Origin: Salpingoeca rosetta
Lineage: Eukaryota; Protista; Choanoflagellata
DNA length: 64,000 nt
Direction: 5' to 3'
Assembly (NCBI GenBank): GCA_033442325.1
Contig: JAWQFM010000003.1
Location: 160,724 to 224,723, forward strand
The position numbers were made by a program, and so were the translations under genes. The first letter of the stretch is position 1, and every line of letters starts with the position of its first letter. The notes under the pieces were generated by a model. It was not told the origin of the DNA, made no database searches, and saw only the letters and a program-made list of their open reading frames with translations. Positions 1 to 64,000 of this stretch are shown one piece after another.

Positions 1-1
1 A

Positions 2-64
<63 letters not shown>

Positions 65-100
65 GCACACACACACACACAGGTACACACACATACACCT
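1..100. repeat. (CA)n microsatellite in HRD1 intron 1
   Basis: Near-pure CA dinucleotide run; reads (UG)n on the HRD1 transcript. Confidence 0.95.
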
Positions 101-144
101 ACACCCACAAATAGACAGAGAGACACACAAAAGCGGATACGCAC

Positions 145-288
145 CGTCATGTTGAGGCTGGAGTGGGAGAGGGCCACCATGGTGGGGTAAAATTGCTTGT
201 ACTCCTGAAGCTCATTGTACACGATGGCGGCCACAACCACGCCACTAGCAAGCGTGTAAGGTAGCGTGTCGCGCACGCGCAGCAACAT
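145..288 (-). CDS. HRD1: First exon of an ERAD E3 ubiquitin ligase HRD1/synoviolin (gene continues beyond the left edge)
   Basis: Minus-strand ATG at 288 reads MLLRVRDTLPYTLASGVVVAAIVYNELQEYKQFYPTMVALSHSSLNMT, followed by a GT donor at 144. The QFYPT motif after a hydrophobic segment matches the HRD1/SYVN1 N-terminus as I recall it (…YYLKHQFYPTVVYLTKSS…). Confidence 0.8.
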
Positions 289-580
289 GGCTGCACCGGA
301 GCACCTCAACTGCCAACGAGTCTCTCTCAACAAGGAAGGAAGAAGATGTAATGCAAGGCGTGCTCGTAGTTGTTGTCGATCTTGCTTGCTTGCCACCTCA
401 CCACTTTAACTGTTTTTGTGTGTCGCACTGTCGTCGTTGTTGAGCCATTGCTTCTGTCTGCTGTCTGCTGCGGTTGCTTGTTCAGCGTGGTGCATTTCTC
501 ACCTCACCCTTCATCTGCCTCTGCCACTTGCTCACGCCAACCACCTGTCTTTCTTCCCCGCACCTCCAACGCCTGCCAAG

Positions 581-2155
<1,575 letters not shown>

Positions 2156-2626
2156 CCGGTGCCCCCATCTTTGTTGCGTGCAAGAGTGGTGGCCAGCGGC
2201 GGGGCGGGGATAACCGAAGGAGCGGGTGCCCCTGCATCAGCGCGAACGTTTACAAGGTCACGCACGCGCGTGCGTATCTTCCTCCATGTCACTGTTGATT
2301 TCTTCACTGCTGCTTCTTCGTGTTCTTCTTGTTCTTCTTCTTCGTACTCTGTTTTCGTTATTTGTCTCCTCCTTTTTCATTTCCTATTGTTGGCTGCATC
2401 AAATGCACACCCCTCCTGTGTGCTATGTGCCTGTGCGTTTGCCTGTGTGGTGCATGTGTGGTTGTGTGTGTGGTGCCTGTGTGGTGCCTGTGTGGTGCAT
2501 GTGTGGTGCATGTGTGGGCATATGGTGAACCACCACCATTCCATCACAGCCAGCGTTGCGACACCATAAATTTTCCGCGACCGTTGCGGACGCAAACACT
2601 GCCAGCCAGCACCCAGCACAACAACG

Positions 2627-7594
<4,968 letters not shown>

Positions 7595-7810
7595 ACGAGG
7601 TGGCGGCGCGGTTGCTGGTCATGCGGATAGCTTGCGGTGCTGACGGGATATTGTGATGCGTGCCTCTTGTGACGTGTACACCTTGTTTTCTTTGTTTGTG
7701 CACGTGAATAAACGCGACTTTGTTTACATTAAGTCGAACAGACACACAGACACACAGCCACACAGACATACACAAACACATGCACACACACAGACATAGA
7801 CACAGACATA

Positions 7811-7847
<37 letters not shown>

Positions 7848-7885
7848 ACACATACACGCACACGCACACACACGAGGAGGCAGCT

Positions 7886-8567
7886 TCAGTTTGTCGATGG
7901 CGGGCACATGCGCATGTCGTGAATGCTCGTGATAAAGTACTCGACAACACGATCACCGCCACCATCATCACCATCGCCATCATCATCGTGTGTGGTCAAG
8001 TCAAACTTTCCATTCGTTTCTGCAGGAGAACGCAAACAAAACAACAGTCACACACATGTATGCAGGCAGTACATGTCAGCGTGAGCATGTCGTGTATGTG
8101 TGTGTGTGTGTGTGTCAGCGTTCTGGGCGATTCTGTGCATGTGTACGTGTACGCATGTGTGTCGGCACATGTGGATGCATGCAGGCACGGATGGTCGTGC
8201 TTACGCGGCGCGAGCGGGACGTGCGGCGCGAGACGGACGGAGATGACGTTGGCGGCCGGGTCAATCGCAACAACCTCGCACTCCTGATGGCCATTTGAGC
8301 AGTGGTGGTGGCGGCAGCCGTGTGAGTAACCACTATCACATGCAGCACACAGCACAGCACACACACACACACACACATATGTTGGGCAGGTGTCGCACCT
8401 TGAAGTCTGACACCTGCGGGGAATATGTCTCCGACATCTCCAGCACCTGAAAGAAAGCGGGCGGGGTTGCGAAGGAGCAGCACACGCGTCATGCGCATGA
8501 AAGCCAGTAAATCGAATATTCACAGGTGCACAGGTGCACAGGTGCACAGGTGCACAGGTGCACAGGT

Positions 8568-8617
<50 letters not shown>

Positions 8618-10177
8618 TGATTGCGAGGCGGTCGCCCTGCTTCGGCTCTCCCGTCACCTCCGGCCACGCCGAATAGTCACCAACATCGCTACCAACACCA
8701 ACACCATCGTGTGTCGCTGCCCCCACCATCATTGCCGGTGTTGACGCTGATGTTGCTTGTGCTTGTGTTCCTGGCTTTGGTACTGCCATCGCGGATGTGT
8801 TCGAGGGCGCGTGAGGCGTTGCGGGCGTGCTGGCCATGCCACTTGCTCGTTTCGGCGTCACTTCTGCTGTCGAGTTGGTCTTCCTCGCTGGCGTCTTTTT
8901 CTGTGGTGTTGCGCCCAACGCGTCCCCAGCCGTCTCCTTGGTCCCTTCCTCTTCACGATCACGATCACCCTCGCCCTCCTGCTGGTCCTTCTTCCCTCGT
9001 CCCCTGCGCCCTCTCCGCCCTCGCCTCCTTCTTCGCCTTTTCCCCGTCTGCGGCGTGTCTGCTTCGCTGGCGTCTCCATCACCAGCAGCGCTCGTGTCTG
9101 CAACGGAGTCTGCCGTTGTGTCCATCGCTCCAGCCGTGCTTGAAGCCGATGCTGCTGTGTCCGCAGCCAGCTGCACTGATGGTGTGCCATGTTCGCTTGT
9201 CTTGTTGCTCTGTTGTGCGAGTGTATCTGGTGTGGTTTCCTTGGCCGTCTTCTTGTTTGATTTCTTGCCTTTGTCCTTGCCATCCTTTGTCTTGTCCTTC
9301 TTCTTCTTCGCTTTGTCCTTCTTGTGCTGCTTGTCATCCGCGGCTTGCCCGGCATCCTGCTCGTCTTGCTGTTCCTGCTTCTTTTCTTGCTTCTTCTGCT
9401 TCTTTTGCTTCGTGGTCTTGGCTCGCTTTGCTGCCGACTCACGTGCGTCAGCGTCCTCACTGCATTGCGCCTCTGATCCCGTCACTATACCGGTGCTGCT
9501 GCTTCTGCGCTTTGGCGTGGAAGACGGCATCGGGGCTATTGCAGGGAACGAGGGCATGGCGAAAGGGTTGGCTGCTTGGGAGAGAAGGGACTGCAGATTC
9601 CACGATGGCTGCATGCCGCCAAACGGCACCACCGTCGGATACGCCTGTGGTGCCCGCTCGCCGTTGCCAAACACCCTGCATACGGCACGTTTCCCATTGT
9701 GGTGATAAGGAGCAGTGAGCAACAACATTCAGGAAGCCAATGGCCTCACAGAGGGTAGCTGAACCTGTGGAGACGACGAGAGGGAAGCACGTGCACGCAA
9801 ACAAACACATATACACAGGGATACACACACAGGCACACAGAGGTACATACACCCCACACGCACACGCACACACAGAGGTACACACGCACATGCACATGCA
9901 CACACAGAGGTACATACACCCCACATGCACACGCACCCACACGCACCCATACACACCCATGCACGTACCAGAGGCAGTCGTTGTCGCGAAGAACGGATGT
10001 AGATTGGTCGTCGCGCAAGGGACAGCCGTCCAAGTACAGCGTGACTGGCGCTTTCAGCTTGGTCAGCTTGCGCACGTGCTGTGCCACATCCTTGATGGTG
10101 TTGGCGCTTTCGACATCGCTCACTTCCAGCCACAACGGCGCCGGCTGCCCGGCCGCAAACACAAGCTTCACGCGCAT
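7886..10177 (-). CDS. COIL: Coilin (Cajal body scaffold protein), 5 exons
   Basis: The N-terminus MRVKLVF…LWLEV…TLYLDGCPL…SVLRDNDCL matches the Coilin_N domain. A Lys-rich centre carries an RG-rich stretch. The C-terminal Tudor-like region is rebuilt over three introns as GDYSAWPEVTGEPKQGDRLAIK|VLEMSETYSPQVSDFK|ECEVVAIDP…|GKFDL…VVEY and matches coilin. Confidence 0.85.
8521..8570. repeat. 8-bp tandem repeat (cacaggtg)x6 in a coilin intron
   Basis: Directly visible, adjacent to a (CA)n run. Confidence 0.9.
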
Positions 10178-10490
10178 AGATGGCGGTAGAAAAGAACCGT
10201 CAAACCTTGTTGTTGTTGTTGCTTGCTTTCTTTCTCCTCCGATGGACAACAACAGAGTCTCTGCCACTTCCACTGCAACACAAACCACACTGGCAAACAA
10301 ACTGGCTGGCGTTCGTTCTCTTTCGCCTTTGGCTGGCTGTGGAGTCGTGAAGATTGGTGAATATTTTCATGCAACATTCATTCCAGCCAAACACAGCGCA
10401 ACAAAAAGGCACAAGCGCACAACAACAAACCCACGTGCAACGCCATCACCGCAAGCCAGCCGCACAGCACACGCACAGCCGTCAGTCACC
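10178..10490. promoter_or_regulatory. Putative bidirectional promoter between coilin and NOL10
   Basis: 313 bp between divergent ATGs, AT-richer than the flanking exons. Inferred from geometry only. Confidence 0.5.
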
Positions 10491-11128
10491 ATGTCGGGTC
10501 TCAAGGTCTTTGAGGCCAACGATGTCAAGGTGTACAACTTGACAGCGGGGAGAGATGTTCCCATGTGGCTCTCCGAGCGCAAGCGCAGGCAGCTGCTGAA
10601 AAAGGATCCAGAGCTCAAGGTGGGGGCATGAAAGAGAACGCATGCTCCTTTGTCGGGTGGTGGATTTTACCGCTGCATTGTTGTTGCCGTTGCTCTTGCT
10701 GTTGTGGGTATTGGGTGTGAAGGGTAGTGCTGTTTCGGGCGCATACGCTGGGAGGTGGGTGTACTGATAGGAACTCAAACGAAACCTGGGTTGTGGTTGC
10801 TAGCGTCGAGTGGAGTTGATCCAAGACTTTGACTTTCCGACCGCGTGTGACGCGATTACCATCTCGCCAGACCAGCAATACGTGTTGGCCTGTGGTACGT
10901 TGGGAACATGCCAAGGCGGGAATGGTGAACTGCACTTTGTGGAGTGGGGCCAAGGTGGTTTGCGTTTTTGAGTACCTGCAAGACCCATGTCTCACATGTT
11001 GGAATCGTTGATTGATGTGCTGCTGTCACTCCTCCAGGCACCTACAAGCCGCGCGTCCGGTGTTTCGAGCTTTCTCAAATGTCCATGAAGTTTGAACGAC
11101 ACATCAACTGCGAAGGTTGGTACTGCTA

Positions 11129-11187
<59 letters not shown>

Positions 11188-12012
11188 ATGGGCGTGTGTG
11201 CGCCCCTTCTTGTGCGCCCCTTCTTGTGCGCCCTTCTTGTGCGTGTGACAAGTGTCTGTTCTCCCACGTGCGGAAATGATCTTCTAACGTGAACAAATCT
11301 ATCCCACCTTCATCTCACTCTGCCACTGTCCTCTCCACCCCCCCCCCGCGGCGCACTGCCATGTTCGCCTACCACCAGCACACAAACTCCTCATGCTGTC
11401 GGAGGACTACACCAAGTTTGCGATGCTTCTTGCCGACCGCTACATTGAGCTTCACGCCGCGGGCGGTGTGCACTACAGGGTATGCGCCCGCTTGTCTGCT
11501 CACACACGTTGTGCTTCCACATTGCAATGTGGTGATGTCTGTGACTCAATAGACATCGTGGCTGAACACGGCGCCCATGTCTTGTGTCTGTCCCCATCCA
11601 ACCTCCTTGTTCCTTCCACCCCCTTGCTCCTCTGTTGTTTCTGTTCCTCGTTTCACGCGTCCCAACTCTCCCTAATTCACCATTGGCTCGCCCATTCCAC
11701 AACCCAAACTGTCTTCATTTCCCGCCGCTTCTCACCCCTGTTTCCGTCCGCACTTCACCGCCTGCAGACGCGCATCCCCAACTATGGGCGGGACCTCGCC
11801 TACTTCAAGCCCACAGCAGACTTGCTGGTCGCTGGCCTGAACAACGTGTATGCGCTGAACCTTGCCGAGGGCCGCTTCAAGGAGCCGCTGTCGTGCCCGC
11901 GAACGTCATTCACCAGTCTTGACCTCAACCCAGTCAACGGTCTCCTTGCCGCAGGCACCGCACAGGTGGGCAGGTGGGGGGAGGCGCGATGATTTGGTGT
12001 TGCGCACTTTAC

Positions 12013-12080
<68 letters not shown>

Positions 12081-12654
12081 GGTGATTGCACGATGACTGA
12101 CGCCTGTGCATTCTGACACTTCGGTATCTCACCACACACTTCTCCTTCATCCCCGACCTCGCTACACCACCACCACCACCACCATCATCATCATGACGAT
12201 GGCAGGCTGCGGTGAAGTGCTTTGACCCGCGCACAGCCAACACGGCCATTGCGTCGCTCGATGTCATGCGTGGCATCCCGCCCTCAACCCAGCGCAGAAT
12301 GTCAGTGCCAACTCGTGGTCTGTGGTCGTTGCTGGCGCCCACAGCACGAGTAATGTGTTTCCGCGCACATGCGATGCTCGTGTCGTCGTCATCATCCCAT
12401 ATGTTTCCGAATCACCCCCTTGTTTCCTTCATCCTGCCACACCTCACCACTACCACCACCATCACCACCACGACCATGATGATGGTTACTGCGTGTGCAG
12501 AAAGGGCATTCCGGAGATAACGACGCTGCAGTTCCTGCGCAACGGGCTCGGGCTCGCTGTCGGCACCGCATCGGGGCAGGTCCTCGTCTACGATATCCGA
12601 AGCACAAAGCCGGTGGGGCATGCTGGTCACACGTGTACTGAGCCCCGTGCTTGT

Positions 12655-12696
<42 letters not shown>

Positions 12697-15138
12697 TCGT
12701 GTGTGTGTGCGTGTGCGTGTGTCGTGTGTGTGTGCGTGTGTGTTTGTCGTGTGTGTGTGTGTGCGTGTTCTTGCGTTTGACTTCTTGCGTTTGACTTCAG
12801 ACACGTTGGTGACTCACTTTCACTGTCACCCGCTTGATCGTTCTGCAGATGGTGGTCAAGGACCACAACTACGGCCTGCCCATTACATACATCAATGAAC
12901 ACGACATCTCAGATAATGTATGCACGCCAATTGCCACCTTACACCGCATGCTTTCTTCGCATCGACCCACTCTGCAATTCCCCAAACACACACACAGACA
13001 CAGACACGCACGCACACACGCACACACACACACACGCACAGGCACACACACACACACACACACAGGCACACACACACACACACACAGACACACACACACG
13101 CAGGCACAGACGCACATAGACACACACACGCACACTCAAGCATCCCCCCACTTTGTGCATTCGTTGTTCGTGCATTCGCTCATCGGCCAACCCAACGTGT
13201 CACCGTGTGTTTGTACCGACTACCAGATGATGACCGTTGATCGCAAGGGTGTCAAATTCTGGAACAAGGAGACGGGCAAGAACTACCTTGCGTTTGAGGT
13301 GCGCACTTGCTCGCATCACATTGTGGACGTCTGTATTGTGTTCGTGTGTGTATGCATGTGTATGTGTATTTGTACGCGCATGTGTACCTTTTCTTGCCTG
13401 CATGTGCGTCTCAATACCGCAGTACCCCATGTCCCATCACCTCCAATTACACTCACTCCACCCCCCCCCCCCAAATTCACCCTCTGCCGCCGGTGCAGGC
13501 TGATGCGGACATCAACTGCGCGGCCATGTTCCCCAACTCGGGCCTGTTCTTCCTGGGCGGCGAGGAGTCCAAGGTCATGTCGTACTTCATCCCCGCGCTC
13601 GGTCCTGCCCCGAAGTGGTGCGGGTACCTCGACACGGTTGCCGACGAGCTGGACGAAGACGAGCAGCCGGTCGTGTACGACGACTACAAGTTTGTCACCC
13701 GCGAGGACCTTGGCCGCCTTGGGCTGACGGACCTGATTGGCACGGGCGTCCTGCGTGCACACATGCACGGGTTCTTCGTTGACGCGCGGCTCTACAACGA
13801 AGCCGTGGAGGCCCTCAACCCCTTTGCACATGAGGAGTACAGGTGCGAGCCACAGGCACTTGGCGGTGGTAGTTGTGTACGCTTTGTGTGCTGTGTTTGT
13901 ACGTGTGTACTGTGTTTGTTTGTGTGTGATGTGAGCGTGTGAAGTGAGTGTGTGATGTGAGTGTGTGTGCGTGTATACATGTGCACGTGTGTGCGTTGTT
14001 GCAACTCTCTGCGAATTGTCTGTCGTTCGTTGTTCGCGTTTGCGCGTGCATCGTCCACCACCGTGGATACCACAGCCTCACCCAAACCTCCCTCCTCTCC
14101 TTTCTCGCGCCTCCCCCTGCGTCCCTGCTGCTGCGCAGGCAACAGCGGATCAAGGAGCAGCTTGAGAAGGGGACGGCCTCGCGGCTGCAGATGGAGAAGC
14201 TGCGGTGGAAGCTGCCCAAGGTCAACCGCCTGCTCGCCAAGAAGATGATGGCCCTCGAGGGCATCAAGGCTGAGAAGATGCAGGAGGAGATGAAGGAGGC
14301 CGCTCTCGGTGAGCTGGCGCAGGGCCAGGCCAGCAGCGCGGCCGGCGGTGATGCGGACGCTAACACATCATCAGCAACGGAAGCAACAGCAGCGGCAGCG
14401 GCGGGGAAGAAGAAGAGCACCATGTCGGTGGATGACCTGATTGACCCGCGGTTTGGCGCCATCTTCACCGACCCCGAGTTTGAGGTGGACGAGGCTGCGG
14501 AGGAGTACCGGGCGTGGCGGCCAAACCGGCACCTGGCTGCAGAGGTGAACAGGCGCGCAGACGGCATTGGCGCGTATGACGACGACGATGACGAGGACTC
14601 TGGGCCCGAGGGGCGCGGCAGTGATGATGAGGAGGAGGAAGCCGCGCTCATGCAGGACCTGCTTGGTGTGCAGCCTGATCACGACGATGACGACAATGAG
14701 GATGATGGCGATGACGATGGGTACGGTGGTCGCTCGCGGCGGGGCAGGAAGCAGCGGGGCAAGGCGATGCGGACGGGGCGTGACGGCGGGCCACGCCTGC
14801 AGGAGGACCAGGGCGACGTGGACATTCGGCCCATGCAGACATCGGCCATGAGCGCGGCCCGCAAGGAGGCCAAGTCAACGACGTTTGCCAAGCTGCTTGA
14901 GGCGACGGCCGGCGCGGAGGATGACGAGGACATGGGGCGCAGAACGCGCCGGGTTGCTGGCGGCAAAGTGGCGCACATTTCCATGCGCAAGGCCGGGAAG
15001 AAAACGGGCGAGAAGTCGGCACAGCAGAAGCGGGAGGAAGAGGTGGAGCGCAGGCAGGGCAAGCGTGGCATTCGAAGCTTGGGGCTGCGCAAGCCTAGCA
15101 CAGTCGCTTACTGGCGTGGTCGCAAGGTGCGCAAGTAA
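10491..15138 (+). CDS. NOL10: Nucleolar protein 10 (NOL10/Enp2), WD40 plus NUC153 domain, multi-exon
   Basis: VKVYNLTAGRDVPMWLSERKRRQLLKKD|RRVELIQDFDFP…|GTYKPRVRCFELSQMSMKFERH, LSEDYTKFAMLLADRYIELHAAGG, YFIPALGPAPKWCGYLD…VYDDYKFVT…LRAHMHGFF, and the NUC153 motif DPRFGAIFTDPEFEVDE. Confidence 0.95.
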
Positions 15139-15829
15139 AGCGCGCGCTCTCGTGTGTGTGTGCGTGTGCGTGTGTGTGTGTGTGTGTGCGTGTGTGTGTT
15201 TGTGTGTGCGTGTGTGTTTGTGTGTGCGTGTGTGTGCGTGTGTGCGCGCGTGTGTGTGTGTGTGTGAGGTTGTCGCTGTCGCTCTTTCGCGTGTCAGTGC
15301 GTTTGTGTATGTGTGGTTTCTTGGTTACACAGTACTCAAGTACACGATCAGCAATTGCCTCCAGCTAGCTAGCTGCTTGCGAGCAAGGCAGTTATCGAAA
15401 GAGAGAGAAACAGAGATAGAGACAGACACAGAGACAGAGACAGAGACACAGACAGAAACAGACAGACACAGGAAGGAAGCAAGCAAGTCACATCACAGTC
15501 ACATCATGTCACATCACAAGCACCCAACAACAACCACGTTCAGGTACGACATCATAAAATGAATTTGCAATATAGGTTTCGTGCATTTCCTTGGATTTTG
15601 TGTGGATTGAGTGCGTTTTGGTGGATAGCACAGCAGGGGGCGGCAACAGGAACAAAAACAACAACAACGTTCGCTGCAACCATCTCGTCCAGCAGCCCAC
15701 ATCATCATCCCACCACCTTTGTTGTGTGTTGTTGTTTGTGAGGTGAGGTTGGATTGTTGATTGGAGGCAGCAGACACCACACAGACCACACACAGGCCAC
15801 ACACACAGCAGCCTGGAGGCAGCGCAGCC

Positions 15830-18800
15830 ATGTCATCCTTCAGCGCCATGTTGCGGCCAAAGCTGGCTGCTGAAGGTGAGCAGTGTGCGAGCCTTTGTCT
15901 GCTTGTTTGTTGCACGACGATTGTTGGTGGATGAGGAGCCGCGGTGTTTGGTGGTGGTGGTGGTGGTGGTGGTGGTGGTGGATTTGTGCAAGCTGGCACT
16001 ACGGTTCAATGGTCCTCAAGACAATGCTACTCCGTACCGTTGTGCCGTGCCGTGGCGGCTGCTTGCTTGCTGTGTTCGCAAGCGCTTGCAGCATCGGCAA
16101 CCGCTACATCATGCACACCAGCACAGCACGATGCTCACCTCACACACCCCTGTCTTGCCCCTTTTTTCTGCCACCCTTGTTGTCTGGGGTTTGCCTGCTC
16201 GCATGGAATGGGTTTGGGCGTCATGCAGGCCTAAGACCACAGGATGGCGTTCCTGACATGACCCACATCTCCAACATCGACGTCAGCGGCATCAACACCA
16301 ACCTGCGCGTTCGCTTCAACAGGGACGAGATCTACACGTACACGGGCTCCATCTTGGTCGCCGTCAACCCATACAAGAGCCTGCCCATTTACGAGCAGGA
16401 CACCATTGACCAATACTCTGGAAAGCGCATGAGCGACCTTCCGCCTCACGTGTATGCAACGGCAGAGGCCGCCTTCCAGAACGTCCGCACCTCAGACACA
16501 AACCAGTCGTGCGTCATCAGCGGCGAGTCTGGTGCCGGCAAGGTGCGTTTAGATGTGCGTGTGTGTATACGTGTGTGTGTGTGTGTGTGGTGTGTGGGGT
16601 GTACGTTTGTACGTCTGTATGTGTGTATGTGTGTGTGTGTGTGTACGCCTGTACGTGTGTGTGTGTGTGTGTGGGTGGGTGGGTGTGTGGGTGACTGAAG
16701 TCACGCACACAGGGCCTCAGTGCACACTCTCGTTGTATCTCTGCATCTCGTCCCACAGGTCATCATCACGCTGACTCACCCCGTGCATGTTTATTTGGTG
16801 TTGCGTGCACGTGGGCGTGCTCTCAACGACGCGATGCAAACCATCAACACGGTGTAGACGGAGACGACCAAGTTTATTCTGCAGTACCTGTGTGCGGTCA
16901 CCTCGACCACCACGTCGTGGGTGGAACAGCAGATCCTGCAAGCCAACACCATCCTGGAAGCTTTTGGTAACGCGCGAACCACCCGCAACGACAACTCCTC
17001 TCGCTTCGGAAAGTTTATCCAGGTGAGCGACCATGGTTGCGCACTGTGTGTGTGTCTGTGTGCGTCTTTGTTTGCTCGTGTGTGTGTTCAGATGAGGACT
17101 TGTCGAAGAATGATGGAACTTGACAGAGTTGTGCATTGTTGATGGGGGTTGCAACTACACCGACCCCCGCTCGATCGCTGCCTTTCTGGTTTGTGATGTG
17201 ACGTGGCATGACTCATTGCTGTGCTGTGCTTGCGTGGCAGGTGTGCTTCGACAACAACTGCGAGATTCGCGGAAGCATCATCCAGGAGTATCTGCTGGAG
17301 CAATCGCGTATTGTGAAGGTGGCAAAGGACGAGCGCAGCTACCACGTCTTCTACCAAGTGAGGCAGTGGCATGCGAGCGTAGCAACAGCAACAATACTGT
17401 TTGTCATTTTCGAGGAGAGAAGAAAGAGAGAATGAGGGGGAAGAAAGGAGGAATGGGGTGGGGAAAGAAAAAGACAACAGACAAAAGCACACACACATAG
17501 AGTGCGCACTTGTTTAACCTTCTGACGATATACATTGCCGACCCGTCACCTGCGCTCGCCTGATGTCAGCTGCTTGCTGGCGGAGACAAGGAGCGGTTTC
17601 TGCTGGAGCCAAAGGAATCGTACCAGTTCCTGAACCAGAGCGGATGCTACACCCTCGAGGACTGGGATGACAGACAGGTATGCCCCCCACTGCCACGCTG
17701 CCACGCTCTTTATTGTGCGAGAGTATACTCCCGTGATGACCACACGCTTTGCACACTCACACTCACACACACAACACGCCACCACCTCTGTGTCCATGTT
17801 GCTTGCAGGCGTACGACGACCTGCGGCTTGCGATGACGGTGCTGAACATCAGCGACGAGCTGATTGACGGCATCTTTGGGCTCGTGTCAGCCATTCTGCA
17901 CATTGGCAATCTCGAGTTTGTCGACATTGATGGCGAGACGGCCGGCCTCACCTCAAACGACGGTGCCATTCTCGCAAAGATTGCCCACCTCTTGGGGGTT
18001 AGTTGTTGCATGCGTTGGTGTGTGTTGGTTTCTTTGTTTGTTTGTTTGTGTGTGTGTGTGTGTGTTGAGTGTGCACGTGTGTTGAGCTGCAGCTTCTCTG
18101 TCTTCTTGGTCGTTGTACCCCATTTTATGCCTTTCCTCATCTCACCACACACACACGCATGCACGCTCGCACGAACACGCGCACACACGTGAACGCCACT
18201 GCAGTTGGATGCGCAACGACTGCGTGACATTGTGCTGACGCGACAGATTGTTGTTCGCGGCAACGCCACGACGATTCCATTCAAGCACACCGAGGCGATC
18301 AACAACAAGCACGCCATGGTTCGTCGCTGCTCGCCTGCCCTTTGTGCCAATGCATGCGATCTATGCAGGCACAGACATACCTGCTGGATGGATGGCTGTT
18401 GGTCATGTCAGATGCGCCTCTATTCACTGCCACAGTGCTTTCTTCACACACTGACACGCACACACACACACACTTACTCACTCACACACACACTCTCTCT
18501 CTTTCTCGTACACACACTGAACCCCGCTGACACACACTTACTCACTCACACACACACTCTCTCTTTCTCGTACACACACTGAACTCCGCTGACACACACA
18601 CACACACAAACGCACACACCGCGTGCATCTGTTGCACAGGCGAAAGCGCTGTACTCGCGGACGTTTGCGTGGCTTGTTGACCAGATCAACAGCACGACCA
18701 ACCCCGGCGAGTTTACGCACAAGTTCATTGGCGTGCTGGACATCTTCGGCTTTGAGAACTTTGTTGTCAACTCGTTTGAGCAGCTGTGCATCAACTTCAC

Positions 18801-21800
18801 CAACGAAAAGCTCCACAAGTTCTTCAACCACTACGTGTTTGACCTTGAGCAAGCCGAGTACGACCGTGAGGGCATTGATTACTCCCACATCAAGTTTACC
18901 GACAACACGCTCTGCCTGGAGCTGATTGAGAGCTCGCCAAAGTGCGTTCTCCGCCTCCTCGATGAAGAATGCCGCTTCCCAAAGGTGCGTCATCAGGCCA
19001 GCACGCTCTGGCGTGGGTGGGGGGGGGGGGGTGACCAGATCTGTGTGCACATACCGCGCATTTTCAACACGCAGTATTCCGCCACCCTCCTCCTCTTTCC
19101 CTTTCGCACACGCACACGCACGCACACAATGCTCAATACTCACAATACACGCACATAATGCTCAATACTCACAATACACGCACACACACACACAATACTC
19201 ACAATACTCACAATACTCACACACAATACTCACAATACTCACCATACACTCACACACAGGGCTCTGACCGGAGCTATCTTGAGAAGCAGCACAACGCGCT
19301 GTCGAAACACCCGCACTACATGAAGAGCGAAGACAAGACGCGATGGGACGAGGAGTTTGGCATCCGCCACTTTGCCGGCGACGTCGTGTACACCGTGGAC
19401 GGGTTCCTGGAGAAGAACAAGGACGTGGTGCAGGACATGCTGTTTGACCTGATGCACTCGTCCACGTGTGCGTTTGTGCGCGACCTGACCAAGTTTCAGA
19501 ACCTGCTTGAGGTTGACCGCCGCGTCATTGTCGGCTCGAAGCTGCGCCGCAACAAGTCCATCATGCGCAGGGGCACCTCCACAGACATGCGCACAAACAA
19601 AGGCAAGCCCACGGTTGGCGACACGTTCAGGCGGCAGCTCGCGGCGCTGGTGGAGGTGCTGGAGGCGACGACACCGTGGTACGTGCGGTGCATCAAGCCA
19701 AACAGCGACAAGAAGCCGCGCCTGTACGACGACGAGCTGGTGAAGACGCAGCTGCAGTACTCTGGCATGCTGGACATTGTGCGCATCCGCAAGCAGGGCT
19801 TCCCCGTGCACGTGAGGGCGGAGCACTTTGTTGAGAAGTACCACGGCATGGCGCGCGTGATGGGCAAGGCCCTGCCCAAGGACCCGCGCGACGCCGTCAG
19901 GCAGATTATGACCTTCATCAACGCCCCGGAGACGGAGTGGCAGATTGGCAAGACAAAGGTGTTCCTGCGCACGTCCGTGTTTGAGCCGCTGGAGGACCAA
20001 ATGCAGAAGCTTCTGCAGGCCAAGGCCCTCGACCTGCAGCGCTTGCTGCGTGGCGCCATGGCTCGCGCCCGCTTCCAGCGCCAACGCAGGGCCGCCGTGC
20101 GCATCCAGGCCGCCGTCAGGGGCGCTGCCCTGCGCTGGCGGTACCTGCGGCAGCGCAGGGCAGCCGTCACCATCCAGGCGTACGTGCGCGGGTTCTTTGC
20201 GCGCGAATACGTCAAGGAGATTCGACGCAAGATCAAGGATGAGGAAGCACGGCGGAGGCGCGAGGAGGAGGAGCGCAGGAAGCGGGAGCTGGAGGAGGCC
20301 GGTGACGTCATGATGGAGGAGTCGGTGCTCGCCGCATCTCGCGAGCTCCTGGCCATGAGCCTGCAGGCACAGACGCAGGCGGACAAGGCGCAGGCCTCCA
20401 CACACGCGGGCGTTGTCGACAGCCTGGACGCCCTGCTCTCCGGCAACTACATTGCCACGCCCGCGCTGAGCAAGCTGGACCACGCCGGCAGCGCCAGCGC
20501 CAGCGCCAGCTCCGGCTACGGCTCCGACGCCACGTCCATGACGTCTCGCTCCGGAACGAGCACGCTCTCGCGCAAGTCGTCGAAGCAATACCTGGAGGCC
20601 ATGAGCAGCGAGCTGGACGAGCTGCTTGGCGGCGGCGAGGGCACGACCAAGCCCCCGGGTGCGCGCACGCTGCGGCGGCGCGAGCGCGTGGAGAAGAAGA
20701 TTCAGCTGGAGACGGCGCAGGCCGGTGCGGGCATGTCGTCATCGATGACGGTGATGCCGGGCGCAGCAACTGCCGGGGCGCCATCTGGCCCGCGGGCAAC
20801 GGCGGCGGCGGCAGGCGTGCTGCCTGGGGAGGCGTTCAAGCCGCACGAGTACCCGATGATCAAGTTTGCAGATGCGCACTTCAACGCACACCCGCTGTCG
20901 TCAGGCGGCACGCTGGGGCGAAGCAGCAAGAGCCTGCGCCGCGGGCAAAAGTCGGTGAACAACCCCATGCCCAAGACGGAGATGATTGTGTACACGAAGG
21001 CGTCGCAGCTGCCGACGTCGCTGGTGCACCTGCACAACCCGGAGAACACGGAGCTGGCGTGCAGCATCTGGAAGGACATGAACAAGCAGCTTCGCGGGGA
21101 CCTCAAAGAGAACAGCGTGATCCAGAGCACGCAGAGCATTGTGGCGTACTGCCTCGACCGCAGCGAGCTCCGGGACGAGGTGTACTGTCAGCTCATTCGC
21201 CAGGTCACCAACAACCCGTCCCCGGAGCAGCAGCTGCGTGGGTGGCAGCTACTTGCCATCTGCGCGGCCTGCTTCTCGCCGAGCAAGCGCCTGTACCGCT
21301 ACGTGATGGCGTTTATGATGACGCACCAGGCGGACTCGGTGGTGGGGGCGACGGCGACGTGGGCGCTGGACGCGCTGCGGCGGACCAAGCTGCACGACCA
21401 CCGGCGCCGCTCGCCGCCGTCCGTTGTTGAGATCAACGCCATCCGGGAGCTGCAGCCCATCATCTGCCGCTTCTTCTTCCTCGACGGCAAGGCCAAGGCG
21501 CTCGGCGTGCACCCCTGCTGGACGGCGCGCGACGTCATTGAGGACCTGGCCAGCAAGATTGGCCTGCAGTCCACAGAGGGCTGGGCCTTGTTTGAGACAA
21601 CGCCGCAGGCAGAGCACTTTATTCGCGGCACGGAGTTTGTGGCGGACATCCTGTCTGACTGGGAGTCTGCGCAGCGCAGCTCGATGCAGATGAGCAAGTA
21701 CCAGACGACGGCGCGGCGGCGTGGCGCCAACAGCGGCGGCGCGTCCGGCATCACGCAGGCGCTTGGCGGCGGCGATGCGCGGTTTGTGTTCCGCAAGCGG

Positions 21801-24167
21801 CTGTTCCGGAACCCGCGCGAGCTGTCCAAGGACCCCGTCGAGCACGCGCTGCTGTACGCGCAGGCGGTGCACAGCGTCGTGCACGTGGACGAGTACCCCG
21901 TGAACGAGAAGGTGGCGCTACAACTGGCGGGCCTGCAGTCGCAGGTGGTCTGGGGCAACGCGCAGGAAGGCGTGGTGTCCCGGTACGAGGACGTGGAGCA
22001 GTACCTGCCGCTGCGCATTCGGGTGTCGGATCCGCACGCCACCAAGGAGGACTGGACCAACAAGCTGTACAAGGCGCACATGGAGTACGGGCGCGGACTC
22101 GATGCTGCGCGCGCAAAGGTGCTGTACCTGACGGCGGTGCAGCACTACCCGCTGTACGGCGGCACGTTCTTCGATGTGCAGTACAAGGGGTTCTGGTCGT
22201 ACCCGGCGCGCCTGTTCCTCACCATCCATGCGGACGGCTTCAAGTTTGTGCAGCAGAAGACGAAGCAGGTGCTGGCGGAGTTTCCGTACTCTGCGCTGCG
22301 CAACGTGGAGGTGAACGCGGTTGAGGACACGATTACGCTCAACATGGACGAGAGCGCGGCGACGGAGGTGTCCAACTTCATGTTCTACACCCCGCGCAAG
22401 GAGGACATTGCCAACCTCATTGCGTCCTACTCGCCCGTTCACCGCAACTGGAAGGCGGTTGGCCAGGCCGCCGTCTCCCACCGCAAGATCACGGACAGCG
22501 ACAAGGCGCGCGCGTGGGAGCTGGTGCGCTCGCACCGCTCCTTGCTTGCAGGCACGGGGATGCTGCGCAAGGTACCCGAGGGCGGCCGCGGCCTGCTGGC
22601 CAACACGCTGCGGCGGCGCTCGTCAAAGACGGGTGCATCTGCGGCGTCGGCGTCGGCGTCGTCGTCTGCGGGCGACTCCGCTGGCAAGGGCAGCAAGGGC
22701 ATGCCGCAGGCGGAGATGGACAAGGCGTTCCCTGAGAAGTACTGGTCGTACACCAAGTCGAAGCTGCCGCAGCCGCTGACGGTGATGCCTGACGGGGAGC
22801 TGGAGGACATTGCGCTGGACATGTTCAGCTCGCTGCTGGTGTATGCGGGGCTCGCGTCGACGGGCGGGTACGCGGTTGAGGGCGACCGCGACCACATTGC
22901 GTTGGTGCAGACGGTGATTCAGCGCTGCCTTGACCGGGAGGAGCTGTGCAACGAGTTTTACCTGCAGCTCATCAAGCAGACGACGGAGCAGCCGGACCCC
23001 AACAGCCAGATCAACAGGCAAAACTGGTCCATGCTCGCGCTGCTGCTGGGCGTTGTTGTGCCGCGCCACAGGGAGCTGCTGCAGTACTTGTCTGCACACC
23101 TGCGGCGGTGCGGGCTGGACGGCTCAACGGAGGAGGGCAAGTACGCCCAGTTCTGCCAGCAGTGCCTGAACCGCACGATCATGAACAAGAACCGCAAGTA
23201 CCCGCCGTCGCGGCAGGAGATTGTGTGCGTGACGAAGATGCGGCCCATCCACGCGCGCTTCTACTTTATGGACGGCGAGTTCCGCGCGCTGATGTTTGAT
23301 GCCGCGGCGACGACGGCGGAGGTGGTGGCGATGATCAAGGAGCGCATTGGCCTGTCTGGCCGCGCGCCAGGGTTCTCGCTGTTTGAGGTGTTTGGCTCGC
23401 TCGAGCGCAACATGCTGCCGTGGGAGAAGGTGGCTGACGCGATTTTCAAGTGGGAGAAGTACGCGCGCAGCACCAACGCCACGCAGGAGCTGCGGCTCAC
23501 GTTCAAGAAGCGGCTGTTCACGGGCAAGCCCGAGATTCCGGCGCACGCGATTGAGTTTGACCTGCTGTTCTACCAGGCCGTGGATGACGTGCGCAGCGAC
23601 CGCTTCCCCGTGACGCCGGAGGAGGCGGCGTACCTTGCTGCCCTGCGCGCGCAAGTTGAGCTTGGCAACCGGGATGCGCTCGAGGTGACGAGCGGGGACC
23701 TGTACTCTGGCATTGTGCAGAAGTACCTGCCAAAGCACCTGCGCACGATTGTGCAGCCGGAGGACATTGCGGCGCACCACGCACGGCTGTCCAACAAGGC
23801 GGATGACGACTGCAACCGCGCGTTCCTGCGGTTTGTGCAGAGCTGGCCGCTGTATGGCTCGACGGTGTTTGAGGTGCTGCAGACTTACACGCAGGCGCTG
23901 CCCAAGAACCTGTGGCTTGCCATCAACGAGCACGGCTTCCACATTCTTCGGCGGCGGTCGAAGGAGCCGCTCATCTCGTATGGGTACAAGAGCATTGTCA
24001 GCTACAGCCCGTCCCTGCGCAACCTCATGATTGTCACGGGCTCGCTCACCCGCGGCACCAAGTTTGTGTTCACCACCAACCAGGCGTCGCAGATTGCGCA
24101 CCTGATCAAGGACTACACCTACCTCATTCTTCAGCGACGCAAGCCAGGAAAGGCCGCAGCAAAGTGA
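15830..24167 (+). CDS. Unconventional MyTH4-FERM myosin (motor, 3 IQ, charged helix, MyTH4-FERM x2, no SH3; myosin-22/VII-like), 9 exons, last exon 19260-24167
   Basis: Motor motifs [54 protein letters not shown] and [10 protein letters not shown] motifs LQRLLRG, IQAAVRG and IQAYVRG. Two MyTH4 domains ([30 protein letters not shown]), each followed by a FERM domain. All introns are GT-AG and in frame. Confidence 0.93.
19120..19255. repeat. Degenerate cacaatact-type tandem repeat at the 3' end of the last myosin intron
   Basis: Repeated 'caatactca(ca)' units run up to the CAG acceptor at 19259. Confidence 0.85.
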
Positions 24168-24361
24168 TTCCCGTCTCCCTGTGTGTGTGCGTGTATGTGT
24201 GATTGCGTGTGTGTGTGTGATTGTGGTGGTCGTGCCTTCAGTGTATTTCCCTATGTTCGTGGTGTCTTTCATTAGCTTGTGGTGGGAGGAAGGGAGCGTG
24301 TAGGAAGGGAGCGTGTGCGAGAAGCAGATGGCGAGCCTGTTGTGTGCACGTTGATCAGCAT

Positions 24362-24401
<40 letters not shown>

Positions 24402-24917
24402 TGAGCGCATTTCATGGGTTACACATGTATCGGATGTGGGCGGACGAAGCGGCGGCTCGGCCCTGGTGCAGAACGTTCTGTTGATCCCAGCAGTGGCTGG
24501 AATGTTGTATTTGGGTGTCACTGTGGCTTTCTTTGTTCATTTGTGTGTCTCGTCATTGGCTCGCGTTGATGTGTTCTTCATTGTCGTAGTTTTGTTCGTA
24601 ATCTGTTTCATTGATTCATCTCACCCATGCATGTCGAGTGTCACCACACGCCAAAGCGTGCCATTGCGACAAGAATGATGATGACGACGCTGTGGAGCAT
24701 GCAAGCGCGAATCTTGCTTGCCTGGTGCCTCACAGCAACAATAAACGCATCAACCCAATTCACATTAGCATGGGAACATGAAGGCCAAAGCAAAAGGGGG
24801 AAAAGGTGAGAGAGTGATAGAGAAGGGGTGGGGGGGCGGCGGGGAAACCTGACGCAGGAATCAGTATCATGGTTGGCGAATCGTGGTGCTGAAACATGTA
24901 CATGCATGACAAACAAA

Positions 24918-27900
24918 CTACTTGTTGGTCGCAACACGCGCGCGCTTGTGCGGTGGCTGATCTGCTGATGATCCCGCGTGGTCTCCATGCGCAACACCGC
25001 CACCACCGCTGCCGCCTGCTGGGTGCTGTGTATCGGTACCTGGCTTCTTCTTTGGTCGGCGAAGCGGGTGCGGCATGCCCTTGAGACCTGCTTTTGCGTT
25101 CACCACGGGCGGGCCTGGCGTGTGTGCGAGGTGTGGCGGCAGCCGTCGCAGCTTGCCCGCATCAGCAACGCGATATGTCTCTGGTTTGGGCAGCACCTTG
25201 TACATCTGGCCGTCGTACACCCGCAGTGCTGTGCTGGTGCTGCCAGCGTCGCTGCCTTCTGCTGGTTGCGACACGGGCTCGCCCAATGCCGGATCAAACG
25301 TGTATTTGATGGCGCGCTGGTTGTCGTACGCCTCCACCTCGCGCACCAGCACAACGTCCCTTGCTTGCAGCTGCATCTCCTCGCCTCGCTCCTCCTCGTC
25401 ATCCTCGATTGCGTTGAAGTTCTTCTCGCCCGTGCGCAGCGTGACGTAATCCCCCAGCGCCTCCGGCTCGTGGTCCTTGTCGTCAAGCGCGTGCTGCACG
25501 TAATTCATGTAAAAGTCCTGCGGCTCCGCGGCTGTGTCTTGAGGGTTGGCAACCCGGCTGCCCACGTGGATCGCTGCATCCACCAGGCCCCGCTTCATGC
25601 GCGCGTGCGCCGTTCGCATGTCGTCCTTGATTTGCTCCATCACGGATTCGTGCTGCTGCCCCCGCTGGCCCTCATGTTCCATCCCGTCCTCGCCCTGCCG
25701 CCGTCGCCGCTGGCCCTGTCCCTGTCGCTGCTGCTGCTTGTTGTTTGGCGTCGCGCGTGGCTTGGATCGGGCAGGCGTTTTCGGCTTTGCTCCTTTCTTG
25801 CCCTGTGTTTTGCCACTTGCAGTGGCCTTCCTTTTCCCATCGCTCTTTCTCCTTCTCGGGCTGCTCTTGCTGCTGTTGCTGCTGTTGCTGCTGTTGCGAC
25901 TGCTTGCTCTCTTGCTCGTGACTTTTGCTGCCTTCCCCGCTGGCTCACTACTATCACCGCCATCACCGCCATGAGTGTCGTGGCGGCGTTTCGCTGCAAG
26001 GCGTGCGCGCTGAGCACGCGTCATCACACCCGTGTGCAGATCAATGTCTGGCAGCTCGACAGGTTCCTCTTCCTCCTTCTTCACGGCGCGTGTGTTGCGC
26101 TGCCTTGGCTGCTTACGTCGCCCTTTCGCCCGCCGTGTGCTGGCCGCAGCCTTTTCCTCTTCGTCCCCTTCTGCTTGTTGCGGTTCTTCTTGTGCAAATT
26201 GCTCTTCGTCTTTCACCTCCCCCTTGGGCTGTGCTGTGCCACCCCTGCCACCACTACCACCATCACCACCATCACCACTACCACCACCATTGCCACCACC
26301 ATTGCTCGTGTCCACCTCGTCTTCCTCGCGGAGGGCGTCCACCTCTGCCAGCTCCGCCTGCACGCCGGATGATGCCGCTGTTGCCGTTGGCGATGTAATT
26401 GCCTCCACGGGGTGGTGCGCGGGTGTTGCTGCAAACGCCGTCTCCAGCTGCTCCCACGGCGCCTCTGATGCTGCTGGTGGGCTCTCCCACCCCTGCTCCT
26501 TCATCTCCCGCCGCCGGCGCTCGTGAATGGCTGCCAGCTCGTCGTGCTCGCGCTTCGCGACCTGCGCCGCCTTTCGCTCCAGGTGGGCAATGTACTCCAT
26601 GGACGTGCGGTACAGCGGTGACTCGCCACCAAACTGTGGCGAGATGTCGCCGTAGTTCGGGGACACGTCCCCATACCGCGGCGGTGACGCGCTGTCCGAG
26701 ACGGGCGTGCGCGGAATCACAGGCACGCCCTTCTCCATACGCACGCGGCGGCCGACGTTGCTGCCCACGGGCCGCTCAATCACCTTCCGCACGCGTTCAC
26801 CAGTCGCAGGCACTTCGTACTCGATGACGCGGAGCTCAGAGTCTGTGCCGCCATCATACGAGTATTGGCGACCGGCGGCATCGAGCAGCGCGTCCTGCCC
26901 GTCCTCGTTGAACAGCAGCCGCGTCGCCCAGCACACCACGGCCCCGCCCCGTGATGTGGCTGTCGTCGCTGCTGTTGCTGCAGGCGCAGGTGCAGGCGCA
27001 GGCGTCGTTGGTGCTGCCTTGTTCGCTGTGTCTTCTTGCTTGTCCGTCTTCTTCTTCTTCTTCTGCTGCTGCTGCTGCTGCTGTTCTGTTTGGGGTGTGG
27101 GGGCTGTATTTGCGGCAGTGGCTGGTGCCATGGCTGGTTCCGTGGCAGAGGCTTGCTTGGGTGCGCTGCTGGCATCCTGTGCCTGCGGCTGTTTGTGTTT
27201 TTGATGCTGGTGTGTTCTGGGTGTGGTGGAGGTAGGGGTGCGATGGGGCCTTGCCCTTGCAGCAGCAGGGGTCGTGGACGCTGACGCGGGCATGGAGATG
27301 CGCGCAACAACGGCCTGTGGCGCAGGCTCACGATAGTGGCACTGGGTTGGCGTGCACAGGTGCAGTGTCCCGGACCTGCGACAGATCCAGATGTTGTCCA
27401 TGAGCCGCGTGAAGCCGAACGAGCCGCACTCGTCCTTTGTGCACTCGTGGTCCTGTGTGGCCCAAGCCGGTGGTGTGGTGTCGCTGCCGTCGTCCGTCGT
27501 GCACCAGGACGACACGCCACTGCGAATGTTGAACCAGTACGGATAGTTTGGGCGCACGGGGTCGTCGGGCATGCTTTGCTGGATGACCCAGTTGCGGTGC
27601 ACGTCCTCCTTCCACTCGCGCTGGAGGCAGCGGGCCAGCAGGATGCACGCGTGTGCAGAGGTGTGGCATGCCGCCGTGTGCTGGTGCAGCCGCTTGTGGG
27701 AGAGGCACAGGGCAAGCGAGAGGCGCTGTGTCGGGTGAGGGAGTGAGATGATGTCGCACGTGGCGTCGCCGGGGCACTGCTCCTCGCCCATGCCCGGGAC
27801 ATCGAGCTGCACCTCGCCAGACTTGAACCCGTACCGCTTCTCCATGGCGGGAATGAGTTCCAGCAGCGGAAGGAACTCCTTGAACCTGATGGCAAAGTCC

Positions 27901-28478
27901 ATGGCAAGAAACTCCTGGTCGCCCGTATGCAGTGCACGCAGCTTGTCACTGCTGCGGCTGCTGCTGCTGGCGGTGGTGCCGTCGCCCTGCGTGTCGTAAA
28001 TGTGCCTGCGCACTGCATCTGAGAGCACGTTGTAGGCGTGGCTGATGCGTTGGAAGCGGCGGGCTGCCTCGTCCTTCTTGTCCTCTGGATTGCGGTCGGG
28101 GTGGTTCTTCAGGCAGAGCTTGTAGTAGGCCCTGCGGATTTTGGCCACGGAGGCCGTCTTGTCCACTTGCAGCACGTCGTACAAGTTCATTCGCTCAAAC
28201 GCTTCCACGCTCACATGCTGCTCCTCGTCCTTCCCTTCTTCTTCATCATCTTCACCATCATCATCGTCATCAACATCGTCCTTGTCAGCAGCGGCAGCAG
28301 ACCCAGTCGTGGTGGCGTCTTCGTGTTGTTCCTCATCCTCTTTCTGAGACTTGTCTTGTGTGCTTGCATCACGCACGTTGTGATCACTCGCTGCAGCATC
28401 TGTGCTCGTTGACGGCTGTTGGTGCTCTGGTGGTACCTCTTGTGGGCTACTGGAGTCATCTTGACCCGTGTCCATCAT
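24918..28478 (-). CDS. Single-exon 1186-aa J-domain (DnaJ type C) protein with a WW-like and Cys/His-rich region and a long disordered C-terminus
   Basis: J-domain NLYDVLQVDKTASVAKIRRAYYKLCLKNHPDRN…FQRISHAYNVLSDAVRRHIYD with intact HPD. WW-like segment WVIQQS…PYWFNIRSGVSSW. Uninterrupted ORF. Confidence 0.85.
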   Translation of the reverse strand: MMDTGQDDSSSPQEVPPEHQQPSTSTDAAASDHNVRDASTQDKSQKEDEEQHEDATTTGSAAAADKDDVDDDDDGEDDEEEGKDEEQHVSVEAFERMNLYDVLQVDKTASVAKIRRAYYKLCLKNHPDRNPEDKKDEAARRFQRISHAYNVLSDAVRRHIYDTQGDGTTASSSSRSSDKLRALHTGDQEFLAMDFAIRFKEFLPLLELIPAMEKRYGFKSGEVQLDVPGMGEEQCPGDATCDIISLPHPTQRLSLALCLSHKRLHQHTAACHTSAHACILLARCLQREWKEDVHRNWVIQQSMPDDPVRPNYPYWFNIRSGVSSWCTTDDGSDTTPPAWATQDHECTKDECGSFGFTRLMDNIWICRRSGTLHLCTPTQCHYREPAPQAVVARISMPASASTTPAAARARPHRTPTSTTPRTHQHQKHKQPQAQDASSAPKQASATEPAMAPATAANTAPTPQTEQQQQQQQKKKKKTDKQEDTANKAAPTTPAPAPAPAATAATTATSRGGAVVCWATRLLFNEDGQDALLDAAGRQYSYDGGTDSELRVIEYEVPATGERVRKVIERPVGSNVGRRVRMEKGVPVIPRTPVSDSASPPRYGDVSPNYGDISPQFGGESPLYRTSMEYIAHLERKAAQVAKREHDELAAIHERRRREMKEQGWESPPAASEAPWEQLETAFAATPAHHPVEAITSPTATAASSGVQAELAEVDALREEDEVDTSNGGGNGGGSGDGGDGGSGGRGGTAQPKGEVKDEEQFAQEEPQQAEGDEEEKAAASTRRAKGRRKQPRQRNTRAVKKEEEEPVELPDIDLHTGVMTRAQRARLAAKRRHDTHGGDGGDSSEPAGKAAKVTSKRASSRNSSNSSNSSKSSPRRRKSDGKRKATASGKTQGKKGAKPKTPARSKPRATPNNKQQQRQGQGQRRRRQGEDGMEHEGQRGQQHESVMEQIKDDMRTAHARMKRGLVDAAIHVGSRVANPQDTAAEPQDFYMNYVQHALDDKDHEPEALGDYVTLRTGEKNFNAIEDDEEERGEEMQLQARDVVLVREVEAYDNQRAIKYTFDPALGEPVSQPAEGSDAGSTSTALRVYDGQMYKVLPKPETYRVADAGKLRRLPPHLAHTPGPPVVNAKAGLKGMPHPLRRPKKKPGTDTQHPAGGSGGGGVAHGDHAGSSADQPPHKRARVATNK

Positions 28479-28915
28479 GGGAGGGGATCTGTGTTATTCT
28501 GTTCTCGCTTGTTGTAAGGTGTCGCTAAGTGGCGCGTGGAAAGTGTGAGACAGACGGTGGTCGCTCGATGGCCGGTGGGGGTGCGGTCGTTTGTCGTCTG
28601 CTGTTGTGCTCAGTCGTTCAGTTGCTTGCTTGCTTTGCTTGCTTGCTTTGCTTGCTTGATTGGTTGTTGCCGTTTGTGAAGATGTGCATTGAAATTCCGC
28701 AAACAAGCGGCGAACGCAACAACACAAAAACGGAAGGACGGCTGGGTGGTGTGGTGGCTGGCTGGTGGTGTGCGTTTGCAGATGGTGCATTCTTTGCTTC
28801 TCCTTCCAGCCTTCCATACAACACAGGCACCATCACCACCACCGCTGCCACGACAACCACCGCTGTCATCACAACCACCGCTGCCACGACGAGCGCGGCC
28901 AGTAGTGTAGCAGAC

Positions 28916-29182
28916 ATGGCTGACAAGGCAGAGCAAAAGCGGACGCAGACGACGCAAGGAGAGGACAAGCCAGGGCAGGAAGCCGATACGCTTGGCTGGG
29001 GTGAGCTGCGCACATCGGGAGCGCCCAAGCGGCCACCAAAGTCAAGGCGGCCAGAGTACCCACCCGACGACGATGAGGCAGATAGCGCAAACACCAACGG
29101 CACAACCGCAGGCTCAAGGAACGACGATATCTTGGACACGTACCGGGACGCGTTAACTTGCTTTGCCTGCTCGCGCCGCTAA
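28916..29182 (+). CDS. Small hypothetical protein (88 aa), divergent from the J-domain gene
   Basis: MADKAEQKRTQ…LTCFACSRR. Good ATG context (gacATGG), GC-rich and microsatellite-free, but no recognised domain; it could be spliced further. Confidence 0.4.
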   Translation: MADKAEQKRTQTTQGEDKPGQEADTLGWGELRTSGAPKRPPKSRRPEYPPDDDEADSANTNGTTAGSRNDDILDTYRDALTCFACSRR

Positions 29183-29683
29183 GCTTGCGACAAACCCCCC
29201 AAGACAGGGATGTTGCCTCGCTGCCTCGCTGCCTTGCTGCTGTACTTTCCACGCGTGTGTGGTTTCCTTCTCCCATTCTCCCATTCTCCCGCGGCGCTCA
29301 CGGCGAGTGCCTGTGCTTTTTGACTTTAATGTTCGCGTTCAAACGAAGCAACGATGGACGGTGTGTAATGTAAAGATGGGGTGCTAATCGATCAATGACT
29401 CCATGCTGTTTGCTTTTTGATTTCAGACCGTGTACTGAAAGTGTTGGAACGTGCGGATGCGTGACTTGACTGTTCTCTCACTCACATACAAACACAAACT
29501 TTCACTCGCATTCACCCGCACGCATGCACAGCATGTGAGCATTGAAGAAGCAAGTTGTACACAACAACTGAGAGGTGAAGTTACATACATTACATAACAA
29601 ACATATGCCAAAGGTGAAGAGATGAGGGCAGCAACAATCAAAAGGATTGACGATACAGCCATGTGTAATGTAACGTAACGTGG

Positions 29684-30055
29684 TTAGGATGATGACGATG
29701 ACGACACGGCAGATGCATCCGTTCCCTCTGAGAATGAGGATGAGGAAGAGTCAGACATGGTGGCGGTGGTTGTGGTGGTTGTGGTGGTTGTGGCGGTGGG
29801 CGATCCTGCCGAGAGCAGCTGCTCTTTTTCCTGCTGTGCCTTTCGCTCTGCCTCTGCCTCCTTCTGCATGGCGATGCGCAGCAGAAACCACAACTCCGCA
29901 ACGCCAGCCACCACGGCGCACGCAATTCCAAACAGCACCCGCTGCAGCGGTGTGTGTGTGGGGGGGAGGGTGCAAGAAGTGCAATCAAGTGAGTGAGTGT
30001 GTGTGCCTGTGAGTTGCATGTGGGGAACGCAAGCATGGTGTGACCGTGAACGAGA

Positions 30056-30135
<80 letters not shown>

Positions 30136-32330
30136 TACTCGCACAACACCAAGCCGTCCGGGCGCGCATACATGCAGCGCCATCGGGCAACACACAACAG
30201 CACACAAGGCACGCGCACCGAGCCTGTCTTTTCAAACGCGTAAGTTGAGGCGTAGAAGCCAAAGAAGAAGCAAGCGACGAGAGTGGCCAGCACGTTGATG
30301 GCGACGGTGAACTGGCGCTGCACCTCCCGCACTGATGTCAAGAGAGGACGTGGAGACACAAGTGAGAGGATATGGAGACACAAGTGAGAGGACGTGGAGA
30401 CACAAGTGAGAGGATGTGGGGACACAAGTGAGAGGACGTGGAGACACAAGTGAGATGGTATCAAGACACAAGTGAGATGATATCAAGACACAAGTGAGAG
30501 GATGTGGAGACACAAGTGAGAGGATGTGGGGACACAAGTGAGATGATATCAAGACACAAGTGAGAGGATGTGGAGACACAAGTGAGAGGATGTGGGGACA
30601 CAAGTGAGATGATATCAAGACACAAGTGAGAGGATGTGGAGACACAAGTGAGATGATATCAAGACACAAGTGAGATCAAGACACAAGTGAGAGGATGTGG
30701 AGACACAAGTGACACACACAGAGGACGGCAAATGGGGCCATGTACGCAATAAGATCGTTCGTGCATGTGTATGTGTTAGTGGGTGGGTGTCAGTAGGCGG
30801 CACGGGTTGGATGAAAGATATCGCAACAGCGACTTGGCATCACCTTCCATCGGGCTGGTGTCAAAGTCCCTCTGTCATTGCCAAAGGAGCAGATGATCAA
30901 ACATGTGAACCACGATTCAAGAGACTTCGCAGTGCGCCACAGAAACACGACAGGTAACGCAAGCAACGCAAGCAACCAGAGAACATACACACGCGCACAC
31001 GCGCAATCGATCAAAAACAAGCATACACAGGCACGGCGACTGACCTTTGGCTCGAGGTCCTTGACCATCTTGTTGTACTCGAGATTTGCAATGTGCGCCT
31101 TCAACTTCTTACGGCGCTCCACAAGCTCCGGTGACTGAGATGCAGTTGAGAGGATGCAGAATGTGGTTGAACGAGGACGGTGGGTCAGTTGTGACGGGTA
31201 CAAGAGGAGAGGGAGGAAGGGATGGAAGGGATGGAAGGAAGAGAGGGAGGGAGGGAGCCGATGATAAGGTACAGCCGACACGCAACAACGTGCACGCCAT
31301 TGTGTTCACGACGCACATCTGCACACACGCATTCACACGCATTCACACACGCGTTCACACACGCATTCACACAAGCATTCACAGGCGCATGCGCCCACCG
31401 GCTCGGGTTCGATGAGGGGTTGGCGGACAATCTGGGAACGGCGCATGAGGCGATGCATGCGTGGGGCTTTCTCCCCGCCTGCCATCATTGGATGAGGGTG
31501 AGCATGGACTCAAGCCGTACGTATCATCACATCATCAGAGGGCACGTCAGCACGAGATGGACCGGCGTATGCACAAATGCATGCCTGTAAGGTGTTAAAA
31601 AAAAGCACACAACAGCACACAACAAACAACAAACACACACACGCGCGCATACAACATACACACACACACCGAAAACGAAGACATGCAAGCAAAGCCATAC
31701 AACACACAAACAAAACCTACATGCGCGCACACGAGCCCAAACACACATAGAATTGCCGAACCTGGCTTTTCAAATGCTTCTCGGTATCTGATGACAAGGT
31801 CACGCAGCATGGAGTACTGGATAGCAGAGCTCATGATATCGTCCGGCCTTTTTGGGTGTGAAGGGTCTGGCAAGTGCAACGTTCACGCAACACAATCAGC
31901 ACGCGGAATGACATGAGGGCTCCTGATTGACAACCGCTCAGAGACAACCAGCCACGCACACGCAACAAAACGAAAATACCATCCGTTTGCACACACACAC
32001 ACACGCACACGCACGCACACACACACACACACACACACGCACACACACATACACATACACACACGCACCTGTGATGTGTCGCAATGTTGACTGTTCTTGT
32101 ATGTTGAGGCAGAAGACGGGCTTGGTGTCGCCTTGGGAGCTCTGACGCTGGTTGCACTCCAAGCACTTTGTGGCGAAATCGCGCATGGCGGGCGTCACAC
32201 TCACAAGGACAGGCTCATCGCTCGTCCCCGCTGTGGTGCGGAAGGCTCGTGGCCGCAGCTGTATCCTGTGCCTGATCTCGCCTGCCAGCTTGATGGCCTG
32301 CTCCTCATCCACGTACCGCTCGCGCCCCAT
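29684..32330 (-). CDS. TMEM199: V-ATPase assembly factor TMEM199/Vma12, multi-exon including a 28-nt micro-exon at 30844-30871
   Basis: Spliced product …EPEP|SPELVERRKKLKAHIANLEYNKMVKDLEPK|RDFDTSPME|VREVQRQFTVAINVLATLVACFFFGFYASTYAFEKTGS|RVLFGIACAVVAGVAELWFLLR matches Vma12/TMEM199 (two C-terminal TM helices). The start codon could be 32330 or 32342. Confidence 0.85.
30342..30712. repeat. 22-bp intronic minisatellite, ~16 copies: constant gacacaagtgaga plus a 9-bp variable segment
   Basis: Units start every 22 bp from 30355. Variants include ggatgtgga, ggatgtggg, ggacgtgga and tgatatcaa. One truncated 17-bp unit at 30663. Confidence 0.95.
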
Positions 32331-32475
32331 TGTGGTTTGCATGCGTTTTGGTTGTGCCAGACGAAAAATAGCAACATTTTCCACATATTATCGGCAGCTT
32401 TCAAGGCAGCGAGTCGCTCACGACCCGAACGCAACAGAAAGCAGACATAAAAAGAAAAAAGACAACAGGGCGAAG
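32331..32475. promoter_or_regulatory. Putative very compact bidirectional promoter between TMEM199 and Mis18
   Basis: About 145 bp between divergent ATGs. Inferred from geometry. Confidence 0.45.
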
Positions 32476-32784
32476 ATGCAAGCGGCCAGTGACACCGTTC
32501 GTGATGTGCAACGGGCAGAAGGGGACCACCAGCAACAACAACAGCAGCAGCATGAGGGACAAGGGGAGGAGAGCCAGAAGCCCGTGAATGGAGAGGAGGA
32601 GGAGGAGGAGGAGGACGGCATTGACGCCCCTCTTGTATTTCAGTGCGCAGCGTGTCGTGCTGTTGTTGGTGACTCCTTTGCGTGGGTGTGCTCTGACCAG
32701 GACCTCAACACCATCACCCTTACGGGTAGATGTGTTGTATTGTGTTGTGTTGTGGATGTGGATGTGAATGTGTACTTGGGTGGA

Positions 32785-32847
<63 letters not shown>

Positions 32848-32987
32848 TGGTGGTGGTGGTGTGTGTGGTGGTGTGTNNNNNNNNNNNNNNNNNNNNNNNN
32901 NNNNNNNNNNNNNNNNNNNNNNNNNNNNNNNNNNNNNNNNNNNNNNNNNNNNNNNNNNNNNNNNNNNNNNNNNNNNGTGTAGTAGTG

Positions 32988-33059
<72 letters not shown>

Positions 33060-34122
33060 GGGTGTGGGTGGGTGTATGTGTGGGTGTGTAGCTGCATTTC
33101 CTTGTGTGTGTGTATGTGCAGCTACGTTTACTTGTGTGTGTGCTGATGTGTATAATACTGTTGACACAGGAAGCCCAAGCCTCCGAGCGTGCAAACTCAC
33201 GGTGTCCTTCCCATTCTACTCTAGGCGCTGCACCTGGCGTGAAAATCAATGGTCAACTCGAAACATCAACACAAGGACGGGACTTGGGCAGGTGCGAAGA
33301 ACGACTGTGCTTGTAACTCCAATGCACACTGTGCATCGTGTAGGTGAAGGGCTTTGGTGCGCTGACACTGCGACTTGAAATGACGTGCATCCCGTTCACG
33401 TCTTTGCCCTACAAGTTCGTGATACACACGCACGCACACACACACACACAGCCGCTCACACTCACGCACACCCGCGCTCACTCACTCACACTCACTCACT
33501 CACTCACACTCACTCACTCACACTCACACTCAATCGCAGCACATACGTCACCTTCCAGTGCAGTTGCGGGGCGATATTGGGTCGCGTGTACCAAACAACT
33601 GCACGCCACTTGGATCACATGCGGTATGGCTGAAGCGCTCTGTTCATTTCCCGCCCCATGTTTGGGAAATGCAACCAACCATCAATCGCTCATGTGTAAC
33701 ATAACTCACACATTGTGCTTGTTTTGCCCCCCCCCCTCCCGCGCACACCACTTTCCAGGGATCTGATGACGTTTGACTTGGATGCACTCACCAGGTATGC
33801 CAGCGTGTGTGTGCGCGCGCGATTGTGGATGTGTGGAAGGCAGAGGAAGGGTGATGGACAGCTGTGTCAGCGGAGAGCAATGTGTCATTCTTGCATTGTG
33901 CAATGATTAGCAGTGCTCACTGGACAGCGTGTTGAACGTGGTCACCAGCTACAAGCTTGGATCTGTCGGCGTGTCTGCTGATGAGAATGACGAGCTCACA
34001 TTTCCCAGCGCCATTCGCATGAAGGAGGACATTGGGAAGGTGTGTTTGGGTGTGTGCGTGCATGCGTGTGTGTGTGTGTGTGTCTGTGTGTGTGTCTGTG
34101 TGTGTCTGTGTGTGTGTCTGTG

Positions 34123-34157
<35 letters not shown>

Positions 34158-34452
34158 GCGTGTGTGCGAGGGCTGTTTGGGCGGCTGTCTTTGTGCGGTG
34201 CATCGCTGCTGGTGATTGCGTTAAATTCACCGCCCATTCCACGGTTCTCACTTGCTCCAAAACAACAACAATGCACGGGGCAGATCCAACTGCTGATGAT
34301 CACCCATGACGAAAAGCTGTCTGAGTTGCAGGAGAAAGTCGCACACATGGAGGTGAGACGGCTGGCCGGTCTAATTGCTGCACTTGCTCGCTTTGCCAAG
34401 CACGGTTGACGTTTGCTTTGCACACGCATTAAACGCACACGCACACACACCC

Positions 34453-34513
<61 letters not shown>

Positions 34514-34517
34514 CACA

Positions 34518-34568
<51 letters not shown>

Positions 34569-34693
34569 CACACTCACACACACACACTGGCTTTCTGCTT
34601 ACGCGTGTTCATGTGTGTATTCGACAGCATCAGGCCAGCATACACCAAGAACAGCCGCAAACACGAAGCTCAAAACGCAGTAAACGAAAGTGA
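32476..34693 (+). CDS. MIS18: Centromere priming factor Mis18 (Yippee-Mis18 domain plus C-terminal coiled coil), ~7 exons
   Basis: [20 protein letters not shown]…TITLT|…|[28 protein letters not shown]|[12 protein letters not shown]|SYKLGS follows the fission-yeast/animal Mis18 pattern, then [19 protein letters not shown]. An N-gap lies inside intron 1. Confidence 0.85.
32877..32976. other. Assembly gap (100 N) within a (TG)n intron
   Basis: Run of N flanked by TG repeats. Confidence 1.
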
Positions 34694-34840
34694 CATGACA
34701 TGATGTGACATGAACACTCAACCGCCCTGATGTGATGATTGGGTTTAGCCCATGACACAATAAGCGCACGGTTCGGAATCATCGTCTCAAAAGTATCGCA
34801 CACACGCACGTATGCAGATGCACACACATCGCATCACACG

Positions 34841-34881
<41 letters not shown>

Positions 34882-34884
<3 letters not shown>

Positions 34885-35456
34885 ATGGGGCTTGGGTACA
34901 GCCAGGCGGCGGAGCGTGCGTGTGACGTGTATGTGGCGAGAAGGCGGCGGTTTGAGGCAAGTCTCAAGGCCACCAGTCACGACGCGCATGGTGGCAACCG
35001 CAGCAGTGGGAGTGAGGCAAGCGCCGTCACGGCCGTCAGCGTGCGGGAGCGATCAAGGCAGCGGCACCGCCCAAAGCGCATCTCCGTCACCAGCGCAGGC
35101 AGCGGACCAAGCCCGCCACTGCAGCGGCAGGGCCGGCGGCAAGGCGTGCGGCCTGTTGGTCGGACGCGCAGCAACGGCACGCGGGGGAGAAGCAGCGGAG
35201 GAAGTAACGCCACCAGTCCGTTCTCCCCGCTCACGCCCGGCAGCGGGTCATCCTCGCGGGTGCTGAGCAACTCGCCAAGCCTGGACGATGGTGGCGGCAG
35301 CGGATATGTCGTGGGCCACGGCAGACACAGCCAGGACCTGTGGCGCGTGCCAAGCCAAGATGTCAGCGAGGGGCACGCCACAGCTTCAACTTTCAAACCC
35401 AGCAACACGAACACCAACACCAACAGCACCACCAACACCAGCACCAAAACCAACAC

Positions 35457-35487
<31 letters not shown>

Positions 35488-36192
35488 CATGGCAAGAACA
35501 AGATGGACAGCGTCCCGAACAAGGATGGCCCAGCAAGTGTGTCGACGACGCCCGCCACTTCTCCGAGCTCACCTCGACGCTTTCGAAGGCGATCTTCCAC
35601 CATCTATCCGGTATCTGATGTGTCTGCTGCTGCGTCAAACGCTTCCTCTCCCTCAATGCTGCTAGATACTGCTTCTTTGGGCACAGCGGAACAAGTTAGG
35701 GAGGGTTCCATCTCGGCGCAGGACACAGTGCTTCCAGGTAGCGCAAGCACAGAGCGCGATGGGTCGCCGCAGCCGCAGTCGCAGTTTTATCATGTCGCAA
35801 ATCGGCAGCGCCGCCGAACGTGGTCGCAGGGCGTCACAGTTGCAAATCACAGCAGCCCCAACGACCACCAACACTACCACCACTCCCACCAGTCACACAC
35901 GCAGTCGCAGCACTTTCATCTCCACCACCACCACTACCACTTTGACCACTTTGCATCAGCATCAACGTCGCTCTTTTCAACAGCAACATCAACAGCAGCA
36001 ACAGCAGCAACAGCAGCAACAGCAACGGCGACGTCCGCACAAGGCGGGGCGGGCTTCTCAACAGTCACAGCACCTGCATCCCCATCGCCAACACCAGCCG
36101 CCACCACGACGGTGCCGGTTCGCCTTCGTGCTCGCCGCCCAAGTCGCCGCGCATCGCAGCCAACGCCGCTTTCCCTCATTCCGGAACATTGA
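34882..36192 (+). CDS. Hypothetical low-complexity Ser/Thr/Arg/His-rich protein (436 aa, single exon)
   Basis: Long microsatellite-free ORF with no recognisable domain; multiple RRxS/T motifs. Confidence 0.5.
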
Positions 36193-36681
36193 CGAATATC
36201 TTCCATCAATAATCGAGCCAAATCAAACGCGCAACAACAAGTGTGTGTGTGTGCTTGAGTGTGTGCTTGAGTGTGCTTGAGTGTGTGTGTGTGTGTGTGT
36301 GTGCTTGAGTGTGTGCTTGAGTGTGTGTGTGTGTGCTTGAGTGTGTGTGTGTGTGTGTGTCTGTGTGTGTGTATGAAGCAAGCAAGCAGACTGCTGCATC
36401 CACTGCCCAACTGTGTTGCGTTTGTGATGGTGGTGTCCTTGCGCTCACGTTGCGACCCTGGCTTTGGGGAAATCCTTCCTTCCTCTGCGGTTCTCTGCGA
36501 TGCGCATGTTGCGTGTTGCCCTTGATGGACAGCACCGTTTAGTGGAATTAGTAGACTTGGCAAACGGTTCACGAGCAAGGCACAAAGGCTGCTGATCAAG
36601 GATCAAGGATTGGATTGGATTAGAGGACACTCGGAGGGGCGGAAACAGAGACAGGCTTCACAGCACACCAGCAACAACACC

Positions 36682-37420
36682 ATGGCCGAGGCGCTGACGG
36701 ACGAGCAGGCTTGCGAACGTATCGCAGAGCTGGTGGTTGGCCTACGGGATGCCACGAGCGAAGGCGATGGCCAGGACTGCCGCCTCCTCAAGACAGACGT
36801 TTCTGAACTGCTGCAGGAGGCCAACAACGACACCGAAGCTGTCCTGCGTGCCCTTCTCTTCGATGGCCAGTGAGTGCGTGTCTGTGAGTGAGTGTGTAAA
36901 TGTTGTGTGTGAGTGAGGGTGCAATTGTTGTGTGTGTGTGTGTGTGTGAGTGTGAGTGTGCTGTGCGTGTTGTCGTGCGTGTTGTTGTGACCTTGTGGCC
37001 AATATCACCTTGTGGTGGAGTGCACACCGCTCCCTTTTTTTTTTCTTCTTCTTCTTCTTCTTCTTCTTTTCATTCCCTCCTCGCACCTTTCTCACCCCAT
37101 TCGCCTACGACTCACACTGCAGGGCGCCTGATTTGGAGGAGCGGCTGGTGCAGGAGGATTTGTCGGAGGTCTCCGCGCAGGACTGCGCACGCGGCATGGT
37201 CTACTACGACGAAGAGGACAACCAGCCCGAGAACTCAGAGGCCATTGTCGCCTCCCGCATTGCCGAGGTCCTGGACGTGCTTCGCGCCGTCAGCATCGAT
37301 GGCAAGGGCTACAACTTTGCATATGCCACAGATGTGGCCATGTATACATATGGCTTCCTCACCATCAGCCGCAGTGGCACCGGCATTGGCTGGGCCTGCC
37401 CCGACGCCGTCTGGACTTGA
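36682..37420 (+). CDS. Small acidic protein (~160 aa), 2 exons, resembling the nuclease A inhibitor NuiA family
   Basis: In-frame splice GGCCA|gtgagt…cactgcag|GGCG. Product MAEALTDEQACERIAELVVGLRDATSEGD…NSEAIVASRIAEVLDVLR…YTYGFLTISRSGTGIGWACPDAVWT*. The gene model is solid; the family call is tentative. Confidence 0.6.
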
Positions 37421-37984
37421 TCGGGGCCAACTTGTCGGTGTGTGTGTGCGTGTGTGTGTGTGTATGTGTGTGTATGTGTGCGTGTGTGTGTGTGTGTCTG
37501 TGTCTGTGTCTGTGCCTGTGTGTGTGTGTGTCTTCCTGCCTGCCTGTCTGACTGAATGTGTGCCAACAATCCGCTTGGGCCTCCACCCCCTGCCTGCCTG
37601 TCTGTCTCGCCCCTGAGCCAACTTATTTCCCCCTTCCTCCGATCATCAACTTCCCCACAACCCTGCCCCCATGTTCCCTTCTTGCCTGTGTTGCAGTCCT
37701 GTTACTCTTTTCTCCCTCTGTCTGCATCGTTGCGCTCTTTGCCTTGAGTTACATTACACACAAACGTTGCGTTGGTGTATTGCAAATGAACTGAACTGGA
37801 ATGGAGGTGGGATGATGGACAAGGATCGTAAATGTGTGCCATGGCACTCGGGAATGGCAGCCCTTCACAACAGTGGTGGAGGAGACACAACGAGACATGG
37901 AAGCAATGAACAACCAGGTTGGCTGACAAAGGAAGGAACAACTAATAAACAAGACAGCCCAACCAACTAGCACAAGCTGCCAAA

Positions 37985-38056
<72 letters not shown>

Positions 38057-38058
38057 CT

Positions 38059-39522
38059 TCAGTGTGAGCGGAAAAACGCCTCCAGTTCATCATCTGCATC
38101 AACACCGGTTGCAATGCTCATGACATCCTCGTACTCGTCCTCGTCATCTTCGTCCCCGCCGCCGTTGGTAGGCGTTTGCGCCCCGCTCTTCCACGTGGAC
38201 ACGAGGTCGGCGTGCCGCTGTGCGGGCTGCCTGCGCGATGTGCGCGAGTTGGGGCGAGACCTGTTGCGTCGCTTCGGGCCAACGCCAACCCCGCCATACA
38301 CGCTGTCGGCAATAAAATCGTCGTCGTCCTCGTCATCGTTTGCCGTGGTGTCGTCGTCGCTGATGGGGACGGCCCGCCGCTGTCGTGGATCTCGGGTGTG
38401 TGAGGTGCCAGCCCCGCCGCTGGGCTTCTTCCGCTGCGTCTTCAGCAGCGAGCTGAGCCCGCCGCTTTGCATGGACGCGTGCTGTTTGTCGTTGTCGTCG
38501 TCCTCACCGAAGCCCATCTCCTCTGCGTCGTGCTCATTCAAGCGCAAGGTGGCGTGCGGGTCGTGGATGCGGCGCAGCGTGGCGTTGTGCAGGGCGGTGG
38601 TGAAGCGAACCGCGTTGCCGGCCGTGCTCCACAGGCCCGCCGCACCCCGCTTCGGCGCCACCACGGTAGCCGTGCTGCCGCTGTTGCTGATGGTCGCGCC
38701 ACAGTTGGGGCAATGAACAATGGGGTTGCACATGGAGGGTGCGCCAACGCTGGACTGCCGGCGGCCGCGAGCACCGCCACCAGTCACCATGGCGGCATCG
38801 CCGCCGCTACCACTGTCAGTGTCTGCCGCTGCGTCTTCCTCAGCAGCATCTGTGGACTCGCCTTCGCCCTCCGACAGCATGGCCAGCGCCTGTCGCGTCA
38901 CCTCCATGTCCCTGCCTTTCCCTTGCTGCACTTCCTTTGGGCTGTGATGAGTCTCGGTCTCCGAACGCGCCGCGTCAGCGGCCGCATCGGCGCTGGCGTC
39001 GTCGCCGTGCTCGGATGACGTGTCGCTGGCAGCATCCGCGTTGTTGCCCTTTTGCGTTTTGGATGATAGCGGGGGCGCCTCCTCTTCCTCCAGCATCTCC
39101 GCCAGGGCCGCAGCGTTTGTGCCTCGCTGTACTGCCTGTGTGGGATCCATAGCATTGTCGCGCTCATCCTCGTTGCTGTCGTTGTCGTTGTCGTTGTCCA
39201 GGTGCAGCCCCGTGGGGCGCTTTTTCAGGCGGCTGGCTTTCGAGGACGGCTTGCTGCTGCCTGATGGCGTGGATCTGCCGCTTCCCTGGCGCGCAGAACG
39301 GCGCAGGCGCCTGGCGACCGCGGACGTTGTCGCCACTGTTGCTGCTGCTTTTGATAGCTGAGGCGCCGAGGAGCCTTCGCGCTTCTTGAGCAGCTTGGAC
39401 AGTTTCTGGATCAGGAAGTGGATGGGGTCCTTGGGCTTGCTGCGAAGCATGGCCATCATCATGGCCTGGATCAGGTTGTCCAGGTCATGCTTGTCCACAT
39501 ACGCCTTGTCCTCGGGCGTCAT
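38059..39522 (-). CDS. Single-exon 487-aa protein with an N-terminal Dpy-30/RIIa dimerisation-docking domain and a disordered remainder
   Basis: AYVDKHDLDNLIQAMMMAMLRSKPKDPIHFLIQKL fits the Y-x-x-x-H…L…P-x-D-P-x-x-F/Y-L pattern of DD domains. Confidence 0.75.
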   Translation of the reverse strand: MTPEDKAYVDKHDLDNLIQAMMMAMLRSKPKDPIHFLIQKLSKLLKKREGSSAPQLSKAAATVATTSAVARRLRRSARQGSGRSTPSGSSKPSSKASRLKKRPTGLHLDNDNDNDSNEDERDNAMDPTQAVQRGTNAAALAEMLEEEEAPPLSSKTQKGNNADAASDTSSEHGDDASADAAADAARSETETHHSPKEVQQGKGRDMEVTRQALAMLSEGEGESTDAAEEDAAADTDSGSGGDAAMVTGGGARGRRQSSVGAPSMCNPIVHCPNCGATISNSGSTATVVAPKRGAAGLWSTAGNAVRFTTALHNATLRRIHDPHATLRLNEHDAEEMGFGEDDDNDKQHASMQSGGLSSLLKTQRKKPSGGAGTSHTRDPRQRRAVPISDDDTTANDDEDDDDFIADSVYGGVGVGPKRRNRSRPNSRTSRRQPAQRHADLVSTWKSGAQTPTNGGGDEDDEDEYEDVMSIATGVDADDELEAFFRSH

Positions 39523-40445
39523 CGAGCCCTTGTTGCCTTCTTGGATGGGTGGTTTGTGACGACGCTGTCACTCACCTGGCTTTGCTTGGATGGATGGATG
39601 GATGGATGGATGGATGAGTGTTCTCACTCGCAGTCTTGTTTGCTTGGATGGCAGTTGAGGGTTGTATGTTTTTTCGTGTCGCTTGAGCCTTCGTCGGTTT
39701 CGTCGTTGTCCGGAAACCATGACGTTCTTTTTCAACGACACCCGACAATTATCCGCTGGCTGGCGCTGTTTGTGTTTGGCAAGCAATTTGGAGGAGGAAC
39801 ACAACAACAACACACAACAAGACACAAGACTCAAGCACAGCAAGGTGCTGATGGCAGTGCTGGCGGGTGTCTCGCCTGCTTCTTTGGCTGTTTGTTTGTG
39901 TTTCGAGGTGGCTCCTGGCGGATTCACCTTCCCCCCTTCCTTTTTTGTGCTTTCCCTTCTTCTTCGACTGCTTTGTCGACGCTCACAACCAGACACCACC
40001 ACGCCTTGCAACACGCCACGCCTTGTTTTGTGCATTGCAGTGCGGCAGTCGCGTTTTCCCGCGAAACTTGTGGTTGGAATCGGGGGGTTTGTCGAAACAC
40101 GTTCCCCAACACACATACGCACACACACACAACACATACGCACACACACACACACACTCTCTCTCTCTCTTTTGCTTCGTCTTGTCGAGTGCAGTACAAG
40201 AGGTAAGCGTCCGTGGCGAGTGCCTTGGGTGGGTCAACAACACTGGGCAAGGCCGGTGACTGCATCGGCTTGGCACCAAGCCAAGCAAGATGCACAAACA
40301 TCAGAAGAGAACAACAATGGGGTCGTGTGTGTGTGTGTCGACAACATGTAACATGCTGCTCGTGCTGGTCATAGTCCCTCACGTTGCTCGTTTCTCTTTG
40401 TTGTTCTGTGCGTGCGTGCGTGCGTGCGTGCGTGTGTGAACAGAG

Positions 40446-41000
40446 ATGCTGCACCGCAAGCGCAAGTGCGTCCTCGACGCTGACGGCGTGCCACGCGTTG
40501 TCGCCTGGTGCGTTGAGCTCTGTGTGTGTCTGTGTGTGTGTCTGTGTCTGTGTCTGTGTCTGTGTATGTGTGTCTGTGTGTGTCTGTGTGTGTGTGTGTG
40601 TGTGCGTCTGTCTGTGCGTCTGTCTGTGCGCGTCTGTCTGTCTGTGTCTGCCTGCGCGAACACATACACGTGTGGACGTGCTGAGGCTGATGTGCTGACA
40701 ATCATGCGGGACGCTCGTTGGTGCGTTCAACAGTGGTCGAAAGCCCAAGCCGCGCTGGGTGAAACGACGGCGCCTGTTATTGGCATCTGGCGTTGTCCTC
40801 CTCTCCTTGGTGGCGTATCCTATCATCAACCCAGGCTCGTTTGGTGTCGATGTGCCCTCTGTCATCTTCGACACTGCACGCACCAAGCCTCTTCATCTCA
40901 AAGCAGTCGCCGACTCAGCCAGCGTGCGTGCTGTGTGTCAGTGTGGCTGTGGTGTGTGTCAGTGTGTGTGTGTGTGTGTGTTTGCGTGTGTGTGTGTGTT

Positions 41001-41067
<67 letters not shown>

Positions 41068-41345
41068 TGTTACGTTTGCATGATACGTTGTTCGACACTG
41101 GTCGAATTCTCATGCCGTTTCCTCACCCACTTACTCACTCACTCTCTCACTCACTCTCTCACTCACTCTCTCACACACACGCACGCAGACAACCCACTGC
41201 AATGGATATGGGCTGCCAGAGGACCCGTTTTTCTTCAGGTACTAGACTTGCGCGAATATCTGTGCTGACAAGGCGTGCGTAGCTTGCATGTTTGCTTTGG
41301 GACAGTTCCTGCCATAGATGATGGTCACAACCACATACACACTCA

Positions 41346-41382
<37 letters not shown>

Positions 41383-43219
41383 TCACTCACTCACTCACTC
41401 ACTCACTCACACTCTCTCTCACTGGCTTGTACAGGTATGAAGGACGTCACTGCCGCCGCATCCGCTTCCAGCCGCACCAAGAGCTGCAGCCACTACTGGA
41501 GAAGGTAGACATCACCCTGCTCCTGTGTGTGTGCATGCATGCATGCATGCATGATTATTCTCTGTCAGCAAGAGAGGCGCGCGCATACATCCATTTTCAT
41601 GCATTCGTTCACCTGTGCGCGTCTTGGCCCGCTTCCAGGTGGACTTTGTCATCAAGACCTTCACCACAACCGAGTAAGCATGTGTGTATGTAGTAATATC
41701 AATGAGGAACATCTCACCAGTTGCGCCCCTTGTCGCAATGCGATCCCCTTCGCTGCTGGTGCTGAACAGCTGCCCAACACACGTTTGCACACACCCCAAC
41801 ACACAACACAACGGGTGCATTCTAACGGGCTCACTCACTCACTCACTGACCCACTCGACTCTGGCGCAACACCGACACATGGTTTTTGCCTTCTTGTGCC
41901 ATCTTGCTCAGGGCATGCGCCAAGTACTTCAGGCATTTCTGGGGCGCACATCTGCGCCATCCCATTCACCACAATCACTACAAGGATGTTTCCTCGTCCG
42001 TACCAACACTCGGTCAGTCAAGCGGCACAAAAGTGCTAGTTTTCTAATGCTTATATTGCCGCCGCCACACGCACAATTCAAACAGACCAATAACGCACAG
42101 CACACAACAACACGCGTTCCCAACTACAAATGACACACACACACACACACACATTCGGTCCATGCGACACGTGGCTCGGGTCTTACGGATGACACGACCC
42201 TCGCACACCTGCACATCGTTCATGCACATCGTTCATGCACACCATTCACGCACATCGTTCATGCACACCATTCATGCATTCATTCGCTTGGTCCACGACA
42301 GGGGATGAGAGCCACGCGCTGCTCTGGGACCCGGCGTTCCCGCCATTGAATGTGCCCCATCCGCCACTTCCGCCACCAGGCAACACAGACTATGCGCGCA
42401 AGCACGTCGCCTTTGTCTTTCGGTCAGTCATTTTGCATTTCACCCTCGTATGTGTTCTTTTCCACAGCCTCCACCACACATGCACACACTCGAGTCCACG
42501 TACACACACACGCACGCGCGCTTGCTGACACCAACCATGGATTATTTCGTTGGGCTCGCTGGCTGCGTGCAGGAGAGGGCGCCTCTTTGTCTTGCTGGTG
42601 GCAGCCGGCCTGCCCCAGGCCCAGAACGCCATGCTCAGCCCAAATGAAATGCATCAGTGAGTACGACCGCGTCACAATGCAATTGCTGATGTGTGTGTGT
42701 GTGTGTGTGTGTGTCTTTGCTTGATTGTTTGCCGGCCACAACTCCAGTCCTTCGCTCACTGCACTTGCGCATACGTGCGTGACGGACACAGGCTTGCATC
42801 TCGGCTTGATGCGCTGCTGGTGGATGCCACGCCGTCGCCATGGGCAAAGTCACTTCGCCGCGCACGTGATGATCTCGTCACATGGTCAGTGTGGGTAAAG
42901 GGGGGTGCCATGGGGGTGCACACAAGCACCGCCACCAGCTCACACGCCACCCATGTGGCTTCTGCGTCGCTGCTGCGTTCACTCACGCGCTCTCTCTTCG
43001 TGTCTGTTTGCGCCCGTGTGCAGGATGCTGGCTGAGACGACGTGGACAATCGACTTGTATTTGTTGGCCACGGTATGGACGTGCCATGCTTATCGTGCTG
43101 CCTTTTGATCACGCGAGTGTTGCCGATTCTCCAATGTGTCCACTGTTACACCGCACCCACGCACAAGCACACACACATACACCTTTCGCACATACATCCA
43201 AACTCTCGAACACGCCCAT

Positions 43220-43295
<76 letters not shown>

Positions 43296-43853
43296 CACGA
43301 TGTACATGCGCAGGGGGGCGTTCTCACCACTTTTCACGCGCTGATCTGCCCTGTTTACATTCGTGTCCATCGTCTCACCATCACCATCACCATCCATCCA
43401 CCACCATCCAATCACATCATCATCACGTCCAATCACCACCGCCACCGCCGCCGCCGCCGCCAGCACGGGTGCGGATGCTGCGTGCCTGCGCCGCCACCTC
43501 ATCCACTGCCTCCTCGTCAACATGAGCGACAGCGAGGACATTGTGCGCGTCATTCGTCAGGCCTGCAAGCGCCGCCCGGCTGTGCTCGACTATGCCTTCC
43601 TGCGGGAGACATTCCTTGGCGCGGCGTTCTCGTACTACTTCGACACGGTCAAGGACAGAGACGCGTTGCTGTCTCGCTTCCTGCCCATCACAGACGTGCC
43701 CATCGCCGCCGCCACAGCAGCAGCGACGGGCGTGACGGAGAGCGGCCTGCTCGTCCACTTTGTCTCCACCCATAACCGCCAGTCACCACCGGCACATCCG
43801 CTCATCGACTCCTTTCCCCTCCAGCAGCGCCCTCCTTCCACAACGCGTCGTCG
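40446..43853 (+). CDS. Multi-exon hypothetical membrane protein (N-terminal basic segment plus TM anchor); probably the 5' part of the gene ending at 47108
   Basis: Exons splice in frame: [20 protein letters not shown]|[35 protein letters not shown]…|[16 protein letters not shown]|[14 protein letters not shown]…|[11 protein letters not shown]|[12 protein letters not shown]…|[11 protein letters not shown]…|[13 protein letters not shown]…|[10 protein letters not shown]…|[17 protein letters not shown], then a further exon at ~43465-43853. No family recognised. Confidence 0.6.
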
Positions 43854-43868
43854 GTGTGTGTACTTGCT

Positions 43869-43947
<79 letters not shown>

Positions 43948-44047
43948 NNNNNNNNNNNNNNNNNNNNNNNNNNNNNNNNNNNNNNNNNNNNNNNNNNNNN
44001 NNNNNNNNNNNNNNNNNNNNNNNNNNNNNNNNNNNNNNNNNNNNNNN
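43948..44047. other. Assembly gap (100 N) between a (TG)n run and a (CA)n run
   Basis: Run of N. Confidence 1.
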
Positions 44048-44135
<88 letters not shown>

Positions 44136-44180
44136 ACACAAATGCCAACACAATTAATTGTGTCTTCTGTTGTACGTCAG

Positions 44181-45162
44181 GTTGTTTTGGTTGTTGCCAT
44201 TGCGGCTGTGGTTGGACTTGTGGTCATGGCTCGACTCGACCACCCGCTGCTGCGCCGTGTCCCCGCTGCCCACCGCATTGCAGCTTGGATTGACAGTCAG
44301 TTGCATCAAGCACTAGCCCGCCTTCCATTCAACATTCAACGGCAACACCCATTACAACAGCAGCAATCGCGGCAGGAGGCTGTGCAGTCGCGTCGGCGGT
44401 CTTCCGGCCGCAAGCGATCCTCTGTGCGCAACAAGACAGTTGCCGCGCAGGCCACCCAACCACATCAGCAAAACCAACAGCAGAGGCAGCAGCAGAGGCC
44501 GTCGCTAGCACCTGCTACTGCTGCAACCCCTGCCAACGCGTCCTCTGCGCAACAAACAACAACAGTACAGACGACAGCAGTGGAAGCAGAATTGAAAGTG
44601 CCCACAGCCAAGGCGCCGAGCGCTCGGAAGGCGGCGGCCTCTGTTGGCAACAAGAAGGACGAGTCCACACCACCAAAGGAGGTGCAACAGACCAAGAAGA
44701 CGCCAGACCAAGCAAGCGGCGAGGCGAAGCAGCACAAGAAGCGGAAGAAGAACAGGAAAGGCAAGCAGAAGGCATCCATGCCCAAGGCGGATGACGCCCC
44801 ACCCCGCGAGCCGCAGCAGCAGCAGCAGCAGCAGCAGCCAACCAACACTAATGCGAGGGCTTCTGCTCCGAACAAGAGCAAAGCTTCCTGCCTGCCGGGG
44901 AAGCGAGAGGAGTCAACAGCACCAACTACGGCCAATGCGACTGCAAAGGGTGTGTTGGCGCCGCGGCATATGAATGCCGCTGATGATGGCGGTGACCATG
45001 GCCAGCAAGGCGTGTCGAAGCAAGCGCCTCAGCAGCCGCAACAACCAAAGCAGCTGCAAGCATCGCAAAAGCCAAAGCTGCCAAAGCTGCCACAACAACC
45101 AAAGAAGCCAAAGCAGTCTCAACAAGTAGAGGAGCCCAAACAACCAATTGAGCCGCAGCAGC

Positions 45163-45256
<94 letters not shown>

Positions 45257-47108
45257 CGTGGGACAGAAGAGAGGGGGGAGGAAACGCAGGAACACCAAGT
45301 CAAAGCAGCAGCAGGAGGAGGAGGAACCACAACGGCCGAAAGAAGAGCCACAAATCGTACCGCCAGCTCGACCACAGACGGAGGATGGTACGACGAAGGG
45401 CAGCGAGGGACGGCGTTCGTACGCGAAACCAGTCGCTGTCAACACACCACCATCCCCGCCACCCACAGCCACAGCAACAGCGACGCCCACAGCGCCTACA
45501 CCGGCCACTACACCCACAGCAGTGACACCCACAACACCCACCAGAACAGCAGCGGCGCGCGGGAGCGGGAGTGGACGACGGAACAGGCGCAAGTCGAAGC
45601 AGCGTCAGCGCGCAGACAGCGAACAACACCGCAAAGAGTCCCACTCAGCGTCACCACCGCCCAGCACCGCCGAGACAGCGGCAGCGGCGCATGCCAGCAA
45701 CAATCACGGCAGTGATAGGACCGGTTCCGAGAGGCGTGGCGAAGACAGCGGGCAGCAGGACCCGGCAGGCCCAAGTCCAACGCGCCTCAACCCGAATGCC
45801 CCGGCTTTTCGGCCATCCCACCCGCTGACCACCGCTGACACGCCGCCAAGCGGCTCTCCAACGGCCTCTGCGTCGCCTTCTGCGCGCGCGTCTTCTGATG
45901 CTACGGCGGCGGACGCAACTCACCGGCGGCGACACCGGCCCCGACCGCCGGCACTGGCCATGGCGCCACCGCAGCCCGTGACTGCAGCGTATCCACAGCA
46001 ACAACAATCACAACCACAACAACAGTATCAGTACTACTACCAGCAGCAGCATGTGGTGTACCCCACGCCGTATGGCGTGCCTATGTCGCCTTACTCCCCA
46101 CATACCATGTGGCAGCAAGCGCTCCAGTCTGCCTATCCGCATGGCCCAGCAATGGCACCTGCGCTGACGCCACCGGCCACAACAGTTCCACTGTCCCCTT
46201 ACGCTTACTCGCTGCCGCAGACGCCCACCCACCCACAACAACTGTCGTTTATGCCGGTGCCCGGCACTGCTTCGCTGCTCCCGAACCCCGTGCCACCAGG
46301 ATATGGCGCGCTGCCTTCGCCTGGCGTTGGTGCTGTTGATGCCTATGGATACTACCAGTACCCGGTCTCGCTGGCGGCTTCGCCGTCACGGCGCCACAGC
46401 TCTGGTACGGACAGCCGCCCGCGGTCTTCGGCCTCTGCACGCCATCGCCACCACAAGCGCGGCTCGAGCAAGACCAGCAGCGACAGCGGCGAGCAGGACC
46501 GTGCAAACACCACCAGCACCACTGCAGCCTCCCCTGCGGCGACATCGACGGCCACGACCACGGCCACGACCACGGCGAACACGAGCAGCGTGGTGAGCAG
46601 TGCAGCAGACAGCACGCGGGGCAGCCCTGTGCGTGTGTCGACGCGGTCCCGGACACAGAGCGAGGGCTCGGCGCTGAGCAACACGGGCAAAGTGGTGGCT
46701 GCCAGGAGGAACGGCCGTACCGCGGACGCCAAGAGCAAGGCACCCAAGCAGCCCATGAAGAGTAAAGGGGGTGATGGTGATAATAGCAGTGGCAGTGCGT
46801 GTGGTGATGGCACTGGCCGCCGCGGTCAGGCAGGCGCCACTCAGGTACCGGCGACGCTGAAGGAGGAGAAGAGCGTGCGCGTGGTGGCATCGACGATGAA
46901 TGGGGATGGGCCCGACCCGAAACATGACTCTGCTGTCGACCCTCGGAAGAAAGGCGATGCCGTTGTTGCTGACGGTGGTCGTGGTGGTGTTGATGGCGGG
47001 ATGGATTGTGACGACGCTGAGCGTGATGACGAGCCCGCATGCAGCAACAACAACAACAACAACAACAACAACAACGCACCCGCTGTTGCGGTCATCAAAC
47101 AACAGTAG
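44181..47108 (+). CDS. Large terminal exon: TM helix followed by ~950 aa of disordered Gln/Pro/Ser-rich tail with polyQ and a PAM2-like motif
   Basis: CAG acceptor at 44180, then VVLVVAIAAVVGLVVMA (TM), polyQ and RLNPNAPAFRP. Open to the stop at 47108. Confidence 0.7.
45156..45254 (+). repeat. Coding (CAA)n trinucleotide repeat encoding polyglutamine (~33 Q)
   Basis: Almost pure CAA run in frame with the ORF. Confidence 0.95.
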
Positions 47109-47679
47109 CAGTAGTTGCAGCACTTTAACCGATGTGTGTGTGTGTGTGTGTGTGTGTGTTTCGTTGGGGGCGCCAAACGTTCAAACAACTTAGTCTTGCT
47201 TGTTGTTGCTTCTTGCGATTTCGTGATGCAATCTGTTGATTTTCGTGTGAAGATATTAGTAAACTCTCTGCACAACGCCAGCGGAAACGTGACCTTTTTG
47301 TTTGTTTGGATTGCTGCAGCAGTGTTTGCATTGATTGCTACAGCAGCCGCAGTGCCACGCCAAGCCAAGCTCTGTTCTTGCTTCGCCTCCCTGTTTCAGC
47401 ATCAATCAACTCTTTGTGATCTGCCCAGCATCAAGAAAGCAAGCAGTGCAGAAATCCAGCCCACAACTGACTGTCGCCCATTTCTCACCGCACCACACAG
47501 CATCCCGAGCACAGTCACAGACAGACAGATCGCAAGCAAGGCTTTCCGTCCTCATTGATCCATTGATCACACAAACAGAGACAAATACAGACACACAGAT
47601 ACACACAAGTACAGACACACAGGTACACACACACGCTCTCTCTCTCTCTCTCTCTCTTCGAGACTGACGTTCAAGCAAG

Positions 47680-49226
47680 ATGGTGTTCACACGCAAAGGC
47701 ACGGATACGGCGACCGGGCAGACCGCCAAGCGAGAGCACGCTGACGGAGATAAGGCCGCCAAGCGCAGCAAGGCCAAAGGTGGCATGGCCATGGCAAAGA
47801 AGGAGACCGCCAGCGCCACCACAACGAAGAAGGAGAAGCCGCACATGCCCTCGCAGCGCCAGATGAGCAAGAAAGGCTACGGCCCGGGCGAAACCATGTT
47901 TGGCATCCGCTTCACCCACCCAGACAAGGTCATGTTCCCCAAGGCCAAGCTGACCAAGGCCAACCTGGCCCAGTACTACCTGGACATTGGCAACTTCATC
48001 ATGCCGTACCTCAACGACCGCCCACTGACGATTGTGCGCGGCATCCGCGGCGCCACGGACGAGCGCCAGTTTGTGCAGCGCCACCCGCCTGCAGGCCTGC
48101 ACCCGACCATGAAGCACGGCAAGATCAAGCAGAAGGATGGCCGCACCCTGGAGTACATGTACGCGGAGGAGGCCATGGCGCTCGTCGCCGCCGTGCAGAT
48201 GGACACGGTCGAGTTTCACGCCTGGCAAGCCAAGTTCCAGTCCCCCAACCACCCAGGTATCGTGTTTCTGCTTGTGTGTGTGTGTGTGTGCGTTTATGTG
48301 TGTTTATGTGTGTCTATCTGTCTGTCTGTGTGTGTGTCTGTCTGTCTGTCTGTGTGTGTGTGTGTGTCTGTCTGTCTGTCTTGTGTGCGTGTCTGTCTGT
48401 ACGCATCCGAATTTACACGTCCACACATCCATTCATCCATTTCACATACCCATCCATCCACCCATACACGCATCCATTCACGCAAACACGCATGCACACA
48501 CACACACACACGCACTGCTTTCTCCACTCCTGCAGACCAACTTGTGTTTGATCTGGACCCTGGTGAGGGTGTGACGTTCTCCACACTGGTGGAGGTTGCC
48601 CGCGCCATGAGAAAGGTGTTGGAGGACGAATTCCACCTCAAGTCCTTCATCATGCTCACGGGCAGCGTTGGCCTCCACATTGTCTGCCCACTCCACCCAC
48701 CGGAGAAAACCTTTGACGTCACGCACGACTTTGCAAAGGGTGTCGCGTACTTCCTCGAGGTGGCAAAGCCGTCCATCGTCACAGCCAAGCCAGGCAAACC
48801 AAGCCGCATCGGTATGTCGCGTGTGTGTGCGCGTGCCTGCTTGTGGTGTGTGTGTGTGTGTCTGTGAGTGTGTGTGTGTGTCGGTGTCGGTGTCGGTGTC
48901 GGTGTGTCTGCGTGAGAGTGCGGCTAGCTGTGCAAGCGTATGAGACTCTTTGAGCTCACTCTCGCACTTCATCCGTCACTTGGTCCACCACCCACCACCT
49001 CACACAAACTTGCACGCATGCTCGCTTGTGTTCACGTGTTTGGCGCAAAGGCAAAGTGTTTATCGACTACATCCGGAACTCGTACAACCAGACGTCAATT
49101 GTGCCGTACTCAACACGTGCGCGTCCGGAGGCCCCTGTCGCCACACCGGTTGACTGGTCCGAGCTCGACTCAATCAAGGCGCCAAACCAGTTCACCACAA
49201 AGACGTAAGGGCCAAAGCGCGCGCGC

Positions 49227-49283
<57 letters not shown>

Positions 49284-49329
49284 CGTGTGTGTGTGTGTGT
49301 GTATCTGTGTGTGTGCGTGTGTGTGTGTG

Positions 49330-49378
<49 letters not shown>

Positions 49379-49710
49379 CTGTCTGTCTGTCTGTCTGGAC
49401 TTGGATTGATGTATGACCTTTTTTTTTATTATGATGAACGTTCCATGTTGGCCAGTGGCCCGTCATTGTATGTGCTTACATACATCCCCTTTGACTGCAA
49501 TTAACACCTGAACCACCGCGTCTCTGCCGTTGCTCTCATGTCCACCCTGCAACCACGGACAGTGTTCTGGAACGCGTGCGTTCCGCAAGCTTCAAGGACC
49601 CCTGGAAGGGCTTTGGTGCCGTGCACCAGCACATCCCACAAGACTGGCGGGACACCATGTCCAAGCTCTTGTCCAGTGCCCCCGGCTCGTCATCTTCTTC
49701 TGCTCACTGA
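47680..49710 (+). CDS. Stand-alone LigD-type primase-polymerase (bacterial NHEJ PolDom, AEP superfamily), 4 exons: 47680-48256, 48536-48811, 49051-49204, 49563-49710; 384 aa
   Basis: THPDKVMFP…TKANLAQYY…[13 protein letters not shown]…FVQRH…[11 protein letters not shown]…P|[10 protein letters not shown]…[12 protein letters not shown]…|[39 protein letters not shown]…|…DPWKGF. Exon lengths sum to 1155 nt, in frame, with no internal stops. Confidence 0.92.
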
Positions 49711-50165
49711 ACGCCCTTCATCAATCAATTCACCAACGCCATCTGCGCCAACATCACAGCCATAGACGACCATTGCTTCTTGTTTGCATGCATGTATTCA
49801 TTCCACTGCCGCACCCCCGTGTTATGCACGCCGCGCCCCACCGCTGTTGAACTGCCATGCTTCCTCGTTGTCGCTTGTGTTTGCCTTCCTTCGCCTGAGC
49901 CTGAACACATAAGTTGTGCATGCACACCACCCTCACACACACCCTTGCCTCGTCTGCACCTTCCTTGTCAATAGCAACCATCCTTCTCCATTTGTAGTCG
50001 CGCATACTTCAACCATAACAAACCAAAATACAACTGGAAAAACACATGTACTGGCAAGGAAGGCGTGGTCAAGAACGAAATCACATGATCAACGCAGAGA
50101 TCAGGAGCATCATGTGGCTCCTTAAACATACACGCGCGCACACACACACACACACAGAGAGTGTG

Positions 50166-50359
50166 TCAGGACACTGACGGGTATGTTGTGTGCTTGCGTC
50201 CAATGGCTTGCACGCGCTGTGACAGCTGGTCCAGCCGGTTCAATCGCACATCCATGGAACCCAACAGTTCATGCATGTCTGTAAACGGAGAGTATGCTGC
50301 AGCTGTCTTGCCTCCCTCTTGCTGCTGCTGCTGCTGTTGTTGTTGTGGTTGTTGTCCTC

Positions 50360-50392
<33 letters not shown>

Positions 50393-50659
50393 GTTGTTGG
50401 CGTTGCGGTTCTTGCTGCTGCTGTTGTTGTCGTTGTCGTTGTTGTTCTTGTTGGCGTTGTTGTTCTTGTTGGCGTTGCGGTTCTTGCTGTTGTTGTGATA
50501 GTTGTGGTCGTTGCTCTTCTCGCTGTTCCTGCTGCTGCTGCTGCTGCTGCTGTTGTTGTTGTTGTTGTGCGTCATCGTGGTGGGTGCGGAGGAGATGAGC
50601 ATACTGTGCTGTTGCAGGTGCTCTTGTCGACCTTTGTCCCCGCCGCTGCCACCGCCCTC

Positions 50660-50692
<33 letters not shown>

Positions 50693-51782
50693 CGCGGTGC
50701 CGTGCACTGTAAATCTCAGCGTCACGCAGAAGCTCTTCATTTGTTGGCGCGGCAACCGGCTGCACGCTCACAAACCCGCGCCCTCCGCCCGAATCCTGCG
50801 GCGGCACGGGAAACCCGTCACCGTGCGCTGCAAACGGGGGGAGCTGCACGACCACAGCGCTCTCAAGATCAATCTGAGCAGGCGGGTGCACCATCGCGTC
50901 CTCTCTGGGCCAGGTCTGAGTTTCAATCGTGCGCTGTGATTCTCCATCATGCAGCTGCAACAGCTGGGGTGTACCCGCACTCGCCTCAGCATCGCGGGCA
51001 GCCGCAACCTGCTGGGCCATGTTCAACGCCTGCGTTCGCGTGCTCGCCAATTCCTGCTCAACAGCGCGCATGCGCTCCACAAGCTCACCTGTGCGGTCTC
51101 TCCCAACTACAGGGACAGCACCATCAGCATCATCACCTCCTGTTTGTGTGCCAACAGCAAACCCGTCAATCCCGAGTGCATGCGCAATGTCCTGTCCAGT
51201 TTGCACCACCTGCTCCTGGCGCTGCGGTTCGCGTGTTTGTGTCTCAGCCTCAGCAGTTGATCTGCCCTCATGTGTCCCCAGGCCATCACTGACTGCTGCC
51301 GTACCAGGGTGGCGGTGGTGCTTGTGCCGTCTCTGCGCACGATGCGCACGCCAATCCTGATCGTTTCCTTCGCTCCCAGTGTCGCTGCTGTCCGTGCTGT
51401 TGTTGACATGGGCACGGTGTCCATGGCGCCCATGTGCACGAGCGCGGTAGATCCTGATGTCGTCGTCGTCGTCTTCGTCGCTATCACTAACGTGATCGTT
51501 GCACCTTCGACCGTGTCTGAGGTGTCGCTGAACAGCGGCTTGCACGGCATCACAACACGCTTGAACTGCATGCTGCGTGAGGTTTCCAACGCGCTCATAC
51601 AGCACAGATTGCATAGCTGCGTCACGCCGATCGCTAGCGGGGCTCCAATTCCGAATACCGTTCGCATCACGCGTGTGTGCGTCCGGCAGCTGCTGTTGCG
51701 ATTGGGGCCGCCGTCGTCGTCGCTGCTGCTCCCGTCTCATGGTTCGATTTGGATGCGTGACACCGAAAGGCGACGCTTGCGG

Positions 51783-51834
<52 letters not shown>

Positions 51835-54800
51835 GATTGTAGAGGGTCAGAACCAGCAGTGCTGCTTGTTGTGTCACCCAACGTACTCACGTCCAAAGCA
51901 AGTGTTGGGATGCCAACACCGGCAGTTTGTGGGCGACGACGAGGCGTCGGTGTCGGTGTTGCTGGAGAGGGCTGTTGCGAGGGCGCCTGTTGGTTTGAGA
52001 GTGCTGCAGGCAAGCGAAGTAACAGGGGGCCTGACTGCCCATGGTTGCACTTGATAGTCGTTCTTCCACCTTGCACTTGTGTGTCTGGTGGTGTCGACTG
52101 CTTCAACAGGCGTAGCAAAGGGGCAGCAGCTCCATCGCCCCCGAGTGTCTGCTCTTTCCGTGCTGCGTCGTTCTTTGCTGCTCGAAGCTTGGCTGGATCA
52201 CGCAACAGCGGCTGGCGCTGCTGCTGCTGCTGCTGCTGCCGTGCGTGTTGGTTTTGGTTCTCTTTGCCAGCCTCATCTGTGGTGGTCAGCCGCAGCAGAG
52301 GTGGTGGCATCGTGGCCACGTGTTTCTTCCTTGTTGCACTCGCGCTTGAAGTGTGCTGTTTCGTGTGACGGTCGTGCTGCTGCCTTCTTGGTGCAGTTCG
52401 CGTTGCGTCATGATCGTTTTGTTGTCGTCGTTGCCCTTTCTGCTGTTGACCTGGCCTTTTCTCACGGGTTGAGCCCGTTGGTGCTGCTTGTCTTTCTGCG
52501 TGCTGTGACTGTGCCGCTGCTTGTCTTTCTGCGTGCTGTGACTGTGCCTGTTCTTTCCCCAGCCTCGACCTCTTTCCTTTCTCGTGCTGAGAAGAATGAG
52601 TTGATGTCGTGTGTCGATGCTGGCCAACACACACGTGCTCATCCCCCTGGGTATCTCTGGCTTGTTGACGATGCAACACACCGTGGTCGGTGCGATCACG
52701 GTCCGTACCGTTTGCGCCGTCACCCCTTCCTCTTGTCACGTGTGTTGGAACACGAGAAATGCCCTTTTGATGCTTTCTCGGCGGTGTTCTCACCCACTCG
52801 TTCAACACCTTCACAGGCATCATCTCTCCGCTACTCACGTCCTCTGCTGCTTCGGTGCCCATCGCTTGCTCTCCAACATCGCCCACATCGCCCCTGTGCA
52901 TCGCGTCTGAAACATCGTCCTCCGCGTCGCATTCTAATGCATCGTTCGATTTCAACTTGCCGTCGCTTGAGCCGCCTCGCCCTTCCCCGCCTGTATTGTT
53001 CGCTGTGTCATGTTCCACCTTGCTCTCGTGTCCACGACCAAAGTCCTCAAGTTCGCTCGCACTCTCTTCGGCAGCATCCTCGCTCGTATTGCAACCGCGC
53101 TGATGCGGAGAGAGCCACTGCGTTTGTTGGAGGCGCTGTGAAGGCGACACAAGATGGCCACTGCCTTCTCGCTTCAGCGTCCCCCGCAACACGGGCAGTC
53201 GGATGGTGGCAAGTGCGTCGTCTGAAGCTGCACTGCGGTTCAGCGGCGCTGTTGCTGTTTGTAAAGATGATGGCATGTTGCCATGCTCACCACTCCAAGC
53301 GTGTTTCGCCACACCCAGAACACCCCCACCATCTGCCCTTGCCCCTGCAACCGCCTCCGCCGTGACTTCCTCCTCCTCCTCCTCCTCCTTGTCTTCACCA
53401 TCATCATCATCGTCATCATCGTCGCTGCTGTCCATCCTTGGCACCGGGACGTGATGGTGGTGATGGCGGTGATGATGCTGAGAGTGAGCGTGCGAGAAAC
53501 CATGTCCATCGTCTTCATCATAAGCGTAATCATCGTCGTCATTCACATCATTGACATGCGGCACACGCGGATGCGTTGCATCATCGCGTGCTTGCGCTTG
53601 ATGCGCCATGAGGTCGGAGCTGCTCCTATTGCCGTCGTTGGACTGATCGAAGGTCACGTCGCCGCTGTCTGCATCTGATGGTGGCACGATGACCAGGCCG
53701 GGAAAACTCTGCAGAAGTTGCTGCCCTTGCTGCTGCTGTGCGTGCTGCCCTTGCAATTGCTGCTGCCGCTGCTGCTGCTGTTGTATGTTGTCGTGCAAAG
53801 ATGTGAGCCCGCCGCCACGCAGTCTGTACGGGATTGGCTGTTCCACGGCAGCAGGGTAGTGATGCTGGCGCTGCTTGTGCATGTGCTGGCGCGGCGTTGA
53901 AGCCACGCCCAGCATGATTGGTGAGGACTCCGTTGACGCAGCATCCTGCAGTACACCCAAGCCTGGTGTGCGCGGCCCTCTTGCCCCGGAGAAGGCTGTT
54001 GGGGTGCACAGCCCCTCGCCGTCCCTGCTGGTTACATCGCGTGTTTGCAGCCCTCCAAATTTGCCGGACTCGCGTGTCGCCATGCTCGTTGCCTGTCCCC
54101 CGGACACTGACCAAGACAGGCGCCGCTGAGGGCTGGTGGCGAGCGGTGATGGAGCACAGCCACGGGTTCGCCTTCGGCCATCAGGTGCCAGCAGCACATC
54201 TGGTGCCTCGAAGGAAAGCGCACATGCGCCTTCTTCGCTGTACTGCGTGGCAGACGCTCGGGACGTACACCCCATCGTTGCTGTCACATCTGCCGCTGCC
54301 GTCATTTCAAGGAGCCACGGGTTGCTGACCATGCCCGCGTTTGAGGGCGACAGCGACAGCAGCAGGGGTGCAGAGCCTGTCATCCTGCCGCTCGCACCAC
54401 CAGGCACACGCACATCTGCGATGCTCAGGACATTGTCAGCTGCTCGCGGTGATCGACAGAGTGCGGGGCGCGGCTGCAGTGGCAGCTGGCGTGACGGCGT
54501 GGAGGAGATGGTGGAGTCTGACGTGCGTGACACAACTGATTCGGAGGAAGACAATAGTGAAGTTGCTGCTACATGCTGCTGTTGCTGTGGCTGCTGTTGC
54601 TGTGGCTGTTGTTGGTGTTGCTGCTGTGGCTGCTGTTGTTGTTGCTGTGGCTGTTGTGGCTGCTGTTGTTGTTGAGTAGTTTGTATGCTGGTGGCCGGGC
54701 TGTGTTGATGCTTGTTCCTGCTGTTGCTGCGGTGCCGGTGACGCCTCACATGTCGATTGCACTGGCGATACCATTCCCTGTCGAGCTGTTGCGAAAAACT

Positions 54801-57800
54801 TGGCGGCGTGAGCCCAAGAGCCTCCATCGCCCTCGTGGTGGCAAGAAGGAGGCTTGATGCTTGTGAAGTGGATGGATATGACGAACGCTGGCTTCGGAGC
54901 AACGCTTGGCCCGACACAGCGGATGAGACATTGTGCTGTTGAGAATGATGCACTGCACGCTGCTGTTGGCGCGATCTCGCAGCTTCGTTTAGCACACATG
55001 CCACATCACCAACGGCCAGTGGTGCCAGGCGCTGTGTGGCCGCGCCAGAGTCTTCCTTTGTTGAGTCAGGTGTTGCAAGGCCGGCCCTCAACGCCAGTAA
55101 TCGCAGCATGCACTGTTCGTGGTGGTCGCGCTCACCAACTGTAACGTCGAACCTCGTCTCCACATGCGGCAGTCCATCAATGGACGCAGATGCCAAGTAA
55201 ATGTGCCGCACGCACCGCTGTGCAAACTCTGCAAACGCTGCACAGGCAAAGGGGCCAGCGTGCCGCGCATCTCGGTCGCACCCAAGCTTGACATCGCGCC
55301 CAAGATCCGCCAGCGCTGCCAGCTTTGTTCGCAGTCTGCAAAGCACACAAAATCACGCATGCGGTGCGTTGCATGCGTGCGTTGTGTATGTGTGTGTGTG
55401 CGCGCGTTGCGTGTGTGCGTGTGTGTATGTGTGTGTGTTGCGTGTGTGCGTTGTGTGTGTGTGTGTGTGTGGTTGCGTGTTTGTGTGTGTGTGTTTGTGT
55501 GTGGTTGCGTGTTTGTGTGTGTTACATGTGCATATGTGTGTGTGTGTGTGTGTGTGTAGAACACGACAGGACACAACATAGGTGAGCTTTCAAGGGCACG
55601 GTGAATCCGCAGGCGTTGCGACAGCAGGCAAGAGCACAAAGCAAAAACAAGGACAGCAGAATGGACCTTGCGGAGTCGATGACATTTGCAGCCTGAACCT
55701 CCTGGGCAATGCTGGCTCGCTTGTACTTGTCTGGAATGCCTTCAATTGCCTTCACCGAGAATTCTTGCACATTGTACGCGCCAAACGCCAACCCTTGTTA
55801 TGGGGTGTGACCGTGTGTCACCGTGTCGACATGTGTGCATGTGTGTGTTTGTCGATGGGTCCAATAGACGTGAGCATCACGTGAGCATATATTTGTAGTG
55901 ACATGTGTGTGTGTTGTGCCTGCGCGCAGGCGCAGGTTCACGGCTATGGGTCATTGTGACTGTTGCCTCACAGCAGAAGTGTTAAGCGTTTTCTGTCAGC
56001 AGAGCCACTTACCACACTGAGCAAATAGCACAATCGTGTGACCGCTTTCCACTGTGGCAGGTTGGTGCCACAGCAGCGAAAACTTGTCGCGAATGTGCAG
56101 GACCCAACACAGGCGAACAACCCTTGATGATGTGTGTAAACGAAATTCGAGGCCGTGAGTTGGATGCAACACGTATGATATGCACAAGGGGTGCTGTGAA
56201 TGTGACTACGAGAGCGAGTGCAGCGCAATGACTACTGTGTAATATCAAGCCATGCACACACAAACATACACGCAAGCACACGCACACACACACGCGCGTG
56301 CACGCATTGCTTTCGTGTTTAAGAAAGTTGTCCCTGAGACGCACCTCTGAATCACGACTGGGTAGTGCTGCAATGGCGGTTCGGCATGACGGTCGATATT
56401 TGTAAGTGCTCCCGTCGCGTTGACAATGGCCGCACATGCGCGGACTGCACGTCCAGCAATCGTCCGCAGCACAGCCTCTGCACGCACACAAGGCGGGTGG
56501 ACAGTTGGACCATGCGAGAGTGTTCGTGCGTGAATGTGAACGAGCGAATGCATAAGTGTGTGTGTGGGGGGGGGAGTGTGTGTGTGGCCGTGTGTGTGTA
56601 TGTGGATATGTGTATGTGTATATATATATATATACATGTATGTACGTGTGTACGTGTGTGTATATGTGTGTGTATATGTGTGTGTATGTGTGTGTATGTG
56701 TGTATGTGTGTATGTATACATATATATATGTGTGTGTGTGTAACGTTGGACAAAACGAGGGAGTGTGTCAAAAAAAAATGACACCGTTGCCCGCCTCAAG
56801 CAAGCCTCTTCGTTCATGTGTCTCTCGGGTGAATCGCACACCTGTTGAGCAAGTGGACGCATCAAACTCTTGCGTATCACACAGAAACCCAAACTCGGCG
56901 TCATCGCTCTCTGCTGGAATGTCGCGCTGGTGCTCGACCACTGGCGTTATTGAGCCCACGGCCTCGCCAAGCGTCCGCAGGTGGTTCTACGCGTGCGTGT
57001 GGGAAGCGGAGGGTGAGAGATGGTGCTTGAAGCGCGTGAGGGCGTGTGCATGCGGTGAGCGTCTGGCCAGTGTGAACTTTGGCTGTGCCTGCTCCTTGGA
57101 CACACGTTCAACTCGCAGGGCAAGTGAAACAGACCACTCAAACTCGACCAACCTCGAGCAGTGCCAGGACCACATCCACATCTCCCGCGATGACAGCAGC
57201 TCGCGTGACGCGGCTTTCCATCCATGGCTGAGGCGCCGCAACACATTACCGACAGCCGTGCATGACACACGCACACAACCATGCATGGCACATACACACA
57301 CGCACACGAAACACACACGAACACAAACGCACAAACGCACACACACATGCACAATACACAAACACATACACGCACAAAAACATACGGTTTAGTGTTGCTG
57401 AAAACCCACTGCACGAGCAACAAAGAACCAGCCATGACATGCCACGCAAAGCCATTCACCTCACACTGTTCCATCCACATTCGATAGAAATGAGAGCACA
57501 TGGCGCGCGCTGCTTGGATGCGACGTACCGAGAAGTCGGCGTGCCAGCAAGCGCGCAGCAAGATGGGACGAGCGAGAGCAAGAGCGTTTGGAGTGACATC
57601 GCGGGCAACAGCAATGGTGTACGCGAGCAACCAATCTCCGCGCGTCTGCAGCAACTCAACGGCCCTGTCCGTCTCATCTGTGCAGATGATAGGCACAAGA
57701 AGAAGGGATGCGTTCGGAGAAGTGTGAGGGTGTTCCGGACGAAACTCAGGGATGGGTGGCTGTGATGGTGGAAACGAAGGGGGGGGGGTAGGCCAACCGC

Positions 57801-58505
57801 TCATCCAACGGCCTGCTTGTTGTGCGAATTATCAACATCATTGTACCCCACTGTGGCGTGCATGCAAGCTTGATGCATTCATTCATTCATTCATTCATTC
57901 GTTCGTTCGTTCGTTTGTTCGTTCGTTCGTTTCGTACCTGAGAGCAGGAGCCAGCGATGGAGGCGGGATACGTGCAGTAGCGATTGCTCGTCGTCATCCA
58001 TGTCATCAATGTCGCACGTTGCGTCCAGACAAGCAGCCAGGCCCTGTGCACAACAACACAAGTGCGCGACACGTGAGAGCATGACAAGGAACATAACATG
58101 TAGTCATGCAGCAAAGGTAGCCAGCGCCATGCAGCAAGCGTATGTTGGAACGCTTAGCACCAAGGTGTTCATGCTTGCATGTCCACACGTGCGCATGTTC
58201 GCACTCACATGTTGCCTGTTGTGGCCAAGAGTGAAGGGTAAGAACGAGCGAAGACTTTGGGCAACTTGATTCAATGTGTCAGCGATGCGTAGATTGCTGC
58301 CGTCCACAATATCTTCGTTCCACCACAACGAACTCAGCGCGGATGGCAGGCCGCACAGCAATTGCAGCTGCTTGCAGGCATTGTCCAGCTGCCCCGCCCT
58401 CAGAGCACGGCGTGTCACCGTCACCATGTGTTGCTCCTCATCAACAGTGATGTCTGTTTGTGTGTGTGTGTGTATGTGTTTGTGTGTGCGTGCGTGTGTG
58501 TGTGC

Positions 58506-58594
<89 letters not shown>

Positions 58595-59682
58595 GTAATT
58601 GCAGCTGAGCATATTCACACACGTACACATTCAAGGAGATGCGCAAGCACAAACACAAGCAGACGAGAGACAAAAATCACATCTGTTCACATTCATCAAA
58701 CCTTCAATGCTCGCGTGTGGTTGGGTCGAGCGCTGCCCGAGATATTCGGAGAGCAAAGGCACCCTTCTCGACACACGCGTGTGATCCACAGAGAGACCTG
58801 GTATGAATGCATGAAGTAGCAGTAGCATGGGCAGTGCGGTCGTGTCAGTCACATGCACGAATGTGGCAGGGACAAGCGAGCATACGCATGTAACAAGTCA
58901 CTCACACACGCAAGCACAAACATGTCCACACACACACAAACACGTGCACTCGCACACGCGCAAGCATACGCACGCACACCTGTGATGGTGAGCGCGTCCA
59001 AAAGCGGGAGTGCAAGCATGTCCGCCCACATGTGCATGTCTCCAAAGTCACGCCGCCACTGCAGCAGTCGCTCCACTTCCTCCAACTCGCGCATGATTCG
59101 ATGCCGTTCTAACTCGCGGGCTGTCGGTGCCGTGGCCATCCGCTGCACGCTGTGAATGACGCGGCGAAGTGACGACAGCACAGCGTCCCGGCGCTGGCCC
59201 AGCTGGGAGGGCGCTGATATGCCCTCGGTGGCAGCGAGGAACGTGTGCACATCAAGTACATTTCCCGAACCGCCATCGATGGCGGTGGTGGTATCAGAGG
59301 AACTGTTGGCGCTGTCCTCCAGGTGTGGCAATTCCTTCAGGAGCGCTGCTCGCACAAGAGGCTGCAATAGCACGGGGAACAGGAGCTGCGCAATCATTGC
59401 GGTGTCTGATTTCACTGTTTCTGCCACCGCTGATGGCGGTTGCACAGCGCTGCTCGCGGACTGGACGGTCACGAGTCGTCGAGGCAACCAGACAAGCACT
59501 GCGTTCAGATCTGCCGCTGAAAGGCCAGGAAGAACAACACACAGCTGCTGTTCAGCGAGCAGAAGCTGCTCCACGTTGCGGCCAAAGCAACGCGCCGTTG
59601 CTCGATACGCGCTCAGCAACAGCACCTCTTGCACAACACTGTCTGTTGGTGCCGTTGCTGTTGTTGGTGCCGTTGCTGTTGT

Positions 59683-59727
<45 letters not shown>

Positions 59728-59802
59728 AGGGACAGCAGATGTGCATGCGGCGGCAATGCCGTGCAGCCGAGCCAGAAACGCAGGAGCATCGGTATCGTCG
59801 TG

Positions 59803-59841
<39 letters not shown>

Positions 59842-60283
59842 GTGGTGGTGGTGGTGGTCGAGGTGGTGGTCACCACCCCCGCCATCGTGGCCATCTTCGG
59901 CAGCGCTGCTCAACGATGACGGTGATGGCGGTGATAACGGTGATGGCTGTGGTGGTTGAGGTGGTCGCGATCGACTGCGCGGCAGCTGGCGATGGTGTGA
60001 CGGAGAAGTGAGAGCACACGCGATTGGGGTTGGGCGATCAAAGGCGAGGACAGCGAGGCGGCGGCCCGTGGATACAGAGACCTGTGCAAAGTGATCACGC
60101 AGAGAGTTGTAGCGACGCGCGGGCAGCGGGCACAGCGTGTTGCTGAGTGGCGCCAGCGTTGCCTGAGGCTGCTGCACGTGCACGGAGCCTTGACGCACAA
60201 CAACGGAATGCAGAGAAACCAAAACAGCGGGAAGAGCACAAGTGTGACACAACAGTCAACTGAGGTTGCCAGTGTGTGCGTGT

Positions 60284-60324
<41 letters not shown>

Positions 60325-60598
60325 TGTGTGTCTGTGTCTGTGTGTGTGTGTGTGTGTCTGTGTCTGTGTTGGAACTGGAGGCGAGGCAGACAGCTGGAGA
60401 ACCAAAACAGGTGCTTATGCCAATCCGTCTGTGTGTGTATGTGTGTGTGTGTGCGTGCGTGCGTGTGTGTGCGTGCGTGTGTGTGCCATAGACTTCTGCT
60501 CTCGTGGAAGAGATCAATACCTGCTGGCTCGCACAGGGAATATGGCGATGTGTTGACGGGCACCAGCGTCAAGTGACCAGTGGACCAGAGCTGTGAAC

Positions 60599-60662
<64 letters not shown>

Positions 60663-63191
60663 GTGAAATCGAAATGTGATCAGGAATGGTACAGGGGAAA
60701 AGAGTACATGCAACGCTGTGCAACAAGAAAGAAGGACATGGGATACAATACACACATCACACACACACACACGCAAGCACCAACAAGAAGTAAAATACAC
60801 GCCTACACATGTACATATGCGTACACACAGAGACAAGTGTATGTATGCTACGCACCAAGATGACGCTCCAGCCCTTGGAGTCCCAGCACATGTCGCGAAG
60901 TGTTGCTGCTGGTGTTGGTGCGGTGATGTGCTCTACACAGCATGTCGGTGGGGAGAACCGCTGTGAACCACGCGACGACGATGATGATGACGGTGGTGCA
61001 GCGAGCAGAAATGCGAGACAAGCAGTGTTGTCGCAGCCTGTCGCAAAGCATTGAAGGATGTGTGCACAGTGCGGTGTTGAGAACGAGGCTGCCGCGACAG
61101 ATCATGCATCAGGTTCAGCAAACCGAGGCGCTAATGGCGCACATGCATTCATCCAGCACGCAAACACGCCTCACGTACGCACACAAAAGAATGCACACAC
61201 GCACGCAAAGGAGCGCACACACACACACGCAAAGGAGCGCACACACACACACACACACGCACACAAAACATACAAACAGACACATACACGCGCAAAACAC
61301 ACAAACAGACACAAACACATACACCCGCACACACAATGCATACACCCACAACACATGAGCACAGGCGTGGGTGCTTCTCTCCGCACCTTCATGCTGTGTT
61401 GTGGCCGTTGCCGCGATGCACCAGATGTGGGCCGAGGGCGACAGGCGTGCAAGCACAATCCTGGCCCATGCATCTGAGGCTGTGGATGCGGGCGGTGCCA
61501 ATGGTATGGCGTGGTGGAGCGCTGAAAGCAGCGTACCATCATCATTAGCAGCAGTAGCAGCATCATCATCATCATCATCAGCAGCAGCAGTAGCAGCAGT
61601 TGCAGCAGCAGCAGCAGCAGTTGCAGCTCCACGACCTCCATCACCATCGTCATTAGGCAGCGTGTGTGTCATCATCTTCTCCTCGACAGCAAGTTGTCCG
61701 TGGGAGACCAGAACAGGACGTGTTATGTCAGACAAACACAGCGAGATACGAAGCCACGCCACAACGTCATTGCTGCAAGCCAGAAACCGCTGTTGATGCT
61801 GTGTCTGTTGCTGTTGTGTCTGTTGTCGTTGCTGATTTGGTTGGTCTGGCAGCGAGGGCATGTGCATATGCTTCCATGCGGGTTCTTCCGTGTTGTCACG
61901 GTCGTGGCTGTGTGCTGGGATCATAGCAACGAATACAGCATCCCTGCTTGCCAGCGCTACAACTGTTCTTGAGTCCATACAGGCATCGGTGGTTGGTGAT
62001 GATCGCCGAGAACACGCCACGCTCAGACCAGGTACTATCATCCGCACCGAAAGGGGGGAGAGAGGGAGAGAACAGGTGAGCTGATGTTGGGGGAAACTTG
62101 CGTTTGGCTGGCTCTGTGTGTGTGTGTTTGCTTGTGTGCATGTGCTTGTGTGCATGTGCTTGTGTGCATGTGTGCGTGTGCATGTGTGCGTGTGCATGTG
62201 TGCGTGTGCATGTGTGCGTGTGTACTTGTATGTGCTTGCATGTGTGTATGTATGAACTTGCATGTGCTTGTACGGTCGTGGGAATGTATACAATGTAAAG
62301 GTGTTTGTGGTAGATCAAGCAGCCTCGGTTCGCTCACGGGTGCATAGGCTTACGATGGTGGGTTGTGATCGTCGCCGGGAGTCTGGCCTTGATTAATGAG
62401 GAGGTGGTAATGCCCCACACCGCCAACAGCAATTCAGCCGTGACGAGCACCACGCGTGTTGCTGTGAAAGCAATGTTGTAGGAGCGAGAGGAAAACACGA
62501 GAGTAAGAAAAAAGGGAGACAGTGTGAGCGACCATGCATGCGTGAATGCATTTGCGTATATTGCTGTGTGGCAACAGCGTGTACCAGCCAGTTGTGGTGG
62601 GATGCATCACCGTCAGCACTCAAGCTGGTCATTTGCAGCCAAGCGCTGACAATGAGCTGTGAACGCACCGCATGGTGAAGCTGCGAGAACGTGGACATTG
62701 GTGTTGAGGAGCTGCTTTGGACATCCGTAGCTCTTGAACATGTTGCTGGAGGCGGTTGTTTCCGCTCTCAGCAAAGCCACGGTTCCATTGTCCCGCAACA
62801 CGACCCATGACGCCTGCACTCGAACATTTCAAAAGCACAGGTGCAGACGCGCTGTGATCAGCTGCACAATACCATGCGATCAATGGACACGCCACTGCTA
62901 TTGCACGCGCATGCACTTCACGCTCGCATACATGCATGTACATGTACATATGCAACCAACGTGGGTGTGCACATTGTTGTGCATCCCACCTTCCGCACAC
63001 ATCCACAAATACACAAGATACACCCACACAAACACACATCCACACGTCCACAGACAACCACACATCGACAGACAACCACATGAGCATGCTCATGCTTCAC
63101 TGACGTGATCGGGAAAGGCTGGGTCGCTCACGGCACAGAGCGTGGCCCATGGCAAGTTTGGTCCGCCCTCGATCAACGTCTCCAGCAGCAT
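50166..63191 (-). CDS. Very large multi-exon protein, CPLANE1 (C5orf42/JBTS17)-like ciliogenesis factor, with a ~5.2-kb low-complexity terminal exon
   Basis: First exon [20 protein letters not shown], then [37 protein letters not shown] and [13 protein letters not shown], which resemble colinear CPLANE1 segments as I recall them (LEIL…KPW, DVIVLTTS, LGDWK, LCWMLHVRDKLS). The internal exon chain is not fully resolved and could be more than one gene. Confidence 0.55.
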
Positions 63192-63328
63192 CGTTGTTGT
63201 TGTTGGTTGGCTGGCTTCTGGGCTGTTTGAATGTGGCGGTTGCAGGCCGATATTTGTGGCAAGATATAGCTATTTCTCATCATCCAAGATCGCCTTGGAA
63301 CACAAGCAGAAGGAAGAGACCAGCAGGG
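63192..63328. promoter_or_regulatory. Putative compact bidirectional promoter between the CPLANE1-like gene and HIBADH
   Basis: 137 bp between divergent ATGs. Inferred from geometry. Confidence 0.45.
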
Positions 63329-64000
63329 ATGCTTGGCCGTGTGTTTGTGCGACCAGTGGTGCGCAGTGGCGCGCTGCTGCAGGGTGTGCGTTGCCTCTCT
63401 GTGTCGGCCTCTGCTCAGGGCCAACGCGTGGGGTTTATTGGTCTTGGAAACATGGGTGGGCACATGGCTCGCAACCTGGGTCGTGCCGGCTGCTCTCTGG
63501 TTCTTCACGACGTCAACGCGGACATTGCCAACTCGATTGCGTCAGACTGCGCCGACGTGAGTGTGTTTCAGGGTGCCTAAATGTGTGTGTGCGTGTGTGT
63601 GAATGTGTGTGCGTTTGAGCGTGCTCCGTGGATGTGTGTGTGTGTGTGTGTGTCTGTTGTGTGAATGTGTCTATGTGTGTGTGTGTGTATGCGTTCTCGT
63701 GTGTATGTGTGTTGTGTGAATGTGTCTATGTGTATGTGTGTGTATGTGTGCGTTCTCATGTGTGTGTGTGTGTGTGTTTGTGCTGCTGTTTTGTGTGCTA
63801 TTCGTTTCATTCCTTGCGCTTACAGTGCCGTCGATGTCGCTTCTCCCCGCTCACTCACGTGCACTGAACTCTGTGCACTGAATTCCTGTGCACCGAATCT
63901 CAACTGAACAACAACCAGGCGACCGTTGTGCACACGGCTGCCGAGGTCACTTCGCAGGTCGACACCGTCGTGACCATGCTTCCTGCCAAGTACGATGTCT
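63329..64000 (+). CDS. HIBADH: 3-hydroxyisobutyrate dehydrogenase, mitochondrial (5' part; runs off the right edge)
   Basis: Arg-rich presequence MLGRVFVRPVVRSGALLQGVRCLS, Rossmann motif VGFIGLGNMGGHMARNL, and a second exon from 63919 reading ATVVHTAAEVTSQVDTVVTMLPA. Confidence 0.88.

Follow-up and report, generated by a model that had tools for sequence, protein, structure and literature searches.

The gene described here occupies positions 47680-49710 on the + strand of the window, the stretch of 64,000 nucleotides of Salpingoeca rosetta DNA that was analysed, and consists of four exons and three GT-AG introns that encode a 384-aa protein. The spliced exons total 1155 nt, corresponding to 384 codons plus TGA, and the product is 100% identical to the NCBI protein PTSG_02198 of S. 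rosetta. The initial annotation, made from the sequence alone, had described a complete 384-aa gene with three GT-AG introns, microsatellites and a set of named motifs, and this description proved correct to the base. All features lie on the + strand. The 5′ UTR covers at least 47425..47679, given that RNA contig X10 starts at 47425, and stranded RNA reads extend further upstream, to 47400 at least; (ACAGACAC)n-like and (CT)11 repeats occur within this UTR. Exon 1 (47680..48256; codons 1-192 plus 1 nt), delimited by exon join, profile match and RNA, begins with a basic, disordered N-terminal extension (aa 1 to ~72) and continues into the POL domain, of which it encodes the first third and with it the 5′-phosphate pocket residues H80, K83 and K93. 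It is followed by intron 1 (48257..48535; 279 nt, GT..AG, phase 1), which is rich in microsatellites and was established by exon join and RNA; because this intron has no in-frame stop, a 395-aa ORF runs through it. Exon 2 (48536..48811) carries motif I (D198 and D200) and motif II (T234-G-S-V-G-L-H240), and intron 2 (48812..49050; 239 nt, GT..AG, phase 1) contains (TG)n and (GTGTCG)n repeats. Exon 3 (49051..49204) holds motif III (FIDYIRN, which includes D290) and the triphosphate-binding segment PYSTRAR with S305 and R307. Intron 3 (49205..49562; 358 nt, GTAAG..CAG, phase 2) includes a (GT)84 tract. Microsatellites of the (GT)n, (TGTG)n or (GTGTCG)n type are present in all three introns. The coding part of exon 4 (49563..49710) encodes the C-terminal helix of the domain, which bears a DPW motif, followed by a Ser-rich tail, and ends in the stop codon TGA; the 3′ UTR seen in RNA spans 49711..50000, reaching ~50156 as judged by the length of contig X4. 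The gene is single copy, lies on a 2.24 Mb contig and is adjoined by eukaryotic genes for a MyTH4-FERM myosin, a DnaJ protein and a NUC153 protein.

Transcription of the locus is supported by the RNA assemblies of three studies, all of which contain the spliced mRNA with junctions exactly as predicted. Stranded raw reads cover exons only, apart from some RNA depth in the unique 3′ part of intron 3, which suggests that this intron is partly retained; at the junction between exons 3 and 4, loose-end reads at 49563 carry the end of exon 3. The lack of a spliced transcript, which would have spoken against the initial reading of the gene, is thus not the situation at this locus.

PTSG_02198 belongs to the LigD-type primase-polymerases and is full-length. 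The Pfam profile LigD_Prim-Pol (PF21686) matches it over the whole of its length (positions 1-254 of 254) with 269.9 bits, against a cut-off of 27.4, and exons 1-3 cover this profile one after another (positions 1-100, 102-189 and 192-240). TIGR02778 (ligD_pol) gives 251.9 bits (cut-off 214.7) and is passed by four of the five choanoflagellate proteins identified, that of Monosiga remaining below with 187 bits. The best full-length NCBIfam models, TIGR02776 and PRK05972, match at their C-terminal POL part. No other Pfam domain was found above cut-off in any of the five proteins, in line with the stand-alone architecture initially proposed. Sequence matches in the PDB are the POL domain of Pseudomonas LigD (3e-47), the Methanocella NHEJ Pol (5e-46) and the PolDom of Mycobacterium tuberculosis (2e-39). 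An AlphaFold2 model has a mean pLDDT of 87.1, with values of at least 95 over ~aa 75-375 and residues 1-70 disordered; when it was compared with solved structures using Foldseek, it superimposed on the Pseudomonas LigD POL (2FAO) with a TM of 0.93 and an rmsd of 1.8 Å, and the top 16 matches were all LigD POL, NHEJ Pol or Prim-PolC structures, with TM by target of 0.81-0.93. Together with the tree described below, the profile scores, PDB matches and fold uphold the proposed ancestry in the bacterial LigD PolDom.

The motifs FDLDP, GLH, FIDYIRN, PYSTR and THPDK...TK are all present in PTSG_02198, and the AEP catalytic triad (D198, D200 and D290) aligns with the residues of Pseudomonas aeruginosa and with D137, D139 and D227 of M. 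tuberculosis, the last of which is the motif III Asp. None of the 75 bacterial rows departs from this triad. By alignment, the nucleotide-binding residues T234, H240 and R307 correspond to M. tuberculosis S172, H178 and R244, H180 to the ribose 2′-OH-sensing H111, the 5′-phosphate pocket residues H80, K83 and K93 to N13, K16 and K26, and R134 to K66. The roles of N13/K16/K26, K66, H111, D137/D139, S172/H178 and R244 in M. tuberculosis are taken from published work (PMC8656161). Of the 60 columns with a bacterial conservation of 85% or more, S. rosetta retains 54, compared with a median of 57 and a minimum of 43 among the bacterial rows, and it retains all of the columns that are 100% invariant in bacteria. 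The motif II Lys, equivalent to M. tuberculosis K175 and a Lys in 96% of the bacteria, is replaced by Val (V237) in S. rosetta, by Ser in Barroeca and by Asp in Monosiga. The predicted metal-binding, nucleotide-binding, ribose-sensing and 5′-phosphate-pocket residues are otherwise kept or conservatively replaced. Across the five choanoflagellates K83 and K93 are invariant, the full DxD...D triad is present in four of the five species, and H240, R283 and R307 are present in all. Monosiga has an Asn, encoded by AAC, at the first catalytic Asp (the D198 position) and Choanoeca flexa a Phe at the ribose-sensing His (the H180 position); catalysis or sugar choice may therefore have been relaxed in parts of the choanoflagellate clade.

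Comparison with known systems places the protein closest to three-domain bacterial LigD (PE-LIG-POL) of P. aeruginosa, the best match in both sequence and fold among solved structures. The two have in common the catalytic triad, the motif II His, the Arg pair and the phosphate pocket, including a His at the position of M. tuberculosis N13 (H80 in S. rosetta). However, the S. rosetta protein lacks the LIG and PE domains and has Val in place of both the motif II Lys and the second stacking Phe, while its gene is nuclear, is interrupted by three spliceosomal introns and adds ~70 aa at the N-terminus that are basic and disordered. In being single-domain it resembles the stand-alone prokaryotic NHEJ polymerases, such as Methanocella paludicola Pol (5DMU; 5e-46, TM 0.89) and mycobacterial PolD1/PolD2. 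These are co-encoded or work with a cognate Ku, ligase and PE (PMC4538821), whereas the S. rosetta protein has no cognate partner. The mycobacterial Prim-PolC, a LigC-associated polymerase of short-gap excision repair (5OP0/6SA0), adopts the same fold (TM 0.81-0.82) and would appear to share the logic of 5′-phosphate-directed gap filling, but its match to the S. rosetta protein is lower (127 bits versus 165 for Pseudomonas LigD POL). Eukaryotic AEPs (PriS/Prim1 and PrimPol) belong to the same superfamily and have the three catalytic motifs in common with PTSG_02198. A grouping with them, which would contradict the proposed ancestry, was not found: their profile PF01896 stays below its cut-off with 17-23 bits (17.5 bits when exon 2 is taken by itself, and unreported for the full protein), and the fold comparison with human and yeast Pri1 and PrimPol yields a TM of 0.31-0.45 (~0.35 versus 0.93 for LigD POL) and an rmsd of 8-15 Å. 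A Pfam search of the S. rosetta protein detected no UL52-type zinc finger domain.

A whole-genome six-frame search of S. rosetta gave no match to bacterial Ku (TIGR02772, Ku_bact) or to the phosphoesterase (PF13298, LigD_N), and the LigD ligase model TIGR02779 produced, over the whole genome, only weak cross-matches of at most 42 bits (cut-off 228) inside eukaryote-type ligase loci. A LigC-type ligase is also absent from the genome. The absence of bacterial ligase, phosphoesterase and Ku genes, initially observed for the window, thus extends to the entire genome. In bacteria the PolDom acts alongside the LIG and PE domains of LigD, and it is bacterial Ku that ordinarily recruits it. As a system, bacterial Ku-LigD NHEJ does not exist in S. 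rosetta, its cognate partners being absent. The host machinery comprises two eukaryotic Ku loci, one with the eukaryotic Ku_C arm beside the barrel and neither matching the bacterial Ku model, and four eukaryote-type ligase loci. In three of these ligase loci the eukaryotic N-terminal DNA-binding domain is present. The remaining one (C9), which has no DNA_ligase_A_N match, was considered as a hidden bacterial-type ligase and rejected: its best match is the eukaryotic/archaeal dnl1 model (70.7 bits versus 22 bits for NHEJ_ligase_lig). Two X-family polymerase loci, on contigs C7 and C27, show palm and thumb matches, which discards the idea that the PolDom stands in for missing X-family polymerases. 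Since these polymerases are also present, PTSG_02198 supplements the host set instead of replacing it.

The proposed search for orthologues in related genomes recovered them from four more choanoflagellates, Microstomoeca, Barroeca, Choanoeca flexa and Monosiga, giving five craspedid species with S. rosetta included. In a tree of 80 rows, 72 of them LigD POL rows of Gram-negative type, the five choanoflagellate proteins form one clade (SH-aLRT 99) whose inner topology matches the species tree. This clade lies outside all 72 Gram-negative-type rows with moderate support (88), and its stem branch is long (1.03). All three intron positions and phases are common to S. rosetta, Barroeca and Monosiga, the last two being the orthologues for which genomic DNA is available. 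Because there is a single clade resembling the species tree and because the introns are shared, the comparison points to one ancient acquisition from bacteria, before the split of the sampled craspedid clades. Phylogeny, initially proposed as a means of finding the donor clade, singled out no donor phylum, either in the 80-row tree or among 20 named related bacterial loci. Sorangium, Planctomycetota, Nitrospirota and Sphingomonadales are approximately equidistant from PTSG_02198, with 35-42% identity.

Horizontal acquisition, as initially suggested, is supported, but both the gene and its foreign origin were already known from the supplementary tables of published gene-transfer surveys (PMC7971027; PMC4046809). 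PTSG_02198/EGD81480 of S. rosetta was listed with 384 aa, 3 introns, an Alien Index of 126.97 ('FOREIGN'), DNA ligase D of Sphingomonas wittichii as best match (39.9%), no metazoan match and the 'Urchoanoflagellate' as LCA, with the tree in Fig. S1-88 (Matriano et al., 2021; PMC7971027). Previously, the 'DNA ligase D' of M. brevicollis (GI 167519499/XP_001744089.1) had been listed as a bacterial transfer, intron-bearing, a gene addition and with a Salpingoeca homologue (Yue et al., 2013; PMC4046809). In these surveys the gene goes under 'Uncharacterized protein' or 'DNA ligase D'; their main text passes over it, and they are silent on its polymerase-only content, its kept catalytic residues and the absent bacterial partners. 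Literature searches found no dedicated study of PTSG_02198 or of a eukaryotic LigD PolDom, and NHEJ AEPs have been treated as bacterial and archaeal (PMC4538821). The present analysis contributes the verification of the gene, its anatomy and a mechanism that can be tested.

Taken together, we estimate a probability of roughly 60% that PTSG_02198 is an expressed nuclear stand-alone LigD-type PolDom, derived from one ancient bacterial transfer, that fills gaps beside the host repair machinery. The enzyme would most likely be a nuclear, Mn-dependent, ribonucleotide-preferring gap-filling polymerase, and the initial suggestion that it works alone or with host Ku and ligase is kept here as an inference. 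According to the proposed mechanism, the polymerase module would be all that was retained of the bacterial Ku-LigD kit, and it would have gained an unstructured Lys-rich N-terminal extension that is likely to act as a nuclear targeting signal. This extension begins with a conserved motif, M-V-x-T-R-x-G-T-D-T. Where a gap is short or break ends have annealed, the H80/K83/K93 pocket would bind the recessed 5′-phosphate, the D198/D200/D290 two-metal site would add a few templated nucleotides, with H180 conferring a preference for ribonucleotides, and the resulting 3′ end could be sealed by a host ligase. Eukaryotic ligase IV, like LigD, favours a nick with a 3′-ribonucleotide (PMC8656161), and therefore the product of the PolDom would suit host ligation. 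The PolDom would thus operate beside host Ku70/80, X-family polymerases and ligases without replacing them.

The strongest alternative, which we regard as possible although unlikely, is that the gene was re-purposed, either as a non-catalytic or weakly catalytic factor for end or gap binding and synapsis, or as a polymerase or primase that serves damage tolerance, repriming, mobile-element metabolism or the like instead of end joining or gap repair. The loss of the motif II Lys in three of the five species, the D198N change of Monosiga and the H180F change of C. flexa are in agreement with this alternative, as are the absence of all bacterial partners and the replacement of four near-invariant bacterial positions in most or all of the five species (P122I and W252F in five, C121G and G236S or A in four). 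The long stem branch is also compatible with a change of function, and the loops and phosphate pocket of PolDoms can synapse ends (PMC8656161). However, the triad is complete in four species and H240, R283 and R307 in all five, the conservation score of S. rosetta falls within the bacterial range, and the 5′-phosphate pocket, with its invariant K83 and K93, is specific to repair substrates. It is improbable, in turn, that the protein is a mitochondrial instead of a nuclear repair polymerase. Genes of bacterial origin are often directed to organelles, and the 70 N-terminal residues are an add-on missing from stand-alone bacterial PolDoms; nevertheless, the extension is hydrophilic, with Asp/Glu from position 9 on, is predicted to be helix-free and in four of the five species has K(K/R)x(K/R) clusters of the kind usually seen in nuclear signals. 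Arrival through a virus or another eukaryote such as an alga, and not directly from a bacterium, seems very improbable. The position of the choanoflagellate clade outside all the Gram-negative-type rows and the donor 'Bacteria/Algae' given by Yue et al. (PMC4046809) leave room for such a route, but neither the best 120 nor the best 150 matches of two very large searches included any eukaryotic or viral sequence other than those of choanoflagellates, and the bit score falls from 551 to 306, straight from choanoflagellates to bacterial LigD proteins. Finally, an artefact or dead relic (bacterial contamination, assembly chimera or pseudogene) has a negligible probability and was ruled out, since, even though the best listed non-choanoflagellate matches are all bacterial (35-42% identity), three spliceosomal introns are removed in RNA, the contig is long with eukaryotic genes either side of a single-copy gene, and the intact frame, the conserved sites and the shared introns persist among the orthologues of five species, as the initial annotation of a nuclear gene had anticipated.

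Returning to the gap-filling polymerase as the preferred reading, a more speculative and rather doubtful extension of it is a chimeric choanoflagellate pathway of end joining or gap repair, in which the new N-terminal extension of a bacterial LigD-type polymerase with a preference for ribonucleotides would connect it with eukaryotic Ku70/80 and with ligase IV (or a ligase III/XRCC1-type enzyme). Such a pathway might provide extra filling of break ends in mostly haploid cells when dNTPs are scarce, and might have been kept for this since before the craspedid radiation. If PTSG_02198 is active, it would be a LigD polymerase able to work without bacterial Ku, ligase and phosphoesterase, and eukaryotic breaks or gaps would be served by an AEP-family enzyme in addition to X-family polymerases. 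PTSG_02198 offers one of the few cases in which genetics could test a bacterial NHEJ module within a eukaryotic repair network.

The gene PTSG_02198 (47680-49710, + strand) encodes a stand-alone polymerase of the bacterial LigD type. Direct reading of window 47400-50000, with the exons of the + strand joined, gave a coding frame of 1155 nt (384 codons followed by TGA) distributed over exons 47680-48256, 48536-48811, 49051-49204 and the coding part of a fourth, 49563-49710. The three introns (279, 239 and 358 nt) all start with GT, end with AG and carry GT-type microsatellites, with a (GT)84 array within intron 3. Because intron 1 lacks an in-frame stop, a 395-aa open reading frame also spans 47680-48867. 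This reading bore out the coordinates, length, intron count and motifs proposed in the initial annotation. The protein is 100% identical to the 384-aa NCBI entry 'hypothetical protein PTSG_02198 [Salpingoeca rosetta]', named in UniRef as a DNA ligase D polymerase domain-containing protein. The gene sits on a 2.24 Mb contig and is single copy in the S. rosetta assembly (55.4 Mb, 68 contigs; the window belongs to contig 3). The other genes of the window are ordinary eukaryotic ones, namely a NUC153-domain protein (13948-15135, +), a MyTH4-FERM myosin (19158-24164, +; resembling myosin VII/X/XV and containing MyTH4 and FERM parts, two of each) and a large DnaJ-domain protein (24921-28478, -). The immediate flanks of PTSG_02198 are very long open frames of 1084 and 1726 aa (43854-47108, +, and 50166-55346, -), which are low-complexity and poly-Q-rich, and two assembly gaps (N runs) lie at 32877-32976 and 43948-44047.

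The spliced transcript is present as modelled, both in assembled RNA contigs and in stranded raw reads. Contigs from three different studies (runs X4, X10 and X13) each map as four collinear pieces with zero mismatches and contiguous record coordinates: 47425, 47516 or 47666 to 48253, 48533-48810, 49050-49204 and 49563-50000. The ends of the pieces lie 1-3 nt off the modelled junctions because the bases at the joint fit either side. In the stranded raw reads (X21), exon depth was about 4 to 54 and depth over introns 1 and 2 was zero; all first mates lay on the minus strand, as expected of a + strand mRNA in a usual stranded library, and three reads at 49563 had a loose end corresponding to the final 12 nt of exon 3. 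Raw RNA depth over the unique 3′ part of intron 3 (49401-49562) was about a quarter of exon depth, which suggests that this intron is partly retained. Retention would lead to an immediate stop (TAA, 49206-49208), and the protein would end at residue 336 with the last domain helix gone.

Exons 1, 2 and 3 match successive stretches of the Pfam LigD_Prim-Pol profile (1-100, 102-189 and 192-240), so that the exon joins dovetail with it. The full protein scored 269.9 bits across the whole 254-position profile and 251.9 bits against NCBIfam ligD_pol (TIGR02778; cut-off 214.7), and the full-length Pfam search found no second domain. The best full-length models are LigD proteins of the PE-LIG-POL type, matched solely at their C-terminal polymerase part. 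In a comparison with solved structures, sequence similarity was highest to Pseudomonas aeruginosa LigD POL (3e-47), a Methanocella NHEJ polymerase, Mycobacterium tuberculosis PolDom and M. smegmatis Prim-PolC. An AlphaFold2 model built from a 64-row alignment had pLDDT of at least 95 over roughly residues 75-375, with the N-terminal 70 residues disordered, and its best structural match was P. aeruginosa LigD POL (2FAO; TM by target 0.93, rmsd 1.8 Å). A eukaryotic PriS/PrimPol identity was rejected, since Pri1 and PrimPol reached TM values of only about 0.31-0.45.

When 1.84 billion representatives were searched exhaustively with HMMER, 10,082 relatives were recovered. Identity was highest for the proteins of Microstomoeca roanoka, at 56%, Choanoeca flexa, at 48%, and Monosiga brevicollis, at 45%; the Barroeca monosierra orthologue was found as a cluster member of an earlier word-search match. 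Beyond choanoflagellates, bacterial LigD proteins follow as a continuum at 33-42% identity. Profile scores drop directly from 551 bits (Monosiga) to 306 bits (Sorangium LigD), and no other eukaryotes were found among the best 120 matches of this search. In a maximum-likelihood tree of 80 rows, the five choanoflagellates grouped in a single clade (SH-aLRT 99), joined to the rest by a long stem branch (1.03) and divided as in the species tree into (Choanoeca, Monosiga) and (Salpingoeca, Microstomoeca, Barroeca). The clade was placed outside all 72 Gram-negative-type LigD POL rows, and therefore points to no particular donor phylum. All three S. rosetta introns are common to the Monosiga and Barroeca genomic loci in position and phase (1, 1, 2), so that the gene was already nuclear and intron-bearing before these lineages diverged. 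The annotated Monosiga model has three further introns and seems mis-spliced (XP_001744089.1; CH991546.1 locus L037:7252-7284 and L037:6176-6736). The acceptor used lies 33 nt upstream of the AG at L037:7281-7282 and adds 11 residues without counterpart in any orthologue; use of the AG further downstream would yield the same junction as in the other species, P|D-K-V-L-F. Further, F-T-H-P-N-K is followed in Monosiga by a 28-residue insert that resembles an intron missed by the model.

Searched in six frames, the whole S. rosetta assembly yielded no LigD phosphoesterase domain, no bacterial-type Ku and no ligase reaching the LigD-LIG model (cross-hits of at most 42 bits fell inside other ligase loci). 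The same survey located two Ku beta-barrel loci, one adjoined by the eukaryotic Ku C-terminal arm, two X-family polymerase loci and four ATP-dependent ligase loci, three of them with the eukaryotic N-terminal DNA-binding domain. The fourth (contig C9:1677327-1677842) has no detectable DNA_ligase_A_N domain and matches the dnl1 model best, not LigD LIG; a same-frame stop between its two adenylation-domain matches is probably an intron. PTSG_02198 thus lacks the other members of the bacterial kit and resides in a genome with a complete eukaryotic repair machinery.

In the M. tuberculosis enzyme, Asp137/Asp139 bind metal, Ser172, His178 and Arg244 contact nucleotide phosphates, His111 senses the ribose 2′-OH and underlies ribonucleotide preference, Lys66 acts in base stacking and fidelity, and Asn13/Lys16/Lys26 form the 5′-phosphate pocket (structural review PMC8656161). 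By HMMER alignment to 2IRU (chain numbering is native plus 3), the respective S. rosetta equivalents are D198/D200, T234, H240 and R307, H180, R134 and H80/K83/K93. D290 is the counterpart of D227, the motif III Asp of M. tuberculosis. An unbiased comparison used the 60 alignment columns conserved to at least 85% among 75 bacterial POL domains. The S. rosetta protein retains 54 of these, against a median of 57 and a minimum of 43 for the bacterial rows, including every column that is 100% invariant in bacteria. Pro122 (97% in bacteria) is Ile and the nearly invariant Trp252 is Phe in all five choanoflagellates, and in S. rosetta Val replaces the second stacking Phe. A simple catalytic reading is weakened by three further replacements: the motif II Lys position, with Lys in 96% of the bacterial domains, carries Val in S. 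rosetta (V237; 48546-48548 region), Ser in Barroeca and Asp in Monosiga; Choanoeca flexa has Phe at the ribose-sensing His position; and Monosiga motif I reads F-N-L-D-P, with Asn (codon AAC, L037:7297-7299) for the first catalytic Asp, which the other four species keep. This Asn could be a real loss of catalysis in the lineage or an assembly error.

Judging from sequence and model, the activity is most likely that of bacterial PolDom, because the fold is intact and the protein keeps its pocket and triad as well as the residues for nucleotide binding and ribose sensing. The protein would dock on a recessed 5′-phosphate at a short gap or annealed break and then add a few nucleotides, preferably ribonucleotides, in a templated, Mn-dependent manner. 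Eukaryotic ligase IV, as LigD, prefers 3′ ribonucleotide nicks (PMC8656161), so that such a product would suit host ligation. The N-terminal 70 residues are an added, lysine-rich extension in which four of the five species have K(K/R)x(K/R) clusters, a composition that suggests nuclear import. This otherwise variable extension starts with M-V-x-T-R-x-G-T-D-T (residues 1-10, 47680-47709), a stretch that Salpingoeca, Microstomoeca and Barroeca share and Monosiga has in looser form; it matched no known motif.

The observation made in the initial annotation is thus confirmed and its interpretation, acquisition of a bacterial LigD polymerase, is supported. The transfer is already known, since it is listed in published surveys. 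EGD81480/PTSG_02198 appears in Table S1 of Matriano, Alegado and Conaco (Sci Rep 2021, PMC7971027) with CDS 1155, 384 aa, 3 introns, GC3 0.784 and Alien Index 126.97 ('FOREIGN'); its best hit was 'DNA ligase D' of Sphingomonas wittichii (39.9%), with no metazoan hit, its Monosiga counterpart XP_001744089.1 and its LCA 'Urchoanoflagellate', and a tree labelled 'Uncharacterized protein' is given in their Fig. S1-88. Yue et al. (BMC Genomics 2013, PMC4046809) listed a 'DNA ligase D' of Monosiga, gave its donor as Bacteria/Algae and marked it for introns, gene addition and a Salpingoeca homologue. The main text of neither survey mentions the gene, literature searches found no dedicated study of the protein, and a review of AEPs presents those of NHEJ as bacterial and archaeal (PMC4538821). 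S. rosetta is a tractable organism in which the possible working of a single bacterial NHEJ polymerase within eukaryotic repair can be tested.
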